A stretch of 59,585 nucleotides of DNA, from positions 1 to 59,585 of the forward strand of contig JAZTYU010000002.1 of the NCBI GenBank assembly GCA_045637165.1, given 5' to 3'. Positions 1-59,585 of this stretch are shown here, piece by piece; position 1 is the stretch's first letter, and each line of letters opens with the position of its first letter. A model generated the notes under the pieces. That model saw only the letters and a list, made by a program, of their open reading frames with translations. It did not search any database and was not told where the DNA came from. The translations under genes were made by a program, and so were the position numbers. Origin of the DNA: Candidatus Enterousia sp. (lineage in GTDB: Bacteria; Pseudomonadota; Alphaproteobacteria; Rs-D84).

Positions 1-140
1 TTATGCTCAGTGCCTGCGAAGGCAGAAAATATCTCCAACCAACATGGTTGGAGGGCGGTGAATATATTGAATAAGCCCGCTATTTTCTGAGCATTATAGT
101 TTCGAACCTCCAACCACCCGCTTTGTCAGGTGGTTTTTTA
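1..140 (+). promoter_or_regulatory. Structured leader with competing antiterminator/terminator pairings (candidate attenuator or riboswitch-like element; 5' end may lie outside the window)
   Basis: Hand folding gives 3-10/87-94 (8 bp), 11-14/21-24, 33-40/46-53 (8 bp) and 55-58/77-80. CCTCCAACC at 107-115 duplicates 33-40 and can pair 46-54 (9 bp). It shares 112-115 with terminator stem 112-118/129-135. Confidence 0.35.
112..139 (+). terminator. Rho-independent terminator
   Basis: 7-bp stem AACCACC/GGTGGTT (112-118/129-135), 10-nt loop, T-run 134-139. Confidence 0.55.
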
Positions 141-165
141 TTTGTTGAATAAAAGGGAGTAAAAA

Positions 166-279
166 ATGGGATTTTCAACTGTTAGAAGACGTGCAAGCAC
201 AAGGACTTTTGTAAGCAAAAGAACGGGCGGAATTCGTACTGTTAGCGTTCGTGGTTCAACATATCGCAGAAAAAAATAA
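166..279 (+). CDS. 37-aa highly basic micro-protein (MGFSTVRRRASTRTFVSKRTGGIRTVSVRGSTYRRKK), hypothetical
   Basis: ATG 6 nt after AAGGGAG. Translated by hand; below the ORF-track size cutoff. Stop lies 14 nt before the next gene. Confidence 0.35.
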   Translation: MGFSTVRRRASTRTFVSKRTGGIRTVSVRGSTYRRKK

Positions 280-293
280 AAAAAGGACACAAT

Positions 294-953
294 ATGAAAA
301 AAATATTTTGTATGACATTATGTTTATTAATCACAGCATGCGTTTCCACCGAACAAGTAAAAACAAATGGCATAAAATTTGCCTCCGAATTGGAAACGCG
401 TGCAGACCCGATTGAAGTAATAGAAACATATTTACATTATTTTGAAAACGGAATAACATACAACCATGAAATGGGGACTGCGCATATATTAAGAACTTGG
501 GCATGCGGAAAAACGACGGGAATGTATCCGTCTAATAAAAACGGAAAATATGTTGACTATAATTCTTGTTTAACGGCACAACAACTAATGCGTCCAGAAA
601 TTACATACGAATGCTTTGCACAAGACAATGAGACCATATATAATTCGGACACATGTATTCTGCAACGCAGAAACACCCCGCCATCAAATGTTAAATTTTT
701 TGACTATCAGCGTTTTTTGGGCAAAAACAGCTCCATACAAACGGATGAAGATTTCTTGAAGTTGGTATTACTTTATCTTAAAAGCAAGAACTGCGAACAA
801 GTTGTCGATAGTGTAAAGTGTGCACTAAACAAATCGTATGCAGAGATGATGGATTGTGATAACCCAGGCGAAAAAACACAAGCAGAAATAGAAACATGCA
901 AAAACAAATATTTGGAAGAAATAAAAACACAGGTAAAAACACCGCATAAATAA
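294..953 (+). CDS. Cys-rich lipoprotein, function unknown
   Basis: Signal peptide with lipobox LITAC (MKKIFCMTLCLLITAC). AAGGA upstream of the ATG. Many Cys in the mature part. Confidence 0.75.
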   Translation: MKKIFCMTLCLLITACVSTEQVKTNGIKFASELETRADPIEVIETYLHYFENGITYNHEMGTAHILRTWACGKTTGMYPSNKNGKYVDYNSCLTAQQLMRPEITYECFAQDNETIYNSDTCILQRRNTPPSNVKFFDYQRFLGKNSSIQTDEDFLKLVLLYLKSKNCEQVVDSVKCALNKSYAEMMDCDNPGEKTQAEIETCKNKYLEEIKTQVKTPHK

Positions 954-1053
954 CTTACCGTTTTGTTTGTGTTGGGAGAAGCGAATCCCCAACACAAACA
1001 ATTAAACGCGTTGTCGAGCCACGACAATGCGATTGTCTTATAACTGTGTGTCA

Positions 1054-1061
1054 CCCCCCCC
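1054..1061. repeat. C8 homopolymer tract in a non-coding spacer
   Basis: Counted directly: tcaCCCCCCCCtgcc. Confidence 0.9.
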
Positions 1062-1261
1062 TGCCATTGAAGAGTGGTTAAAAAACACAGTCCCAAAATA
1101 AGAATGCTTTTTTGCCTGATTTCTGCACCTGTCCCATGGGGCACAGGTGGGGCACATGAAATAAAAATTCACCAAAAATGTACATTGACCACAAAACTCA
1201 ATTCATTGATTTTACTTTTGTTTTTTATTGTGTGTTTTTGTGGTTTATTCATTGAATATTT

Positions 1262-1306
1262 TTTGTAATCAGTAGGTCGTTGGTTCAAGTTCGACAACCG
1301 ACACCA
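1262..1306 (+). pseudogene. tRNA-Thr(UGU)-like 3' half (anticodon loop to CCA) with no 5' half; probable att-site remnant
   Basis: Loop TTTGTAA (U33, anticodon TGT, A37); variable AGGTC; T-arm GTTGG-TTCAAGT-TCGAC (3 WC + 2 GU); acceptor 3' strand AACCGAC; discriminator A; CCA. No matching anticodon-stem 5' strand, D-arm or acceptor 5' strand upstream. Confidence 0.55.
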
Positions 1307-1312
1307 GAATAA

Positions 1313-1337
1313 CCCCTTGATTCAAGGGGATTTTTTA
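1313..1337 (+). terminator. Rho-independent terminator just after the tRNA fragment
   Basis: Stem 1313-1319/1323-1329 (CCCCTTG/CAAGGGG), 3-nt loop, then ATTTTTT. Confidence 0.6.
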
Positions 1338-1484
1338 TTGTTTTAACCGCCCTTGAAAACTTGACGAATATTTTTTTGCTACGTATCTGCTACCGTGAAT
1401 TTCCGCGATATTTATACGCATGTATATTAACTTATTTTATTTAAAACACAACTCAAATCCGTTAACAACCAATTTTGGATATAA

Positions 1485-2024
1485 TTATTTCGCAAAGACA
1501 AAATCATCTGGAACTTCGTTTTTTACATCTATACGAAAGCCAGAACTGGTCAAAATCTGAATTTTTATCTTGTTCAAATTGTTTTTTCCAAAGATGTTTT
1601 TACCGATTGGGAAACCTATTGTGCCACGTGGCGGAACGGCCATATTGTCCCCTGGCGCAGCAAAAATCGGTTTTGAGTTTTTTGCGGTGCAATTATCCTT
1701 ATTTGACCACCACAATGCATAACAATCCCACGTTTCAGCCGTATGGTATTTGTCAGACCCCAAATATACGGTATGATTGCCCTTGTTACGTATCATTATG
1801 CACATTTTCTTTTTTCTAATGCACAATGTCGCCTCTAATTTATCACGTGGCACGTACGGGAACAAACTCAAAATTATAACCCCGCAGGTTCCCAGCGCAG
1901 TCATGGCCGTTACAACAAACATGCCCAAATCCCCCATATCCCCATACCGAACATGTAATATCCCTGCAATAATAACACACAGCAACAATACACAAAACAC
2001 TATACCAGCGGTCAAATTTCGCAT
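1485..2024 (-). CDS. 179-aa membrane protein (two N-terminal TM helices plus a soluble tail of about 110 aa), coupled to the upstream ATPase-DUF4435 gene
   Basis: Hydrophobic stretches GIVFCVLLLCVIIAGIL and MFVVTAMTALGTCGVIILSLF. AAGGAG 5 nt upstream overlaps the stop of the preceding gene; 9-nt gap. Confidence 0.6.
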   Translation of the reverse strand: MRNLTAGIVFCVLLLCVIIAGILHVRYGDMGDLGMFVVTAMTALGTCGVIILSLFPYVPRDKLEATLCIRKKKMCIMIRNKGNHTVYLGSDKYHTAETWDCYALWWSNKDNCTAKNSKPIFAAPGDNMAVPPRGTIGFPIGKNIFGKNNLNKIKIQILTSSGFRIDVKNEVPDDFVFAK

Positions 2025-2033
2025 ATTCGCTCC

Positions 2034-3635
2034 TTAATTGGGTATTTTATCGGACGTTGGCATATACGGACGTAAGGCCTCCTTAATATCATTATGCTTA
2101 TCGCCACGAAATAAATTGACAACCAAATTTATATACTCATCACCTTTAGGTAAACCAAAATTTTTTCCGATACTACTGGCAAGCCCCTTGCGATTAAATA
2201 AACGCAAAATATTATCATTATTATTGACATCACAATTATATTTCTCTGAAATCACACGTTCTATTTCCGCGTATTGCCCAATCACCCCGTCTATTTCATC
2301 CTTGCTTATCGCATGCTTTATACGATGTTTCAGCTCAGCAAGAACAGCTTGCCGTATTTGTCTTTCCTTATCCCGTTCAAATTCATTTTTTATATAATCA
2401 CAAGAAAATGTAACTGCTCTTTCATCAGGTTTACACAATTGTTGATTAATTATTCTCAAAACACCGTCTGTACAGAACAGGTTTTCCACTTCTGCGACAC
2501 CAATCACAAAAACCTTGTCTTGTTCCAAAGCACGTATTTCATCATCTGTGCGATAATCCCTATCAATTAACCCAAAACAATCAAGATGATGTAATTGTGG
2601 TTCACTACGCATAGCCCTTACATTTTGAACAACATTTGAACAAGACCCGCATGGAACAACATAATATTTTGAAAAAAATTCAGAATACACCGCAACATCC
2701 CAACTGCTGTCAGTTCCTTCCACAAACAAAACCTTTCTTCGGGCACCCAATATATCCATCATCAACTGTTGTGACAGTTCGCTTTCTTTTGGTATATCTT
2801 CGTATTCCCATGCATCACCATCAAAACTTTTTACCCAAATTTTATCTGATGCTTTGTGATTGGCGGCAAAAGTTGTATCGTGGGTGATGTAAATGAACAA
2901 GCAATCTGGACGCACTTTTTCCATCTCTGTCCATAATTTATTCATAACGGAATGATGCATATGAATTTCCGGTTCATCAATTATAATTGTATGCCCACTG
3001 GGAACACACAAACATTGGGCCATCAAATATAATACTGCCTTTTCACCGTCACTCATCTCAGTGCCGGCGTATTCCGTATCAACCCCAAACTTGATAACGA
3101 CTTGATAATCCTTTAAAACAATCTGTCTATGTGACATAATTTTATTCCAAGTATTTATCAAAACATCAATTTCGCTATCCTCTACACGGGGCATTTCTTT
3201 GTGTTCAATTTGCGCTTGTCGTGCTTTATCCCTAAAGTCGGCGCTTTGTGACATATGCCTTGCAAAGAGTAAAGCCATAACATCATCGCAATCATTCAAT
3301 TCATGCGTTGTGTACTCTGGCCGTCTCAAATCACGCGAATATCCCCAGCGCGACAATTTTGAGTCTGATTGCTTGTCTTCCGCACCATACAACAACTTAT
3401 TCAAAGCAGCGTGTTCAGATTTAACAGGAATATGTTTCGTAAAATTTAAGGCACGCTGACCTGAAATCCTATGAACATTTTGCAAATTTTTATCTTCCAT
3501 CCATGCTCCCAAACGACTTTTACCCGAGCCATTTGCACCTATAATGATTAAAGAATTTTGTTCCGTTGTGCGATGTTCTATCCCTTCAGGATTTTCTGCT
3601 GTTTTTGAAACTGGTAATTGATACGAAAAGGCCAT
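2034..3635 (-). CDS. ABC-type ATPase fused to a DUF4435/Toprim-like domain (PARIS AriA-AriB-like / OLD-like single-chain protein)
   Basis: Walker A GANGSGKS, MSDGEK signature-like, Walker B IIIDEPE, ITHD H-loop. C-terminal VLFVEGTDSSWD, GLIDRDYR and AEVENLF. Confidence 0.7.
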   Translation of the reverse strand: MAFSYQLPVSKTAENPEGIEHRTTEQNSLIIIGANGSGKSRLGAWMEDKNLQNVHRISGQRALNFTKHIPVKSEHAALNKLLYGAEDKQSDSKLSRWGYSRDLRRPEYTTHELNDCDDVMALLFARHMSQSADFRDKARQAQIEHKEMPRVEDSEIDVLINTWNKIMSHRQIVLKDYQVVIKFGVDTEYAGTEMSDGEKAVLYLMAQCLCVPSGHTIIIDEPEIHMHHSVMNKLWTEMEKVRPDCLFIYITHDTTFAANHKASDKIWVKSFDGDAWEYEDIPKESELSQQLMMDILGARRKVLFVEGTDSSWDVAVYSEFFSKYYVVPCGSCSNVVQNVRAMRSEPQLHHLDCFGLIDRDYRTDDEIRALEQDKVFVIGVAEVENLFCTDGVLRIINQQLCKPDERAVTFSCDYIKNEFERDKERQIRQAVLAELKHRIKHAISKDEIDGVIGQYAEIERVISEKYNCDVNNNDNILRLFNRKGLASSIGKNFGLPKGDEYINLVVNLFRGDKHNDIKEALRPYMPTSDKIPN

Positions 3636-3677
3636 CTTACTTTTACCCCTTTATTATTGACAATAACTTATGCACAG

Positions 3678-3705
3678 TATATAGGTAAAAACTCAGATTT
3701 TTCAA
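3678..3705 (-). promoter_or_regulatory. Candidate sigma70 promoter for the ATPase-DUF4435 operon
   Basis: On the minus strand: TTGAAA (3700-3705), 16-nt spacer, TATATA (3678-3683), about 43 nt upstream of the ATG. Confidence 0.3.
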
Positions 3706-3956
3706 TGATACCACGCCAATATTTTATAGAAAACATCACTATTCTGTCCGCCATGCACAACAAAGAGCATTCCCCCATATATATAATATATTCTAGTCCC
3801 TAAAGGGGGACAAAACCCGGGAAATTCTAGGTTGTTTCACAAACACTATGCCGCACGACGCAGGCACTCCAAAGCCCCGCAAGCCCTGATATTCTCGGCT
3901 GTTTGCGACATTTCACGAACAAACTGATTCCAACTTTCTCCGATAAGGTGCACCAG

Positions 3957-3987
3957 TTAAAAAACGCACCATTTGGTGCGTTTTTTT
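3957..3987. terminator. Bidirectional terminator hairpin
   Basis: Stem CGCACC/GGTGCG (3965-3970/3975-3980), loop ATTT, flanked by an A-run and a T7 run. Confidence 0.6.
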
Positions 3988-4044
3988 GTTTGATTTTCCC
4001 TGCCCTTTTGATTTTTATGTTTGGTGTGCCACCCGGGCGGGGTA

Positions 4045-4803
4045 TTATCTGGTTTTACGACGTGTTGTTTTCTTTGCTTTTTCTTGAACAGCGCTTAATT
4101 CGGCCGCGGCACATTCAGCATCAAGCAATTTAAGCCCGTTCGATATTTCCAACATCCTGTCCAGTGACGGAGATGCAGTTTGTAATTTATCAATTTTTTT
4201 GCACAAATCCCCCAACCGTTTCAAATCAAAAGACATACATTTTTGTGCATTATTAAGTGAATCAATATGGGAATTATATGCATCTTCTGCATGCATTTCG
4301 GGAGTAATCAAGGGTGGAAATTTTGCCATCACTGTCGTCCATGGCAATGATGAGCCCTGAAGCCATTGCCAAGTTTCATCAGAACCCCGGCGTTCACGTG
4401 TGGTACGATGATATATAGAACACAATGATTCTATCATTAATCGCTGTGTGGCACGTTCCAGCATGGATATAGCATAATTGATATGCGTTAAACTTTCATA
4501 AACATTATGGGCAAGATTACTGACCGCTTCGGCAATGGGCAAGGTTAATTCCAGAACATTGTTTGTGTAAAAATATGGAATATTGTCCGCATGCAATGGC
4601 AACTTAAAACCCTCTATTTCATCGTAATCGTGCCAATTACGTTTTAATTTCTTGTAGTTTTCGCAATCATGTTCGCCCGTTACGGCATCTGCAACCGCCC
4701 GGTTTGCTTGCTGCTGGGTTTTAAAATAATATCTGCCGCGATAACACCCCGAGAAAGAATCAATAACACGGGCCTCCTTGTTGCTGGGCATGTTATACAT
4801 CAA
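4045..4803 (-). CDS. 252-aa hypothetical protein, monocistronic, inside the defence island
   Basis: Long ORF with its own flanking spacers and a Lys/Arg-rich C-terminus. No motif that I recognise. Confidence 0.65.
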   Translation of the reverse strand: MMYNMPSNKEARVIDSFSGCYRGRYYFKTQQQANRAVADAVTGEHDCENYKKLKRNWHDYDEIEGFKLPLHADNIPYFYTNNVLELTLPIAEAVSNLAHNVYESLTHINYAISMLERATQRLMIESLCSIYHRTTRERRGSDETWQWLQGSSLPWTTVMAKFPPLITPEMHAEDAYNSHIDSLNNAQKCMSFDLKRLGDLCKKIDKLQTASPSLDRMLEISNGLKLLDAECAAAELSAVQEKAKKTTRRKTR

Positions 4804-4944
4804 TTCGTTAAACGTAAATATATTCTGGGGCCCAGCTGGATAATATACTAGCCAGGCATTTTAACGCCTGATATCTCGTAAAGCAAAAATATACTGGATT
4901 CAGGCGGTGATATTTTCTATTATCAAATCAAAGGAAAGGAATAC

Positions 4945-5877
4945 GTGATTGCTATACCCGCTAGATTGCCGGATTATGTTGATTGCAAACCTGTCTTGAA
5001 ATGGGCTGGTGGCAAGGGGCAGTTATTGGACCAAATCGAACCTAAATTGCCATTAAAACTGAAAATGGGTGGCATCAAACGCTATATTGAACCGTTTGTT
5101 GGTGGCGGTGCTGTGTTCTTTGATATCTATAATAAATACCAAATCCAAGAAGCATATTTGTTCGATATCAATCCTGAATTGGTTATTCTGTACAATGTTA
5201 TCAAGCATAATGTTGATGAATTGATTGTTGAATTAACCAAATTGCAGACAGAATATCGATTGACCGAAAATCAAAAAGAATACTATTACGCACGTCGTGA
5301 TGAATATAATGAATTCGACAAAGATATCGATGCGAATGTCTATCGTACCGGTTTTGTTCGCCGTGCGGCATTGACGATATTCTTGAACCGGACTTGCTTT
5401 AATGGCCTGTTCCGTGTGAACAGCAAGAATAAGTTCAATGTTCCAATGGGCAAATATACAAACCCACGCATATTAGATGCAGAAAACCTGCGTAATGTGT
5501 CTGATGCTTTGCAGATTGCAACCATCATTCAGGGCGACTTTGGCAATACATCAAAGTATGTGACGGATAATACATTTATATACTACGACCCACCATATCG
5601 CCCAATTCGTGAGACTTCGTCATTTAATTCATATGCGGTTGGCGACTTTGACGACAATGAACAAATTAGATTAAAGAATGTTTTTGACGCCTGTCATCAA
5701 ATGGGGGCTTTGCAGATGTTAAGCAATTCCGACCCAACAAATTATGTTGACGACCCGTTCTTTGACGACCTGTACCAAGATTATAAGATAAATCGCATTA
5801 TGGCCAAGCGGCTGATAAATTCCAAGGCGGACGGTCGTGATGCAATTCGGGAACTTTTGATTACAAATTATGAATAA
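4945..5877 (+). CDS. Dam-like (D12 class, alpha) N6-adenine DNA methyltransferase
   Basis: LKWAGGKGQLL, EPFVGGGAVFF (FxGxG) and YYDPPY motifs. GTG start after AAAGGAAAGGA. Confidence 0.9.
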   Translation: MIAIPARLPDYVDCKPVLKWAGGKGQLLDQIEPKLPLKLKMGGIKRYIEPFVGGGAVFFDIYNKYQIQEAYLFDINPELVILYNVIKHNVDELIVELTKLQTEYRLTENQKEYYYARRDEYNEFDKDIDANVYRTGFVRRAALTIFLNRTCFNGLFRVNSKNKFNVPMGKYTNPRILDAENLRNVSDALQIATIIQGDFGNTSKYVTDNTFIYYDPPYRPIRETSSFNSYAVGDFDDNEQIRLKNVFDACHQMGALQMLSNSDPTNYVDDPFFDDLYQDYKINRIMAKRLINSKADGRDAIRELLITNYE

Positions 5878-6649
5878 GAAACAGTATCGACTTTATTGTG
5901 AAGATTGCCTGAAAAAGTTAGCCAAAATCCCCGAAAACACTTTTGACATGATTTTTGCGGACCCACCATACATGCTGTCCAACGGTGGTATCACCTGCCA
6001 GAATGGTTGTGTTGTTTCTGTGAACAAAGGCGATTGGGATAAATCGCATGGTCTTAGTGAAGATTTTGAGTTTCATAAAAAGTGGCTGTGTGCTTGTCAT
6101 CGTGTATTAAAGCCAAATGGCACATTGTGGGTCAGCGGTACATATCACAGTATTTATTCATGTGGCTATGCGATGCAGTTATTGGGTTTTCATATCTTGA
6201 ACGACATTACTTGGTTTAAGCCAAATGCCAGCCCGAATATGTCTTGTCGCTATTTTACGGCCAGCCATGAAACATTACTGTGGGCCAGAAAGGACAAGAA
6301 ATCTAAGCATACTTTCAACTATGAAGCGATGAAGAACGGTGATTTCCCAAAAGACTTCATTAAAAAACCAGGGTGTCAAATGCGTAGTGTTTGGGCAATT
6401 GGCACACCGACCATGGCCGAAAAAATACATGGGAAGCATCCAACACAGAAACCACTAGAATTATTGGAACGCATAGTCTTGGCATCAACCAATCCTGGCG
6501 ATTTGATTCTGGACCCGTTTATGGGCAGTGGCACAACCGGTGTCGCCGCACTAAAACATGGCCGCCGCTTTGTTGGCATAGACATGGAATCACAATTTGT
6601 TGAATTGGCTGAAAAAAGATTATATGATGCATCTGAAAAGAAGGATTAA
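5870..6649 (+). CDS. Beta-class N6/N4 DNA methyltransferase
   Basis: N-terminal IFADPPY and C-terminal DPFMGSGTTGVAA. 8-nt overlap with the upstream MTase. Confidence 0.9.
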   Translation: MNKKQYRLYCEDCLKKLAKIPENTFDMIFADPPYMLSNGGITCQNGCVVSVNKGDWDKSHGLSEDFEFHKKWLCACHRVLKPNGTLWVSGTYHSIYSCGYAMQLLGFHILNDITWFKPNASPNMSCRYFTASHETLLWARKDKKSKHTFNYEAMKNGDFPKDFIKKPGCQMRSVWAIGTPTMAEKIHGKHPTQKPLELLERIVLASTNPGDLILDPFMGSGTTGVAALKHGRRFVGIDMESQFVELAEKRLYDASEKKD

Positions 6650-6652
6650 AAA

Positions 6653-7195
6653 ATGAAAGCAAATGGTATTGGTGGTGCAAACACTAAAACAGGATTAGTT
6701 TTTGAAGGTAAAACAGACTTGCGTACATTCCTGTGTAGTCAGCCGGGATATGATTGTGTTGATGACAAACGTGGCTGGGTTTCTGTTTTGTACCAAGATA
6801 AAGAAGTAGCATCTATTTTCAAGAAAACGGCATTATATAAATTCTTGGAATACCGTGGCGTTGATTGGAAAACAATATTGTCAAAACGCTTGTTGCCAGA
6901 TGATTCTATCTATGTAGTTATCAATAACACATTTTTTATCATAGAATGTAAATTTCAACAGGTTGCTGGTTCTGTTGATGAAAAATTACAAACTTGTGAC
7001 TTTAAGAAAAAACAATATAAGAAATTGCTGGCGCAGTTAAATATGGAAGTTGAATACATCTATTTGTTAAGCGATTGGTTCAAACAGCCATGTTATCAGG
7101 ATGTATTGGATTACATTATATCAGTTGGATGCTCATATTATTTTGAATATATACCATTACAGAAATTTGGTTTGCCGGTTCCGAAAGGCGATTAA
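6653..7195 (+). CDS. Putative small type II restriction endonuclease (PD-ExK)
   Basis: LLPDDSIYV ... FFIIECK gives a PD-(D/E)xK arrangement. Starts 3 nt after the MTase stop. Confidence 0.55.
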   Translation: MKANGIGGANTKTGLVFEGKTDLRTFLCSQPGYDCVDDKRGWVSVLYQDKEVASIFKKTALYKFLEYRGVDWKTILSKRLLPDDSIYVVINNTFFIIECKFQQVAGSVDEKLQTCDFKKKQYKKLLAQLNMEVEYIYLLSDWFKQPCYQDVLDYIISVGCSYYFEYIPLQKFGLPVPKGD

Positions 7196-7210
7196 GATAT
7201 AAGGAACGAT

Positions 7211-8305
7211 ATGAGAAGTACTTTCAAAGAATTTGCACGATTAGAGGGCGAAGAATTAAAAAATTTTTTTAATGATGCTGTTATTGTATTTGATACAAAT
7301 ATCTTATTAAGCTTGTATACTATTTCAGATAAGGCGAAAGTAGATGTTTTTGACATGATGAAGGCTCTTGAATGTCAACTATGGTTGCCACATAAGGTTG
7401 CGGAAGAGTTTTATTGTTCGCGTCCCCAAAAAATGGATGAAGCGTATATATTTAGAAAAGCAGTGTTTACTTTGTTAGATAATGCGGTTAAGCAGACGTC
7501 TGACAGATGTTGTTTTTATAAAGAGTTGTCCAAAAGTGTTGCTAATTTAAAGGAACACATAGATAAAATTATACTATCGCGTAAACAAGATTATGAAACT
7601 GATACAGTTGTTGATACGTTAGAAAAGTACTTTGAAGGAAAAGTTGGGGATAAGTTTTCTGATGAACGATACGAAGAAATAGAAAACGAATTTCAGAAAC
7701 GGATTAACAATAAAGATAATTGCCCTGGCGGACAAGATAAGCAAAAAAAGTTTAATTCTAGCGGTGATTATATTATTTGGAATCAAATGATAGAACATTC
7801 AAAAGAAATACAAAAAAACATTATTTTTGTTACAGATGAACAAAAGTCTGACTGGTGTGCAAAAATTGGTGAACAGAAAGTAGCTAGACCAGATTTGTTA
7901 ATTGAATTTAAGAAAAAAACAGATGGTTGTTTAATTAAAATTTATAATTTCGAACACTTTTCAGAAGTGTATAACAAACAAAAAACTAATAAAATAAATA
8001 AAGAAACCACAAAAGAAGTTAAAGAGCATATATCGTCTAGTGAAAAGATGTTAAGGTCTTTAAATAAATGGAGTCGTATGTTGGCAAAGCAATCAGAAAT
8101 TTATAAAAATTTAACCTTTAGCGACGCTCTGCTTAATAACATTAATTCTGCACGTCATTTATCAGATATTACATCTCAAATGAATACCTATAACGAGGCA
8201 GCAAAGGCTTGTATTTTTCCTTCATACATGCCTGTTCAAGCAGACTTGTTTGGACAAGAGAATATCCTTTCTCCCGAAGAACTTTTTGGAAGTAAAGACC
8301 CCTGA
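7211..8305 (+). CDS. PIN-like (DUF4935-type) domain protein, last gene of the R-M operon
   Basis: AVIVFDTNILLSLY, LPHKVAEEF and IIFVTDEQKSDW acidic motifs. AAGGAA upstream; 15-nt gap after the nuclease gene. Confidence 0.6.
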   Translation: MRSTFKEFARLEGEELKNFFNDAVIVFDTNILLSLYTISDKAKVDVFDMMKALECQLWLPHKVAEEFYCSRPQKMDEAYIFRKAVFTLLDNAVKQTSDRCCFYKELSKSVANLKEHIDKIILSRKQDYETDTVVDTLEKYFEGKVGDKFSDERYEEIENEFQKRINNKDNCPGGQDKQKKFNSSGDYIIWNQMIEHSKEIQKNIIFVTDEQKSDWCAKIGEQKVARPDLLIEFKKKTDGCLIKIYNFEHFSEVYNKQKTNKINKETTKEVKEHISSSEKMLRSLNKWSRMLAKQSEIYKNLTFSDALLNNINSARHLSDITSQMNTYNEAAKACIFPSYMPVQADLFGQENILSPEELFGSKDP

Positions 8306-8312
8306 TACTAAA

Positions 8313-8450
8313 TTACCCCAATAATCCCAGTATTGAATTGGTGGCGCGTTGCATGGATTCACGGACGGGGTCACAGGATAATCTGGCATAGATTTGGGTG
8401 GCGGCGGTGGACCGATGCCCCAGCGACTGGCCGATGATGTGCAGGCTGGA
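8313..8450 (-). pseudogene. C-terminal remnant of a tyrosine recombinase/integrase
   Basis: Minus-strand translation IIGQSLGHRSTAATQIYARLSCDPVRESMQRATNSI matches the LGH-x-S-x(3)T-x(2)Y catalytic-Tyr box. No upstream integrase sequence. Confidence 0.55.
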
Positions 8451-8458
8451 TCCGGTGA

Positions 8459-8899
8459 TGGCCTGGTAACTGCCCATTGTGCGAAACTGGCACATACAGC
8501 CCTGGTGGCACAAACCAATGTAGTGCATGCGAATATAAGCCAAGCAATTCCGAATTTACTGGCACAGGCACCGCTAGCAATAATTGCCCGTGGACATGCA
8601 ATGACGGCTTTGCATTGACCGATGCACTTACCTGTGTAAAAGGGTGTACAGCAGGTATCACATGCCTAAAAACGAGCAGCGGCTTACAAATACAGCTGTA
8701 TAACGACAAACCAAGTGTTCCTGCAATTAACATAAAACTTGATAATGGCCAGATGTGTTATGCGGCACTTTCCGCTAAACCAAAGGCAGATTGCGAATAC
8801 AAAAACGCACTGCATATTATATACAACAACAAAGATTATTATACATCAGATACAGGAACGTTAAAAGACCCAAGCATGCAAAACTATTGCAGTGAATAA
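8459..8899 (+). pseudogene. 5'-truncated Cys-rich (CxxC-GTY type) surface-protein gene fragment
   Basis: Frame opens right after a TGA at 8456-8458: WPGNCPLCETGTYSPGGTNQCSACEY... There is no signal peptide and only a TTG start. A good terminator follows. Confidence 0.4.
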
Positions 8900-8902
8900 A
8901 AA

Positions 8903-8935
8903 ACCGCCCGGGTGGGCGGTGTTGTCTTTTATTTT
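8903..8935. terminator. Bidirectional terminator between convergent genes
   Basis: Stem ACCGCCC/GGGCGGT (8903-8909/8914-8920), then a T-rich tail. Confidence 0.6.
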
Positions 8936-8941
8936 CCAAGA

Positions 8942-11900
8942 TTAAAATTCATACCTGAAATTCATACGACCTGTTTGAGAGGTATAGTTTGAACGTGCCT
9001 GAATGTCATAATTTAATGATATTTCCAGACCGTTATAGTTTGTGCCTATGCCAAGACCAACCTCGTTCGCAATGCGTGATAAATGCTGACTATTCAACAC
9101 ATACGAATTTACCCCTGGCATTGAAACCAACATAGTGTTTTCATCAGATATTAAATCGTATTTGATTGCATAATGCAACTGGGGACGAATTATCCAACCA
9201 TTGTTCATAAAGATATCAAATTCATATTTGGTGGATAATGATGCAGTCAAATAATCCGCACCGTCCATATGATTTTTTATACCCAATGAATTAGTATAGT
9301 CTGATGAATTTATGTGCATATATTCCATTGCTAATTCTGGGGTTATGCCGCCAATGAAATCATACCCACTGGCAAGACGTGCACCAAAAGTGTCGATATC
9401 ATAATCTGATGTGACACCAACATTAAATGCCCTGCCCCGTTCGTTATAATCGGACATTGTATAGTTTACAATCGCACTGGCATACCATTGACTGGGCTTA
9501 TACTGTCCATAGACGAATACAGTCGACGAATCAACGTCTGTATCACGGCTGATGGCACTGATGTCCGAATGTGCAAACATATATCCCATACCCAATGTCC
9601 AGACTTCGTTTATAGTTCCATCAACACCCAGTGCAACACCACGTGTATAACCGTTAAAGTTATCATTTAATTTTGACTTGTTATATAAGCCTTGGGCCCA
9701 AACACCACCAAAATCAAGATTCGCATCACCACCACTGCGTCCAAGTCCTGACATAGCCAGACGATTTGAAAGCAAGGTCGAAATTGTGTGCTGTGATGAG
9801 GTGGCAACAGACTGGGGGATGGCCGCCCGTTCTGGATTTATTGCCAGCCCTGTCTGTTCAACAGACGCAAGATCAGATGGTGTGCCAGATGATAACTTTT
9901 CCTGGAATGCAACAGACAAATCATTCAATCGTGCAGACGATGATTCTGATACACTGGAAATTACACGGGCTGTGTCTTGGGTTATGTTGTTTTCCTGGGC
10001 AATATCAGATACAGACTTTGTCGTTGCTGTGACAGCCCCACCATTCCAGGTTAAATCATAGACCGAACTGCTGATGTCAACATTATCAAAAGTCTGATTA
10101 CCAAAAACCTGGTATGTGCCAGCATGGTCAAATGACAGTTTTAATTTGCCGTTGCCTGTAAAACCGCCGTCATTATTGACCGTAATTTGGCCAGTTTCAC
10201 CACTGCGTAATGTCGCCAACATCGTTCCGTCCAAAGCAATCGCACCTTGGGTTATGTCAGATGTGCCTATATTCAATGTTGTGCCAGACGCAATGTTCAA
10301 TGTCCCTGTGCCTGTTATGCCACCGTTTAATGTTGTATCGCCATTGAAATTGACGGTGCCATCGTTATGGATATCATTGGCCACGCCGCCAGCGGTATTT
10401 CCAGAAAAGACGGTTGTGCCATTAAATGTCATGGTGTCATTATTATAGACCGCCCCACCAATACCACCGGCAGAGTTATTGCGGAATGTTGTGTTGCCAT
10501 TAAACACGATTGTTGATGTGCCTGTTGTGCCGTTATCAGCGGCAACTGCATTCCATATTGCACCGCCGTCCATTGCAGACGTATTGCCAGAAAATGTTGT
10601 CGTACCGTTGACCACAATGTCTGAATTTGCAGTATCGCCATCAAATGCACGTGCAACAATTGCACCACCATAGGCATTGGATTTGTTTGACGTAAATGTA
10701 TTTACGCTGTCGCTAGTGCCGATAATTAAACTGGCGGTATTTGTGTTGCCACGATTATGAATTGCACCGCCACCGCTTTTTATGTTCCCTGTATCACTTG
10801 CAACGTTGTTCGAAAATGTATTTTTAGCAGATAATAAAGTTAAATCACCAGCATTAAAGATTGCACCACCATATCCTGAGTCTGATTTGTTCCCTGTGAA
10901 CGATATCTGGGACGCATCAAATGTTATGCTGCCGCCGTTGTCCAAGGCACCGGCGGTGCTGGTTGTAGTGTTTGAACTAAACAATATTTTACCAGTTGTG
11001 TCTGCTGTTATGGTGCCTGAATTTTTCAGACCGCCACCATTGCTGCCGGTATTATTGGTAAACGTCATATCACCAGCACTCAATGAAACGTTGCCGGTAT
11101 TTACCAGTGCACCGTTATACGTGTTTGTGTTATTGTTAAAATCTGCACCATTTGCAAATATAACTGATGCATTTGCAGAGTTGTTCAACAATGTTCCAAC
11201 ACCTGAATTTTCTGAAAAGATAGCTGTGCCTTTGAATTCAAGGGTCTGGGCATTTTCAGATAAATATATTGCAGATGCACCACCTGCTGAATTCTTTGTA
11301 AAAGTCGTCGCCGCATCAAATGTTGTATTGCCACCCATTATCGCCAATGCACCACCATTTTTTGTTGCTGTATTATTTGCAAATGATGTTGGGCCATTGA
11401 ATATTATATCACCTGCGCTTAAAACTGCACCGCCCTGGGACGCAGATTCATTACCTGAAAAATTTGCGGCACCATTAAAGATAATCATACCATTGCGATG
11501 ATTGATTGCACCGCCACCTGCATAAACACCATTCATTGACTGGGTGACCAGGTTGTTTGCAAATTCTGCGTCTTCAAAAAATATAATATCTGGGTTGGTG
11601 GCATTGCCCATACCATAGTTAAATATCGCACCACCGCCATTTGCGTTATTGGTGCTGTTGTCTGCAAAGGTTGTTGGACCAGCAAATAAAATCTTGCCAC
11701 CTTGGGTGTAGCCAGAGCCTGATGTTGATGCCAACCAACCATTTCCTATAACCCCACCCATACCGCCATTATTTAATGAATTTCCAGAAAATAATGTTTC
11801 GCCCTGAAATGCCAGAACAACGTCTGGGACATCTTGCATATAAAATACGCCGCCGTTGTTCGCAGTCGTAGATGCAATATTTTCAGCAACAGCATCTGTA

Positions 11901-12019
11901 TAAGTTGTATCCGTTGAAATTACCTGGCGTTGGGTAATTGTTTCAGCCATTGCCGGCATTATAAATAACGCAGGCAAGACTGATACACCAATCAAAGTAT
12001 TGTAAAAGTGTTTTTTCAT
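8942..12019 (-). CDS. Autotransporter with polymorphic-membrane-protein (Pmp) type GGA[ILV]/FxxN repeats
   Basis: Signal peptide MKKHFYNTLIGVSVLPALFIMPAMA. More than 10 GGAI/GGAV plus FSGN/FTNN repeats. C-terminal beta-domain ends RYEF. Confidence 0.85.
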   Translation of the reverse strand: MKKHFYNTLIGVSVLPALFIMPAMAETITQRQVISTDTTYTDAVAENIASTTANNGGVFYMQDVPDVVLAFQGETLFSGNSLNNGGMGGVIGNGWLASTSGSGYTQGGKILFAGPTTFADNSTNNANGGGAIFNYGMGNATNPDIIFFEDAEFANNLVTQSMNGVYAGGGAINHRNGMIIFNGAANFSGNESASQGGAVLSAGDIIFNGPTSFANNTATKNGGALAIMGGNTTFDAATTFTKNSAGGASAIYLSENAQTLEFKGTAIFSENSGVGTLLNNSANASVIFANGADFNNNTNTYNGALVNTGNVSLSAGDMTFTNNTGSNGGGLKNSGTITADTTGKILFSSNTTTSTAGALDNGGSITFDASQISFTGNKSDSGYGGAIFNAGDLTLLSAKNTFSNNVASDTGNIKSGGGAIHNRGNTNTASLIIGTSDSVNTFTSNKSNAYGGAIVARAFDGDTANSDIVVNGTTTFSGNTSAMDGGAIWNAVAADNGTTGTSTIVFNGNTTFRNNSAGGIGGAVYNNDTMTFNGTTVFSGNTAGGVANDIHNDGTVNFNGDTTLNGGITGTGTLNIASGTTLNIGTSDITQGAIALDGTMLATLRSGETGQITVNNDGGFTGNGKLKLSFDHAGTYQVFGNQTFDNVDISSSVYDLTWNGGAVTATTKSVSDIAQENNITQDTARVISSVSESSSARLNDLSVAFQEKLSSGTPSDLASVEQTGLAINPERAAIPQSVATSSQHTISTLLSNRLAMSGLGRSGGDANLDFGGVWAQGLYNKSKLNDNFNGYTRGVALGVDGTINEVWTLGMGYMFAHSDISAISRDTDVDSSTVFVYGQYKPSQWYASAIVNYTMSDYNERGRAFNVGVTSDYDIDTFGARLASGYDFIGGITPELAMEYMHINSSDYTNSLGIKNHMDGADYLTASLSTKYEFDIFMNNGWIIRPQLHYAIKYDLISDENTMLVSMPGVNSYVLNSQHLSRIANEVGLGIGTNYNGLEISLNYDIQARSNYTSQTGRMNFRYEF

Positions 12020-12079
12020 ACGTTGTCCTTTGTTGTATTGTTTAGTGTTAACGTATGTTCAGATATACACTTTGTTGGC

Positions 12080-12119
12080 AAAAAAATAACTAGGTTCGTT
12101 TTCATATACGAACCTAGTT
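12080..12119 (-). terminator. Rho-independent terminator of the 115-aa gene
   Basis: 11-bp stem 12088-12098/12109-12119. The A-run 12080-12087 is a T-run on the minus strand. Confidence 0.6.
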
Positions 12120-12158
12120 GAATTTAATGTCCCCCCAGCCTGAGTGGACGGTTGCGTT

Positions 12159-12506
12159 TTATCGAGCCTTGTCAACCATTGTGGTTAAGGTATCCAGCAT
12201 ACCATCAATCGCATCAGTTGTAGCCTTTATCCCCTGTTGAACGCTTTCGTTCATGTTCCCTGTCATCAATTGCAGATTACGCATTTGTTCAAGACGTGTT
12301 CGTGGGGCATCAAAAACCAGTGCATCACACAATTTTGATTGCCCTTCTATCATGACACGTGTATGTTCAACACCTTCGTTAAAGCCAGGAATGTTTTTCC
12401 CCTTGGCACGGTTAACCAACATTGACAATCTGGCGGCACGTTTTTGTAATTCAGCCTGGGCGGCATCAACACGTTGATTTATAATATCCGTTTTTTGCTC
12501 TGCCAT
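12159..12506 (-). CDS. 115-aa predicted helical hypothetical protein
   Basis: ORF with its own terminator. No recognisable motif. Confidence 0.55.
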   Translation of the reverse strand: MAEQKTDIINQRVDAAQAELQKRAARLSMLVNRAKGKNIPGFNEGVEHTRVMIEGQSKLCDALVFDAPRTRLEQMRNLQLMTGNMNESVQQGIKATTDAIDGMLDTLTTMVDKAR

Positions 12507-12642
12507 TTTTTAACTCCTTTTTGTTTTCGTATATTTTATCATATTTTTCAAGAAAAAACAAAATTAAAATCCCCCATTGACAAAAGACCTTGGCCGTGGG
12601 GGGATTGACGATTAAAGGAAAGTTATAGAAGAATGATGTAGT

Positions 12643-12822
12643 TTATCGTGTAAAACTTAAACGACCACTGTCATCATAGACATATATTATACTTCCTTTG
12701 CGAATGCTGACAGAAGCCCCCGTAAAACCGTGCAACTCACCGTTTTGTGTGAATTTCAATCTGCCGCATTCATCGTAAACGTAAACTATGCTGCCACGCT
12801 GTGTAGCTGTGCTGATTGCCAT
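12643..12822 (-). CDS. 59-aa protein made of two YD-repeat-like units
   Basis: ATG at 12822 preceded by AAGGAG. GSIVYVYDECGRLKF and GSIIYVYDDSGRLSF both fit YxYDxxGRL. The longer 121-aa ORF would overlap the neighbouring promoter and gene. Confidence 0.55.
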   Translation of the reverse strand: MAISTATQRGSIVYVYDECGRLKFTQNGELHGFTGASVSIRKGSIIYVYDDSGRLSFTR

Positions 12823-12897
12823 TTTTGACTCCTTTGGTTGGCGTTCGGTTTTATAATAAAATACTCGCCAGACAAATTTGGTCGTCCTAGATAAAAT

Positions 12898-12926
12898 TTC
12901 AAAAAATCCGCCTTTTGTGCTATAAT
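12898..12926 (+). promoter_or_regulatory. Candidate promoter with an extended -10 (TGcTATAAT)
   Basis: TTCAAA (12898-12903), 17-nt spacer, TATAAT (12921-12926) preceded by TGC. Confidence 0.35.
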
Positions 12927-12949
12927 TGTCCAGAAACAAGGATTTTTCT

Positions 12950-15115
12950 ATGGCCAAAAAAAGTATGTATGAGATTATCAAAAAACAAAATGGTGAACGT
13001 TTTGCCAAGGCAATTCGAAACTATGACAATGGTATTTTTGATATTCCAAATATTGATAAAATCGTAAAATACGCAGGGCGTGAGGCCGAGCCTATTATGA
13101 ACTATCTGGTATCCCTAAAACAGGTGCGCATCGAAGAAATGGCGGTGCATATGGACCCTGTTATGCTGCTAAAAAAGGCAGGATATGACGCATACGTTGC
13201 AGACACACTGCAAAAACAAAATGCAATAAAAAAATACTTTGCCAGGGGTGAAGAACTGTGCACCTTTAACGACCCGTATCGATTTGAAAATTACTATATA
13301 ATCAATGCTGTTCATGAAAACGCAGAAAAATTAAATCGTGCGGACTTTGACGACCCAAAACGTGAGGACGAATATGGAACATCGGTTATTTCAATCCAGG
13401 TCCTAAAAGACGGCGGTTTTATCAGCATAAAAAACAGATATAATCACACAATTGAAAATCCAGATAATACGTTTAATTCGAATCCTGACAATATTATCCC
13501 AGGTCTAGCCGATGCAATCAGACACTATTTTGATGTCGATTTTTCAGCCGGAAATGTCGCTTTGCCACATGGCTTTGTAATGATAAACAATCAGATTTGT
13601 CGATACAATTCAGAAATCAACAATATATATTTTGGCAGCGATTTTGTTGCCAAAGACGGCGTTATCACACGCCTGAACACACAATACGAAATGATGTTGG
13701 GACGTGGGATAATATTGAATTTACAATCCAAGCAGGTTGAAAATATTGCAACAGAAGAGCCAGATGGACGCTTTGTCGAAGATGCAATACGTGATAAAAA
13801 AATCCAAGTCGCAAATAACCTGGATGGCAGTAAAAGCCTGGTCGCTGATGGAAAAACTGTGATAGAGGTAAAAGATGGCGAAATTGTCTATGTAAATACG
13901 CCCGATGCCGAAGAAATAAATTTAGACGGTTTCAAAAAACTGCGTGGTCCATTGGATTTCAGTCGGGTAAAAAGATTAAAAATTACGGAGGCCAATTTCG
14001 CAAAAGCCGGCCACGATATAATATTTAATCCAAACGCCGAGGAAATTCGGGTGTCTGGGTATATGAATATGAACAAGCGACGGACATTTAATTTCGGAAA
14101 TGTCAAAAGGTTGATTACCACAAATATGACCGCTGAAAAAATGATTCTGAACCCAAATGCCTATGAAATATCACTGCAAGACGTGCAGTTAAACGAAAGG
14201 CAATCGTTCGATTTTAGTGGGGTAAAAAAACTGAATTTGTCTGCGGGATACAACATAAACGTCCCAGAAGCAACAATTGAAAATACAAAATTTGACCCAA
14301 GGCCATACGAAATTTCACTGGCATCGGTGCGACTGAAAAGCGATATGCAATTGCAACATATCGAAAAATTAGTATTGCGTGAAATTACATTGGCCCCAGA
14401 ATGTCGCATAAAAATCAACCAAGCACAAATCGTTCGTCTTGAAACCATCGAAGGAATGCAGGGTCAATGGGATTTTAGTGGGGTTGAAAATCTTGTTATT
14501 GATGATACAGACCTGAAAAAAGTGACGGAACTACGATTTAACCCACGGGCCAATGCAATTCATTTACAATTTAGGGCTGGCCATAACAAAGCAACTTTCT
14601 TTGCGGACAAGGTTCTGGACCTGGGTGGGGCAAGAGATGTGTTACTGAACAATATTTCTGGAATAAAGCAGTTAAGACTGAATCCAAATGCAAAAAAAGT
14701 TATCATATCAAATGTTATCAATATTCACGGCCTAATCGATGCCGGTAATGTCGATTTCTTGCGGATGAACGACGTTAAATTGTCGGGCGACGCAAGCATC
14801 AAATTAAACCCAAATGCATCACAGATTGAATTACGAAATGTAAAGGGGTTGCGTGGTGCTTTGGATTTTTCAAACGTTGCGGTGATTGATTTAACCGGAA
14901 CAGATTTAAGCGAAATCACAGAAATAAAAACGCACCCTAATGCACGTATAACCGGGGACGTAGATTCACTGTTGAAAAAAATGAATAAAAACGCATTGCT
15001 AAACGGCATCAGTGTCATTGAACAAAGACAAATTCAACAAGAAAAAATCAATCAACAGATTGCAAAAGGTGAACTAATTCAAAAATCTGCTTTTAATATT
15101 GATACAAGATTTTAA
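12950..15115 (+). CDS. 722-aa protein: unknown N-terminal domain plus about 8 leucine-rich-repeat-like units; no signal peptide
   Basis: ATG at 12950 after AAGGA. Recurring DFSxVxxL...NPNAxxIxL units of about 40-48 aa. Confidence 0.8.
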   Translation: MAKKSMYEIIKKQNGERFAKAIRNYDNGIFDIPNIDKIVKYAGREAEPIMNYLVSLKQVRIEEMAVHMDPVMLLKKAGYDAYVADTLQKQNAIKKYFARGEELCTFNDPYRFENYYIINAVHENAEKLNRADFDDPKREDEYGTSVISIQVLKDGGFISIKNRYNHTIENPDNTFNSNPDNIIPGLADAIRHYFDVDFSAGNVALPHGFVMINNQICRYNSEINNIYFGSDFVAKDGVITRLNTQYEMMLGRGIILNLQSKQVENIATEEPDGRFVEDAIRDKKIQVANNLDGSKSLVADGKTVIEVKDGEIVYVNTPDAEEINLDGFKKLRGPLDFSRVKRLKITEANFAKAGHDIIFNPNAEEIRVSGYMNMNKRRTFNFGNVKRLITTNMTAEKMILNPNAYEISLQDVQLNERQSFDFSGVKKLNLSAGYNINVPEATIENTKFDPRPYEISLASVRLKSDMQLQHIEKLVLREITLAPECRIKINQAQIVRLETIEGMQGQWDFSGVENLVIDDTDLKKVTELRFNPRANAIHLQFRAGHNKATFFADKVLDLGGARDVLLNNISGIKQLRLNPNAKKVIISNVINIHGLIDAGNVDFLRMNDVKLSGDASIKLNPNASQIELRNVKGLRGALDFSNVAVIDLTGTDLSEITEIKTHPNARITGDVDSLLKKMNKNALLNGISVIEQRQIQQEKINQQIAKGELIQKSAFNIDTRF
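13913..14996 (+). repeat. Region encoding the tandem LRR-like protein repeats
   Basis: Repeats DFSRVKRLKI..FNPNAEEIRV, NFGNVKRLIT..LNPNAYEISL, DFSGVKKLNL.., DFSGVENLVI..FNPRANAIHL, ..LNPNAKKVII, ..LNPNASQIEL, DFSNVAVIDL..THPNARI. Confidence 0.7.
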
Positions 15116-15136
15116 AATAAACAAAAGGACAAAAAT

Positions 15137-15595
15137 ATGCCAAATCTTAAACTGACGTTAACAACAGGTGATGTTGTGATAAAAATGCTGCCAGAAGTCG
15201 CACCAAAACACGTTGCCAGAATTTCGGAACTGGTAAAATCGGGATTCTATAACGGATTAAAATTTCATCGTGTAATCGATGGCTTTATGGCACAAACAGG
15301 CTGCCCACGTGGGGACGGTATGGGTCGCAGCGGCGTTAGTATCCCCGCTGAATTTTCAGCAGAACCATTTCTGCGTGGGACTGTCGGTATGGCACGGGCA
15401 GCAGACAGAAATTCCGCAGACTCGCAATTTTTTATTTGTTTCCAAAATTCTAGATTCCTGGATGGACAATACACAGTCTGGGGGAATGTTATTTCGGGCA
15501 TGGAAAACGTCGATAAAATCAAACGTGGCGACGATATGGACAATGGACGGGTTGATAATCCAGACAAAATTATCAAGGCAGAAATTATCGATTAA
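15137..15595 (+). CDS. Cyclophilin-type peptidyl-prolyl cis-trans isomerase
   Basis: FHRVIDGFMAQTG, SQFFI and WGNVISGMENVDKI motifs. Confidence 0.9.
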   Translation: MPNLKLTLTTGDVVIKMLPEVAPKHVARISELVKSGFYNGLKFHRVIDGFMAQTGCPRGDGMGRSGVSIPAEFSAEPFLRGTVGMARAADRNSADSQFFICFQNSRFLDGQYTVWGNVISGMENVDKIKRGDDMDNGRVDNPDKIIKAEIID

Positions 15596-15621
15596 AAAAA
15601 ATCCCCAAAATGGGGATTTTT
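15594..15621. terminator. Bidirectional terminator
   Basis: Stem ATCCCCA/TGGGGAT (15601-15607/15611-15617) between an A-run and a T-run. Confidence 0.6.
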
Positions 15622-15624
15622 AGT

Positions 15625-16146
15625 TTACTTTTTATTCTTGGCAGTCGGTTTTGACCGATTGTTTTTCTTGGCTGGGGTGCGACGTTTTGACACAACTACT
15701 TCATCACTTTGGTCCATTAAATCAATATCCATTTCGCCATTTGCAACCCCAATAACATCATTTACGTTGCGACGAATATTTGGATGACGGTCAACATATC
15801 GCTTGATTCCAATTAAAACCGCTGCGGTTATTATTTTTTCCAAATCTTGGGCTTCAAAATTTTCAGATACTTTGCCACGAATACTGGATATTATGCCAGA
15901 CACTGTATTTTTTGCACGACGAATAAATTTACGACGACGATGCAGACGAATAAATTCACTTATCCACATCCATATCAGAATTGCAACCAATGGCACAATC
16001 ACGCAAAACAAAAAATAACGATACCAACTGTCGCAAAAAGGAACAGGGAACATCGCATCACATATACGCTGAAAATGCAGAACAGATACTGCGATAATTT
16101 CATATATGGCAACCGCAGTAAAACAGATTTTTGATTTTAATAACAT
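15625..16146 (-). CDS. Membrane protein with a basic C-terminal tail, hypothetical
   Basis: Two hydrophobic N-terminal segments. C-terminus KRRTPAKKNNRSKPTAKNKK. Confidence 0.5.
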   Translation of the reverse strand: MLLKSKICFTAVAIYEIIAVSVLHFQRICDAMFPVPFCDSWYRYFLFCVIVPLVAILIWMWISEFIRLHRRRKFIRRAKNTVSGIISSIRGKVSENFEAQDLEKIITAAVLIGIKRYVDRHPNIRRNVNDVIGVANGEMDIDLMDQSDEVVVSKRRTPAKKNNRSKPTAKNKK

Positions 16147-16247
16147 TTCTTTATCCTTTGGTTAAATATAATCAAAGGATACAATAAATAGTCGCACAAC
16201 GCATCAGGTATGAATTCCACAAAAAAAATCGCCCAAACGGGCGACGG

Positions 16248-17021
16248 TTATTCAGCAACAGAATTTTCGGTTTCAGATTCTTTGTCTGATTCACGCTGTT
16301 CAACAGCACGGGCAACGGTCTCAATCTGCAACAACTGATTTTCCAATGCTGCACGTTCTGACGATTTATAACCGGTTTCATCTGACGGTGTGACAGTTGC
16401 AGTGTCAGCCCCAGATTCCGACTTTTTTGCGTCTTGACCAGACGATATTGCAGGATTTATAAGGTTGTTATATATCTCTATCGCCTGATGCGTGCCAGCA
16501 ATATCACGTGCCAACAATTTGTTTTCTGGTCCAGGAAAGAACCAATCATCAAGTTTTAATGCTGTGATTTGCATAATCGGACGTGTTCGTGCCTGGGATA
16601 ACCATTGGGGTAAAAATGGTGTATCAGAATAATACCACAACGCCCCCCAATAAAAAATTCCCATGACAACAATACCACGGATAATTCCAAAAATTACCCC
16701 CAAGGTTTTGTCTGTGACATTCATTATGCTGTCTTGGATTTTTTCACGCAGTTTTTGATTTAGAAAACCAACCGTTATCAATATTGTAAAAAACACAATA
16801 AAATACGATGCAACCAATGTGCCAACAGTTGAATCTGATAAATCAAACCACGATTGTAACAACCTGTCCAGCCAGGGTGATGCAAATCTGGCCGTGACCG
16901 CCGCAACAATCCATGACAGTGTCGCAATTGTTTCATACACACCACCACGAATTGTTGCCCAGACGGTCGATGCCAATATTATAGCAACATAAATATAATC
17001 AAGCGTTGTTAAATCAAACAT
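16248..17021 (-). CDS. cvpA: CvpA-family membrane protein
   Basis: N-terminus MFDLTTLDYIYVAIILASTVWATIRG and a four-TM layout typical of CvpA. Confidence 0.75.
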   Translation of the reverse strand: MFDLTTLDYIYVAIILASTVWATIRGGVYETIATLSWIVAAVTARFASPWLDRLLQSWFDLSDSTVGTLVASYFIVFFTILITVGFLNQKLREKIQDSIMNVTDKTLGVIFGIIRGIVVMGIFYWGALWYYSDTPFLPQWLSQARTRPIMQITALKLDDWFFPGPENKLLARDIAGTHQAIEIYNNLINPAISSGQDAKKSESGADTATVTPSDETGYKSSERAALENQLLQIETVARAVEQRESDKESETENSVAE

Positions 17022-17053
17022 ATCTGCTCCGATTATAACTGTGTTCTATTTAC

Positions 17054-17659
17054 TTATTTACGTTTGTCTTTGCGAACCAAGACATAGCCCAAGCCTGCAA
17101 CCAAGACAATCAGCAAGCCCCAGAACCAAACTACGCTGCCTTCACTTTTTTTTTCGGCATCGACAGCTGGTTCAGCTGCTGTTTCTGATTCTGCAACTGT
17201 TTCAGCAGCAACAACATATTCTGAAATTGCGTTTACACGGTCTGCATGTTCTGCCTTGAACTTTTCTGCGTCTTCGGACATTGCCTTTTTGTTTTCAGCA
17301 GCCGCTGCCTTTTGTTCATCAGACAAGTCTACTTCGATATGCTGACGCAATGTGTCCTGCATAAAGTCTGCATAACCCTGTTCGCATTTATCACCAATTA
17401 CAATTACAGGAACACCACCATTGTCGAATTTGCATTCTGTTAATGCTGTCTGGAATTTTTCAGAATTTGCAGGTTCCATAACATTGACTTCTGTGACCTT
17501 TAATTCAGGATATTCGTAAATCAATGTGCTGGAAATGAATTCACGTGCGTGATGACAGTGTGGACAGTGTGGTGAATGATAAATTGTGATGTCCGCAGCA
17601 GACGCAGCACCAATAAAAGACATACCTAAGATTGCTGATAAAAATGATGTTTTTTTCAT
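17054..17659 (-). CDS. Secreted thioredoxin-fold protein (CPHC) with a C-terminal TM anchor
   Basis: Signal peptide, ITIYHSPHCPHCHHAREFI, GVPVIVIG, acidic linker, VVWFWGLLIVLVAGLGYVLV. Confidence 0.7.
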   Translation of the reverse strand: MKKTSFLSAILGMSFIGAASAADITIYHSPHCPHCHHAREFISSTLIYEYPELKVTEVNVMEPANSEKFQTALTECKFDNGGVPVIVIGDKCEQGYADFMQDTLRQHIEVDLSDEQKAAAAENKKAMSEDAEKFKAEHADRVNAISEYVVAAETVAESETAAEPAVDAEKKSEGSVVWFWGLLIVLVAGLGYVLVRKDKRK

Positions 17660-17787
17660 TTATTGACTCCTTTCGATGTTCCGATTATAGAAAATATTTT
17701 AATTGTGGTGCAAGTGCTTTTTAATAATTCTTTCCTGTTGTATTTTTTTATGACCAGAAACATTATTATTATCAAAGGAGGTAATTT

Positions 17788-18375
17788 ATGTTCGACTTAA
17801 ACCAATTCCCATTACCATATGAAACAAACGCATTGGCACCATATATATCCCAGGAAACAATCGAAACGCATCATGGAAAACACGTAAAAACATATATTGA
17901 TAATTTGAATAAACTTATCGAAAACACACCTTATGAAAATGTTTCGCTGGTGCAAATTATTCAAGATTCTGCAAACAAACCCGACCAAGAAAAAGTTTTT
18001 AATAATGCTGCACAAATTTATAACCACCAATTCTTTTTCAGTGGCATGTGCCCAAACTGTGCAACACAAATTCCAGATGAAATAATCCAACAATTTGGCA
18101 GTGCAGAAAATTTCAAAAAGCAATTCAAGGACGCTGCAACCAGTCTGTTCGGCAGCGGATATACGTGGCTGGTGCGTGATGGAAATGAACTAAAAATAAT
18201 AAATACAGCAAATGCAGAAACACCAATTACAAATAACATGAAACCTGTCTTGAATCTGGACGTATGGGAACACGCATATTATCTGGATTACAAAAACAAA
18301 CGTGCAGACTTTGTTGATTCATTCCTGGACAATCTGGTAGATTGGAATTTCGTTTCGGAAAATTTGAAACAGTAA
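17788..18375 (+). CDS. sodB: Fe-type superoxide dismutase
   Basis: HHGKHV, FNNAAQIYNHQFFF, DVWEHAYYLDY. AAAGGAGG SD. Confidence 0.9.
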   Translation: MFDLNQFPLPYETNALAPYISQETIETHHGKHVKTYIDNLNKLIENTPYENVSLVQIIQDSANKPDQEKVFNNAAQIYNHQFFFSGMCPNCATQIPDEIIQQFGSAENFKKQFKDAATSLFGSGYTWLVRDGNELKIINTANAETPITNNMKPVLNLDVWEHAYYLDYKNKRADFVDSFLDNLVDWNFVSENLKQ

Positions 18376-18400
18376 AAAAACGGGACAATCCCGTTTTTTT
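18374..18400. terminator. Bidirectional terminator
   Basis: Stem ACGGGA/TCCCGT (18380-18385/18389-18394), A-run before and T-run after. Confidence 0.6.
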
Positions 18401-19780
18401 TTAATCATATATTACTGGTGTTTTATTTATCGTATATATGCGGCCATCGTTTTCAATATTATAATATATATACAAAACATTTGACGGCCCAAATGTATTA
18501 TGCCATGGATTAAAATTGCCCAGGACCTGACGGGTGGTATTGTATGGAAATACCGCACTAAAAGTATTATCAAAAACACGTGAATATTTATCACTAAATT
18601 CTGGTGCAACAACAATATTCATCGCAATCACGCCATTTGGTGCAACACGTGATTTAATCCGTTGCATAAATTCAACCGTTATTAAATCTTCGGGAATCTG
18701 GTATGAATTCGAATATACGTCCAACAATATAAAATCATATTGCTCGTCTGTATTTTTCAAATACTGACTGGCATCAGCCACAATAAACTTTTTATTATCC
18801 TGTAATGGTTGGCCCAGAAAATGCCGTTCTGAAACATCTTTTAACGTATGTTCAATATCAACAAAGGTATAATCATTACGGTCGTCATTTAACCCCAGGG
18901 TAAACCCCCCTGCCCCCAAGACCAGTATTTTATATGTCCTATCCTTGGGCATTGTATAAATGAAATTTTGATTCAGATAATCAACGTATTCCGCAACAGA
19001 ACCATTTGCTGTGTTATACACAGACATCGGTAGACCATTCATATTCAAAATACGGGTAGAGCCTATTTCTGAAACAACAATCGTTGAATTTGCATTGTTT
19101 ACCAAAATCCCCAGTTTTTCAAACTGATATTTATTACTGTTGATAAAGCACGATGCCATAAAAATAAAAGCACAAACAATCCAAACCCACCAACGACGAC
19201 GCAAAATCAGTGCACCAATTACTGCCATCAGCGTTATTAAAACGACTGTGTAATTTACCCCCAGAAATGGCATCAGCAACAATGTGGTTGCAATCGAACC
19301 AAACACAGAACCAATTGTATCCCACGCCATTATGTTGCCTGTGCAGTTCTTGTTATATGCATGCAACTGACGTGATAACAACGTTGTATTAAACCCAAAT
19401 AAAAATGGTCCAGCCGACAAGAACACCAGCGAATATACAAATGTTTGTATCGCCCCAGATGTTATACCACCGGCATACAACCAAGTAAAATATCTGGTAA
19501 TCAATGGAAAACTGGCCGCACAGACAGAAAGACCAGCGATAACCAAGAAACTAAAATTTAATATTGGGCGAATTTTTTTATCATCAATTCGCTGGGATTC
19601 ACCAACAAAATACCCAAATGACATAAAGCCTAAGAATATTGCCATTATAATGCTGGTGATAACAGCACTGCTGCCGACATAAAATGACAACTGACGCAAG
19701 ACAAGTAATTCCAACGACAAACTGACATAACCGTTCAAAAAAATTAAAAACACCAACGCAGAACGTGATAATTTGTGCAT
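18401..19780 (-). CDS. Polytopic membrane domain fused to a spermidine-synthase-like methyltransferase-fold domain
   Basis: Multiple TM helices, then ILVLGAGGFTLG and DFILLDVY. ATG at 19780 after GGAAAGGA is preferred over the 19804 start. Confidence 0.65.
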   Translation of the reverse strand: MHKLSRSALVFLIFLNGYVSLSLELLVLRQLSFYVGSSAVITSIIMAIFLGFMSFGYFVGESQRIDDKKIRPILNFSFLVIAGLSVCAASFPLITRYFTWLYAGGITSGAIQTFVYSLVFLSAGPFLFGFNTTLLSRQLHAYNKNCTGNIMAWDTIGSVFGSIATTLLLMPFLGVNYTVVLITLMAVIGALILRRRWWVWIVCAFIFMASCFINSNKYQFEKLGILVNNANSTIVVSEIGSTRILNMNGLPMSVYNTANGSVAEYVDYLNQNFIYTMPKDRTYKILVLGAGGFTLGLNDDRNDYTFVDIEHTLKDVSERHFLGQPLQDNKKFIVADASQYLKNTDEQYDFILLDVYSNSYQIPEDLITVEFMQRIKSRVAPNGVIAMNIVVAPEFSDKYSRVFDNTFSAVFPYNTTRQVLGNFNPWHNTFGPSNVLYIYYNIENDGRIYTINKTPVIYD

Positions 19781-19847
19781 AGTCCTTTCCCTTTGATTCC
19801 ACAATTTGAAATGCTAGTAAAAATCTGTGTGCTATGCAACGGCAAAT

Positions 19848-20147
19848 TTAATGTGCATTCATTAGACGAACGTCATCAAATTCAGGGAAACGATTAAACA
19901 TTGCACGTGCAAACGGACATAATGTTATTATATACCGATGTTGATTGCGTGCCATATTCGCAACATTTCGAACCAACGTCAAACCAATATTGCGATGACG
20001 AAAATCGTGTTCAACCACAGTATAGTCAATTATCAATTTATCTGACCCTACACGAACAAAGGTGATTTCGCCGACCTTTTGACCATTATAAATCGCATCA
20101 AAACCATCTTTGCTTTCTGATAAAAAATATTGGATTTCATTTGACAT
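19848..20147 (-). CDS. Small GNAT-like N-acetyltransferase (YjdJ type)
   Basis: 99 aa with TVVEHDFRHRNIGLTLV and LCPFARAMF. Confidence 0.65.
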   Translation of the reverse strand: MSNEIQYFLSESKDGFDAIYNGQKVGEITFVRVGSDKLIIDYTVVEHDFRHRNIGLTLVRNVANMARNQHRYIITLCPFARAMFNRFPEFDDVRLMNAH

Positions 20148-20209
20148 ATTGCAAACATATCACATCTGATACATTTTGGACATAAGACTGTTTTCAAAAT
20201 ACAGAACAC

Positions 20210-20239
20210 TTGACAAAATTTATTTATGTGTATTATAAT
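20210..20239 (+). promoter_or_regulatory. Near-consensus sigma70 promoter predicting a leaderless transcript
   Basis: TTGACA (20210-20215), 18-nt spacer, TATAAT (20234-20239). The ATG at 20247 sits 7 nt after the -10. Confidence 0.45.
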
Positions 20240-20246
20240 ATTTATT

Positions 20247-20852
20247 ATGAAATATACAAAAGAATATAAAATTGCTGTTCTGAACTGGGCCAAGGAAAAT
20301 GGCACTACAATTGCTGCACGGCACTTTAAGTTGCAAAGCAGCACTATTATTCGTTGGAATAAAAAGTATAATATTTATCAAATGCAACCAATGCGCAGTT
20401 TTACAGAAGAACAAAAAGTTGAAATTCTGATGTATGCTGAAACCTGTGGCCTGACTAATGCGATGAGACTTTACAAGGTTGATACTGCGACCATTCAAGA
20501 CTGGAACAAAACCAGGGCAATTTATACAGGTAAAAAGGATAAAGCCCAGAATAAAAAAAAGCGTGAAGTCGTTTCAGAAGATAAAATCCTGGAAATCTTG
20601 AACTTTGCAAAAACAAATGGCGCATCAGCGGCAATCAAAAAATACAACGTTCCACAATCGACCTTGCAAAACTGGAATAAGAAATACAATGTATATGAAT
20701 CCAGACAGGCAACAAAGTATTCGGATGAAACAAAGCAGATGATTACTGATTTTGCACAACGCTATTCAATTGCAGAGGCTGCCAGGAAATTCGCCCTGCC
20801 CGGCCATCTTATCAAAAAGTGGTTGCAGGCCACAAACGGCAAGCATAAATAA
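20247..20852 (+). CDS. Protein of four tandem IS3-OrfA-like helix-turn-helix modules
   Basis: Four units: YTKEYKIAVLNWAKENGTTIAARHFKLQSSTIIRWNKKYNIY; FTEEQKVEILMYAETCGLTNAMRLYKVDTATIQDWNK; VSEDKILEILNFAKTNGASAAIKKYNVPQSTLQNWNKKYNVY; YSDETKQMITDFAQRYSIAEAARKFALPGHLIKKWLQ. Confidence 0.7.
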   Translation: MKYTKEYKIAVLNWAKENGTTIAARHFKLQSSTIIRWNKKYNIYQMQPMRSFTEEQKVEILMYAETCGLTNAMRLYKVDTATIQDWNKTRAIYTGKKDKAQNKKKREVVSEDKILEILNFAKTNGASAAIKKYNVPQSTLQNWNKKYNVYESRQATKYSDETKQMITDFAQRYSIAEAARKFALPGHLIKKWLQATNGKHK

Positions 20853-20855
20853 CCA

Positions 20856-22376
20856 TTATAATTTCACACCGTATTTGCCACGATTTATGGGACGATAGGA
20901 TAAAGCCTCGGCCAGGTCGGACATTTCAATATCCGACGCACCACGCAGGTCGGCAATCGTTCGGGCCAAACGCTTAATCCGATTATAACCACGGGCCGAC
21001 ATACCCATCTTTTCAGCAGCAGTATTCAAAAATGTCGTCAATTCAGGCGTCAATGGCGCAAAACGTTCCAATTCCGCCCCGTCCAATGTGGCATTTATTC
21101 GACCCTGACGTGCAATCTGGCGGGAACGTGCCGCAACAACACGGGCCCGTATTTCAGCACTGGTTTCACGAACCTCGTCATCGTTTGTCATTTCCCAAGG
21201 CTTTACAGCGTCAACATCAACATGCAAATCAATCCTATCCAACAATGGGCCAGAGATTTTGTTCTGGTAAGCCTCGGCACAACGGGGGGCCCGTGAACAC
21301 GACAGTGCCGCATTTCCCAAATGTCCACATGGACACGGATTCATTGCAGCAATCAACTGAAAACGTGCAGGATATGTCGCATTGCGACGGGCACGTGAAA
21401 TCAGTATACGGCCAGACTCCATTGGCTGACGCAATATCTCAAGGGTTGCACGATTAAATTCAGGCAATTCATCCAAAAACAAAACACCGTTATGAGCCAA
21501 CGATATTTCACCAGGCCGTGCATCCGAACCACCACCCGCCAGTGCAACAGGACTGGACGTATGATGAACACTGCGAAATGGACGATTCCGCATCAGGCCA
21601 TTTGATTTTAACTGACCTGCAATAGAATAGATTGTTGATGTTTCCAAAACCTCGGCCGGGGTCATCTGGGGCATAATTGTCGGCAGACGTGATGCTAGCA
21701 TTGTCTTGCCCGAACCTGGGGGACCGACCATCAACATTGCATGTCCACCTGCAGCAGCGATTTCCAATGCACGCTTGGCCGCAGATTGACCGTGAACTTC
21801 GGCCATATCCAGGGCAGAGTTCGCTTCATCTGCAATCGATGACAAATCTGGCACAGGCAACGTTTGCGTTCCCTTGAAATGATTTATCAATTGAAGAACG
21901 TGAAAAGGTGCCAATATATTTGTGTGGCCAGCCCATCGTGCCTCTGTTCCCTGGTCGCCAGGACAAATTATCCCCAGGCCATTTGCATTTGCCCAAACAC
22001 TGGCCGGCAAGACTGCATCAGTTTTTACGATGGCACCGTTCAGCCCAACTTCGCCCAGAATCAGGTATTTTTCAAGTTCTGGGGTCGGCAAAACACCAAT
22101 CGCACACAATATCCCACACAATATCGAAAGGTCAAAATGAGACCCTGATTTTTCAACGTCTGCTGGCGACAAATTCACCGTCAACCGTTTTGGTGGCAAT
22201 GACAAATTTAATGCAGACAACACATTACGAATACGTTCGGCAGATTCCTTGACCGCCCTGTCGGCCAAGCCGATAATGTTAAATTCTGGCTTTGATAGGC
22301 CAGTTGACAGTTGAACCTGAACATCAATAGGTGTGGCATCAATGCCGTGAAATATAATTGACTTTAATGATATCAT
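20856..22376 (-). CDS. comM: YifB/ComM family Mg-chelatase-like ATPase
   Basis: MLMVGPPGSGKTMLA Walker A, VLFLDELPEF Walker B, N-terminal Lon-like domain. Confidence 0.9.
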   Translation of the reverse strand: MISLKSIIFHGIDATPIDVQVQLSTGLSKPEFNIIGLADRAVKESAERIRNVLSALNLSLPPKRLTVNLSPADVEKSGSHFDLSILCGILCAIGVLPTPELEKYLILGEVGLNGAIVKTDAVLPASVWANANGLGIICPGDQGTEARWAGHTNILAPFHVLQLINHFKGTQTLPVPDLSSIADEANSALDMAEVHGQSAAKRALEIAAAGGHAMLMVGPPGSGKTMLASRLPTIMPQMTPAEVLETSTIYSIAGQLKSNGLMRNRPFRSVHHTSSPVALAGGGSDARPGEISLAHNGVLFLDELPEFNRATLEILRQPMESGRILISRARRNATYPARFQLIAAMNPCPCGHLGNAALSCSRAPRCAEAYQNKISGPLLDRIDLHVDVDAVKPWEMTNDDEVRETSAEIRARVVAARSRQIARQGRINATLDGAELERFAPLTPELTTFLNTAAEKMGMSARGYNRIKRLARTIADLRGASDIEMSDLAEALSYRPINRGKYGVKL

Positions 22377-22447
22377 ATCGGTATATTATAACTTGAATTA
22401 GACTTCTGCAAGTTATAATATAGTTGCCAAAGAAAAGGAATTGATAT

Positions 22448-23326
22448 ATGCCAGCAAAAAATAAAAATACAGCACGTGAATGGTTTAATACTATATTTTA
22501 TGGGGCGATTATCGCAATAGTTTTTCGCAGTTTCTTGCTGGAACCGTTTAATATTCCGTCGGGCTCTATGATTCCAACACTGCACGTTGGCGACCATATA
22601 TTTGTTCAAAAGTGGTCATACGGTTATTCCAGATATTCTTTCCCATTTGGTTCATGGAAAATGTGGGACGGACGCTTTTGGGCAACAGAACCAGAGGTGG
22701 GCGATATCGTGGTTTTCAGAAACCCTATCAATGAATCACAAGACTATGTGAAACGCTTGATTGGAAAACCTGGTGATAAAATTCAGATGATAAATGGTCG
22801 CCTGCATATAAATGACGTTCAAGTCCCACGTGAAAATGAACGTCCATATATTGTTGCAACTTTGCCAAAGTCTATGCGTAGTGTCGGATATTACAAGGAC
22901 AATATGTCAATCAAAGGAAATAAAATTTGGATTGATAACAAGCCTGCTGATTTTAACTATACCATAGAATATAAATCTGATGATTTCTGTGATATGTATA
23001 GTGGTATGTGTGGTGTTTTCCAGGCCAAGGAATACACAGAAACATTGCCAAACGGTGTTCAACACAGCATTATTGAAATGACAGACGATGCATATTTTGA
23101 CAATACAGAAGTATTTACTGTGCCTGAAAATCATTTCTTCTTTATGGGTGACAATCGTGACAACAGTGGCGATAGTCGTGGTGATGTTGGTTTTGTGCCA
23201 CGTGATAATGTATTGGGCAACGTTTGGTTTATTTGGTATTCACACAACTATTACGCACCAATGTTGTCTGTTTGGAACTGGGGAAATAAAATGCGGTGGG
23301 ACCGCTGGGGAATGGGTGTAAAATAA
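22448..23326 (+). CDS. lepB: Signal peptidase I
   Basis: PSGSMIPTL, GDHIFVQK, VKRLIGKPGD, GDNRDNSGDSR. Confidence 0.9.
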   Translation: MPAKNKNTAREWFNTIFYGAIIAIVFRSFLLEPFNIPSGSMIPTLHVGDHIFVQKWSYGYSRYSFPFGSWKMWDGRFWATEPEVGDIVVFRNPINESQDYVKRLIGKPGDKIQMINGRLHINDVQVPRENERPYIVATLPKSMRSVGYYKDNMSIKGNKIWIDNKPADFNYTIEYKSDDFCDMYSGMCGVFQAKEYTETLPNGVQHSIIEMTDDAYFDNTEVFTVPENHFFFMGDNRDNSGDSRGDVGFVPRDNVLGNVWFIWYSHNYYAPMLSVWNWGNKMRWDRWGMGVK

Positions 23327-23327
23327 T

Positions 23328-23975
23328 ATGGATATTCTAAATTATACTTTCAAAGATAAACAGTTGCTGGATTTGGCATTGACCCAAAGCGGTGTTGATT
23401 CAAACCACAATAATGAACGCTTGGAATTTATTGGCGACCGTGTTTTAGGACTGAGTGTGGCGGTGTTGCTGTATAAAATGTATCCAAATGAAACCGAAGG
23501 CGAATTGGCACGTCGTCATGCAATGCTGGTTTCAACCGAAACACTGGGGGAAATCGCACAAAAAATCGGTCTGGAAAAGCAAGTTCGACACGGACATATG
23601 ACCGCAGGTCGAACAAAACATATGCTGGCAAACACAATGGAGGCTATCCTGGGGGCAATTTACCTGGACGGTGGCATTGATGTTGCCAGTAGTATCATCG
23701 TTGATATTTGGCGTGATTTGGCAGCAAATGACGTAGTTGCACCAAAAGACCCAAAAACAACGTTGCAAGAACTGGTTCAACAGATGGATTCTGGCAAGTT
23801 GCCGGTCTATGAATATTTGGAATCTGTCGGGGCATCGCACAACCCTGTATTTAATGTGCGGGTTAGTGCAATGGGAAAATCTGCAACGGGAAAAGGCACT
23901 TCAAAAAAAGGGGCTAGCGTTGCCGCAGCAGAAGCATTGCTGAAAATCCTTGCAATTTCAGATTCTGCGAATTAA
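23328..23975 (+). CDS. rnc: Ribonuclease III
   Basis: NERLEFIGDRVLG signature and a C-terminal dsRBD. Starts 1 nt after lepB. Confidence 0.9.
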   Translation: MDILNYTFKDKQLLDLALTQSGVDSNHNNERLEFIGDRVLGLSVAVLLYKMYPNETEGELARRHAMLVSTETLGEIAQKIGLEKQVRHGHMTAGRTKHMLANTMEAILGAIYLDGGIDVASSIIVDIWRDLAANDVVAPKDPKTTLQELVQQMDSGKLPVYEYLESVGASHNPVFNVRVSAMGKSATGKGTSKKGASVAAAEALLKILAISDSAN

Positions 23976-24007
23976 AATCGGTGCGTATTTAACACAAGGA
24001 ATAAGAT

Positions 24008-24346
24008 ATGTTTTCAATTTTACTAGTTTTGTTGGTCATTGTTGCAGTTATGATGATTGGTTTAATTTTATTGCAAAAATCCGAAGGCTCTGGCATGTCT
24101 GGGTCCAGTGCGGCATCTATGTTTGGTGGTGCGTTGACTGGGGCGGCAGCAGGAAACTTTTTAACACGTGCAACTGCCTGGCTGGCGACAATATTCTTTA
24201 TTTTGTGTGCAGCGTTGGCTTTGGTTTCTGCAAAATCTGGTATGTCCGTTCAGGAAAGCCATCTGCGTCAAGAAATTGTTCAGCAGGAAGCAGCCGCAGC
24301 AGCAACAGAACAACAAGCCCCTGCGGAAGCACCAAGTGCAAATTAA
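24008..24346 (+). CDS. secG: Preprotein translocase subunit SecG
   Basis: MFSILLVLLVIVAVMMIGLILLQKSEGSG typical N-terminus. Confidence 0.85.
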   Translation: MFSILLVLLVIVAVMMIGLILLQKSEGSGMSGSSAASMFGGALTGAAAGNFLTRATAWLATIFFILCAALALVSAKSGMSVQESHLRQEIVQQEAAAAATEQQAPAEAPSAN

Positions 24347-24373
24347 AAAAATCCCCGTTTTGGGGATTTTTTA
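24345..24373. terminator. Bidirectional terminator
   Basis: Stem ATCCCC/GGGGAT (24351-24356/24362-24367), A-run and T-run flanks. Confidence 0.6.
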
Positions 24374-25306
24374 TTTTGGAATACTGTCGTAATTTTTTCT
24401 GATTATTTTACCACTGTGCCGCAATGCAGACGCTTCTTCGGAATCTAATTTCGGCATTAGCGTTGCAATAACACCACTACAACCAACAATACGTGGCAAT
24501 GACATTGATAACGCACGTGTGCCAATGCCATCAACAATCGATACGGTCAGGATTCTGTGTTCATCACGAACAATACAACGAACCAGGTCTGCAACCGCAC
24601 CAGCAATGCCGTCCCAGGTTGCACCACGACCTTGGATTATTTCATAGGCAGCATTATGAACACGATGTTCTATGGTGCGACGGGTTGTCATGGGCAGACT
24701 GATTTTTGTCTGCCGACAAAACGTATTCAAATCAATACCGCCAATACACGCAGAAGACCAGGCAACAATGCTGCTGTCGCCGTGTTCGCCCAACACATAA
24801 GCATTTATTGACTGGGTCGAAACCGATAACTGACGTGATAATATTGTGCGAAGACGTGCCGAATCTAACATTGTGCCTGTGCCGATAACACGCCCTGCTG
24901 GCAATTTAGACAGACGCTGGGCGACCATAACCATTACATCCAGGGGATTTGTGACGATTACAAGTTTGACAGTTTTTGCATCTACGTTCGCCATAACACG
25001 TGGGACAATATCAGATATAACCGCAGTGTTTGCCGCCAGCAAATCTGTGCGTGTTTGACCCGGACGCTGGTTCGCCCCAGCGGCAATAATTACAATTTCA
25101 GACCCACGTATGCCACGATAATTGTTCACAGCCGATATTTTCACGTCAAACGAAAATGCCGCAGCGTGTCCCAAATCTTCGGCGGCGGCACGGGCCCGAA
25201 CACCGTCACGATCAAATAAGACGATTTCCTTGGCCAGACCAGTATTTGCAACCGCTGTGGCAACCGCAGAACCGACAGACCCGATACCAATAATTGAAAT
25301 TTTCAT
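24371..25306 (-). CDS. ldh: L-lactate dehydrogenase (LDH/MDH family, Gln at the substrate-specificity position)
   Basis: IIGIGSVGSA NAD site; AAGANQRPGQTR (Q, not R); GEHGDS. Confidence 0.8.
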   Translation of the reverse strand: MKISIIGIGSVGSAVATAVANTGLAKEIVLFDRDGVRARAAAEDLGHAAAFSFDVKISAVNNYRGIRGSEIVIIAAGANQRPGQTRTDLLAANTAVISDIVPRVMANVDAKTVKLVIVTNPLDVMVMVAQRLSKLPAGRVIGTGTMLDSARLRTILSRQLSVSTQSINAYVLGEHGDSSIVAWSSACIGGIDLNTFCRQTKISLPMTTRRTIEHRVHNAAYEIIQGRGATWDGIAGAVADLVRCIVRDEHRILTVSIVDGIGTRALSMSLPRIVGCSGVIATLMPKLDSEEASALRHSGKIIRKNYDSIPK

Positions 25307-25375
25307 ATTCTCTCTCTTTTGTTTATTATCGGAATTATTATATCATAAAATTTGGCGTTTTGTATTATGAATAAA

Positions 25376-25400
25376 AATAAACGGGGCAACGCCCCGTTTG
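25376..25400 (-). terminator. Terminator downstream of proS
   Basis: Stem ACGGGGC/GCCCCGT (25381-25387/25391-25397), T-rich on the minus strand. Confidence 0.55.
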
Positions 25401-25401
25401 T

Positions 25402-26838
25402 TTAATATGACTTTGCAATAAAAACATAACTTGGGTCGTTATCATCAAGACAACGGCGTGTTATCTTATGCTTTTCCATCAAACCTTCAAACTGTTCGTT
25501 TGTGGTCAATTCATATTTGATACGGAAAAATCCAATTTTCCCATCAGATAATGCTGCATCCAGTTCATTTAAGTCTGCAACATCATGAATCATTTCTGAA
25601 TTGCGACGTTCAACACGTGAAACCATTTCATCATGAATATCTGTCATTATCTGATTCACTGTTGAAACCAATTCATCTGCACTGATTGTGCGTTTCGATT
25701 CACGCCCAATATCACGACGGGTAATTGTAACATTGCCTGATTCCATTTCACGACTGCCTATTTCAACACGCAATGGAACACCACGCTTTATCCATTTCCA
25801 CATCTTGTCAGGAGCACGCATATCTGATGTATCAACCAAAACACGAACACCTGTGCCACGCAATTGTTCACCCAACTTTTCTGCATAGTCGTTTAAGACA
25901 GCAGTTGTTTCTTCACGAGTAATTGGAATAATCACAACCTGATATGGTGCAACCGCAGGTGGCAAAATCAAACCATCATCGTCTGAATGAATCATAAACA
26001 TAGACCCCATCATACGAGTTGTTGTTCCCCACGATGTCGTCCAACCGTGTTGCAATTTTCCATCATTGCCCAAGAATTGAATACCAAACGATTTAGAAAA
26101 ATGCTGTCCTAAATCATGTGAAGTCCCCGCCTGTAATGCTTTACCGTCCTGCATAATATGTTCCAGGGTATAGGTGTGGTCTGCACCAGCAAAGCGTTCT
26201 TCGGGAGTTTTTTCACCCATAATTGACGGTATCGCCAAAATTTCACGCATATAGTCGCCATACATTTTGTGCATCTTGCGTGCGTCGGCATTTGCTTCTT
26301 CGTGAGTCGCAAAAACATTATGGCCTTCTTGCCAGTTAAATTCAGATGTCCGCAAGAACATACGTGGACGCATTTCCCAACGCATTACATTCACCCATTG
26401 ATTTAATTTCAATGGCAAATCACGATAACTTTGCACCCATCTGGACATCGCTTCGCCAATAATCGTTTCAGATGTCGGACGAATAATATATGGCTCGGTC
26501 AATTTTGAATCTGGGTCAGGTTGCAAAGAACCATCAATCATTTTTAATCTGTGATGGGTAACAACGGCACATTCTTTGGCAAAGCCTGCGACGTGTTCGG
26601 CTTCTTTGTTAAAAAAGTCAATTGGAATCAATAATGGAAAGTTTGCATTTTGAACCCCGTGCTTTTTTATGCGACGATCCATTTCATCACGCATCAATTC
26701 CCATATCGCCCAACCATACGGTTTAATCGTCATACAACCACGCACTGGTGCATTTTCTGCCAGGTCGGCAGCGACGATTAGATTCTGATACCATTCGCTG
26801 AAATTTTCACTACGAGTTGGTGTAATTGCTGTTTTCAT
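25402..26838 (-). CDS. proS: Prolyl-tRNA synthetase, archaeal/eukaryote-like architecture (no INS editing domain, C-terminal Tyr)
   Basis: 478 aa; N-terminus FSEWYQNLIVAADL; ends FIAKSY. Confidence 0.9.
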   Translation of the reverse strand: MKTAITPTRSENFSEWYQNLIVAADLAENAPVRGCMTIKPYGWAIWELMRDEMDRRIKKHGVQNANFPLLIPIDFFNKEAEHVAGFAKECAVVTHHRLKMIDGSLQPDPDSKLTEPYIIRPTSETIIGEAMSRWVQSYRDLPLKLNQWVNVMRWEMRPRMFLRTSEFNWQEGHNVFATHEEANADARKMHKMYGDYMREILAIPSIMGEKTPEERFAGADHTYTLEHIMQDGKALQAGTSHDLGQHFSKSFGIQFLGNDGKLQHGWTTSWGTTTRMMGSMFMIHSDDDGLILPPAVAPYQVVIIPITREETTAVLNDYAEKLGEQLRGTGVRVLVDTSDMRAPDKMWKWIKRGVPLRVEIGSREMESGNVTITRRDIGRESKRTISADELVSTVNQIMTDIHDEMVSRVERRNSEMIHDVADLNELDAALSDGKIGFFRIKYELTTNEQFEGLMEKHKITRRCLDDNDPSYVFIAKSY

Positions 26839-26859
26839 TTTATAAATCTCTTTCTATTT

Positions 26860-27684
26860 TTATTTGATACTTTTGTCTTTTAATTCATTGTATTTTTCCG
26901 ACACGATTTGTTGCAGAACGTCGGCTATCTGCTTTCTGTTTAACCCCGCCAGGGGCGGTGGTGGCAATAATGTTATTTCAACCGTGAAACCACCCAGCAT
27001 CATAATATGAAATACCTGGCCAAAGGCACTGCGTTCACGCTTGCATTTGGGGCCGGTTTCCATTTTCGAATTATCAAAATACGCAAAGTGATCGGCAAGT
27101 GTTTGTTCGTCGATTACAGAACCGTCCCGATAGCGATAGTGCATTGCCATTGGCTGAACCGTGACATTTGAGTTTTCAACAAAGTTAAACAGCGTGCTTT
27201 TAAATGGCTTTACATATGCACCGTTGGTCGTTGTGCCTTCGGGAAACAGTATCATTGGATATTTAACCGTTTGAACCGCTTTTTGCACAACAGCCAGTGC
27301 ATCGTGGGCGTGCGATGGACGACGGTCAACGAATATAACGCCAAACTTCTTGGCAACCCAACCAACCAAAGGCCAATTTTCCATTTCTTTTTTGGCAATA
27401 AAACTGCCACGAAATGCAAAAGGAAAGGTCGCAATTTCAAACACAGATATATGATTTGACACAACCATCAATGGACGCTTGTCCGATAATTTTCCGTGAA
27501 CTACGATTTTTACCCCAGACAGCCAAACCAAACCCCACATAAATATCGGCATATAGCGAACCGCCAAACTGTGTGGCATAAATACTATTATTGGTAACTG
27601 GACAACAACCAGCACCCAGAACAGCAAGAATTTAATTGCCGCAGTCGTTGTGTTAAAAATATTCTGTTTACGCAATTTTGCCAT
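26860..27684 (-). CDS. olsA: Lysolipid acyltransferase (PlsC family; OlsA-like)
   Basis: VSNHISVFE (HX4D-type box) and FPEGTT. Directly downstream of the olsB-like gene. Confidence 0.7.
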   Translation of the reverse strand: MAKLRKQNIFNTTTAAIKFLLFWVLVVVQLPIIVFMPHSLAVRYMPIFMWGLVWLSGVKIVVHGKLSDKRPLMVVSNHISVFEIATFPFAFRGSFIAKKEMENWPLVGWVAKKFGVIFVDRRPSHAHDALAVVQKAVQTVKYPMILFPEGTTTNGAYVKPFKSTLFNFVENSNVTVQPMAMHYRYRDGSVIDEQTLADHFAYFDNSKMETGPKCKRERSAFGQVFHIMMLGGFTVEITLLPPPPLAGLNRKQIADVLQQIVSEKYNELKDKSIK

Positions 27685-27686
27685 TT

Positions 27687-28643
27687 TTACTGTTCTTCGG
27701 TTTTTTCACTGTCTTCGATGTATTCAACGTCAGCAGCATCTTCACGCAACAAGAAGTCAACAAATGCACGCACAACCTTGAACGGTCCAACAACAGGGAA
27801 CGTCATTATTTTTCCAACAGTCTTGATAATGTTCTCTTTGTCTTCATTAGGGTCGCCCAACGCATTTTCACGTCCCAAGAAATGCTTTTGATACGCAGCG
27901 TCCATTTTACGTGTTTCAATCATTACAAATACATCATACGAATTGAACGGTGCATCAACAAACACACCACGACCAAAAGTTGCCCCCAGACGCAAATAGC
28001 CCTTTATCAACGGGGTCATTTCTGATTTTGCATCAGCCGCATCAACAAATTCACGTGGCAAAATGTTCATACGTGCCAATTTTGGATTTACACCATCTGC
28101 AAACTTTTCAGACAACACTGTTGCACGCAAACGCAGCGGTGTTAAATGATTGTAATACAGATATGATATTGCCTGGGCAGAACGTGCCGGTTTAGTCCCA
28201 ACAAATGACGCAACTCCAAATAAAACACCAATCTTGCGACGGACAATCAATTCGCCCAACCCTGCCCACAACATACGCATAACAAGTGCGTTTTCACGGT
28301 AAGCAGCGTCAACGCATGCACGGGACATTTCCGCAATATTGCCATGGTATTTTTTTATCTTGGATATATTAAACTCATTTTCAGTATAGAAACCACCCAT
28401 CTTTTCCGCAGCACGGCGATCAATTATACGGTATGTCCCAACAACACGTCCCTGATGAAAAACCGCCATATATTCCGCAAAGCGGTCGTATGAATCATAT
28501 TCTTCGCCCAAGGCACGTTGTTCTTCGGTAGCGGATGCCCCCTCTTCCAGGCAAAACACCTGATAGCGTAATTGACGAACCTGCTTTCTTTCTTCTTTGT
28601 TTCGGGTAAGTCTTACCTCGAAATCACGAATTTTAATTGCCAT
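27687..28643 (-). CDS. olsB: Ornithine-lipid N-acyltransferase OlsB-like (GNAT, hemolysin-like family)
   Basis: LRYQVF, TPLIKGYLRLGA hallmark. 2-nt gap to the acyltransferase. Confidence 0.75.
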   Translation of the reverse strand: MAIKIRDFEVRLTRNKEERKQVRQLRYQVFCLEEGASATEEQRALGEEYDSYDRFAEYMAVFHQGRVVGTYRIIDRRAAEKMGGFYTENEFNISKIKKYHGNIAEMSRACVDAAYRENALVMRMLWAGLGELIVRRKIGVLFGVASFVGTKPARSAQAISYLYYNHLTPLRLRATVLSEKFADGVNPKLARMNILPREFVDAADAKSEMTPLIKGYLRLGATFGRGVFVDAPFNSYDVFVMIETRKMDAAYQKHFLGRENALGDPNEDKENIIKTVGKIMTFPVVGPFKVVRAFVDFLLREDAADVEYIEDSEKTEEQ

Positions 28644-28759
28644 AAATATATCCTTGTATAAAACCTATGGGAAAAGAATATCAAACAAATGCCTAATATT
28701 CAACGATTTTATTTATATTGACCAATAACAAAAAAGCCCCACTTTTAGTGGGGACCTTC

Positions 28760-29818
28760 TTAGTGCAATTCGTCAGCAAGATTCGCAATCGCAATCGCAT
28801 ACCAATTTGAATTATTCCATTTCTTGATTCTATAAAAATTTGGATAGGTCAAATATGCCGTTATAACAGGCATCGGTGCAATATCCGCATCTAGTCCTGC
28901 CGTTGTTGAGGCCGCAGCTGAACGAGCCACATCAATCGCTGCAACATCTGCAACAAGACCCGCCGTTAAATCATTTTGTGGAATCGGACTGCCATCTGGA
29001 TTTACCACACCCATTGATGACCACTGGGGTAATGTCAACTTTGTCTTGCCGTCCAGCAACGACAAATCAAAATCAGCAGGCAAAATAACACGACGAACTA
29101 TTCGCTCGTTTTTATTCCAGCCCAATTTGCTCAGATAATTGCCAGCACTGAACATCGCATCGGCAATATTATTTATTATATCAACACGACCGTCAGAATT
29201 ACCATCAACACCATATTGTGCCAATGTTGTTGGTATAAACTGAAAATGCCCCATCGCACCAGCCCAAGACCCAGAAATCCCATTGATATCCAGACTGTTT
29301 TTATCTGCAATCTTCATCAGTGCAATCAACTGGTTTGTAAAAAATGTTTCACGACGACCATCATACATCAATGTAAAAAAAGCATCTGTCAATTTATGAC
29401 GTGCCTTGACTGCACCATAATTTGATTCCATACCCCAAAATGCCAATATAATGTGCGGCGGAACACCAAATTTGTTTTCAACACGTGATAACATCGTTGG
29501 ATATGTTGCACGCATACGACGACCTGTTGCAATACGTGTTTGATTGACCGTGCGTTCAAGATAACCGTCCAATGTCAATTTGAATTCAGATTGATTCTTG
29601 TCACTGCGAACAATCGATGGAATAAAGGCAGGACTGCGTAAGGTCGAAGATATCATTTCTTCTGATATGTTTTCAGATGCCGCACGAGAACGCACAGAAT
29701 CCTGCAAGGCATACCAACGTTCAACATCAAACGAGCCACGGTCTGCATGTGCAACAAACGGCACACAAAACGTCGCTGCAATCAGCCACTTTGATACTTT
29801 ATGCATAACAGCCCCCAT
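28760..29818 (-). CDS. Lytic murein transglycosylase (MltB family); alternative start at 29806
   Basis: AFWGMESNYG and GAMGHFQFIP. Signal peptide follows the Met at 29806. Confidence 0.85.
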   Translation of the reverse strand: MGAVMHKVSKWLIAATFCVPFVAHADRGSFDVERWYALQDSVRSRAASENISEEMISSTLRSPAFIPSIVRSDKNQSEFKLTLDGYLERTVNQTRIATGRRMRATYPTMLSRVENKFGVPPHIILAFWGMESNYGAVKARHKLTDAFFTLMYDGRRETFFTNQLIALMKIADKNSLDINGISGSWAGAMGHFQFIPTTLAQYGVDGNSDGRVDIINNIADAMFSAGNYLSKLGWNKNERIVRRVILPADFDLSLLDGKTKLTLPQWSSMGVVNPDGSPIPQNDLTAGLVADVAAIDVARSAAASTTAGLDADIAPMPVITAYLTYPNFYRIKKWNNSNWYAIAIANLADELH

Positions 29819-29824
29819 TATTTA

Positions 29825-31348
29825 TTAAAATGAATATTTAAAGCCCAAATGCAAACCAAACGACTGCCAGGTTGCGTGCTTTAACGACTCGGACACTTTT
29901 TCTGTGTGGGCAGGAACAGTTTCCAGCAATGGAACATAATAAACATTGCCATAGTCGTCAAAGACTTCTTCCATAACATACTGTCCGTTTTCATCAATTA
30001 CATACTGGCTGTATTCGGCAATGTATAATTCCCCAGGAATTTTACCAACATGAAACAGATTTGTATCAACCTTTAACGCAAATTGCAAACGGTCGGACAA
30101 ACGGTAATTATATTCCATTTCTGCAATGTATGAATATGCACCATTGCTGCCTTCGTCCAAGAAACTAGGGTTCTGTTGCCAGTCTGTGCGATTTGGCCAG
30201 ATACCTTCGGATGAATACTTTGGCAGACCAAATTGAACATAAAAACGCAATTTATCTTTCAGGGTCATTTGCTTTTCTGCTTCTAACCCGACATAGAAAC
30301 CAGACCAAGTTGTGTTGTATTCGTGGGTTGTTCCTTCGACAACGATTGGACCATCACCACCGATAATCACACACTCGCCAGCGTTTACACCCCATGGAAT
30401 ATCACCCATTGCAATTTCATAATCGCCAGTCACCAATGAATTGCCCAGATATGGAAATCCTTCGACGGTTGCACCAGACGATGCATTTGTTACAACCTTG
30501 ATATCTTCGGGCGACATACATACCTGATACCAATCATCAGGTGGTGTCGCACCAATTGGAACAGAAAAATATTCACCCAATTCATTTCCATACACATAAT
30601 ACCCCTGGTCTGTCATCAAGGGCAGATAAATTCCGGGGTTTGGATAATAATGGTTGGACATTTCCAGGTTATGCTTGAATATTTCATATCCAAACGTTGG
30701 CGATAATTTCCAGCCCCCAACATCCCAGATATGATGTGCAGACACGCCAAAACGGAAATGATTACTGCGACCAGATTGGTCCCCCATTGAAATTGTAAAG
30801 ATTCCATAGCCAGGGTCAGATTCATCAAACGGCTTTAAGTCATAGTCCATAGACAGACCACCGTGCGACATTTCACCATAAACATATTCGCCATAGAACG
30901 ACAAATCAAAATTACGCAGTGTAAAATTATGATGGGCACCAACATGGATTTCATTCCAAACCATGTCGTCCCATTCAAGTATAGAATTTACACCTGTTTC
31001 AAATTCAAAATCAGAAAAACGACGAGAATACCCAAGATACATTGCGGTTTTGGGTTCCATTTCCGCAGGCATTGCAATGCCGTTGGCCGTCATTGTGCCG
31101 ACAAATGTGGGTTCTTGGATTTGCGGACGTGGAACTTGATAAGAATAAGAACGTGAGCCAATAACCTGTTTATTCCCAGATTTACCAACATATTTTGTAT
31201 ATCCCTGGTCGGCATATTGACCATACGCAACCTGATTTGCGGTCGGGGCAGACGATGTTTGATAATACGCAGGCACACCCTCGTTCGCAGCAAACGCCGC
31301 AAACGGTGTAATAATCCCCGATAAAAATAGAATTGACCTTGCCTTCAT
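29825..31348 (-). CDS. Outer-membrane beta-barrel protein, unknown family
   Basis: Signal peptide MKARSILFLSGIITPFAAFA, alternating aromatic pattern, C-terminal FKYSF. Confidence 0.7.
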   Translation of the reverse strand: MKARSILFLSGIITPFAAFAANEGVPAYYQTSSAPTANQVAYGQYADQGYTKYVGKSGNKQVIGSRSYSYQVPRPQIQEPTFVGTMTANGIAMPAEMEPKTAMYLGYSRRFSDFEFETGVNSILEWDDMVWNEIHVGAHHNFTLRNFDLSFYGEYVYGEMSHGGLSMDYDLKPFDESDPGYGIFTISMGDQSGRSNHFRFGVSAHHIWDVGGWKLSPTFGYEIFKHNLEMSNHYYPNPGIYLPLMTDQGYYVYGNELGEYFSVPIGATPPDDWYQVCMSPEDIKVVTNASSGATVEGFPYLGNSLVTGDYEIAMGDIPWGVNAGECVIIGGDGPIVVEGTTHEYNTTWSGFYVGLEAEKQMTLKDKLRFYVQFGLPKYSSEGIWPNRTDWQQNPSFLDEGSNGAYSYIAEMEYNYRLSDRLQFALKVDTNLFHVGKIPGELYIAEYSQYVIDENGQYVMEEVFDDYGNVYYVPLLETVPAHTEKVSESLKHATWQSFGLHLGFKYSF

Positions 31349-31449
31349 CGTATAACGTTGTTCGTATTATAACATAATTTTAAAACTGTGAAAAGTATTT
31401 TAATTTATCCCTTGCACCGATTTTTTTGTGTTGTAAACTGTCCGATGAA

Positions 31450-32508
31450 ATGAAAAATATGCCACACAATATTTATATTCATGTGCCTTTTTGCAAATCA
31501 AAGTGCAATTATTGTGCTTTTATGTCGTGGGCATGTGCAAACCCAGACTGGACAGAATACTCAGATGGTATTTGCAAGGAAATCTTGCAGTGGGCTGAAA
31601 AAATGCCTGACACAATCGTGCCAACTGTATTCTTTGGTGGTGGCACACCTTCGCTGATGCCAGTTGATTGCTTTGAAAAAATTATCCAGATATTAAAACA
31701 AAACTTTATTTTACCCAAAGACGCAGAAATCACCATAGAGGCTAACCCTGGAACAATTGACGAAGACAAATTAAAAGACTTTGTCCAGGCCGGGGTAAAC
31801 CGCATTTCAATCGGCGTTCAAAGTTTAAGTGATGAAAAACTAAAATTCCTGGGACGCAAACACAGTGCAAATGACGCAATCGAACTGATTCAATCTGCAA
31901 AAAAATTAAATTTACGAACATCGGCTGACTTTATTTATGGACTGCCCGATGAAACAGTAAATGATGTTATTTCAACGTGCGAACAAATAAACCAAATCGG
32001 GATTGAACATTGCTCTTTATATGAACTAACAATAGAGCCAGACACACCATTTGGAAAAATGAATCTGAATATGCCAGACAACGAAGTAATGGCGGATATG
32101 TATATGGCGATTGAAAAAACACTGGCCCTGTCCCGATATGAAGTTTCAAACTATGCAAGCCCAGGAAACGAATGTCAGCATAATTTGAATATTTGGGACG
32201 GTGCTGCATACATTGGCATCGGCCGTGGTGCAGCAGGCAGGGTTTATATTGATAACGTTTGGTATGAGCAAATAGGGGCAAACCAAAAATTTGCCGCAAT
32301 CGACAAAGAAACACGGGCAATTGAAAAAATTTTGATGGGAATGCGAACTGTGCGTGGTTGCCAATTGACAGATGATGTAAAAAAGGTTATTGATATAGGC
32401 TGGGCAAAAAACAACCCTGAACTGGTTCAGATTCAAAATGGTCGCATTCGTGCAACCCCAAATGGATTATTGATTCTGGATGATTTAACAGTAAATTTGG
32501 TGAAATGA
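31450..32508 (+). CDS. hemW: Radical SAM heme chaperone HemW (HemN-like); start uncertain (31426/31450/31459)
   Basis: YIHVPFCKSKCNYCAF CxxxCxxC, FFGGGTPS. Confidence 0.85.
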   Translation: MKNMPHNIYIHVPFCKSKCNYCAFMSWACANPDWTEYSDGICKEILQWAEKMPDTIVPTVFFGGGTPSLMPVDCFEKIIQILKQNFILPKDAEITIEANPGTIDEDKLKDFVQAGVNRISIGVQSLSDEKLKFLGRKHSANDAIELIQSAKKLNLRTSADFIYGLPDETVNDVISTCEQINQIGIEHCSLYELTIEPDTPFGKMNLNMPDNEVMADMYMAIEKTLALSRYEVSNYASPGNECQHNLNIWDGAAYIGIGRGAAGRVYIDNVWYEQIGANQKFAAIDKETRAIEKILMGMRTVRGCQLTDDVKKVIDIGWAKNNPELVQIQNGRIRATPNGLLILDDLTVNLVK

Positions 32509-32509
32509 A

Positions 32510-34492
32510 ATGGAAAGTAAATTTTGGAACTTTATAGGCGTGGTTGCGGTGTTGACTGCAATCGTTTGGGCACACAATGCAACAAAGGAGAAAGTGGTGA
32601 GTGCAGGTATCAAAATCGAAAATATGGACATGTCAATCAAACCAGGTGATGATTTCTATGCATATGCAAACGCAGGCTGGCAAAAACACAATCCAATCCC
32701 AGACGACTATTCAAGATACGGTGCTTTTGAAGTATTACGCAACACTAACCTGGAACGCACACGTGAAATTGCAGAAAACGATAATGGTAAAATTGGCCAA
32801 CTGTATAGCATTGCAATGGACGAAAAGAAACTAAACCAAGACGGCGTCCAACCTGTGTTGCCACTGTTTGCCCAAATCGACAAACTGGAACGCAAAGACT
32901 TGGAAAAATACCTGGGACAAATGCACAAGTTTACATCTGCTTTTTGGGGTGACGGTGTTGCACTGGACGAAATGGACAGCGAACACTATCTGTATAACAT
33001 TGGTCAAGGTGGACTGGGGTTGTCCCGTGATTACTATTTTGATACAGACGCAAAAACAGTTGAAGTCCGCAAAAAATATCGTGAATTTATTGAAAAGCAG
33101 ATGAAGAACTTTGGCATAGCAGTTGACGTAGATAAGTTGTATTCACTGGAAGAAAGAATGGCAAAATCGTTCTATCCCAAAGAAAAATTACGTGATCCTC
33201 ATGCAAACTATCACAAGATGAGCATTGAACAAATCAAAGAAAAGTTCCCTGGCTTTGATTGGGATACGTTCCTGACCACACGTGGTGCAAGGGCAGCGAA
33301 ATTTATCAACATTGCACAACCCGAAGCGATTGCAGAATCAATCGCAATTATGAACGATACTGATTTCGAATTGGTTAAAACATATTTGAAATACAGAATT
33401 GTCAGTGCAGCAGACACGGTTTTGGACGACAAGACATATGATATATCTTTTGATTTCTATAACCGAACAATGGCCGGACAGAAAGAACAAAAACCACGTT
33501 GGAAACGTGCAGTCGCAACGCTGGACGGTTCGCTAGGCGAAGAAATTGGCCGCCTGTATGTTGAAAAATACTTTTCATCAGACGCCAAAGAGCGCATGCA
33601 GACATTGGTAAAAAACCTGCAACGTGCATACGCAATGCGTATTGAAAAACTGGAATGGATGTCTGATAAAACAAAAGTAAAAGCACTGGAAAAACTGGCA
33701 GGATTCACGGCAAAAATTGGATATCCAGACAAATGGCGTGATTATTCAAAACTGGAAATCAAAAATGATTCGTTGTGGGAAAATATGATGCGTGTTTCAG
33801 AATTTGAAGACGCATTCTGGATTGAAAAAATCGGTCAGGACAAAGACCCTACAATCTGGTATATGAACGCACACGAAGTCAACGCATATTATGACCCATC
33901 AACAAATGAAATCTGTTTCCCGGCTGGAATCTTGCAATATCCGTTCTTTGACATGGGAGCAGACGATGCATTTAACTATGGTGCAATCGGTGCAGTTATC
34001 GGTCATGAAATGACACACGGATTCGATGATTCTGGCCGTCACTTTGACAAAAACGGCAATATGAAAGACTGGTGGACCAGTGAAGACGCTGAAAAATTCA
34101 ATGAACGTGCCGGCACAATGAAGGAATATTTCGATAAAATCAAAATCAATGACGAAGTCTTTGCAAATGGCGAATTCACGCTGGGCGAAAATCTGGCAGA
34201 CTATGGTGGCGTAACGATTGCATTTGATGCATATAAAAACTTTGGCACACCATCGGGCGATGCAGAAAGCATCAGTGCAGACAGACGCTTCTTTATCGCA
34301 TACGCAGGGGCGTGGGCACAGAACATTCGCCCAGACGAAGAATTACGCCTGACCAAGGTTGATGAACATTCACTGGGCAAAAATCGTGTAAACGGAATAC
34401 TGCCACACATCAACGCATGGTATAGCGTATTTGACATAAAATCAGACGATGGATTGTATGTATTACCTGGGGAACGTGTAAAATTATGGTAA
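32510..34492 (+). CDS. pepO: M13 family zinc metallopeptidase (PepO/neprilysin-like)
   Basis: VIGHEMTHGFD (HExxH), GENLADYGG (ENxADxGG). Confidence 0.9.
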   Translation: MESKFWNFIGVVAVLTAIVWAHNATKEKVVSAGIKIENMDMSIKPGDDFYAYANAGWQKHNPIPDDYSRYGAFEVLRNTNLERTREIAENDNGKIGQLYSIAMDEKKLNQDGVQPVLPLFAQIDKLERKDLEKYLGQMHKFTSAFWGDGVALDEMDSEHYLYNIGQGGLGLSRDYYFDTDAKTVEVRKKYREFIEKQMKNFGIAVDVDKLYSLEERMAKSFYPKEKLRDPHANYHKMSIEQIKEKFPGFDWDTFLTTRGARAAKFINIAQPEAIAESIAIMNDTDFELVKTYLKYRIVSAADTVLDDKTYDISFDFYNRTMAGQKEQKPRWKRAVATLDGSLGEEIGRLYVEKYFSSDAKERMQTLVKNLQRAYAMRIEKLEWMSDKTKVKALEKLAGFTAKIGYPDKWRDYSKLEIKNDSLWENMMRVSEFEDAFWIEKIGQDKDPTIWYMNAHEVNAYYDPSTNEICFPAGILQYPFFDMGADDAFNYGAIGAVIGHEMTHGFDDSGRHFDKNGNMKDWWTSEDAEKFNERAGTMKEYFDKIKINDEVFANGEFTLGENLADYGGVTIAFDAYKNFGTPSGDAESISADRRFFIAYAGAWAQNIRPDEELRLTKVDEHSLGKNRVNGILPHINAWYSVFDIKSDDGLYVLPGERVKLW

Positions 34493-34496
34493 GAAA

Positions 34497-34518
34497 ACGC
34501 CCGTCTGGGCGTTTTTTT
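34497..34518 (+). terminator. Rho-independent terminator of pepO
   Basis: Stem ACGCCC/GGGCGT plus T-run. Confidence 0.65.
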
Positions 34519-34695
34519 GTTGTCCAATTGTCGAATTTACCAGGAACAAAACAAGAGAATTTGCTGTTTCTGATTTTGAAAGGAACAACACGTTTTTATA
34601 CAAAAATATGCAACAATACCCTATTTCTGGACTTGGCAGGGATGATAAATGGCGGTGAGATGATGTTTCCCTATTCCTGCCTTCGCAGGCATGAC

Positions 34696-34712
34696 AAAAA
34701 AAAGGGGGGGGG
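34696..34712. repeat. A8-G9 homopolymer tract in a 367-bp spacer
   Basis: Counted directly: gacAAAAAAAAGGGGGGGGGcagg. Confidence 0.9.
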
Positions 34713-34810
34713 CAGGACCGCAGGAAAAATATTGATAAAATTTTTTATGTTCTGTGATAATGCAGTAAAAAAACCTCGGGCTTACGCCCGGGGTCTTACG
34801 TCGAAAAAGA

Positions 34811-34840
34811 TAAAAATCCCCCAAACGGGGGATTTTTTTA
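34811..34840. terminator. Bidirectional terminator downstream of paralogue A
   Basis: Stem ATCCCCC/GGGGGAT (34816-34822/34827-34833) between A5 and T7. Confidence 0.6.
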
Positions 34841-34859
34841 ACAATCCAGCAAATTAGGC

Positions 34860-36941
34860 TTATTCTGTTTCGGTTCCATCTGTTTCGGTTCCGCTCGTAT
34901 TGGTTTCTGGATAAAGCACACTATTAACCCAGTTTTCCATTGCTGTTGGTTTTGGCGTCTCGGTTGAATCACCATTTACAGACATACATGTAATAATATC
35001 CTTGCGGCATGCGTTGATTGCAATGTTCACGGAACTGCCACCCTTTACATAGTTATTCGATGACAGACATGACGATACGTCAGATATACAATTTGTTGCA
35101 TAATCTAACAATACTGCATCCTGGGCCGCCTTGATCTGAACCAATGTGCGATACATATATTCTTTGACCACATTGTTATTTGGCAGATAATTACCATTGT
35201 CATCATAGGTCAGTTTCTGACACTTGTTCAGGACAGACATACACATTCCATAATTTTTGCCGTCTTTGTTATAACCAATCTTATACTGCAGATACTTTGA
35301 CATATTGCTGTTGGTTGAATCAAGTTTTTCGACAGCATTTGTATCAACCGTTTTATCAACATAATCTGTCAAGGTTCCATCATCTGTCGTATTTCCCCAC
35401 GCAGATTTACTACCAGCATAGGTCCAAGCAGAATATAGCGTGTTTGTGGAGTATGGATCCGACGGTGAAGATACTTCTTCGTCATTTGCATCTATTGCAT
35501 AACCAGGCATTGAACCAACGACAACTTCGCCGTTTACGATATATTTGCCGGTTGGGTCCAGACAGTATTCATAATCTGTTCCACAGACAAAATCGTCCTG
35601 CATACATGAATCCAATGCATTTACACAGCCACGCAGGTCATAAGAATTTTTATTCTGGGCAACCATTAAACGGGCACGTTGTAATACCCCCTTGGCATTG
35701 CGGACAGTTTGCGACATTTCTTCGTTTGTATCTGTCAACTGACGTTCATATACCACGCACTGTTTGTCAATTTCCAAATCATATGCGTTCGAAATGATTG
35801 AGATGTCAACACCCTTGTCCTGACAACTTTCCAGAACGGCCTTTTTACAACGGGCAGCCGCAGTCTTATACAACTGTTCGCCACGCTGGTTGCTGATGCT
35901 GGATGTGTTTGACGATGTTGTCCCGAACAGCGATGTTAAATCAAACCCCGTGCTGTTGACACTGAAATCCAACAAGCCAGACAAATCAAAACTCATATCC
36001 ACTTCGGATGATGTTGCGGCAGAACCCTTGACATCAACCAACAGTTTTTTGATTTTGTCCAAATCGTTTTTCAGACGTGAACTGTCAGACGTTTGTTGCA
36101 TTTCAAGTTCAGCCTCGGTCTGGGTGAACAGTGTTTCAATTTCATCACTGGTCAGGCCGATATATTGAATCTGTTGGGCAACATCCTTTAATGCCTCGGT
36201 CGCTTCTTTTAATGCGGTTTCAGTCTTTTCATAATTCTTGATATTTTTTGAACATGAACAACGTCCCTGGTTATCGTCCAAGACATTACAGAAATTATCC
36301 ATACAGTCGGTATATTGTGCCTTGCAGAAATCAGTCAGCTGTGCCAACTCGTCCATTTCAGCAGCCGCCGTGGCAGCATCAACTGTGCTACTGGTCGTTG
36401 TTGAAACATTACCAGAAACCGATGTAATTGTTGGGATACGTGCACGAACCGCACTGGCACGTGAACTGACCCGACCGGTATATAATGGGGTGCGAACAGT
36501 ATCAGTTTGAACAATCGCCGCACGGGCAGACGTGCCGTTATTTTGCATTGCCTGGCGTGTTGTGGCAATCTGGGTCGCACCAGAACGTGCCACCGAACGA
36601 GATGCAACACGTGACGCACCAGAGCGTGCCACATTTGAATTTGAAACATTACGCGAGGTTGTCGCACGTGTAGCCGCCGAACGTGATTTCACAGTCCCAG
36701 CCCCAGTCCCAGCCGGCATTGCACGTGAAGACGCCGCATTTGACGCACGCAACGCACGGGCAGTTGTCTGAGAAACCGGCACCGCAACAGCAGCGGCATC
36801 AATTTCATCGACATCCATTTCGACATCACCAGCAACATCGACAGCATCATAATCAGATTCCATTTCATAATAAAATGGTGCAATTTCGGCATACGCAGGT
36901 AATACAAGCACCCCACTTAAGACGGCTAAAAATCTTTTCAC
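34860..36941 (-). CDS. Secreted Cys-rich coiled-coil protein, paralogue A (693 aa, GTG start)
   Basis: Signal peptide MKRFLAVLSGVLVLPAYA, acidic segment, Ser/Arg/Ala/Thr-rich basic low-complexity region, CMDNFCNVLDDNQGRCSC core. Confidence 0.8.
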   Translation of the reverse strand: MKRFLAVLSGVLVLPAYAEIAPFYYEMESDYDAVDVAGDVEMDVDEIDAAAVAVPVSQTTARALRASNAASSRAMPAGTGAGTVKSRSAATRATTSRNVSNSNVARSGASRVASRSVARSGATQIATTRQAMQNNGTSARAAIVQTDTVRTPLYTGRVSSRASAVRARIPTITSVSGNVSTTTSSTVDAATAAAEMDELAQLTDFCKAQYTDCMDNFCNVLDDNQGRCSCSKNIKNYEKTETALKEATEALKDVAQQIQYIGLTSDEIETLFTQTEAELEMQQTSDSSRLKNDLDKIKKLLVDVKGSAATSSEVDMSFDLSGLLDFSVNSTGFDLTSLFGTTSSNTSSISNQRGEQLYKTAAARCKKAVLESCQDKGVDISIISNAYDLEIDKQCVVYERQLTDTNEEMSQTVRNAKGVLQRARLMVAQNKNSYDLRGCVNALDSCMQDDFVCGTDYEYCLDPTGKYIVNGEVVVGSMPGYAIDANDEEVSSPSDPYSTNTLYSAWTYAGSKSAWGNTTDDGTLTDYVDKTVDTNAVEKLDSTNSNMSKYLQYKIGYNKDGKNYGMCMSVLNKCQKLTYDDNGNYLPNNNVVKEYMYRTLVQIKAAQDAVLLDYATNCISDVSSCLSSNNYVKGGSSVNIAINACRKDIITCMSVNGDSTETPKPTAMENWVNSVLYPETNTSGTETDGTETE
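35499..36356 (-). repeat. Near-identical core shared with paralogue B (copy 1)
   Basis: Aligned by eye to 37885-38744 (offset about 2.39 kb). Includes 50 identical residues ELEMQQTSDSSRLKNDLDKIKKLLVDVKGSAATSSEVDMSFDLSGLLDFSV. Confidence 0.8.
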
Positions 36942-36985
36942 GGCTTAATCCTTCCCTCTAGTTATGTTTCATTTTATCACATTAC

Positions 36986-37000
36986 GCAATGCAATGCAAT
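36986..37000. repeat. (GCAAT)x3 pentanucleotide repeat in the 5' leader of paralogue A
   Basis: acGCAATGCAATGCAATtg read directly. Confidence 0.85.
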
Positions 37001-37012
37001 TGAAAAAAGGTA

Positions 37013-37021
37013 ATTATAGCA
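37013..37021 (-). promoter_or_regulatory. Extended -10 element (TGcTATAAT) for paralogue A
   Basis: Minus-strand TGCTATAAT about 72 nt upstream of the GTG start. No good -35. Confidence 0.3.
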
Positions 37022-37040
37022 AAAAATCTGAAAAAAATTA

Positions 37041-39320
37041 TTATTCAACAGGACTCTCACCGCTCCAACTACCATTCGCCGTAAATAGATGCGTCCCACT
37101 TGGTGATGTATCGCACCACTTCCTTTGTTCTTCTGAGGCCCCAGAACAGGAACATCCGTAATTTGTAGTATAATCCGTTCTAGCACCACTTGTCCAGGTT
37201 GGACACAAACACCCATTCTGTTCCGCGTCCCATGTTCCGCCCTTGCAAGAAACACAGGCCGAACCATTATGGTAATAATACTCAGAGCAGCCCACTGAAA
37301 CAGGGTCATCACTGCCTGATGAAACAGAGTTAATCGCAGCAACCCAATTCTTCATTGCTGTTGGCTCTGGCGGCTGGGTTGAATCACCATTTACAGACAT
37401 ACATGTGACAATCTCGGCACGGCACGCATTGATTGCGATGTTGGCCTTGCTATTGCTTGTGCTATCATAATTATTTGATGACAAACAAGACGTGACATCG
37501 GATATACAACCGGATGCATAATCATGCAAAATCGAATCTTGGGCCGCCTTTATCTGAATCAATGTGCGACGCAGGTATTCACGGATTACCTGGTTATCAG
37601 GCTGATATTTGCCGTTGTTGTATGTGATATCCTGACACTTATTCAAGACAGACATACACATTCCATAATTCTTTTCCCCGTCATTATAGCCAATTTTATA
37701 TTGCAAATTTTTCGCCATATTTGCATCAGCCTTGGTCACAGCCGACGTGCTGACGTTTTTATCGATATAATCCGATATTTGACCAGACGTTCCCCAGACA
37801 TAGGTATTGTCATAATACCATGTACCATATAGAGTATCCTTGGAATAATCAGTTGATGGCGATGGAACCGTTGAACTACTGATAACATAACCAGGCATTG
37901 AACCAACGACAACTTCGCCGTTTACGATATATTTGCCGGTTGGATCCAGACAGTATTCATAGTCAGAACCACAAACAAAATCGTCCTGCATACATGAATC
38001 CAATGCATTTACACAGCCACGCAGGTCATAAGAATTTTTATTCTGGGCAACCATTAAACGGGCACGTTGCAGAACACTTTTTGCGTTGCGGACAGTTTGC
38101 GACATTTCATCGTTTGTATCGGTCAACTGACGTTCATAGACTACACATTGCTTGTCAATTTCCATATCATAAGCATTGGATATAACAGATATATCAACAC
38201 CCCGGGATTCGCATGTTTCCAAAACCGCCTTTTTACAACGGGCGGCCGCCGTCTTGTACAACTGTTCGCCACGCTGGTTGCTGATACTGGATGTGTTTGA
38301 TGACGAACCACCAAACAATGACGTCAAATCAAAGCCGGTGCTGTCAACACTGAAATCCAACAGACCAGACAAATCAAAACTCATATCCACTTCGGATGAT
38401 GTTGCGGCAGAACCCTTGACATCAACCAACAGTTTTTTGATTTTATCCAAATCATTTTTTAGACGAGAACTGTCAGACGTTTGTTGCATTTCAAGTTCCG
38501 CTTCGGTCTGAGAAAACAAGATTTCGATTTCTTCACTGGTCAGGCCGATATATTGAATCTGTTGGGCAACATCCTTTAATGCCTCGGTCGCTTCTTTTAA
38601 TGCGTTTTCGGTCTTTTCATAATTCTTGACATTTTTTGAGCATGAACAACGCCCCTGGTTATCATCCAAGACATTACAGAAATTATCCATACAGTCGGTA
38701 TATTGCGTCTTGCATGATGCGGACAATGTTGCTAATTCATCCATTACTGCAACAACATCTGTGGCCGATGCGGATGCCGCATCCGTTGCCGAAGACACAT
38801 TGCCAACCGTCGTCGAAATCGTTGGAACACGTGCACTGACCGAACGAGCAGTATTTATATTTGGATTTACAGGCGTTGCAATACGACGTGCGGCCGCCTT
38901 TGGCGTTGATACTGGCACAGCACTGTGCACAGTGCGTGATGCGACACGTGATGAAGCCGCAGAACGTTCAGCAGAACGTGCAATCGTATTTGCCACAGCA
39001 CTGCGTGCAACAGTCGAACCGGAAACATTACGAGACGTGGTTGTCGCACGGGTCGAAGCAGAACGTGTATTTGGTGTCGTCCCTGCCCCAGCAGGCACAG
39101 CACGTGAAATCGACGACGCCCCAGCACGTGGATTGCGCGATGAAGCCTGGGCCACAGGAACAACAAATGCTGCAGTATCAACATCATCGACATCTGGTTC
39201 ATTTTCGCCAACAATGCCAACAGCAAAAGAATCAGACCCAGCATCATCGTAAACCAGCACAGCCTGGGCGTATGCAGGTAAAATTAAAATACCGCTAAGA
39301 ACCGCTATAAACCTTTTCAT
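37041..39320 (-). CDS. Secreted Cys-rich coiled-coil protein, paralogue B (759 aa) with an extra Cys-rich C-terminal module
   Basis: True start MKRFIAVLSGILILPAYA at 39320 after AGGAAAGG. Same architecture as A. Tail CSEYYYHNGSACVSCKGGTWDAEQNGCLCP... Confidence 0.8.
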   Translation of the reverse strand: MKRFIAVLSGILILPAYAQAVLVYDDAGSDSFAVGIVGENEPDVDDVDTAAFVVPVAQASSRNPRAGASSISRAVPAGAGTTPNTRSASTRATTTSRNVSGSTVARSAVANTIARSAERSAASSRVASRTVHSAVPVSTPKAAARRIATPVNPNINTARSVSARVPTISTTVGNVSSATDAASASATDVVAVMDELATLSASCKTQYTDCMDNFCNVLDDNQGRCSCSKNVKNYEKTENALKEATEALKDVAQQIQYIGLTSEEIEILFSQTEAELEMQQTSDSSRLKNDLDKIKKLLVDVKGSAATSSEVDMSFDLSGLLDFSVDSTGFDLTSLFGGSSSNTSSISNQRGEQLYKTAAARCKKAVLETCESRGVDISVISNAYDMEIDKQCVVYERQLTDTNDEMSQTVRNAKSVLQRARLMVAQNKNSYDLRGCVNALDSCMQDDFVCGSDYEYCLDPTGKYIVNGEVVVGSMPGYVISSSTVPSPSTDYSKDTLYGTWYYDNTYVWGTSGQISDYIDKNVSTSAVTKADANMAKNLQYKIGYNDGEKNYGMCMSVLNKCQDITYNNGKYQPDNQVIREYLRRTLIQIKAAQDSILHDYASGCISDVTSCLSSNNYDSTSNSKANIAINACRAEIVTCMSVNGDSTQPPEPTAMKNWVAAINSVSSGSDDPVSVGCSEYYYHNGSACVSCKGGTWDAEQNGCLCPTWTSGARTDYTTNYGCSCSGASEEQRKWCDTSPSGTHLFTANGSWSGESPVE
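37885..38744 (-). repeat. Near-identical core shared with paralogue A (copy 2)
   Basis: See 35499-36356. Nucleotide runs such as acttcggatgatgttgcggcagaacccttgacatcaaccaacagtttttt are identical in both copies. Confidence 0.8.
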
Positions 39321-39441
39321 AAATAAAAGACCTTTCCTGTTATTTTCTTTTATTTTATCACAATACAAGATAAAAATTAACACAAAAATCACAACTATTA
39401 TGAACTTGTTCCTAGATTATTAAAAAATATAATGAATTTAC

Positions 39442-39470
39442 TTGCAGGGGCATTTTTATTTAACTATAAT
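39442..39470 (+). promoter_or_regulatory. Candidate sigma70 promoter of the PLD gene
   Basis: TTGCAG (39442-39447), 17-nt spacer, TATAAT (39465-39470). Confidence 0.4.
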
Positions 39471-39505
39471 CGCAACAGAAAAAATGTAGGCAAAGGAAGC
39501 AGACG

Positions 39506-41095
39506 TTGAATATATTAAAAAAAGTTTCGTTATGGATTCTGGCACTGCCACTGATGGGCTGCACAACCGTCCCAACCACGACGAATGATGCACGCTTAGA
39601 CGATTATCGTCCAAAAATCACAGCGTCTGATTTTGATTATGACCCATACAAAACACCAATCGCAATATGTTATGCTGATGAACTTAGTCAAAATCCTGAC
39701 ACATCAGGTGCAACGCTTATCGAAGATGGATTGTCTGCATTTGTAATACGGTCTGCCTTTGCCAGAATGGCAACTAAAACGATTGATTTACAGACCTATA
39801 TTTACAGCAATGACTTTTCATCCAAGGTTCTGATTGGTGAACTTAAAAACGCCGCAGACCGTGGGGTCAAGGTTCGAATACTGGTTGATGACTATGGGAC
39901 AAAATCTGACATCGTTGATGTTATGCTGTTAAACCAACACCCAAATATAGAAGTCAAGGTTTTTAACACTGTTCGAAACCGTTCTAAATTACTGTATTAT
40001 CCACAGTTTTTAGCGGACTTTAACCGACTAAATTCACGTATGCACAACAAACTGTTCATCGTTGATAATATCGTATATATCACAGGCGGACGCAACGTTG
40101 GCAGCAACTATTTCTATCCAGAAACAGCGTCAAACTTTTCAGATACCGACGTGCTGTTTATCGGCGATATGACACGCTATGCCACCGACAGTTTTAACGA
40201 ATACTGGAATCATCATCTGTCGATACCTGCCGCCGTTTTTCCAAAGGCAAAATCAAAAAAGGCAATGCGTAAACTGGAACGCACATTCGAAGAAATCGAA
40301 AAACGAAGTGCCGAAGACGTTCGCAGATACAATACTATTATTTCAATGGCACAACGTGAATTCAAACAAAAAAGACTCGATTTCAGTTGGGGACGTGGAA
40401 AATTCTTGGCAGACCCACCACAAAAAGTCGAAATGTCTATGGATGAAAAAGAACAATATCGTGGCGAAATTGTTCGGGCGTTGCAACATCTGTGGGACAA
40501 AACGAACAAATCGGTCTATATGTCAGCAGCATATTTTGTGCCAGGACAAGGTGGCTTGGAACACATGTTAAATGAAGAAAAATCAGGCGTTCACCTGACC
40601 ATTGTAACAAATTCGTTAGCATCAACCAATGCACCAACAGTGTATGCAAAATGGGAAAAATACAGAAAACACTTGATTGAATCTGGTGCAGACGTTTATG
40701 AATTTATGGTTTCTGCTGAAAATCTGCGTGGCAAGGAACACGACCGTGAACGTAAACAATCAAGCTTTTCCGTTCTGCACAGCAAGACAATGGTGTTTGA
40801 TGATAACATTTCCTGGATTGGCAGTTTTAACCTGGACCCCAGAAGTGCATATTACAACACAGAAAATGTAGCAATCTTTGAAAGCCGTGATTTCGCAGAC
40901 AAATTACGTGAAATGATCATCAAAGACACACAAACATCATGGCGGGTCAGCCTGGACGAAGACAACGCCCCAATATGGACCGGGAAACGACCAGGCGACG
41001 AAAAGCCACGAATCCATAAACACGCACCAGACACTGGGATTTTACGCAGAATCTGGAAAAACATTTGTAATTTGGTTCCTGAAAAATTCGTTTAA
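39506..41095 (+). CDS. Phospholipase D / cardiolipin-synthase-like lipoprotein (two HKD motifs)
   Basis: Lipobox LPLMGC. HNKLFIVDNIVYITGGRN and HSKTMVFDDNISWIGSFN. TTG start after AAGGAAG. Confidence 0.85.
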   Translation: MNILKKVSLWILALPLMGCTTVPTTTNDARLDDYRPKITASDFDYDPYKTPIAICYADELSQNPDTSGATLIEDGLSAFVIRSAFARMATKTIDLQTYIYSNDFSSKVLIGELKNAADRGVKVRILVDDYGTKSDIVDVMLLNQHPNIEVKVFNTVRNRSKLLYYPQFLADFNRLNSRMHNKLFIVDNIVYITGGRNVGSNYFYPETASNFSDTDVLFIGDMTRYATDSFNEYWNHHLSIPAAVFPKAKSKKAMRKLERTFEEIEKRSAEDVRRYNTIISMAQREFKQKRLDFSWGRGKFLADPPQKVEMSMDEKEQYRGEIVRALQHLWDKTNKSVYMSAAYFVPGQGGLEHMLNEEKSGVHLTIVTNSLASTNAPTVYAKWEKYRKHLIESGADVYEFMVSAENLRGKEHDRERKQSSFSVLHSKTMVFDDNISWIGSFNLDPRSAYYNTENVAIFESRDFADKLREMIIKDTQTSWRVSLDEDNAPIWTGKRPGDEKPRIHKHAPDTGILRRIWKNICNLVPEKFV

Positions 41096-41126
41096 CAAAA
41101 AACACGCCCAATCGGGCGTTTTTTTA
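41096..41126. terminator. Bidirectional terminator
   Basis: Stem ACGCCC/GGGCGT (41104-41109/41114-41119) with A and T flanks. Confidence 0.6.
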
Positions 41127-42770
41127 TTCATCCAACTTTGGAATAATCACAGTATCATTATAATGCGACAAGAAACGTTTACCTGTGGCACAATAAAACT
41201 TTTGCAGACTGTCCTTATACTCACGCACAGCAGAAACCCAACGTTCATCAATATCGCTTTGTGCACCCTGATATCCAGTAAATGCCCCCATCGCACCACC
41301 AACACCAGCACCAGTCAACGTGCTTTTCAGACGTGCCTTGTTATTCAAATCAATAATACCACCATCATCAGAATCCTGATAAACAGGACGGAAATTCACA
41401 GCCCCCAGAGTTATTGTTTGTTCCTGGTCTGACGATGTCCCAAGAACAACCGCTGCATCCAGATTTGTCGCAACACCATTACCAGAACGACCAACAACTA
41501 AATTTCCATTATAACGTGTTTTAAAATCCGACCATTCATCTTTGTGCCAGCCAAACGATTTATCCTGGACATCAACAACCATTGCTGCTGTGCGTTTTGT
41601 CACACGCTGGACAGAATCCAGTTCTATCCATGGACCATCTGTGCAATTCGCCCCCACAGTCATACCATTAACAACATCATAACAATACATATTTTGGACC
41701 AAAGCCCAATTTTCAGCCTGCATATCTGACAATTCCATTTTTTTGCCGTCAGACGCACGTTTTTTGCCGCTGTATTCCGCAACCACAGCCGATGTTAAAT
41801 CTGCACGCTCACACGTGGTGCCAGAACAAACACGAAAATCATTTACATTATTCGCCGAAACATAGGCTGTGCCATCTATGGCAGAAACTTCTTCGATAAC
41901 ACCCCAAAGGCATTTTGTATCCCTGCCCGCAACCTGACACGGTTCAATACGCAACACAGAATCACCACTGGCAACAATATTTCCAACAATACCACCGGCT
42001 GCCGCATTTACGCCCGTTGACAGAATTACATCGCCTGCAACCTTGCCCGCATAGGCATTACCTGCCATAAATGCAGCACCACCCAACGCACCGATAATCG
42101 TTCCCTGGGTCTTAGAACGACCACCACCCAACACCCCATCCTTACCCGGTTCGTTTTCACCAGCAATATTACCAGCCAAACCACCCAACACAGTTCCTGC
42201 AGCAATTTTTATCCCTGCATTTTGACGCTGCTCTTGATTCAGAACAGAAACAACATCATCAACGGTCGGTTCACGGTCAGCTGGAAATTCAACCATACCA
42301 GCGGCCGGTAACCACGACGCCTCGTTAAATTCGGATATATTACAGGAAAAACTGTCCCCTGCTGCCAGATTTGCACGTGCCAAAATTGCGTCTTCACCAT
42401 TTTCGCCGGCACCAATTGCACGCAATTCAACAACAGCCGTGCAGGTTGCTGCACCGCCAGAACCAGCCCCAAGCGTAGGCTTGCCCCAGGCAAATTCACC
42501 TTCGGGATAAATCATTGAACAACGCTGTGCTTTGGCCCCAACAGCCGTGTCATCTGTCGCAGACTTTACAACCGTCGTTGGCAAATCCACAGGAATTGCC
42601 GCAACCGCAGCCTGGGTTGCAAGTTCCGAGTTATAACGTGCTTCGCTAACCTGTTGATACCCCTGGGCGTTATTACGGGACAAATTACCAACACGAATAC
42701 CCGCCCCAGCAACGGTTGGTACCAATGCCGCTAACAACGAATAGTAAAAGATTGAATTTTTGCGTCTCAT
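41124..42770 (-). CDS. Secreted glycine-zipper protein (548 aa from the Met at 42770)
   Basis: Signal-like MRRKNSIFYYSLLAALVPTVAGA. GGLAGNIAG, IIGALGGAAFMAGNAYAG, AAAGGIVGNIVA and GAGVGGAMGAFTG zippers. Confidence 0.7.
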   Translation of the reverse strand: MRRKNSIFYYSLLAALVPTVAGAGIRVGNLSRNNAQGYQQVSEARYNSELATQAAVAAIPVDLPTTVVKSATDDTAVGAKAQRCSMIYPEGEFAWGKPTLGAGSGGAATCTAVVELRAIGAGENGEDAILARANLAAGDSFSCNISEFNEASWLPAAGMVEFPADREPTVDDVVSVLNQEQRQNAGIKIAAGTVLGGLAGNIAGENEPGKDGVLGGGRSKTQGTIIGALGGAAFMAGNAYAGKVAGDVILSTGVNAAAGGIVGNIVASGDSVLRIEPCQVAGRDTKCLWGVIEEVSAIDGTAYVSANNVNDFRVCSGTTCERADLTSAVVAEYSGKKRASDGKKMELSDMQAENWALVQNMYCYDVVNGMTVGANCTDGPWIELDSVQRVTKRTAAMVVDVQDKSFGWHKDEWSDFKTRYNGNLVVGRSGNGVATNLDAAVVLGTSSDQEQTITLGAVNFRPVYQDSDDGGIIDLNNKARLKSTLTGAGVGGAMGAFTGYQGAQSDIDERWVSAVREYKDSLQKFYCATGKRFLSHYNDTVIIPKLDE

Positions 42771-42838
42771 TACCTTTTGCCCCCTGCCGCAATGAATCAA
42801 CATAACCGGGCGTTCGCCCGGTGCGATTATTTCTTTAT

Positions 42839-43933
42839 TTAGAACTGTAATCTTAGACGAACGCCAATATCAACCAACCCCAGACGCCCACTTTCATACC
42901 AATTTGTATAATGGAATACACTGTCATACGGTGCCTCGTATTCACCGCCGGCACCATCACCCAACCATTCAATCTGACTTAACACGATACTGCCCGATGT
43001 TTTAACCGTCCCCAGGTTCGCATAACGGGCAAAAAAGTCCATTTTTATACCGCCTTCTAGTTCGGTTGTAATACCCGCTTCTAGCATAAAGGCCAATTGT
43101 TCGGTTGTGCCACCATTGTGATATGCATAAATATCAGAAATACCTGTCAACTGTCCGGCATTTGCATAGGCCGGGTCCATCACAGAATAAAAGGTATTAT
43201 CATAAACAACATAGTCTGCGATTGTATTTAATGAAATACCAACACCTGCACCAATATATGGACGCAACGACCCACCAGCCAAAAATCCTGTATAAGAGTC
43301 AATATTATAATAAACATTCAACATTGTCGCATTGGACGTGATTGCACCACCGTCAACCTGAGCCTCAACATAATCGCCGGCACCGTCGTCTGTTTGAACA
43401 GTATTTGGATAAGACAAACCCGAATAACGCAAATACGAAAAATCAACACGAACATCATTGTTCAATGCCGCACCAACAGAAACCTGAAGCGGAATCATTG
43501 TATCAGACTGAAAATCAGCGGCCTTGAATGCACCCGGAACAGTATAGGCATCTTCTTCACCAGTATAATCAGACGAAATTGACCCCATCACCGATGACGT
43601 ATAACCGACAGACAAACCAACATACAAACCGCTGTCCGCCAGCCGGTCATAATCCGCAGGCTGATAATACTGACGACCTGCCGTCGTTTGCGACGTGCCA
43701 ACACGTGGCAACGAACCAGTTACACGTGTTGGTTGGGCTGCAGCAACAGAATTATAGCCAGGCATCGCCGCCGCAGTTGACACAACACGACTGTTCACAG
43801 ATGGCAAATACATCGCCTGGTTATTTACACCGGTCGCTTGATATGACGGATACGCAGGATATGCCGCCCCCACCACCATTGGCAGTGCACACAAAACACC
43901 AGCAAACACGGTAGAAAAACAAAATTTCTTCAT
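42839..43933 (-). CDS. Outer-membrane beta-barrel protein (OmpA-like/porin-family barrel)
   Basis: Signal peptide MKKFCFSTVFAGVLCALPMVVGA. C-terminal RLRLQF. Confidence 0.75.
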   Translation of the reverse strand: MKKFCFSTVFAGVLCALPMVVGAAYPAYPSYQATGVNNQAMYLPSVNSRVVSTAAAMPGYNSVAAAQPTRVTGSLPRVGTSQTTAGRQYYQPADYDRLADSGLYVGLSVGYTSSVMGSISSDYTGEEDAYTVPGAFKAADFQSDTMIPLQVSVGAALNNDVRVDFSYLRYSGLSYPNTVQTDDGAGDYVEAQVDGGAITSNATMLNVYYNIDSYTGFLAGGSLRPYIGAGVGISLNTIADYVVYDNTFYSVMDPAYANAGQLTGISDIYAYHNGGTTEQLAFMLEAGITTELEGGIKMDFFARYANLGTVKTSGSIVLSQIEWLGDGAGGEYEAPYDSVFHYTNWYESGRLGLVDIGVRLRLQF

Positions 43934-44046
43934 ACCTTTCCCATTATTCCTTTTGATTTATTATATCATTTTGCACCCCTGCACGCAAACATAAAAAAAT
44001 ACGCCAAACAGGATATTTTTGTTTCAAGAAAGAAAAAAACAGATTT

Positions 44047-44496
44047 TTAGTCGCCTATTTTGATATTCGGACGGGTGCGACGTAAATTCTCTAAGGATTT
44101 TGCCTGGGCGGCACGAAACGCATCAGGATTCCATATCTGAAAGCTGTTGCCACGGCCAACAAAAACCGCTGTATCAGTTATGCCAGCATGTGCCAACAAA
44201 TCCGCAGGAATAACAACACGCCCTGTCACATCAAACGCTAACTGTCGTGCATCGGCAAATAACATAGCGGTCAAATCGTCCAATTCACTGTCAAAAACAC
44301 CCATCTTGTCGGTTGCCGCTGCCATCTGTTCCATACGGGACATCGTTAAACCTTCGATACAATTATTTGTAAAAGAACGATATAAAACAATACCAGCAAA
44401 TTTTTCATCAGAAACCGAAGCCCGAAAGGACGCTGGAACAGAAATCCGCCCCTTGGTATCCAAACGATTTTCATAAGATGAGAGAAACAATGACAT
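44047..44496 (-). CDS. mraZ: Transcriptional regulator MraZ (149 aa)
   Basis: MSLFLSSYENRLDTKGRISVPASFRA and DVTGRVVIPADLLAHAGI, i.e. two SpoVT/AbrB-type DxxGR motifs. The upstream 31-codon extension looks like an artefact. Confidence 0.85.
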   Translation of the reverse strand: MSLFLSSYENRLDTKGRISVPASFRASVSDEKFAGIVLYRSFTNNCIEGLTMSRMEQMAAATDKMGVFDSELDDLTAMLFADARQLAFDVTGRVVIPADLLAHAGITDTAVFVGRGNSFQIWNPDAFRAAQAKSLENLRRTRPNIKIGD

Positions 44497-44617
44497 TTTA
44501 TGATTTTCTTTTATTAGGGTGATTGCCCCACCATCCTTTCTTGACCTCATACGGAATCTAGCACGACATTTTATGGTTGTCAATGACATTTTATAAATAT
44601 TTTATGGTATTTTATGC
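44489..44617. promoter_or_regulatory. Direct-repeat array (ATTTTATGG-like; three longer GACATTTTAT copies) upstream of mraZ; candidate operator
   Basis: Plus-strand copies start at 44568, 44588, 44599 and 44609 (spacing 20, 11, 10). CAATGACATTTTAT is duplicated at 44489 and 44581. Confidence 0.3.
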
Positions 44618-44884
44618 CACAGAAAGTAAAATTAAAAAAAATTTTAATAAAATGAAAATAATTATATTTTGTGCTTGACCTGCGATTCGTTTTTGTTCTA
44701 AGATGTTTGTATAGACAAGAAAGAAGAAAACACAACTCTTGAAAAACCGCCAAAAACCGCAGTTTTTCAAGAAAACACAAAAACAAAATTAAAAATTGTC
44801 TGACCGTTTTGTAAATACCAACGTATTTACACAAAAAACAGGATAATTTTTACAGCATACGCCCAGTAAGGAGGGGAAACGCGC

Positions 44885-45220
44885 ATGACACAGAACATTA
44901 AAGAAATTATGATAGCCCTGAACCAAGTCCTGACAACCACTGTTTGGGTTAACGAAGACCGTCAAATTATCTCTTTGGCAGACGAATTAAAAATCGGACA
45001 CAATAACGCACCACGCTCTATCGAAGACTTGCCACGTGCTTCTTTGGTTGGTGCATACGTTTCTTTGCAGATTCGCACGGACAACTTTGACATCGCAGCT
45101 GAAACAATGGATACAAAAACACTGGCACTGCGTGTAAAAGAAATGGTTTTCGCAGAAGCCAAGAAAATCATGGACGCAGCAGACAACAGTTCAAAGTCCA
45201 ACGTCGCAATGGCTGCATAA
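44885..45220 (+). CDS. 111-aa hypothetical protein
   Basis: Strong SD AAGGAGGGG and its own terminator. Confidence 0.6.
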   Translation: MTQNIKEIMIALNQVLTTTVWVNEDRQIISLADELKIGHNNAPRSIEDLPRASLVGAYVSLQIRTDNFDIAAETMDTKTLALRVKEMVFAEAKKIMDAADNSSKSNVAMAA

Positions 45221-45283
45221 TTAAATAAAACATTGCGCGGAACAGGACAAACAGTTTCCGGATAACCGGAAGGAAGGGAGCAG

Positions 45284-45316
45284 CCGTCGGCAAGTAATTG
45301 CCGACGGTGCATTTTT
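45284..45316. terminator. Bidirectional terminator (111-aa gene / pyrG)
   Basis: 10-bp stem CCGTCGGCAA/TTGCCGACGG, loop GTAA, then TGCATTTTT. Confidence 0.65.
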
Positions 45317-45342
45317 GTTCCCCTTTGATTTATTGCAACATG

Positions 45343-46917
45343 CTATTGGTTGCGTTGCATTGCTGCCGCTATGAACGCATTGAACATCGGATGGCCCTTG
45401 TATGGGCTGGACTGAAATTCTGGATGAAATTGACCAGCGATAAAGAACAGATGATTTTTTAATTCGATTATTTCCGGTAATTTACCGTCTGGACTGCGTC
45501 CTGATATTATCATGCCTGCATCCGCAAAACGTTTTTCAAGACTAATATCCATTTCATATCTGTGACGATGACGCTCTGAAATACAGGTCGTATCAAATAC
45601 CCGATGTGCTAATGTCCCTGGTGTAATTTCACACGGATATGCCCCCAGACGCAACGTTCCACCCAGGTCTGCTGTATCATGGCCCGCAATAATATCTATG
45701 ACCGGGGTGCAATCCTTGGTAAATTCGGTCGAATCTGCATCGCTTATTCCCAAAACATTTCTTGCAAACTCTAAAACTGCGACCTGCATACCCAAACATA
45801 TTCCCATATATGGAACATTATTTTCACGTGCGTATTTAGCAGCCGCTATTTTACCAGAAACACCACGAACACCAAAACCGCCAGGAACCAAAATACCATC
45901 AACATCACGACAGTCATCAGGTGCAAAACTTTCAGCGTCTATCTTTTTTAATTTTACATGCACATTGTTTTGAATGCCCGCATGAAACAAGGCCTCGTTC
46001 AGCGATTTATACGCATCGGGAACATTAAAATACTTACCCACAATGCCAATGGTTATTGTTGGTAAATCTGCCGACAAATATCGTTCTATGCGTTCAAAGC
46101 GTGCATTGTCACCACGGGCATTTGGTAATCCAAAGTGGTCTGCAATAATATCAAAAACATGTTGTGATTCATATGCCAGTGGAATTTTATAAATATTATC
46201 AACATCAATCCCACTGATTACATTTTTAGACGGCAGGTTGCAAAACATTCCTATCTTGTCCCGTTCAGAAGACGTTAGCATACGAGGCGTTCGAACAACC
46301 AACATATCTGCCTGGATACCATGTTCTAGCAACTGACGAACCGACATCTGGGTTGGCTTGGTTTTTAATTCCCCTGATTTTTCCAAATAAGGAGCAAGCG
46401 TCAAATGCACAAACATAACATTACGCCGCCCAACATCGTTCGCAAACTGACGAATAGATTCCAAGAATATTTTTCCTTCGATATCACCAACAGTGCCACC
46501 AATTTCACAAACTACAAAATCAGTGTCAGTTGGTGCGGATATATATTCTTTGATTTTATTTGATACATGCGGAATCATTTGAACAGTAGAGCCTAAATAC
46601 GTGCCATGACGCTCTGCATTCAAAACATCCCAGTAAATTCGACCACCTGATACAGAATCACAACGTGATAACTTTACCCCTAAAAAACGTTCATAATATC
46701 CTAAATCAAGGTCTGTTTCATAACCATCGTTTGTAACATAAACTTCGCCATGCTGAAACGGCGACATAGTCCCCGGGTCAATATTCAAATACGGGTCAAA
46801 TTTTCGTGCATGAACACTGTAGCCCCGTGATTGAAGAAGGGCACCGCAACTTGCTGCTGGGACGCCCTTGCCTAAACTTGATACAACCCCACCTGTAATA
46901 AATATATATTTTGCCAT
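45343..46917 (-). CDS. pyrG: CTP synthase
   Basis: MAKYIFITGGVVSSLGKG N-terminus. GICLGMQ glutaminase Cys. 524 aa. Confidence 0.95.
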   Translation of the reverse strand: MAKYIFITGGVVSSLGKGVPAASCGALLQSRGYSVHARKFDPYLNIDPGTMSPFQHGEVYVTNDGYETDLDLGYYERFLGVKLSRCDSVSGGRIYWDVLNAERHGTYLGSTVQMIPHVSNKIKEYISAPTDTDFVVCEIGGTVGDIEGKIFLESIRQFANDVGRRNVMFVHLTLAPYLEKSGELKTKPTQMSVRQLLEHGIQADMLVVRTPRMLTSSERDKIGMFCNLPSKNVISGIDVDNIYKIPLAYESQHVFDIIADHFGLPNARGDNARFERIERYLSADLPTITIGIVGKYFNVPDAYKSLNEALFHAGIQNNVHVKLKKIDAESFAPDDCRDVDGILVPGGFGVRGVSGKIAAAKYARENNVPYMGICLGMQVAVLEFARNVLGISDADSTEFTKDCTPVIDIIAGHDTADLGGTLRLGAYPCEITPGTLAHRVFDTTCISERHRHRYEMDISLEKRFADAGMIISGRSPDGKLPEIIELKNHLFFIAGQFHPEFQSSPYKGHPMFNAFIAAAMQRNQ

Positions 46918-46994
46918 AAGTTGCCCCCTTATGGACTTTCATCATACGAAAAATTTCATTGATATGCAATCATATAAATTCCTATACTTTTTCT

Positions 46995-48914
46995 ATGCGA
47001 AAATGGTTGAATCTTCAACAGCGAAACAGATTTCTGTTCGTGCCATTTCTGATGGCCGCAGGGGCGGCATTGTATTTTTCACTGACAACAGAACCAAATT
47101 TATTTTTTCCTGGGATTTTATCACTGATTTTTATTACACTTGCGACCATAAAGAAAATCCCCACCCCGGTTCGGGTAATTTGTATTTTCGCGTTTGGTTT
47201 CTGTTATGCGAACACATACACAAACCTTATAAATACACCCATTATAAAACGCAACTTATATAACCTGACCATCAATGGGCCTGTTCAGAAAATTGATTTT
47301 ACAGATGATAAAAACAGAATTTTTCTGCGTATCAATGCAGAAGATATCAAGGCTGGCACTGGCGATGCAATCGTGCGGCTTTCTGTTGGCAATGATATTG
47401 CCCTGCCCCAGATTGGCGACGTGGTCAGTGCAAATGTTGGACTGTTTAAACCATCTGGTGCAGCAGCACCCGAAACTTTTGATTATGCACGCTGGGCATA
47501 TTTTAATAATTTAAGTGCAACAGGATATACAAACGACATTCAGATAATAAAAAACAACCGTAAATACAGTCTGAACAAGTTCAGGGACAACATTCACAAC
47601 AAGACAAATTCATTTCTGGTTGACAGTTTAGTATTAGGCTATAAAAACATAATTCCAGAAAACGATGCCGCCATCTGGGTCAGCAGTGGCATTGGCCACG
47701 TCTGGTCAATCAGTGGATTTCATATGACATTGGTTGGCGGTTGGCTGTTTTTGATTTTTTACACCTTGTTCAGGGCTGTGCCATGGGTTGTGCGACGGGT
47801 GCCGGCTAAAATTCCAGGAATATTATGTGCGTGGATTGGGCTGGTTGGATATTTATTTTTATCAGGCTGTGATGTCGCAACAATTCGTGCATTCTTGATG
47901 ACAAGCCTGGTATTTATGGCATTTATATTTGGACGCAGTGCGTTTTCTATGCGAAATATAGCACTGGCATTTTGTGCAATATTCTTGATAAATCCGCACT
48001 ATGTTATGCAGGCTGGATTTCAACTGTCGTTCGCAGCGGTGTTCGGCTTGATTTGGGTGTATTCTGAAATTAAACCAAAGATGCCGGAAAACAAAATCTT
48101 GAAAATAATTTACGCAATGGTTTTGACTTCACTGGTGGCAACATTGTTTACCGCCCCATTTGTTGCAGCACACTTTGGAACATTGCCGACATACAGTTTG
48201 ATTGGCAACCTGGTTTTATTGCCAATCTTTTCAATTGCGATTATGCCACTGGTTATGATTGGAACAATTACAGGAATGTTTGGAATATTGTTCCCAATAG
48301 AACTGGCACATTTGATTTACGATAAAACACTGAATATCGCACGCTGTATTTCAGAATTGCCATTGGCAAATATAGATATGCCGCACATTCCAAATAATGC
48401 AATGATTTGCTTTATTGCTGGACTTATGTCCCTGGTTTTGATTCAAAATATAAAGATTAAAGTAAACTGCATTTTATTTGCACTGTTTGTTGGGATTGGA
48501 ATTGTTTTAGTGCAAATAAATCCAAAACCAATTTTCTGGACGACTGACGATAATGAACTGGTTGCGTTTGTCGATGATAACGGCAAACTAGAATTTAATA
48601 AATCCCGTTCATCAAATCACTATTTTGCATTTAAAACCTGGAAGAAATTTAACGGAGAAGCCACAAACACACCAAACAAACGACGCAAGCACGACAAAGG
48701 ACTCTATCGATATAACGATATCGTATATATTCAAAAGTTTGTTCCACTGATGAATAACATTAAATCGTTATGCAATGACGACAGCGTCAGATATATCGTT
48801 TCATACTTTGATATAAAATCAGAAAAATGTAAGCACAAAATTCTGCGTGGTGGATTTGTAATTTATCCTGACGGACGTGTTAAATACACAACCACAAAAC
48901 GCCGCTGGAACTAA
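46995..48914 (+). CDS. comEC: ComEC/Rec2 family DNA-uptake channel protein (no obvious C-terminal metallo-beta-lactamase domain)
   Basis: Polytopic membrane protein with SGIGHVWSISGFHMT. ATG at 46995 chosen over the 46959 start. Confidence 0.8.
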   Translation: MRKWLNLQQRNRFLFVPFLMAAGAALYFSLTTEPNLFFPGILSLIFITLATIKKIPTPVRVICIFAFGFCYANTYTNLINTPIIKRNLYNLTINGPVQKIDFTDDKNRIFLRINAEDIKAGTGDAIVRLSVGNDIALPQIGDVVSANVGLFKPSGAAAPETFDYARWAYFNNLSATGYTNDIQIIKNNRKYSLNKFRDNIHNKTNSFLVDSLVLGYKNIIPENDAAIWVSSGIGHVWSISGFHMTLVGGWLFLIFYTLFRAVPWVVRRVPAKIPGILCAWIGLVGYLFLSGCDVATIRAFLMTSLVFMAFIFGRSAFSMRNIALAFCAIFLINPHYVMQAGFQLSFAAVFGLIWVYSEIKPKMPENKILKIIYAMVLTSLVATLFTAPFVAAHFGTLPTYSLIGNLVLLPIFSIAIMPLVMIGTITGMFGILFPIELAHLIYDKTLNIARCISELPLANIDMPHIPNNAMICFIAGLMSLVLIQNIKIKVNCILFALFVGIGIVLVQINPKPIFWTTDDNELVAFVDDNGKLEFNKSRSSNHYFAFKTWKKFNGEATNTPNKRRKHDKGLYRYNDIVYIQKFVPLMNNIKSLCNDDSVRYIVSYFDIKSEKCKHKILRGGFVIYPDGRVKYTTTKRRWN

Positions 48915-49642
48915 TAATCTGCACGGATAAAATACAAGCCTGATGCGGGGGCGGTTGGACCGGCTGCAGAACGATTTTTTGCAGCCAAAATTTCATCAAT
49001 ATCCAAGGCCCTGCCCAGACCTATTTCAATCAACGTGCCAACAATGTTGCGAACCATGTGATGCAAAAATGAACGGGCAGAAAATTCAAATATTATTTCA
49101 TCGCCGTGTTGCATGATTTCAATTTTATCCAATGTTTTAACAGGGGTTTTTGCCTGACATTCTGATGCACGAAAACTGGTAAAATCGTGATTACCAATTA
49201 AATGTGCCGCTGCACATCGCATTGCTTCAATATTCAGTGGGCGTGGAACCCAATACACACGATTCTTTTGCAATACAGGTGATGCACCACGATTTAGAAC
49301 AACGTATTTATAATGACGTGCAACACAATCAAAGCGTGCATTAAAATCATCAGACACAATTTCACAACCCAAAACCCGAACAGGGCTTTGGACCAGATAA
49401 AAATTTAATGCATGCACAACCGTCTGGGCAGAATGAGTGCCATCAATATCAAAGTGTGCGGTCATTGCAACAGCATGAACCCCGGAATCTGTGCGACCTG
49501 CACCAACAACATCGGGACGTGTGCCACAGAATTTTTCAATCGCATCTTTCACCAATGATTGCACAGATGGCCCCTGGCGATTTTCCTGCCAGCCAATTAA
49601 ATCTGTGCCATCGTATTCTAAAACAACTTTGTATCGTGTCAT
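48911..49642 (-). CDS. truA: tRNA pseudouridine(38-40) synthase
   Basis: VLEYDGTDLIGWQ, GAGRTDSGVHA catalytic Asp motif. Confidence 0.9.
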   Translation of the reverse strand: MTRYKVVLEYDGTDLIGWQENRQGPSVQSLVKDAIEKFCGTRPDVVGAGRTDSGVHAVAMTAHFDIDGTHSAQTVVHALNFYLVQSPVRVLGCEIVSDDFNARFDCVARHYKYVVLNRGASPVLQKNRVYWVPRPLNIEAMRCAAAHLIGNHDFTSFRASECQAKTPVKTLDKIEIMQHGDEIIFEFSARSFLHHMVRNIVGTLIEIGLGRALDIDEILAAKNRSAAGPTAPASGLYFIRADY

Positions 49643-49648
49643 TTGTGC

Positions 49649-49855
49649 CTAGCGTGTGTTTTGGGTTGTTTTATACAGAAATTCCTTGCAGGTGTCGTGC
49701 GTGCTGACCCGAAGCGGCCCAAAGAAAAATATATTCAATTCACCAGACTGATAACACAAAAAATGTTTTTTGCCTTTTTTATCTGTGTGTTCCCGCATAT
49801 GTTCGCAATTTCTGCATATTTTTTCTGTGTTCTTTAAATCACTTGCATTTGTCAT
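49649..49855 (-). CDS. 68-aa four-Cys protein (CxxC...C...C), hypothetical
   Basis: Fits exactly between fmt (5-nt gap) and truA (6-nt gap). Contains CRNCEH. Confidence 0.45.
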   Translation of the reverse strand: MTNASDLKNTEKICRNCEHMREHTDKKGKKHFLCYQSGELNIFFFGPLRVSTHDTCKEFLYKTTQNTR

Positions 49856-49860
49856 TTTTT

Positions 49861-50667
49861 CTATTCCCCTAATTTTATCGGTGCACCATGCAGACCATTT
49901 AGAAAACTTTTCCAGTCCATTGGTTTTTTACCAGCAGGTTGCAATTGCACAAAATCCAATGTATCACCGTTCAGTTTAGTCTTTAACACCTTGACATCAA
50001 TACCATTTATAGTTGTGCGACCACAACCCAGCGCACGAATCTGGTTATGAATTTGATTTGCAGGTTTTGACCAATCTATGATTTCATCATTGCCCGTCCA
50101 TTTACGTGTAAACGTTGGGGTACCAACCTGGGGCTGTGCCGTATAGGACGATGGCGACGCCAGATATTCGACCAGCATTTGCGAACCCATTTCGGAAACA
50201 CGATGTTCTATGTCATCATTAGTGTCATCAATACCGATTTCAAATTCACGACACGCAAAGACATCGCCTGCATCAAGTTCTGGTGTCATTGTCATCAGGC
50301 ACACACCCGACTTTTTATCCCCGTTATAAATCGCTGTGCGTATTGGCGATGGACCACGATATGCAGGCAGTAGACTGGGATGCAGATTTACACATGGTGC
50401 AGATTCCAAAACATTTTCACGTAAAATAACACCGTATGATATAACAACAACCATATCTGGGCTATAATTATATTCCTTGATACTTGTATGAACCTGCAAG
50501 CCGTTTTCATTTGCCCAAACATGTACAGGCGATGGTGTTAAAATCCGCTTGCGTCCTGTTGGCTTTGGTGCACGGGTAAAAACAGCCACAATTTCATGGC
50601 CTGCTTTTAATATAGCATCAAAAATAGGGACGACAAATGCGTTTGTTCCCATTAAAACTAACTTCAT
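49861..50667 (-). CDS. fmt: Methionyl-tRNA formyltransferase (short, 268 aa)
   Basis: NLHPSLLPAYRGPSPI motif. Follows def. Confidence 0.9.
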   Translation of the reverse strand: MKLVLMGTNAFVVPIFDAILKAGHEIVAVFTRAPKPTGRKRILTPSPVHVWANENGLQVHTSIKEYNYSPDMVVVISYGVILRENVLESAPCVNLHPSLLPAYRGPSPIRTAIYNGDKKSGVCLMTMTPELDAGDVFACREFEIGIDDTNDDIEHRVSEMGSQMLVEYLASPSSYTAQPQVGTPTFTRKWTGNDEIIDWSKPANQIHNQIRALGCGRTTINGIDVKVLKTKLNGDTLDFVQLQPAGKKPMDWKSFLNGLHGAPIKLGE

Positions 50668-50668
50668 T

Positions 50669-51169
50669 TTATTTCCGTTTTTTTACCTTGCGCATAAGCA
50701 TTTCACGACGCAGGGGTGATAAATAATCAACAAACAACTTTCCGTCCAAGTGGTCTGTTTCATGCTGAACAATACGGGCAGGAACACCGGACATCTGGGC
50801 CGTCTTTGTTTCACCTGTTTCATCTGTCCATTCAACAATTACACTGTCAGGACGTGTAACATTTGCATAGACTGGCAAACCGTCCGTCCCCAGAACAGAT
50901 AAACACCCTTCTTCCATTGTGCAGGTAGAAGAACTGTGTGATAAAATACGTGGATTTATCATACGATAAACCGTTTCACTGTCTGGGTCCATCATTACCA
51001 AAAAACGAGAAAGAATACCAACCTGGGGGGCAGCCAAGCCAACCCCATTTTGTTGCCGCATCATTTCAACCATTTCGTCCATTGTCGCCAATAAATCAGG
51101 CGTTATGGATTCAACAGGCGAACACACTGTTCGTAAAACTAAATCACCACAAAGTTTCATTTGCAACAT
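50669..51169 (-). CDS. def: Peptide deformylase
   Basis: GVGLAAPQVG, EGCLS, HETDHLDG motifs. Confidence 0.92.
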   Translation of the reverse strand: MLQMKLCGDLVLRTVCSPVESITPDLLATMDEMVEMMRQQNGVGLAAPQVGILSRFLVMMDPDSETVYRMINPRILSHSSSTCTMEEGCLSVLGTDGLPVYANVTRPDSVIVEWTDETGETKTAQMSGVPARIVQHETDHLDGKLFVDYLSPLRREMLMRKVKKRK

Positions 51170-51210
51170 TATTAAAACCTCTTATAATAATCATAGCAAA
51201 GGATTAGGAA

Positions 51211-52089
51211 ATGACAACTTATATTTTTGTATTGTTATTCATTATTATTTTATTGTTGCTGGCTATTTTAATGCGAAGACCTGTGCTGGACTTTTCACCC
51301 CTGCGTGAAGATAATGCACGCCTGCGTGAACGATTGGCAGAACGATTGGGGGCATTAAACCAAAATGCAATTGAACTAAAAAATATAAGTGCCGACATTG
51401 CAAACTTTAAAAATATCTTGATGGGAAACAAGCAGGCACGTGGAACATTTGGTGAACGCCAACTGGAAGATTTGGTGCGGGATATTATGCCGCCAGAGAC
51501 ATACGCCTTTCAACACGTTTTGCCAGGCGGTGTGCGACCAGACTGTGTTATCAGATTGCCTTATCCACCAGGCGATATGGTAATTGACAGCAAATTCCCA
51601 CTGGAAAGTTATAACCGTATGATGGCTGATGCTAATGATGTAATCGCCAAAAGGCAATTCGAACAAGATGTTCGCAGGCATATTGACGCAATCGCAGAAA
51701 AATATATTATCCCTGGTCAGACTGCGGAATCTGCAATGATGTTTATTGCATCAGAATCAATTTTTGAATTACTGCACAGGAACTTTCCGGCAACAATTGA
51801 TTATGCAGCACGCCAGAAAGTATTTATTGTTTCGCCTGCAACGCTGTGGGCAACGCTAAACACTATCAGGGCTGTATTGTCTGATATCAAGATAAAACGT
51901 GTCGCCGCAAAGATAAAGACAGAACTGGACGCACTGTTGGGTGATTTAACCCGACTGAACGAGCGGGCAAACGATATTGAAAAACACTTTGCACTGGCTA
52001 ATGCAGACCTGGATAAAATTCAAATTTCTGTTGGTAAAATCGCCCCACGTGCAGAAAAACTGCGTAATATGGACTTTGGTGAAGAATAA
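51211..52089 (+). CDS. rmuC: DNA recombination protein RmuC (short form)
   Basis: GERQLEDLV, PDCVIRLP, VIDSKFPLESY, IMFIASESIF. Confidence 0.8.
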   Translation: MTTYIFVLLFIIILLLLAILMRRPVLDFSPLREDNARLRERLAERLGALNQNAIELKNISADIANFKNILMGNKQARGTFGERQLEDLVRDIMPPETYAFQHVLPGGVRPDCVIRLPYPPGDMVIDSKFPLESYNRMMADANDVIAKRQFEQDVRRHIDAIAEKYIIPGQTAESAMMFIASESIFELLHRNFPATIDYAARQKVFIVSPATLWATLNTIRAVLSDIKIKRVAAKIKTELDALLGDLTRLNERANDIEKHFALANADLDKIQISVGKIAPRAEKLRNMDFGEE

Positions 52090-52094
52090 CGAAA

Positions 52095-52120
52095 AACCGG
52101 CAAAAGGCCGGTTATTTTTT
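52095..52120. terminator. Terminator between convergent genes
   Basis: Stem AACCGGC/GCCGGTT (52095-52101/52107-52113), then ATTTTTT. Confidence 0.6.
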
Positions 52121-52417
52121 CTTTTTATTTTTTCTGGGTTTGGTTTTTTGTTTTGTGTCCTGCGGACCATCAGACAAATTAGCGTGTTTGCCCAGTATTT
52201 GCAGTTGCATTTGCAGAATCAAATTCTCTTTGTCTTGGACCTGGTGCAATAAATCTTGGTTTTCAAGTTTTATCTTTTCCAGTGCTTGCCGACTGACAAT
52301 CAACTGATTTGCCATAGATTTATTACGCTTGCGATTTAGAAAAAACGCAAATACTGCACCACAAATTGCACCAAACGATGCACTAAGTAAATCAAAAAGT
52401 GTTTCTACCAAGACCAT
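52112..52417 (-). CDS. Membrane-anchored coiled-coil protein (YhcB-like layout), Lys-rich tail
   Basis: N-terminal TM, LENQDLLHQVQDKENLILQMQLQ coiled coil, KQKTKPRKNKKKK. Confidence 0.45.
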   Translation of the reverse strand: MVLVETLFDLLSASFGAICGAVFAFFLNRKRNKSMANQLIVSRQALEKIKLENQDLLHQVQDKENLILQMQLQILGKHANLSDGPQDTKQKTKPRKNKKKK

Positions 52418-52457
52418 AGAAACACTTTAACATTGTTTTAGCAATAATGCACCAGGC

Positions 52458-53054
52458 TTATTTTCTTAAACCCGTCTTCTTGTCAATCCAGACCTGTTCC
52501 TGGGCCAGTTCCATCATGGGCAAATCTGATTTACTGTCAGAATAGGCACGAACAACATTCGGAATAATTTTGTTTTCTTTGGCCCATTCATCCATTGCTA
52601 TAACCTTGTTTTCGCCCCAGCACAGAAACTTATAACGCCATGGTTTTTTTGCGTCCATTTTGGAACAAAATACCGCATCAAATTTCATATCACGGATAAG
52701 ACCTGGGATTAAATAATCTGTGCTGGCAGATATCAACAACACCTTGCGACCTGCATCACGTTCGGATTGAACACGTTCCTTGGCCCAACCAAAACGCTCA
52801 CGTTTGTGCTGCTTTATAAAGCCAGGTGCAAAACGACGAACCATATCAGGCGTCATAAAACGGCGGATGTTTTCACGCCACCAAACACCATTTGGGCGAA
52901 ACCAACGGCAAATTCCACAAATCCCCATCAGTGGCAAATAAATCCAGGGACGTAAATTGCGACGGAAACAATATTTCGCAAATTCTATATTTGAATCCAG
53001 TGCAGAAAGTGTTCCATCAAAATCAAACAAAACAACGTCTGTTTTTTTTAACAT
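52458..53054 (-). CDS. HAD-IB family hydrolase
   Basis: VLFDFDGTL (DxDxT) N-terminal motif, SDSKSDLPM. Confidence 0.7.
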   Translation of the reverse strand: MLKKTDVVLFDFDGTLSALDSNIEFAKYCFRRNLRPWIYLPLMGICGICRWFRPNGVWWRENIRRFMTPDMVRRFAPGFIKQHKRERFGWAKERVQSERDAGRKVLLISASTDYLIPGLIRDMKFDAVFCSKMDAKKPWRYKFLCWGENKVIAMDEWAKENKIIPNVVRAYSDSKSDLPMMELAQEQVWIDKKTGLRK

Positions 53055-53079
53055 ATATGTTTATCCTTGTGTGTTATGA

Positions 53080-54144
53080 TTATTCTTCGTTCTTGATTGT
53101 GGCACGAATATCCGCCAACGCACGGGCCCGTTCTGCAATCAAACCATTCAGGTTCGCACCGGTTAGTTTTGCCGTATAATGGATTGAATTTGCAAATGCC
53201 AATGCATCACTGTTGCCGTGTGTCTTGACCGCAAAGCCACGCAAGCCCAAGAATGTTGCACCCGCATAAGAACGTGGGTCAATCTTGTTTTTAAGACGCT
53301 TGAACACGTGAACTAAGAAAAATGCACCGATTATTGCCAGAATTGACTTCTTGAAATTTTCAACAATAACCCGCTTTATCAACTTGGCAGTTCCTTCGAC
53401 GGTTTTTAGAACGATATTGCCGGTAAATCCATCAGTTACAACAACCTGAACACGACCTGCACTGATATCGTTTCCTTCGACAAAGCCGATGTAGTCATAT
53501 GGCAACGCATCTTTGTTAGCCGTCAAAATTTTGTTCAGGTGAACCAGGGTTTCATTTCCCTTGGTTTCTTCGGAGCCAATATTCAATATGCCCAATTTTG
53601 GTTTTGGCATTTTGCCCACAACTTCGGCATAAACACTGCCCAGAACGGCAAAGTCAAACAATATCGTTTCATCGCAATGAACGTTTGCCCCCAAATCAAG
53701 AACAACCACACGACTGTCCCCGGCACCAGATGGCAACATCGTTGTAATTGCAGGACGTGAAATACCATCAATCGTCTTTAACGCCAATTTGGACAAAGAC
53801 ATCAAAATACCGGTATTACCAGCACTGATGACAGCGGTAGATTTCCCTTCACGGACATCCTTTATCGCCATATACATTGATGTATCCTGGGCATGACGCA
53901 AAACATCCATAACCTTGTCCGTACCACGGATAACGTTCGGGGCGTGTATAACCTCTACATTTCGGGAAACACGGGGATATTTTGCCAATAATTTACGTAA
54001 TTTTTTTTCATCTCCAAACAGACGAAAAGAAACATCACTTTCGCCGTGCTGGTATAAATACTGATTCATTCCACCAAGAACAGCATTTGGTCCTTTGTCG
54101 CCGCCCATGGCATCAATAGCAATAATTTTTTTATCGTGTGACAT
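53080..54144 (-). CDS. plsX: Phosphate acyltransferase PlsX
   Basis: IAIDAMGGDKGP. Start at MSHDKK (54144). Confidence 0.9.
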   Translation of the reverse strand: MSHDKKIIAIDAMGGDKGPNAVLGGMNQYLYQHGESDVSFRLFGDEKKLRKLLAKYPRVSRNVEVIHAPNVIRGTDKVMDVLRHAQDTSMYMAIKDVREGKSTAVISAGNTGILMSLSKLALKTIDGISRPAITTMLPSGAGDSRVVVLDLGANVHCDETILFDFAVLGSVYAEVVGKMPKPKLGILNIGSEETKGNETLVHLNKILTANKDALPYDYIGFVEGNDISAGRVQVVVTDGFTGNIVLKTVEGTAKLIKRVIVENFKKSILAIIGAFFLVHVFKRLKNKIDPRSYAGATFLGLRGFAVKTHGNSDALAFANSIHYTAKLTGANLNGLIAERARALADIRATIKNEE

Positions 54145-54215
54145 AGTATAAAAAAGGCAGAATGGGCACATATTACGCACCCTGAATCCTGCCTTGTATT
54201 TTTTTGTTAGTTATA

Positions 54216-54365
54216 TTATTTCGCACCGCATGCAGAACAAACGTGATGTGGACGTTTCTTTTCGCCACATGTTTTGCATACACCACAAGGCATTACAGAC
54301 AATGCATCGTGTGAACGACGCTGGGCACTGCGGGCTTTACTTGTTTTACTTTTTGGCGTTGCCAT
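54216..54365 (-). CDS. rpmF: 50S ribosomal protein L32 (49 aa)
   Basis: Hand translation MATPKSKTSKARSAQRRSHDALSVMPCGVCKTCGEKKRPHHVCSACGAK. Absent from the ORF track because it is under 60 aa. Confidence 0.85.
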   Translation of the reverse strand: MATPKSKTSKARSAQRRSHDALSVMPCGVCKTCGEKKRPHHVCSACGAK

Positions 54366-54437
54366 TTTTTTATCCTTTTTATGTTATAACTGTCCTATTT
54401 TATTCAAATCATTACGATTTGCAAGAAAAAGTTTCAT

Positions 54438-54457
54438 TCCCGGGGTTATCCCCGGGA
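54438..54457. terminator. Hairpin downstream of rpoC (terminator-like)
   Basis: 8-bp stem TCCCGGGG/CCCCGGGA, loop TTAT. The T-run is only partial on the minus strand. Confidence 0.4.
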
Positions 54458-54464
54458 TTTTTAA

Positions 54465-57400
54465 TTAAATGTCCATCAATTGCTGCTGGGCATTGCCTTC
54501 ACGTGCCAATTTTTCCGCTTTTTCTTCTTCACGGGCAATTTCACGGACACGGCGGACATAGGCCCCTGTTCCAATTGGTATCAAACGACCAACAATCAAG
54601 TTTTCGTTAATACCAACCAATTTATCCGTTGAACCACTGATTGCAGCGTCAACCAGAACCTTGGTAGTCTGTTGGAACGATGCGTTCGAAATGAATGAAC
54701 GTGATGTCAATGATGCACGGGTCAAACCAACCAAAACTTCGGACCGTTCTGCCTGGCGGCCACCATCACGTGCAACACGGGCGTTTTCTTCTTCGAAATC
54801 AACACGGTCAACAACCTGCCCCATCAAGAAGCTGGTGTCGCCTGGGTTTGTGATTTCAACACGACGTGTCATTTCACGTATCAAGATTTCAATGTGCTTG
54901 TCATTGATGGTCACGCCCTGCAAACGGTAAACCTGTTGAATCTGGTCTGCCATAAAGGTTGCCAATGCTTTCTGGCCAGAGATACGCAAAATATCTTGTG
55001 GCACAGGGTCGCCGTCAACCAATTTTTCAGCCTTTTTGACTTCATCACCAGTTCTGACCAACAGGTTTGCACCCTTTGGAACAATGTATTCAACTGGTTC
55101 TGAACCATCAGCAGGATTGATTCGAACGATAATCTTGCTTTTGTTCTTGGCTTCTTCCAAATCAACTGTTCCGTCAACTTCTGCCAAAATCGCAGGATTT
55201 GTTGGACGACGAACTTCCAGCAATTCATTAACACGTGGCAAACCACCAGTAATGTCGCCTGTTCGTTTTGTTTGGACAGGAATACGTGCGATAATATCAC
55301 CAGCCTGAACACTGTCGCCATCTTTGACGTTCAAAACAGAATATGTTGGCAACAAGTATTCAGCAATCTTTTTGCCACCCAAAGAAATGATTTCGCCCTT
55401 GTCGTCAACCAGTGTGATTGCAGGTTTCAAAGACTTCTTGGTATTATCATTCCATTTGATAACCTTGCGTGATGTAATGCCTGTCATTGCATCAACGTTT
55501 TCTTGATAGGAAACATTTTCAATCAAATCGTTATAACAAACTTTACCGTCTTTTTCAGCGATAATTGTGTTTGAATATGGGTCCCATTCCGCAACCTTGG
55601 CGTTCTTTTCAACCATATCACCATCATTTGCAATCAAGACAGCAGCGTATGGCAATGATGCACTATACAATTCTTTGCCTTCGTTATCTGTGACTGCCAA
55701 TTTTCCATTGCGGTTGATAACAACAATGCGACCTGCACTGTTCTTAATCGTATTCACATCTGACAATTTAATCTTACCAGCGACTGGAACTTCGATATAA
55801 TGACTGTCTGCACCACCGGCCGCAATACCACCAATGTGGAAGGTTCGCAGTGTCAACTGAGTTCCAGGTTCACCAATAGACTGACCAGCGATAACACCAA
55901 CCGCTTCGCCAACGTGAACCAATGAATTACGAGACAAGTCCATACCATAACATTTTGCACACAAGCCGTCTGAACAACATGTCAGAACGCTGCGAACATC
56001 AACAGACGGCAAGCCTGATTCATTGATTATCTTGGACGCTGCCTTGGTAATCAATTCGCCCTTTGGAACAATCACTTCCTTGGTGCTTGGATGAATAATA
56101 TCCTTGGCGGCGGTGCGTCCCAAAACAACATCACCCAATGGAACAGACAATACAGAACCCGTGTAAACTGGTTTCGCAGTAATGTATTCATCTGTGCCAC
56201 AATCGTGTTCTGTGATGACAGTATTCTGTGCCAATTCAACCAAACGACGTGTCAAATAACCAGCGTCAGCAGTTTTCAAAGCCGTGTCCGACATACCCTT
56301 ACGTGCACCGTGGGTTGACGTAAAGTATTCAGACATGGTCAAGCCTTCTTTAAAGTTTGAAATAATTGGAACTTCGATAATTGAACCGTCTGGCTTCTGC
56401 ATCATACCACGCATACCTGCCAACTGCTGAATCTGACGCTTGGAACCACGGGCCCCAGACAACGCCATCATATGAACAGAGTTCCAGTTATCCCCTTCGC
56501 TTTTTGACAATGCATCATATGCCTTGTCAGCCAGTTCGTCGGTTGTCTTCTGCCACAAGTCAATCAGTTTATTGTGACGTTCGTTGCCTGATAACAAACC
56601 GTTTTGATATTGTTCTTCGATTTCCTTGGCAGAGTTTTCAGAACGTTCAATCAAATTCTTCTTTTCTGCAGGAATAACAATGTCGTCATAACCAATTGAA
56701 ATACCACTGCGTGCAGCCTGTTCAAAACCGGTGTTCTTTAATGCGTCAGCCAACAAAATCATTGCTTTGTCGCCACAACGTTCATAGGTTGTTGCCAACA
56801 ATGCTTCGATTTCTTTTACTGGCATTGTCTTGTTCACCAAATCAAATGGCATATTTTCTGATTTTGGCAATAATTCACCCAAAATCATACGACCTGCTGT
56901 TGTTTCATAACGTTTGCCGTTGATACGTGCAACAATTGGTGTGTGCAGTGTAATTGTCTTTTTATCCAATGCCAATTTCACTTCGTCCATATTGGCAAAA
57001 CGAGGAGACTTTTCATCGTGCTTGCCGTTTATCAACGAAATGTAGTAAACACCCAATACCATGTCTTGGGACGGAACAATCATTGGCTTGCCATTTGCAG
57101 GCGACAAAACGTTGTTTGATGCCAACATCAATGTGCGTGCTTCTAGTTGTGCCTCTAATGAAATTGGAACGTGAACAGACATCTGGTCGCCGTCAAAGTC
57201 AGCATTGAATCCCTTACATACCAATGGGTGCAGACGGATTGCCTTGCCTTCTATCAATACAGGTTCAAATGCCAGCAATGACAAACGGTGCAATGTTGGT
57301 GCACGGTTTAACAATACAGGATGCTGATAAATAACTTTTTCCAAGATTTCCCATACGATATCTTCGCCGTTTTCAACCATTTTGCGTGCTGTCTTTAATG

Positions 57401-58580
57401 TGTTGGCATAATCGCCAGACAACAGACGTGAATATACAAATGGTTTGAACAATTCTAATGCCATTGTTTTTGGCAAACCAACCTGGTGCAATTTCAATGT
57501 TGGTCCAGATACGATAACCGAACGGCCAGAATAGTCAACACGTTTTCCCAACATGTTCATACGGAAACGCCCTGATTTACCACGCAATGAATCAGACAAT
57601 GATTTCAATGGACGACGGTTCTGGGACACCATTGGACGTGCCTTGTGGCCGTTGTCGAACAATGAATCAACCGCTTCTTGCAACATACGTTTTTCATTGC
57701 GGATAATAATGTCCGGTGCGTGCATTTCCATGAACTTTTTCAGACGATTGTTACGGATAATAACACGACGATACAAATCATTTAAGTCGGACGCAGCAAC
57801 GTGACCAGCATCCAGGGTTACCAATGGACGCATATCTGGTGGGATAACTGGGATAATATCCGGCATCATCCATGCTGGTTCTGTCTTGGAATCCAAGAAG
57901 GCTTCGACCAATTTTAACTGCTTAATCAATGCACGACGTTTTGTTTCTGATTTTGTTTCAGCCAATTCTGCACGCAGACGTGTGCGTTCGTCGCCCATAT
58001 CCAGGCCACTGATGATTTCACGAACACCTTCGGCACCAATGCCAACACGGAATGCGTCAGCACCAAATTCTTCGACAGCAGCCTGGTATTCGTCTTCGCT
58101 GATAACGTCATACAATTTCAGATTTGTTAAACCTGGTTCAATTACGATGTATGCATCGTATGAAATAACCTGTTCCAGTTTCTTTTGTGGCAGATTGTTC
58201 AACAGTGTCGCAATTTTGCCTTCACGCAGGAACCATGTATGGGCAACTGGCATCGCCAATTTAATATGCCCCATGCGTTCACGACGAACAGATGAAGACC
58301 CAACTTCTACACCGCATTTTTCACAAACAACGCCACGGAATTTAATTCTTTTATACTTCCCACAGGCACATTCATAGTCTTTGACAGGACCAAAAATCTG
58401 CTGACAGAACAGACCTTCGGCTTCTGGTTTCATTGAATGATAGTTAATTGTTTCTGGTTTTTTAACTTCACCATGGGACCAGGACAAAATTTCTTCGGGG
58501 GACGCAATTGTAATGCGAAGGGCATCAAACTGTTCCTTGGTTTCAATTTGTCCGAATATCTTTTGCAACATATTGCTCAT
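54465..58580 (-). CDS. rpoC: DNA-directed RNA polymerase subunit beta'
   Basis: 1371 aa. NADFDGDQM catalytic motif. Zn-finger CACGKYKRIKFRGVVCEKCG. Confidence 0.97.
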   Translation of the reverse strand: MSNMLQKIFGQIETKEQFDALRITIASPEEILSWSHGEVKKPETINYHSMKPEAEGLFCQQIFGPVKDYECACGKYKRIKFRGVVCEKCGVEVGSSSVRRERMGHIKLAMPVAHTWFLREGKIATLLNNLPQKKLEQVISYDAYIVIEPGLTNLKLYDVISEDEYQAAVEEFGADAFRVGIGAEGVREIISGLDMGDERTRLRAELAETKSETKRRALIKQLKLVEAFLDSKTEPAWMMPDIIPVIPPDMRPLVTLDAGHVAASDLNDLYRRVIIRNNRLKKFMEMHAPDIIIRNEKRMLQEAVDSLFDNGHKARPMVSQNRRPLKSLSDSLRGKSGRFRMNMLGKRVDYSGRSVIVSGPTLKLHQVGLPKTMALELFKPFVYSRLLSGDYANTLKTARKMVENGEDIVWEILEKVIYQHPVLLNRAPTLHRLSLLAFEPVLIEGKAIRLHPLVCKGFNADFDGDQMSVHVPISLEAQLEARTLMLASNNVLSPANGKPMIVPSQDMVLGVYYISLINGKHDEKSPRFANMDEVKLALDKKTITLHTPIVARINGKRYETTAGRMILGELLPKSENMPFDLVNKTMPVKEIEALLATTYERCGDKAMILLADALKNTGFEQAARSGISIGYDDIVIPAEKKNLIERSENSAKEIEEQYQNGLLSGNERHNKLIDLWQKTTDELADKAYDALSKSEGDNWNSVHMMALSGARGSKRQIQQLAGMRGMMQKPDGSIIEVPIISNFKEGLTMSEYFTSTHGARKGMSDTALKTADAGYLTRRLVELAQNTVITEHDCGTDEYITAKPVYTGSVLSVPLGDVVLGRTAAKDIIHPSTKEVIVPKGELITKAASKIINESGLPSVDVRSVLTCCSDGLCAKCYGMDLSRNSLVHVGEAVGVIAGQSIGEPGTQLTLRTFHIGGIAAGGADSHYIEVPVAGKIKLSDVNTIKNSAGRIVVINRNGKLAVTDNEGKELYSASLPYAAVLIANDGDMVEKNAKVAEWDPYSNTIIAEKDGKVCYNDLIENVSYQENVDAMTGITSRKVIKWNDNTKKSLKPAITLVDDKGEIISLGGKKIAEYLLPTYSVLNVKDGDSVQAGDIIARIPVQTKRTGDITGGLPRVNELLEVRRPTNPAILAEVDGTVDLEEAKNKSKIIVRINPADGSEPVEYIVPKGANLLVRTGDEVKKAEKLVDGDPVPQDILRISGQKALATFMADQIQQVYRLQGVTINDKHIEILIREMTRRVEITNPGDTSFLMGQVVDRVDFEEENARVARDGGRQAERSEVLVGLTRASLTSRSFISNASFQQTTKVLVDAAISGSTDKLVGINENLIVGRLIPIGTGAYVRRVREIAREEEKAEKLAREGNAQQQLMDI

Positions 58581-58615
58581 TATATTTCGCTCCTTTCAGT
58601 CGCTTAAAGAGTTTG

Positions 58616-59585
<970 letters not shown>

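Follow-up and report, generated by a model that had tools for sequence, protein, structure and literature searches.

The two-gene PARIS system of E. coli B185 forms an AriA6:AriB3 complex that is triggered by Ocr or Ptr and cleaves tRNA-Lys. Merged versions with an AAA_21-type ATPase also exist, which DefenseFinder names PARIS_II_merge. The AriA and AriB proteins of B185 respond to anti-restriction or small acidic phage proteins by an ATP-dependent activation that leads to tRNA cleavage and growth arrest (PMC11464382). Single-gene ariAB fusions were reported together with PARIS by Rousset 2022 (PMC9122126), and Burman 2024 placed two merged ariAB clades ("merged 1/2") among 11 PARIS clades (PMC11464382). 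Merged PARIS proteins are single polypeptides of ~520 to 560 aa, with an N-terminal AAA_21-type ATPase, a C-terminal DUF4435/Toprim domain, and all catalytic residues present. The AriAB protein encoded in the window (the whole stretch of DNA analyzed here, positions 1 to 59,585) shares these traits, and it also lies in a defense island beside restriction-modification genes. It differs from merged PARIS in its host, an uncultured gut alphaproteobacterium, and in the gene that is operon-fused downstream of ariAB in its clade, which is not in any described PARIS. This gene encodes a small protein with two predicted transmembrane helices (the 2-TM protein). We lean toward the view that the locus is a known merged PARIS with a portable, essentially autonomous, uncharacterised membrane add-on, which became fixed behind ariAB in one clade.

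A merged PARIS gene and its operon

The features of the locus are collected in Table 1. An earlier reading of this DNA from its letters (the sequence-only reading) had described both ORFs, their motifs, the 9-nt gap between them, and the AAGGAG over the first stop codon. All are present as claimed, on the minus strand, which that reading left unstated.

Table 1. Features of the ariAB/2-TM locus (positions of the window)
Feature	Positions	Strand	Basis or remark
Mobile block: terminator, leader, promoter, ariAB, 2-TM gene, hairpin, tRNA-Thr 3' fragment	1262-4040	minus	
tRNA-Thr(TGT) 3' ~45 nt, anticodon loop to CCA	1262-1306	minus	Alignment with L018
GC-rich hairpin CCCCTTGAATCAAGGGG	1313-1329		155 nt 3' of the 2-TM stop
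2-TM protein ORF, 179 aa	1485-2024	minus	ORF list
Junction	2025-2035	minus	AAGGAG Shine-Dalgarno over the ariAB TAA stop, 9-nt spacer, 2-TM ATG at 2024
AriAB ORF, 533 aa	2034-3635	minus	ORF list
AriAB residues 299-533 + stop, DUF4435/Toprim (AriB-like) nuclease half	2034-2741	minus	Pfam PF14491
AriAB residues 1-298, ABC-type ATPase (AriA-like) half	2742-3635	minus	Pfam AAA_21 1.7e-10, above gathering score
Promoter candidate, sigma-70-like	3676-3705	minus	TTGAAA-18-TATACT, 10/12 consensus match, ~40 nt 5' of the ariAB start
Hairpin, perfect 13-bp arms (12 pairs with T-tail in terminator scan)	3959-3986		A and T runs on either side

The single chain with an ABC ATPase and a DUF4435/Toprim domain, and its analogy with PARIS, both hold up. 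Besides the ATPase match, PF14491 (DUF4435) covers residues 302 to 483 (2.8e-18; 67 bits, cutoff 27), the PADLOC AriAB model PDLC02982 aligns residues 22 to 527 with profile positions 41 to 566 of 570 (9.9e-132), and the PADLOC AriB model matches the Toprim half (1.8e-17). These Pfam and PADLOC matches are far above the chance level. The ATPase half carries GANGSGKS (residues 33-40), MSDGEK (194-199), IIIDEPE (217-223), and ITHD (250-253), and the second half carries VLFVEGTDSSWD (302-313), GLIDRDYR (355-362), and AEVENLF (381-387). Across 38 aligned AriAB homologues, the ATPase motif residues (Walker A G33-S40 with K39, Q60, signature S195-E198, Walker B D220-E221, H-loop H252) and the Toprim acidic residues (E306, D358, D360, E382, and E384) are all invariant, and a degenerate nuclease replaced by a membrane effector was rejected on this ground. 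The family comprises more than 1,900 clusters, and the precomputed architecture PF14491+PF13304 was found in 120 of 120 AriAB homologues among the matches listed.

The AlphaFold2 model of AriAB (pLDDT 91) has 186 Foldseek matches in the PDB at E<=1e-3, the best of them to PtuA, GajA, OLD, and Rad50; entries for AriA or AriB are absent from the best 50 of the 186. By sequence, the protein is too divergent from two-gene PARIS for phmmer or hmmsearch to arrive at the solved AriA and AriB chains; phmmer gave no match, and the profile search reached only the retron Ec83 ATPase. The order of the domains, an ABC ATPase followed by Toprim in one chain, is that of OLD and GajA, and the Foldseek alignments with GajA 8x5i and OLD 6p74 cover the greater part of the model. 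Unlike in these systems, the Toprim half is a DUF4435, with no match to OLD-like_TOPRIM (PF20469). The PADLOC GajA profiles match only residues ~173 to 238 (9.7e-8), and no GajB/UvrD-like helicase gene adjoins AriAB. With two-gene PARIS of B185, the protein shares the AAA_21-type ATPase, the DUF4435 domain with its Toprim acidic residues, and even the position of the Walker A lysine, K39. It differs from it in that the halves are fused, making activation by release of a separate AriB impossible. AriA of the two-gene system has a mass of 55 kDa, whereas the ATPase half here has only ~300 residues; the helical insertions from which the hexamer is built may thus be shorter. As judged from these matches, the large gene is a typical representative of the described merged PARIS (AriAB), with nothing new in its protein. 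The sequence-only reading had taken its single-chain arrangement to be undescribed; the protein instead belongs to a known subtype, since a PADLOC model and published fusions exist, an outcome that the reading itself had named as refuting its proposal.

The coupling of ariAB in one operon with the gene of a 2-TM protein, claimed earlier, also holds up. The junction reads ...AAT TAA GGA GCG AAT ATG, with 5 nt between AAGGAG and ATG, and neither a promoter nor a terminator was found between the two genes. The window ORFs are in frame, separated by the TAA and 9 nt, and a stop-codon readthrough fusion was rejected because the corresponding gaps elsewhere are of 1, 3, and 4 nt. The promoter candidate is a consensus match only, of a kind found 17 times in the region, which is not above the shuffled expectation of 13.4 +/- 3.8. 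Its start (3705->3676) coincides with position 3705, the end of the piece considered in the sequence-only reading. The hairpin at 3959-3986 is predicted to be a bidirectional terminator that insulates the operon against the 252-aa gene upstream of it; two 252-aa ORFs that we compared had no homology. The 320-nt leader gave only a sub-threshold, terminator-like match in Rfam, and no known RNA. The hairpin at 1313-1329, which has a good T-tail on the plus strand and a weak one on the minus strand and is conserved in L018, likely marks the end of the operon.

An orphan family of membrane proteins

The new part of the locus is the 2-TM gene, which belongs to an unnamed, strongly selected orphan family. 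Its product has two hydropathy peaks (residues 5-23 and 37-55), and the AlphaFold2 model (pLDDT 80) has helices at 2-27 and 30-54 followed by an all-beta domain (63-169). TM1 spans residues ~5-27 and TM2 ~34-55, with a short acidic loop of ~6-8 residues (GDMGDLG) between them, and the TM2 motif A43-x-G45-T46-C47-(G48)-V49 is invariant across the family. There are 7 K/R after TM2, against 2 D/E. We infer an inner-membrane protein with both termini inside (N-in/C-in) and an Ig-like beta-sandwich in the cytoplasm, the positive-inside rule being the only guide to this topology. The ORF is a real gene, with a low dN/dS, a confident fold, and the invariant TM2. Its dN/dS ranges from 0.025 to 0.16; in three unsaturated pairs it is 0.025, 0.083, and 0.066, against 0.20, 0.14, and 0.18 for AriAB.

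The protein has no match in Pfam, NCBIfam, PADLOC (0 families at E<=0.1), or PHROGs, and its fold has no significant match in the PDB (nothing at E<1e-3 with Foldseek) or BFVD. Generic Ig-like sandwiches and the cytoplasmic domains of Kir channels fill the top PDB rows, at TM-scores of at most 0.38. A Kir-like channel was rejected because the short loop between the helices lacks the pore helix and selectivity filter and the TM-scores are 0.20 to 0.30, with E>=1.4e-3. In an exhaustive HMMER search for remote homologues, two long hits (P0148 and P0150) turned out to be tandem-repeat proteins, and we discounted them as spurious. The profile test did not bear out a superinfection-exclusion protein (T4 Imm-like, Sie; PF14373), with no Pfam or PHROG match, even if the 2-TM protein may be functionally analogous to such membrane proteins. 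Worldwide, the family amounts to 13 clusters at 50% identity and 53 at 90% identity, all from uncultured gut or rumen Alphaproteobacteria, and the gene is found in 4 of 185,579 species-representative genomes. Searches of 50,697 phage records, 72,556 plasmid records, and IMG/VR gave no homologue, and a phage, plasmid, or prophage origin was set aside for that reason.

The 2-TM gene as add-on, partner, or flank

In a few uncultured gut bacteria, the 2-TM gene is the last gene behind several unrelated defense systems. Homologues follow a complete type I CBASS (2TM effector 1.7e-37, cyclase 5e-102), a locus with TIR PDC-S35 and Fic PDC-S72, and a locus with Old-like, methyltransferase, and HNH genes. 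One sits 20 nt after a CD-NTase, and the most divergent members of the family stand alone. Other copies are preceded by small ORFs (118, 124, and 150 aa) that have no mutual homology. These are ~15 distinct contexts, an anecdotal presence in defense islands rather than a statistical enrichment. Of the two orthologous loci L005 and L029, one has AriAB upstream of the gene where the other has CBASS, the breakpoint of the swap lying exactly at its ATG, and the CBASS-linked copy nests within the AriAB-linked clade in a neighbor-joining tree. The unrelated upstream systems, the stand-alone copies, and this swap, together with the absence of the 2-TM gene beside the two AriAB homologues checked at <=52% identity and the lack of a docking insertion, suggest that the 2-TM protein is probably autonomous and portable, and that it is probably not an obligatory subunit of AriAB.

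In the reading we favor, the locus would be a two-gene operon, with a promoter near 3700 and hairpins at either end, carried on a horizontally moving 2.78-kb block. AriAB is a single polypeptide in which both the AriA-type ABC ATPase and the AriB-type DUF4435/Toprim nuclease are intact. By homology to two-gene PARIS, it would most likely detect, with a dependence on ATP, a trigger encoded by the phage (an anti-restriction protein or another small acidic protein), and the Toprim nuclease would then be switched on against host tRNA, arresting translation and aborting the infection; the trigger, the RNA target, and the mode of activation are extrapolated from AriA and AriB of E. coli B185. The 2-TM protein would be a portable, essentially autonomous defense or exclusion module acting at the membrane, most likely oligomerizing through the invariant face of TM2 and perturbing or gating the membrane under the control of its beta-domain. 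In one clade of uncultured gut Alphaproteobacteria, its gene would have become fixed behind ariAB, and the joint expression of the two would add a second layer in parallel to the first.

The 2-TM protein could instead be a genuine third component in the function of this AriAB clade, an alternative that we consider less likely. As an anchor, it would keep AriAB close to the site at the inner membrane where the DNA and early proteins of a phage arrive. As a depolarizing effector activated by AriAB, it would compensate for a fused nuclease unable to leave its scaffold and defeat phages with rescue tRNAs. The linkage is indeed tight. The 2-TM gene lies 1 to 9 nt 3' of ariAB in eight of eight distinct lineages examined at >=54% identity to the AriAB of the window (the <=52% threshold has the same reference), and these span at least four neighborhoods. 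The recurrence of the 179-residue ORF behind ATPase-DUF4435 fusions, which the sequence-only reading had proposed to check, is borne out in these lineages. Junctions of 1 to 4 nt with purine-rich, Shine-Dalgarno-like runs occur in L006-9, L022, L029, L031, and L033. The neighbor-joining trees of the two proteins are congruent, and their pairwise identities correlate (r=0.95). The two genes were transferred together, purifying selection is stronger on the 2-TM gene than on ariAB, and the Ig-like domain, inferred to be cytoplasmic, has a typical protein-binding fold. If the two proteins were true physical partners, the strict co-occurrence, the tight and conserved spacing, the co-divergence, and the co-transfer would be expected just as well.

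Several observations weigh against this alternative. The family also occurs behind unrelated, self-sufficient systems or alone, and both the nesting of the CBASS-linked copy and the swap at the ATG point away from an obligate partner. The more than 1,900 AriAB clusters contrast with the 13 to 53 of the 2-TM family, and the two distant homologues checked (<=52% identity) have no 2-TM gene beside them. AriAB retains all nuclease residues, and the search for a docking insertion specific to the 2-TM-linked clade revealed only deletions of 1 to 6 residues. Tight linkage alone is sufficient to account for the co-divergence.

A further possibility, which we regard as rather doubtful, is that the 2-TM protein acts as a plug-in executioner or amplifier at the membrane, whatever its partner. 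As a portable module, it could be attached behind the 3' end of immune sensors with unrelated mechanisms (merged PARIS, CBASS, TIR/Fic, and Old-MTase-HNH). Their activation, or a shared later effect such as the collapse of translation or energy, would lead to membrane failure, and in the AriAB clade the protein would be an integral second effector. If true, this would provide that clade with a tRNA-independent route to killing, and it would explain how a fused AriAB, whose nuclease cannot be released, aborts infection and resists phages with rescue tRNAs.

It is improbable that the 2-TM gene is unrelated to defense, i.e., a lineage-specific membrane protein flanking tRNA-linked integration hotspots with variable defense cargo. 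Some of the evidence does resemble such a flank. The swap between L005 and L029 affects the system upstream and leaves the gene and those downstream of it in place, a tRNA-Thr or tRNA-Asn gene adjoins it in L018, L007/8, L033, L020, L019, L038, and L001, and genes for Peptidase_U32 and outer membrane proteins recur near it in several loci. In the window itself, the 3' fragment of tRNA-Thr stands where L018, a locus of a metagenome-assembled genome, has the intact gene; its match is unique within the window (0 expected by chance), ARAGORN detected no tRNA in the window, and we take the fragment to be an att-like relic. Against this stand at least six unrelated neighborhoods, where the gene points either way with respect to the tRNA and U32 genes, and a presence in so few species genomes that it is therefore not a core gene. 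In most pairs of loci, homology is limited to the 2-TM gene itself, which is operon-fused to defense genes (1 to 20 nt) without separate transcription. It also travels with AriAB: blastn aligns the window with L018 (4820-7597) in one collinear block at 94.1% identity, against ~71% for the other genes common to both, which lie at 41.1-43.8 kb of the window and at a different distance in L018. By this comparison, ariAB and the 2-TM gene moved horizontally as one 2.78-kb block. The repeats flanking it are at chance level, the best being a 28-nt inverted pair with 71% complementarity. The many neighborhoods, the patchy distribution, and the joint travel with AriAB largely reject a flank belonging to the core genome.

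The sequence-only reading had proposed an undescribed sensor-nuclease plus membrane-partner system distinct from PARIS, OLD, and Gabija; such a partner is indeed absent from the described systems in the literature searched, and the 2-TM protein has no PADLOC match, but we regard this as very improbable. For the large protein it is refuted by the end-to-end fit to the curated AriAB model and by the fusions already described in 2022 (PMC9122126) and 2024 (PMC11464382), and the more than 1,900 clusters of its family share the same architecture. A distinct pairing of this kind is possible for one narrow clade only, and is not the best-supported reading. With copies behind CBASS, TIR/Fic, and Old-MTase-HNH loci and others standing alone, the membrane protein is neither a general nor an exclusive partner of PARIS.

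Comparable modules, significance, and surroundings

The 2-TM protein recalls the Cap15- and SLATT-type effectors of CBASS and Pycsar, which also have two N-terminal transmembrane helices, a small all-beta domain (here inferred to be cytoplasmic), and a gene in last position of defense operons. Unlike these effectors, most 2-TM copies have no nucleotide cyclase nearby: one is found in 1 of the ~15 contexts, a CBASS locus already equipped with an effector. In its fold, the beta-domain is an Ig-like sandwich, not the minimal beta-barrel of Cap15, and the SLATT-type effector of L005 has an hhalign probability of 0.25% against the 2-TM protein. With no PADLOC or Pfam match and no Cap15 among the Foldseek matches either, this class was rejected. 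"Hyperpromiscuous" toxin-antitoxin or defense modules and hotspot-delimiting genes offer another likeness, in that one conserved gene has many unrelated neighbors, its boundary is a recombination breakpoint, and tRNA genes and integrases adjoin. The 2-TM protein differs from the former, since no toxin or antitoxin domain was detected and it also occurs alone, and from the latter in being itself mobile rather than a fixed flank of the core genome.

The value of the locus thus lies in the 2-TM gene, which co-evolves and is co-transferred with one AriAB clade, yet is appended to other complete defense systems, and whose start is the exact breakpoint of a PARIS/CBASS swap at one locus. If it functions in defense, compact membrane modules could be shared as interchangeable terminal parts across unrelated immune systems, or the gene could be an unrecognised single-gene membrane defense of gut Alphaproteobacteria. 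The clade linked to it offers a natural handle on the activation of merged AriAB, by comparison with and without the partner. The narrow, uncultured host range of the gene limits the immediate impact.

As to the surroundings, the cassette has a GC content of 38.8%, below the 41.4% (sd 2.3%) that the window averages. This goes in the direction of the AT-rich island proposed earlier, to which it lends little weight, as 13% of equal-sized windows are as low. The adjacent restriction-modification operon, also proposed earlier, is present: a Dam-type methyltransferase, a CcrM-like methyltransferase, and a PDDEXK_11 protein adjoin the cassette at 4945-7195.

AriAB and its surroundings in the window

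The large protein of the window is almost certainly a merged PARIS protein, AriAB, combining an AriA-type ABC ATPase half with an AriB-type DUF4435/Toprim half. The PADLOC AriAB model (PDLC02982, 9.9e-132) aligns residues 22-527 to profile positions 41-566 of 570, the separate PADLOC AriA and AriB models each match their own half, and phrog_25246 of PHROGs covers the full length (2e-116). A sequence-only reading of this DNA had placed a DUF4435/Toprim domain in the C-terminal part, and Pfam agrees (DUF4435, 2.8e-18, residues 302-483), with AAA_21 as a further match (1.7e-10). The motifs it had named were located as well: Walker A (33-40), signature (194-199), Walker B (217-223), H-loop (250-253) and three acidic Toprim-like motifs (302-313, 355-362 and 381-387). 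In an alignment of 38 AriAB sequences, Walker A, Q-loop, signature, Walker B and H-loop show no substitution and the Toprim residues E306, D358, D360, E382 and E384 are invariant, from which both activities, ATPase and nuclease, are predicted to be intact. The family is large, with 1,917 clusters at E<=1e-20 in a word-indexed search; among the matches listed, all 120 AriAB clusters are 521-562 aa long and carry PF14491 and PF13304. Named members include Bacteroidales, Clostridia, Helicobacteraceae and Fusobacterium.

The AF2 model of AriAB is confident (pLDDT 91.2, pTM 0.81) and has 186 Foldseek matches at E<=1e-3 in the ABC-ATPase defence clade, including PtuA of Septu and retrons, OLD (6p74), Rad50 and GajA (8x5i), a comparison already drawn in the sequence-only reading. 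Solved AriA and AriB chains were absent among the best 50 of these 186 matches and were not reached by the sequence searches. That reading had also proposed an undescribed single-chain ATPase-DUF4435 module, and here it fails on a point it had itself said would count against it: the PADLOC assignment and the literature place the protein in an already described subtype. Passages of Rousset et al. (PMC9122126) record single-gene PARIS fusions, and passages of Burman et al. (PMC11464382) define merged ariAB clades. This settles the novelty question for AriAB: the single-chain module is already known.

Both predicted ORFs are present on the minus strand, and their junction was verified in the sequence (see table). 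They share a reading frame, with TAA and three codons between them. Programmed readthrough is unlikely because this in-frame spacing is not conserved, the gaps being 1, 3 and 4 nt at other loci. The leader upstream of ariAB matches no Rfam family, and resembles locus L018, from another metagenome-assembled genome (MAG), only as part of a 94% identical block. Upstream gaps of 270-930 nt occur at other AriAB-linked loci too, and their DNA has no detectable similarity to the window leader.

Features of the AriAB locus, with one orthologous stretch of two other loci
Feature	Coordinates	Strand	Details
AriAB ORF	2034..3635	-	533 aa
2-TM ORF	1485..2024	-	179 aa
AriAB/2-TM junction		-	AAT-TAA-GGA-GCG-AAT-ATG; TAA stop, 9-nt gap, AAGGAG overlapping stop, 5 nt to ATG
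Candidate sigma-70-like promoter	3705->3676	-	upstream of AriAB ORF
Leader	3636-3958		~320 nt, unusually long, relatively GC-rich; between upstream terminator and ariAB
Perfect 13-bp hairpin	3959-3986		between AriAB ORF and upstream 252-aa gene
GC-rich hairpin	1313-1329		downstream of 2-TM ORF
tRNA-Thr(TGT) 3' fragment	1262-1306	-	~45 nt, anticodon loop to CCA; just past the operon's terminal hairpin
Most conserved 2-TM stretch	1860-1900		residues 43-56
252-aa ORF	4045-4803	-	TTG start; upstream of operon; end 5 nt outside transferred block
R-M-like module	4945-7195	+	Dam-type MTase, CcrM-like N6/N4 MTase, 180-aa PDDEXK_11 protein
PIN_8 (PIN-like nuclease) protein	7211-8305	+	364 aa; 3.6e-40; directly after PDDEXK gene
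Autotransporter	8942-12019	-	1,025 aa; Chlamydia-PMP-type repeats; Autotransporter beta-domain 8.2e-30
L005/L029 orthologous stretch	L005:7000-9501; L029:5572-8057

The proposed setting, an AT-rich island next to an R-M operon, stood in part. The R-M neighbourhood is real, and the low GC is weak: the cassette has 38.8%, the window averages 41.4 +/- 2.3%, and a GC content this low occurs in 13% of windows of equal size. The R-M-like module has 77-83% DNA identity to its counterpart in loci L010-12 (L010:9547-12429), where it is convergent to a 2-TM homologue and includes a further 179-aa gene, and where an HATPase_c_3 protein takes the place of PIN_8 behind it. The PIN_8 gene lies in the region's lowest-GC stretch (28-33%); its product has no PADLOC match and thus may be an unclassified defence-island nuclease. 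Searches of Pfam, NCBIfam, PADLOC and PHROGs gave no match for the 252-aa ORF, which is also not conserved in L018, and the autotransporter gene marks the boundary of the defence-gene cluster.

A constrained orphan family of membrane proteins

The product of the 179-aa ORF, hereafter the 2-TM protein, has no match in Pfam, NCBIfam, PADLOC or PHROGs, and the weak Pfam signals across 18 family members are not consistent. Its AF2 model (pLDDT 80) has helices at residues 2-27 and 30-54, followed by an all-beta domain of eight to nine strands. Foldseek against PDB and BFVD returned nothing below E=1e-3, the best rows being generic Ig-like sandwiches and Kir-channel chains with TM-scores <=0.38. Because of the hydropathy, the acidic inter-helix loop and the excess of positive charge after TM2 (7 K/R against 2 D/E), the positive-inside rule would predict an N-in/C-in topology with a cytoplasmic beta-domain.

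When 1.84 billion representatives were scanned exhaustively with HMMER, 13 clusters came up for the family, two of which are spurious repeat proteins, and an iterated profile gave 53 clusters at the 90% level, 171-199 aa long throughout and none of them named. One named relative is a "hypothetical protein [Alphaproteobacteria bacterium]". Among 185,579 species genomes there are four loci, all in gut or rumen MAGs of uncultured (alpha)proteobacteria, and no homologue was found in phage, plasmid or IMG/VR collections. In three unsaturated pairs, dN/dS is 0.025, 0.083 and 0.066 for the 2-TM gene; the corresponding AriAB values are higher (0.20, 0.14 and 0.18). The 2-TM protein is a real orphan under strong constraint. 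In the extended family, compared down to 28% identity, A43, G45, T46, C47 and V49 of TM2 are invariant, as are P56 and D61, then T159 and G162, with G48 nearly so; the beta-domain histidines are not conserved. Judged by this conservation, the membrane helix TM2 is the part under strongest constraint, and its small-and-polar face suggests oligomer packing or pore lining.

A cassette with one clade of merged PARIS

The accessory 2-TM gene, an unnamed family co-evolving as a cassette with one PARIS clade, is new. It lies 1-9 nt downstream of every AriAB examined at an identity of at least 54% to that of the window (the window, L018, L006-9, L022, L029/30, L031/32 and L033-35, counted as eight distinct lineages). 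The AriABs next in identity, at 52% (a Bacteroidales MAG) and 48%, are not followed by it. The earlier expectation that it would recur downstream of ATPase-DUF4435 fusions therefore holds for these eight lineages and fails for the two more distant AriABs. Neighbourhoods of the pair vary: R-M, Cpn60/OMP to KAP NTPase, DnaJ/ParB, Colicin_V to Peptidase_U32, and Cas2/Cas1.

Neighbour-joining trees of AriAB and the 2-TM protein have identical topology, and their pairwise identities correlate (r=0.95 over 28 pairs). The window (1262-4040) and L018 have in common a single 2.78-kb block at 94% identity, whereas their other common genes are about 71% identical and located elsewhere; on this sequence comparison, the pair was recently transferred as one unit. 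The block stops exactly at the tRNA-Thr(TGT) 3' fragment, a hint that the fragment is the relic of an att site used by an integrase in moving the island. L018 retains the whole tRNA gene; the copy in the window is cut off at the anticodon loop, and the window contains no intact tRNA gene.

Strict co-occurrence, tight spacing and a constraint exceeding that of AriAB argue for the 2-TM protein as a true physical or functional partner of AriAB. We nevertheless find this doubtful, and linkage alone explains the co-divergence and co-transfer. No docking-site insertion was found in the 2-TM-linked AriAB clade.

The 2-TM gene in other defence contexts

The family also recurs as the terminal gene of other complete defence operons, which is new as well. 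L005 contains a complete type I CBASS operon with a cyclase (PADLOC 5e-102, with AGS_C) and its own 2TM/SLATT-type effector (1.7e-37), and the 2-TM gene starts 20 nt after the cyclase gene. L005 and the AriAB-carrying L029 are orthologous, with 78% DNA homology from exactly the 2-TM start codon through the downstream genes, and their upstream systems are unrelated: one defence system has been exchanged for another here, with the breakpoint at the start codon. In the tree, the AriAB-linked clade encloses this CBASS-linked copy. In most other locus pairs homology is limited to the 2-TM gene itself.

Upstream of the 2-TM gene, L001-4 carry genes for TIR (PDC-S35, 2e-77) and Fic (PDC-S72, 2.6e-100) proteins plus a 150-aa ORF, and L014-17 carry a 118-aa ORF next to Gabija. 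In L025 and L026 the preceding genes encode an Old-like ATPase, a D12 methyltransferase and an HNH protein; in L026 (L026:1295-6534) the first of these is an Old-like ATPase-Toprim, and the D12 methyltransferase and the HNH_2 protein are 622 and 387 aa long. At L019:8001-9412, a weakly LmuA-like Trypsin_2 protein starts 2 nt after the 2-TM gene. The L019 and L026 architectures look like unclassified defence operons. In L019-21, L037 and L038 the gene has no tightly linked upstream gene and adjoins tRNA-Asn or tRNA-Thr, type I R-M or an integrase. Among these stand-alone loci are the members of the family that diverge most, which suggests that autonomy is ancestral.

We lean towards a locus made of a known merged PARIS gene and a co-transcribed orphan membrane protein that is a portable, essentially autonomous module. 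By analogy with canonical PARIS logic (PMC11464382), AriAB would sense a phage trigger in an ATP-dependent manner, and its Toprim domain would then cleave tRNA, leading to growth arrest; literal activation by release of AriB from an AriA scaffold cannot apply to the fusion. Most economically, the 2-TM protein would act as a module of its own at the membrane, its gene, on this account, having been acquired in a single capture at the root of one AriAB clade and inherited together with it since. A partner-agnostic plug-in membrane effector that now gives AriAB a second kill route is rather unlikely. A hotspot-flanking gene with a non-defence role is improbable, given the patchiness and mobility of the 2-TM gene.

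Behind the Bacteroidales AriAB at 52% identity (L036:5906-7325) lie a 253-aa gene and an Imm_superinfect gene (PF14373; T4 Imm-like membrane protein). Here merged PARIS may be paired in an analogous way with a membrane-level exclusion protein.

Follow-up and report, generated by a model that had tools for sequence, protein, structure and literature searches.

A tandem pair of cysteine-rich, putatively exported proteins from Candidatus Enterousia: old paralogues with gene conversion in a conserved core

Gene conversion can cause bacterial paralogues to evolve in concert, as with tufA and tufB of Salmonella or the opa genes of Neisseria. In the systems of Anaplasma Msp2/P44, Neisseria pilE/pilS, and Borrelia VlsE, a single expression site has its variable region converted by silent cassettes that lack promoters. 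OmcB of Chlamydia is a Sec-exported, Cys-rich envelope protein with a beta-rich fold; its disulfides stiffen the envelope, and its basic N-terminal region is exposed at the surface, where it binds glycosaminoglycans of the host. Surface proteins can also be built of Cys-rich repeats, as in the VSPs of Giardia or in proteins with Ephrin_rec_like or GCC2_GCC3 repeats, and disulfide-rich ectodomains are expected to resist gut proteases.

Here we describe two Cys-rich paralogues from Candidatus Enterousia (order Rs-D84), a group of uncultured Alphaproteobacteria from the gut whose genomes measure about 0.9 Mb. The genome is reduced, and the organism probably depends on a partner (PMC12306168). The window that we analyzed is a stretch of 59,585 nucleotides. 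As the first-pass annotation of this DNA stated, it contains two genes on the same (minus) strand: A (34860–36941, 693 amino acids, GTG start) and B (37041–39320, 759 amino acids, ATG start). The open reading frame of B extends upstream to a GTG at 39392; the ATG at 39320 yields the family's MKRF signal peptide. The gene order is PLD / B / A / M13, the same as in a syntenic relative (L001), and there are no further partial copies of A or B in the window.

The box TGTGATAAAAT lies 30–40 nucleotides upstream of each start, at 36971–36981 for A and 39352–39362 for B (both on the minus strand), and is followed by a ribosome-binding site (GAGGGAAGG for A, AGGAAAGG for B). That both genes share this box had been noticed before. 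It occurs three times in the window, versus 0.16 copies expected, and the box upstream of A is conserved in L001 and in another relative (L002). From its sequence, we read it as a putative extended -10 promoter element (TGnTAAAAT), with TTGCAT 17 nucleotides upstream in the case of A. Just 3' of A's stop codon is a terminator-like hairpin (34812–34837, minus strand; an 11-bp stem and then a run of T), followed by the convergent M13 gene. Downstream of B is A's putative promoter.

The two proteins have one common architecture, as had been described. Protein A begins with a putative signal peptide (amino acids 1–18; N-terminus MKRFLAVLSGVLVLPAYA and then E), followed by an acidic patch (19–57) and a basic disordered region (58–195; 36357–36770, minus strand) with a net charge of +15 and 65% Ser, Thr, Ala, or Arg. 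Next are a Cys-rich helical core (196–478; 35508–36356, minus strand), a C-terminal domain (479–675; 34917–35507, minus strand), and a short acidic tail rich in Thr, Gly, and Glu (676–693). The GTETx repeats of this tail are encoded by a 15-nucleotide tandem repeat (1.9 copies; 34864–34892, minus strand); one contig from a bovine gut metagenome run has a 30-nucleotide insertion there. In B, the basic disordered region (38745–39149, minus strand) has a net charge of +13, the core is at amino acids 193–475 (37896–38744, minus strand), and the C-terminal domain is at 476–663. The acidic patch has a net charge of -12 in A and -9 in B. The putative cleavage sites follow LPAYA, before E in A and before Q in B, and there is no lipobox (Cys at +1 after the signal peptide) in either protein, so they do not appear to be lipoproteins. 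The module that A and B share has 18 Cys, the first being residue 206 of A and residue 203 of B, and 12 of these invariant Cys are in the core. The core is mostly long helices. An AlphaFold2 model (pLDDT 77.8) is helical, including in the C-terminal domain, and one segment of A's core (FDLSGLLDF...GFDLTSLFG) is conserved yet predicted to be disordered. Only B has an additional Cys-rich tail, as reported earlier (amino acids 664–759, with 8 Cys; 37041–37331 with the stop codon, minus strand). This tail bears a weak resemblance to the C..GGTW(D/N)..C.C units that recur in the long tails of the family's giant members.

The first-pass annotation recognized no characterized family, and neither did our searches. 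A and B had no match at the curated cutoffs of Pfam-A or NCBIfam; the best sub-threshold matches (FTA4, Laminin_II, LcrG, and an arylsulfatase) were far below the cutoffs and lay on coiled-coil segments. A domain scan of 24 members found nothing consistent except for sub-threshold FTA4. There was no match in PHROGs, and nothing below E = 1.6 among PDB sequences (phmmer and profile hmmsearch). Foldseek, which had been suggested as a check, did not recover a known fold: searching with two models (pLDDT 66.6 and 77.8) against the PDB gave best E values of 2.1 and 2.3, to generic coiled coils, and the best hit in BFVD had E = 0.098. We also considered an autotransporter (type V) system, but A and B have no beta-barrel translocator (PF03797 or relatives) and the modeled C-terminal domain is helical. 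A true autotransporter elsewhere in the window (8942–12019) was readily detected.

Members of the family occur throughout the order Rs-D84 and form 628 clusters at 50% identity; a scan of GTDB species genomes found the family in 186 stretches. At 65 of 82 loci, the family's gene is adjacent to a PLD-family gene. The number of copies is not constant: several genomes have additional ones, in tandem or dispersed. The 18 Cys of the module are invariant in all 88 of 88 sequences. The acidic-then-basic layout of the N-terminal part is also conserved, and the later region has a net positive charge in 221 of 221 members. Tails of at least 100 amino acids are present in 80 of 110 family representatives, and these extensions reach about 1,700 amino acids; among the 40 longest tails listed, Cys content is 4–11%. 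The extensions of two long members (P0227 and P0231) contain Flg_new (Listeria-Bacteroides repeat) domains, which are typical of surface proteins.

Across the whole protein, A and B are 68% identical (BLASTP, over 678 amino acids), but this identity is unevenly distributed. The cores (35499–36356 in A and 37887–38744 in B) align without gaps at an offset of 2388 and are 92% identical as protein and 88.5% identical as DNA. The boundaries that had been given for the cores were correct to within 2 nucleotides. To call the cores almost identical at the nucleotide level was somewhat overstated, although two sub-tracts do reach about 93%; identical runs of 95, 80, 72, and 58 nucleotides occur. A long run of identical residues does exist, with a maximum of 55 amino acids rather than 50. 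The ends diverge, as claimed: the N-terminal parts are 44% identical as protein and 56% as DNA, and the C-terminal domains are 63% and 67% identical. Eight tandem pairs and a set of 88 diverse members likewise show a conserved core with divergent ends. In every tandem pair, the core is 79–92% identical as protein and the N-terminal part is 32–59% identical, and all single-copy orthologues have this same profile. The core (283 amino acids) is under strong purifying selection (dN/dS of about 0.02–0.1) and is about as conserved as the neighboring PLD gene. The fast-evolving parts are the N-terminal disordered region, the C-terminal domain, and the tail. So the amino-acid mosaic of A and B is mostly the constraint profile of the whole family.

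The ends had been described as diversifying. They are indeed the parts that differ between related genomes, but dN/dS is below 1 throughout, which does not support diversifying selection. Divergence between relatives is concentrated in the N-terminal region of B, the tail of B, and the C-terminal domain of A. For instance, B and its L001 orthologue are just 61–67% identical as DNA at 38713–39003, within the basic disordered region. As protein, the C-terminal domain of A is about 59% identical to that of the L001 orthologue, and no protein that we retrieved exceeds 62%. Against this orthologue, dS is 1.56 for the C-terminal domain, which is near saturation at 4-fold degenerate sites, versus 0.35–0.51 for the N-terminal segments of A. 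This argues for allele replacement rather than adaptive change in place, and the C-terminal domain of A is probably a replaced allele. More broadly, allele replacement and small indels account for how the ends change between related genomes.

A and B are old tandem paralogues of this lineage-specific family. The first-pass annotation had suggested a recent duplication, with rapid diversification of the ends since, and the highly identical cores and the similar 5' regions might seem to fit. But L001 has syntenic orthologues of both genes, and in five further species (L013, L016, L022, L031, and L040) the N-terminal types group by copy. The N-terminal part of A is 87% identical (as DNA) to that of its L001 orthologue (L1_A), and B is 69% identical to L1_B, versus 56% between A and B. 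Outside of the two tracts described below, dS between A and B is about 1–2. Also, the cores of the L001 pair are only 79% identical as DNA, and their identity at 4-fold degenerate sites (0.48) is near that of comparisons without any sign of conversion (0.39–0.51). A recent duplication is therefore hardly credible. We also considered that purifying selection that differs along the protein, with no gene conversion, might account for the mosaic, as every tandem pair and the single-copy orthologues have the same profile and the core is conserved to about the same extent as the PLD gene. However, purifying selection at the protein level leaves the excess of synonymous identity in the window's pair unexplained: at 4-fold degenerate sites in the core, A and B have an identity of 0.735, as compared to 0.64 for A and L1_A and 0.43 for B and L1_B. 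The core of B is thus closer to A than to its own orthologue. Across three segments of the core, dS between A and B is 0.42 (amino acids 196–312; 36006–36356), 1.39, and 0.30 (amino acids 401–478; 35508–35741), and elsewhere it is at least about 1; the corresponding values for the L001 pair are 1.26, saturated, and saturated. Among synonymous polymorphic codons, those at which A and B match are clustered (longest run of 14, P = 0.009; maximum-score permutation test, P < 1e-4), and no such clustering was found in the L001 pair. The L001 pair also speaks against the idea that mRNA structure or codon usage is under selection in these tracts. Overall, we consider selection alone to be improbable.

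Instead, two short stretches of the core have been homogenized between A and B by non-reciprocal recombination. Tract 1 (35977–36329 in A and 38365–38717 in B, minus strand) is about 350 bp and 93.2% identical and overlaps the first low-dS segment; tract 2 (35498–35741 in A and 37886–38129 in B, minus strand) is about 245 bp and 93.4% identical and includes the other. Gene conversion of the core, which had been proposed earlier, is thus borne out: synonymous identity between A and B is raised only in the core and only in this genome, in discrete tracts, and exceeds that between orthologues. Independent dS troughs are present in the L040 and L013 pairs. In quartet tests, which rest on the one close relative that carries the pair (L001), 29 sites in the core support orthology, 22 group the copies within a genome, and 7 show other patterns, versus 119, 6, and 4 for amino acids 1–200. 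About 75 sites in the core are unique to L1_B, versus about 17 for B of the window; part of this excess might stem from a replaced allele in L001 and not from conversion in the window's genome. In tract 2, B now carries A-type sequence. In tract 1, the window's pair is equidistant from both L001 copies, so the direction of conversion cannot be read. Conversion is probably limited to the core because only there has enough identity been kept for recombination.

As in tufA/tufB and opa, non-reciprocal recombination homogenizes the stretches that retain identity, so that identity within the genome exceeds that between orthologues. But A and B are homogenized in two short patches only, with the rest anciently diverged, and they are not functionally redundant because their ends and tails differ. 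Like Msp2/P44, pilE/pilS, and VlsE, they belong to a paralogous family with gene conversion and mosaic sequences. However, cassette-type antigenic variation does not fit: A and B are both full length, each is preceded by a promoter-like box and a ribosome-binding site of its own, and it is the conserved core that is converted, not the variable part. The Cys-rich, Sec-type organization and the basic N-terminal region recall OmcB, but only by analogy; the two have no relationship in sequence or fold, as the predicted fold of A and B is helical, and the OmcB-type domain families (Chlam_OMP6 and DUF11 repeats) were not among the Pfam-A matches, even below threshold. (The window also encodes a Chlamydia-type Pmp-repeat autotransporter and Pom porin-like proteins.) As in Giardia VSPs, the variable C-terminal extensions of the family are built of short Cys-rich repeats. 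Unlike Ephrin_rec_like proteins, the tail of B and the long tails had no match in Pfam, apart from the Flg_new domains of two long members, and comparison with a neighboring Ephrin_rec_like-type small protein in L002 was not significant (E = 0.058).

We propose that these proteins are exported, disulfide-stapled helical stalks that display a variable distal module. The signal-peptide-like N-terminus, the 18 invariant Cys (and 8 more in B's tail), and a CPHC oxidoreductase with a signal peptide that is encoded in the window (17054–17659) would fit Sec export and disulfide formation; the window also encodes a signal peptidase I. The proteins would be exported via Sec and cut by signal peptidase I, and would fold in the periplasm with nine conserved disulfides to form a long helical stalk. 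An uncharacterized structural family of the envelope, which the first-pass annotation had offered as its other option, is a candidate reading. A and B have no beta-barrel, transmembrane anchor, or known signal for secretion through the outer membrane, and they may therefore be confined to the periplasm. The family might then be a housekeeping component of the envelope, such as a scaffold or a tether between the outer membrane and the cell wall, whose ends are merely unconstrained. Its near-universal presence, fixed position beside PLD, and enzyme-like conservation of the core fit this role as well as they fit an adhesin, and some neighbors are related to the envelope (an SLT transglycosylase, a Pom porin-like protein, and the M13 peptidase). 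But the longest Cys-rich extensions and the Flg_new domains are hard to fit in the periplasm, and variable copy number and the rapid turnover of alleles in the C-terminal domain and tail also argue against it; we view it as a real but less likely alternative. Polymorphic toxins or effectors, with a conserved delivery module and alternative warheads, could also be suspected, because the N-terminal two-thirds of the proteins are conserved whereas the C-terminal extensions vary greatly, and because the tandem paralogues end differently. Polymorphic toxins would be expected to have a secretion feature of the T5, T6, or T7 type, yet the N-terminus resembles a Sec signal peptide. Furthermore, a search of A, B, and five long members found no domain of toxins, immunity proteins, or secretion systems, and no small immunity-like open reading frame follows either copy; the tails are Cys-rich repeats and not compact enzymatic domains. 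A toxin seems very unlikely.

We lean towards old, constrained paralogues with local conversion, combined with a function in the envelope or in attachment. The Arg-rich disordered region would hold the protein on the anionic cell envelope, and the variable Cys-rich C-terminal module would be presented outwards. The family may thus serve a partner-dependent symbiont as an envelope or attachment protein, with A and B differing in the distal end that each would offer.

Genes A (34860–36941, minus strand; 693 amino acids from a GTG start) and B (37041–39320, minus strand; 759 amino acids from an ATG start) lie in tandem between an M13 peptidase gene (32510–34492, plus strand) and a PLD-family gene (39506–41095, plus strand). 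Their products are 68% identical across 678 amino acids (BLASTP). Upstream of B, the frame stays open as far as a GTG at 39392; the start at 39320 (ATG) comes with a ribosome-binding site, lies downstream of a promoter-like box, and yields the MKRF signal peptide that is common to all homologues. Both signal peptides end with LPAYA, followed by E in A and by Q in B, and on inspection of the sequences neither has a lipobox. Next comes an acidic patch (net charge –12 in A and –9 in B), and after it a basic low-complexity region rich in Ser, Thr, Ala, and Arg (+15 in A and +13 in B). Both proteins then have a Cys-rich module with 18 cysteines, which comprises a helical core (amino acids 196–478 of A and 193–475 of B) and a C-terminal domain. 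Only B continues into a 96-amino-acid tail with 8 further cysteines.

The promoter-like box, TGTGATAAAAT, is found 30–40 nt upstream of both starts, and has three copies in the window where 0.16 are expected. From its sequence, we read it as a putative extended –10 element (TGnTAAAAT). Its core is conserved upstream of homologues: TGGTAAAAT and TGATAAAAT at L001 (GCA_045613785.1), which is the closest relative with both genes, and TGATAAAAT at another locus, L002. The third exact copy (50937–50947, plus strand) is 264 nt upstream of an RmuC-family gene (51211–52089) and inside a deformylase gene of the opposite strand; it may be due to chance or may be another promoter. A terminator-like hairpin lies 3' of A.

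The first-pass annotation described A and B as a tandem mosaic, which we confirmed. The cores (A 35499–36356 and B 37887–38744, minus strand) align without gaps at an offset of 2388 and are 92% identical in amino acids and 88.5% in nucleotides. The N-terminal parts are 44% identical in amino acids (56% in nucleotides), and the C-terminal domains are 63% identical (67% in nucleotides). The two proteins share at most 55 consecutive identical residues. When the register is kept at +2388, identity in 60-nt windows falls at A 35499 (0.98 to 0.30) and again near A 36340 (0.83 to 0.47). Purifying selection does explain most of the amino-acid mosaic, but it cannot by itself produce the patterns at silent sites.

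In the window pair, identity at four-fold degenerate sites is 0.735 in the core, versus 0.44 in the N-terminal part and 0.57 in the C-terminal domain; in the L001 pair, the corresponding values are 0.48, 0.42, and 0.43. The dS between the window's A and B is 0.42 for amino acids 196–312, 1.39 for 313–400, and 0.30 for 401–478, while the L001 pair has a dS of 1.26 in the first segment and is saturated in the other two. Between orthologues, four-fold identity in the core is 0.64 for A and 0.43 for B. The core of B is 88% identical (in nucleotides) to that of A, 84% identical to that of A's orthologue in L001, and just 81% identical to that of its own orthologue. Among sites in the quartet of genes, 119 support orthology across amino acids 1–200, with 6 supporting the within-genome pairing and 4 the other pairing; across amino acids 201–475, the counts are 29, 22, and 7. 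Sites unique to the L001 copy of B (about 75) far outnumber those unique to the window's B (about 17). We also considered the codons that encode the same amino acid in all four genes but vary in the codon used. In a permutation test, synonymous matches between the window's A and B were clustered (run of 14, P = 0.009; maximum score, P < 1e-4), and the same test found no clustering in the L001 pair. Together, silent-site identity, dS, and clustering in the window pair bear out the earlier suggestion that the core has undergone gene conversion.

The homogenised sequence forms two tracts on the minus strand: A 35977–36329 with B 38365–38717 (tract 1, 93.2% identity) and A 35498–35741 with B 37886–38129 (tract 2, 93.4% identity). 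The stretch that separates them is 79.6% identical. In tract 2, B carries A-type sequence: B has a dS of 0.67 to the L001 copy of A, and both A and B are saturated relative to the L001 copy of B. For tract 1, the direction of conversion cannot be told from dS against the L001 copies. The pair at locus L040 has its own troughs in dS, with 0.24 at amino acids 401–478 and 0.64 in the C-terminal domain, and the pair at L013 has a similar but weaker trough. These troughs are independent of those in the window, so patchy conversion recurs in the family.

What the pair shows is concerted evolution of paralogues through gene conversion that is limited to a conserved segment. It differs from cassette-type antigenic variation in that each copy is complete and carries a promoter-like box, and in that it is the conserved core that was converted. 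A tblastn search of the window found no partial copy and no silent cassette of the family. Repeat scans of the locus detected neither an invertible element nor shufflon-like inverted repeats nor phase-variable tracts; apart from the paralogy, they turned up just two short tandem repeats, both in coding sequence. We rejected a mobile-element origin, as there was no plasmid match and no match to a PHROG and the chromosomal position is conserved. The window otherwise consists of ordinary chromosomal sequence, with genes such as rpoB/rpoC, CTP synthase, ComEC, signal peptidase I, and RNase III. Gene conversion is by itself ordinary, but the pair is a clean small case in which conversion has stayed within the constrained part of paralogues that otherwise diverge.

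A recent duplication was one of the two alternatives offered earlier, and this did not hold up. Gene order at L001 matches the window (PLD, a 764-amino-acid gene, a 734-amino-acid gene, M13), and the N-terminal parts pair by orthology, with 87% nucleotide identity between the A copies and 69% between the B copies, versus 54–56% across copies. Of 82 loci, 9 have tandem pairs. (L001 and L004 represent one and the same place, and the upstream copy at L026 is cut by the contig end, which leaves complete pairs from seven related genomes.) The N-terminal types at L013, L016, L022, L031, and L040 fall into two groups that match gene position. Synteny and this grouping imply that the duplication is old and shared.

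It was also proposed that the ends of the proteins are diversifying. The ends do diverge between relatives, but positive selection is not demonstrated, since dN/dS stays under 1 in every segment (at about 0.65 in the disordered region, 0.2–0.35 in the C-terminal domain, and 0.02–0.1 in the core). The genes flanking the pair are 86–99% identical in nucleotides between the window and L001. Sliding identity across the locus located islands of divergence from L001 in the N-terminal region of B (38713–39003, 61–67% identity), the tail of B (37081–37230, 51%), the C-terminal domain of A (34885–35461, 57–74%), and the 3' end of A with the downstream spacer (34597–34884, 47–51% with gaps). The L001 orthologue of A does have a Cys-rich tail. 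Depending on the alignment, the C-terminal domain of A is 56–59% identical in amino acids to its own orthologue, and no protein that we retrieved exceeds 62% identity to it. Its silent sites are near saturation relative to the orthologue (four-fold identity of 0.38 and dS of 1.56), while the N-terminal segments of A have dS of 0.35–0.51. This difference fits replacement of the domain with a divergent allele, as opposed to rapid evolution in situ. A contains in-frame tandem repeats at 34864–34892 (15-nt unit) and 36692–36714 (6/12 nt), where contigs from metagenome run X3 show a 30-nt insertion and a 6-nt deletion; the low-complexity parts therefore differ in length between strains. (The window strain is present in bovine gut metagenomes at low depth and in short contigs, which yielded a few indel variants.) A search for RNA runs yielded none.

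The family is of more interest than the conversion: it is order-wide, has invariant cysteines and giant variable tails, and has no relative that we found by sequence or by fold. The closest relatives are all annotated as hypothetical proteins and are from gut metagenome-assembled genomes labelled as Candidatus Enterousia, Alphaproteobacteria bacterium, or Rickettsiales bacterium. In an exhaustive HMMER search, E ≤ 1e-3 was reached by 628 clusters (50% identity) and E ≤ 1e-30 by 201. When a single genome from each GTDB species was scanned, 186 stretches encoding a relative turned up. A PLD-family gene is within the flank at 65 of 82 loci, and the M13 gene alone at four more. Some Enterousia genomes have two dispersed copies (L036/L037, L009/L028, L059/L077, and L033/L052), so copy number varies beyond the tandem pairs; L036 and L037 (JAZNBN010000016.1) are about 12 kb apart and divergently oriented, and the other dispersed pairs are on different contigs.

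Excluding L001 and L004, relatives are 64–83% identical to A in the core, which is on par with the neighboring PLD-family gene (72–88%), versus 30–51% in the N-terminal region and 41–60% in the C-terminal domain. An alignment of 88 diverse members shows every one of the 18 module cysteines to be invariant, with column entropy low over amino acids 193–472 and rising sharply at 473. Among 221 members, 83% have a net negative charge over the 35 residues that follow the signal peptide, and all are net positive over the remainder of the N-terminal region. Based on phmmer envelopes for 110 representatives that cover the module, the C-terminal extension is at least 100 amino acids in 80, at least 300 in 39, and at least 1,000 in 6, with a maximum of 1,672. 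The 40 longest tails are 3–11% cysteine, and repeated C..GGTW(D/N)..C.C units make up several of the long ones. (The extensions of the long members P0227 and P0231 carry Listeria-Bacteroides repeats, Flg_new.) The tail of B has several weak matches to the C..GGTW(D/N)..C.C units, which makes B a typical member and A a member without a tail. Comparison of this tail to a small Ephrin_rec_like-type protein of L002 was not significant.

The view that A and B belong to no characterised family survived every search. Against Pfam, NCBIfam, and PHROGs, the two proteins, the tail of B, and further family members gave at most sub-threshold coiled-coil noise, and neither single-sequence nor profile searches found a relative among PDB sequences. 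AlphaFold2 models of A (amino acids 190–693, 24 sequences) and B (193–759, 88 sequences) have pLDDT of 66.6 and 77.8, with the C-terminal domain of B mostly above 90; both are chiefly long helices with a few small hairpins. Foldseek's best hits for the models had E of about 2 in PDB (generic coiled coils) and about 0.1 in BFVD. A well-conserved segment (FDLSGLLDF...GFDLTSLFG...SISNQRGE; B amino acids 300–342, about 38295–38423; A 303–345, about 35907–36035) is predicted to be disordered in both models (pLDDT 30–50). We guess that it might bind a partner or interact with the membrane. By analogy only, the proteins resemble chlamydial OmcB, which is also an exported Cys-rich envelope protein with a basic N-terminus, but no Pfam-A model reached its curated cutoff in A or B, and the predicted fold is different. 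The tail may be likened to the Cys-rich repeat ectodomains of Giardia VSPs, in style only.

The window encodes other proteins that may act at the envelope. A 201-amino-acid protein (17054–17659, minus strand) begins with a signal peptide and ends with a hydrophobic anchor; its glutaredoxin/thioredoxin-like fold contains a CPHC motif, the active-site sequence of DsbA. Judging from these features, it is a candidate periplasmic disulfide oxidoreductase. Signal peptidase I is encoded in the window as well. The organism is reported to lack respiratory chains (PMC12306168). There is also a 1025-amino-acid autotransporter (8942–12019, minus strand) with a C-terminal beta-domain and Chlamydia Pmp-type repeats, and a 507-amino-acid match to Pom, the Protochlamydia outer membrane protein (29825–31348, minus strand), which is conserved in L001 and also adjoins the family gene at the distant locus L085. 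Beside the PLD gene, a Gly-rich, Cys-containing protein of 559 amino acids with a signal peptide and no family (41124–42803, minus strand) and a 364-amino-acid protein with a weak match to Surface_Ag_2, an outer-membrane barrel (42839–43933, minus strand), are candidate envelope proteins. Elsewhere, 2034–8305 is a small defence or restriction-modification islet (a DUF4435 and AAA_21 protein, D12-class and N6_N4 DNA methyltransferases, a PD-(D/E)XK nuclease, and a PIN_8 protein), and a 729-amino-acid protein (12926–15115, plus strand) matches nothing in Pfam, lacks a signal peptide, and over its C-terminal two-thirds consists of repeated units of about 40 amino acids, with LNPNA..I.L and FDFSGVKKL as examples of their motifs.

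What can be read directly in A, B, and their family is a Sec-type signal peptide, an even count of invariant cysteines, a predicted fold of helices, a conserved basic disordered region, and Cys-rich extensions that vary. We propose that the proteins are exported, that disulfides would staple each into a stalk, that the Arg-rich region would tether it to the anionic envelope, and that the variable distal module would be displayed for contact with a host or partner. Members of Rs-D84, the uncultured order that includes Enterousia, have reduced genomes (about 0.75–1.0 Mb for the Enterousia MAGs of the cited study) and ferment; they lack a TCA cycle, respiratory chains, and standard uptake transporters (PMC12306168). 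Display for contact with a partner fits a partner-dependent organism with a reduced genome. We consider surface display a real possibility, though short of probable; its weak point is that no feature of A or B accounts for crossing the outer membrane. At the locus L083 (3109–10391, from a distant "Rickettsiales" MAG), the family gene directly follows a TolC / MacA-like / ABC / MacB-FtsX operon on the same strand. We dropped this clue to secretion, as no such operon is beside the family gene at L084, L085, or the Enterousia loci.

The proteins could instead form a housekeeping scaffold in the periplasm, which the ubiquity of the family and its fixed position fit equally well; we think this rather improbable. 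It is also unlikely that they are polymorphic toxins, given the lack of a toxin domain or an immunity gene and the Sec-type N-terminus. A more specific form of surface display, which we put forward tentatively and think doubtful, is that the family is the signature attachment organ of Rs-D84/Enterousia: a new disulfide-stapled helical fold with an Arg-rich anchor, whose Cys-rich C-terminal modules (from none to about 1,700 amino acids) would recognize the host or partner cell.

Literature searches on Enterousia returned genome-survey papers alone, with no mention of this protein. Bacteria of Enterousia and its order are common in the gut and uncultured; their genomes are smaller than 1 Mb, and how they would feed themselves is not obvious (PMC12306168). 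A family that is large, exported, Cys-rich, lineage-wide, and sometimes duplicated, with variable extensions, is a candidate for contact with the cells that support them. If it does mediate attachment, then paralogue number, tail swapping, and conversion of the core would be a route to diversified partner recognition. Proteomics, binding studies, and structure determination have a concrete target in this family.
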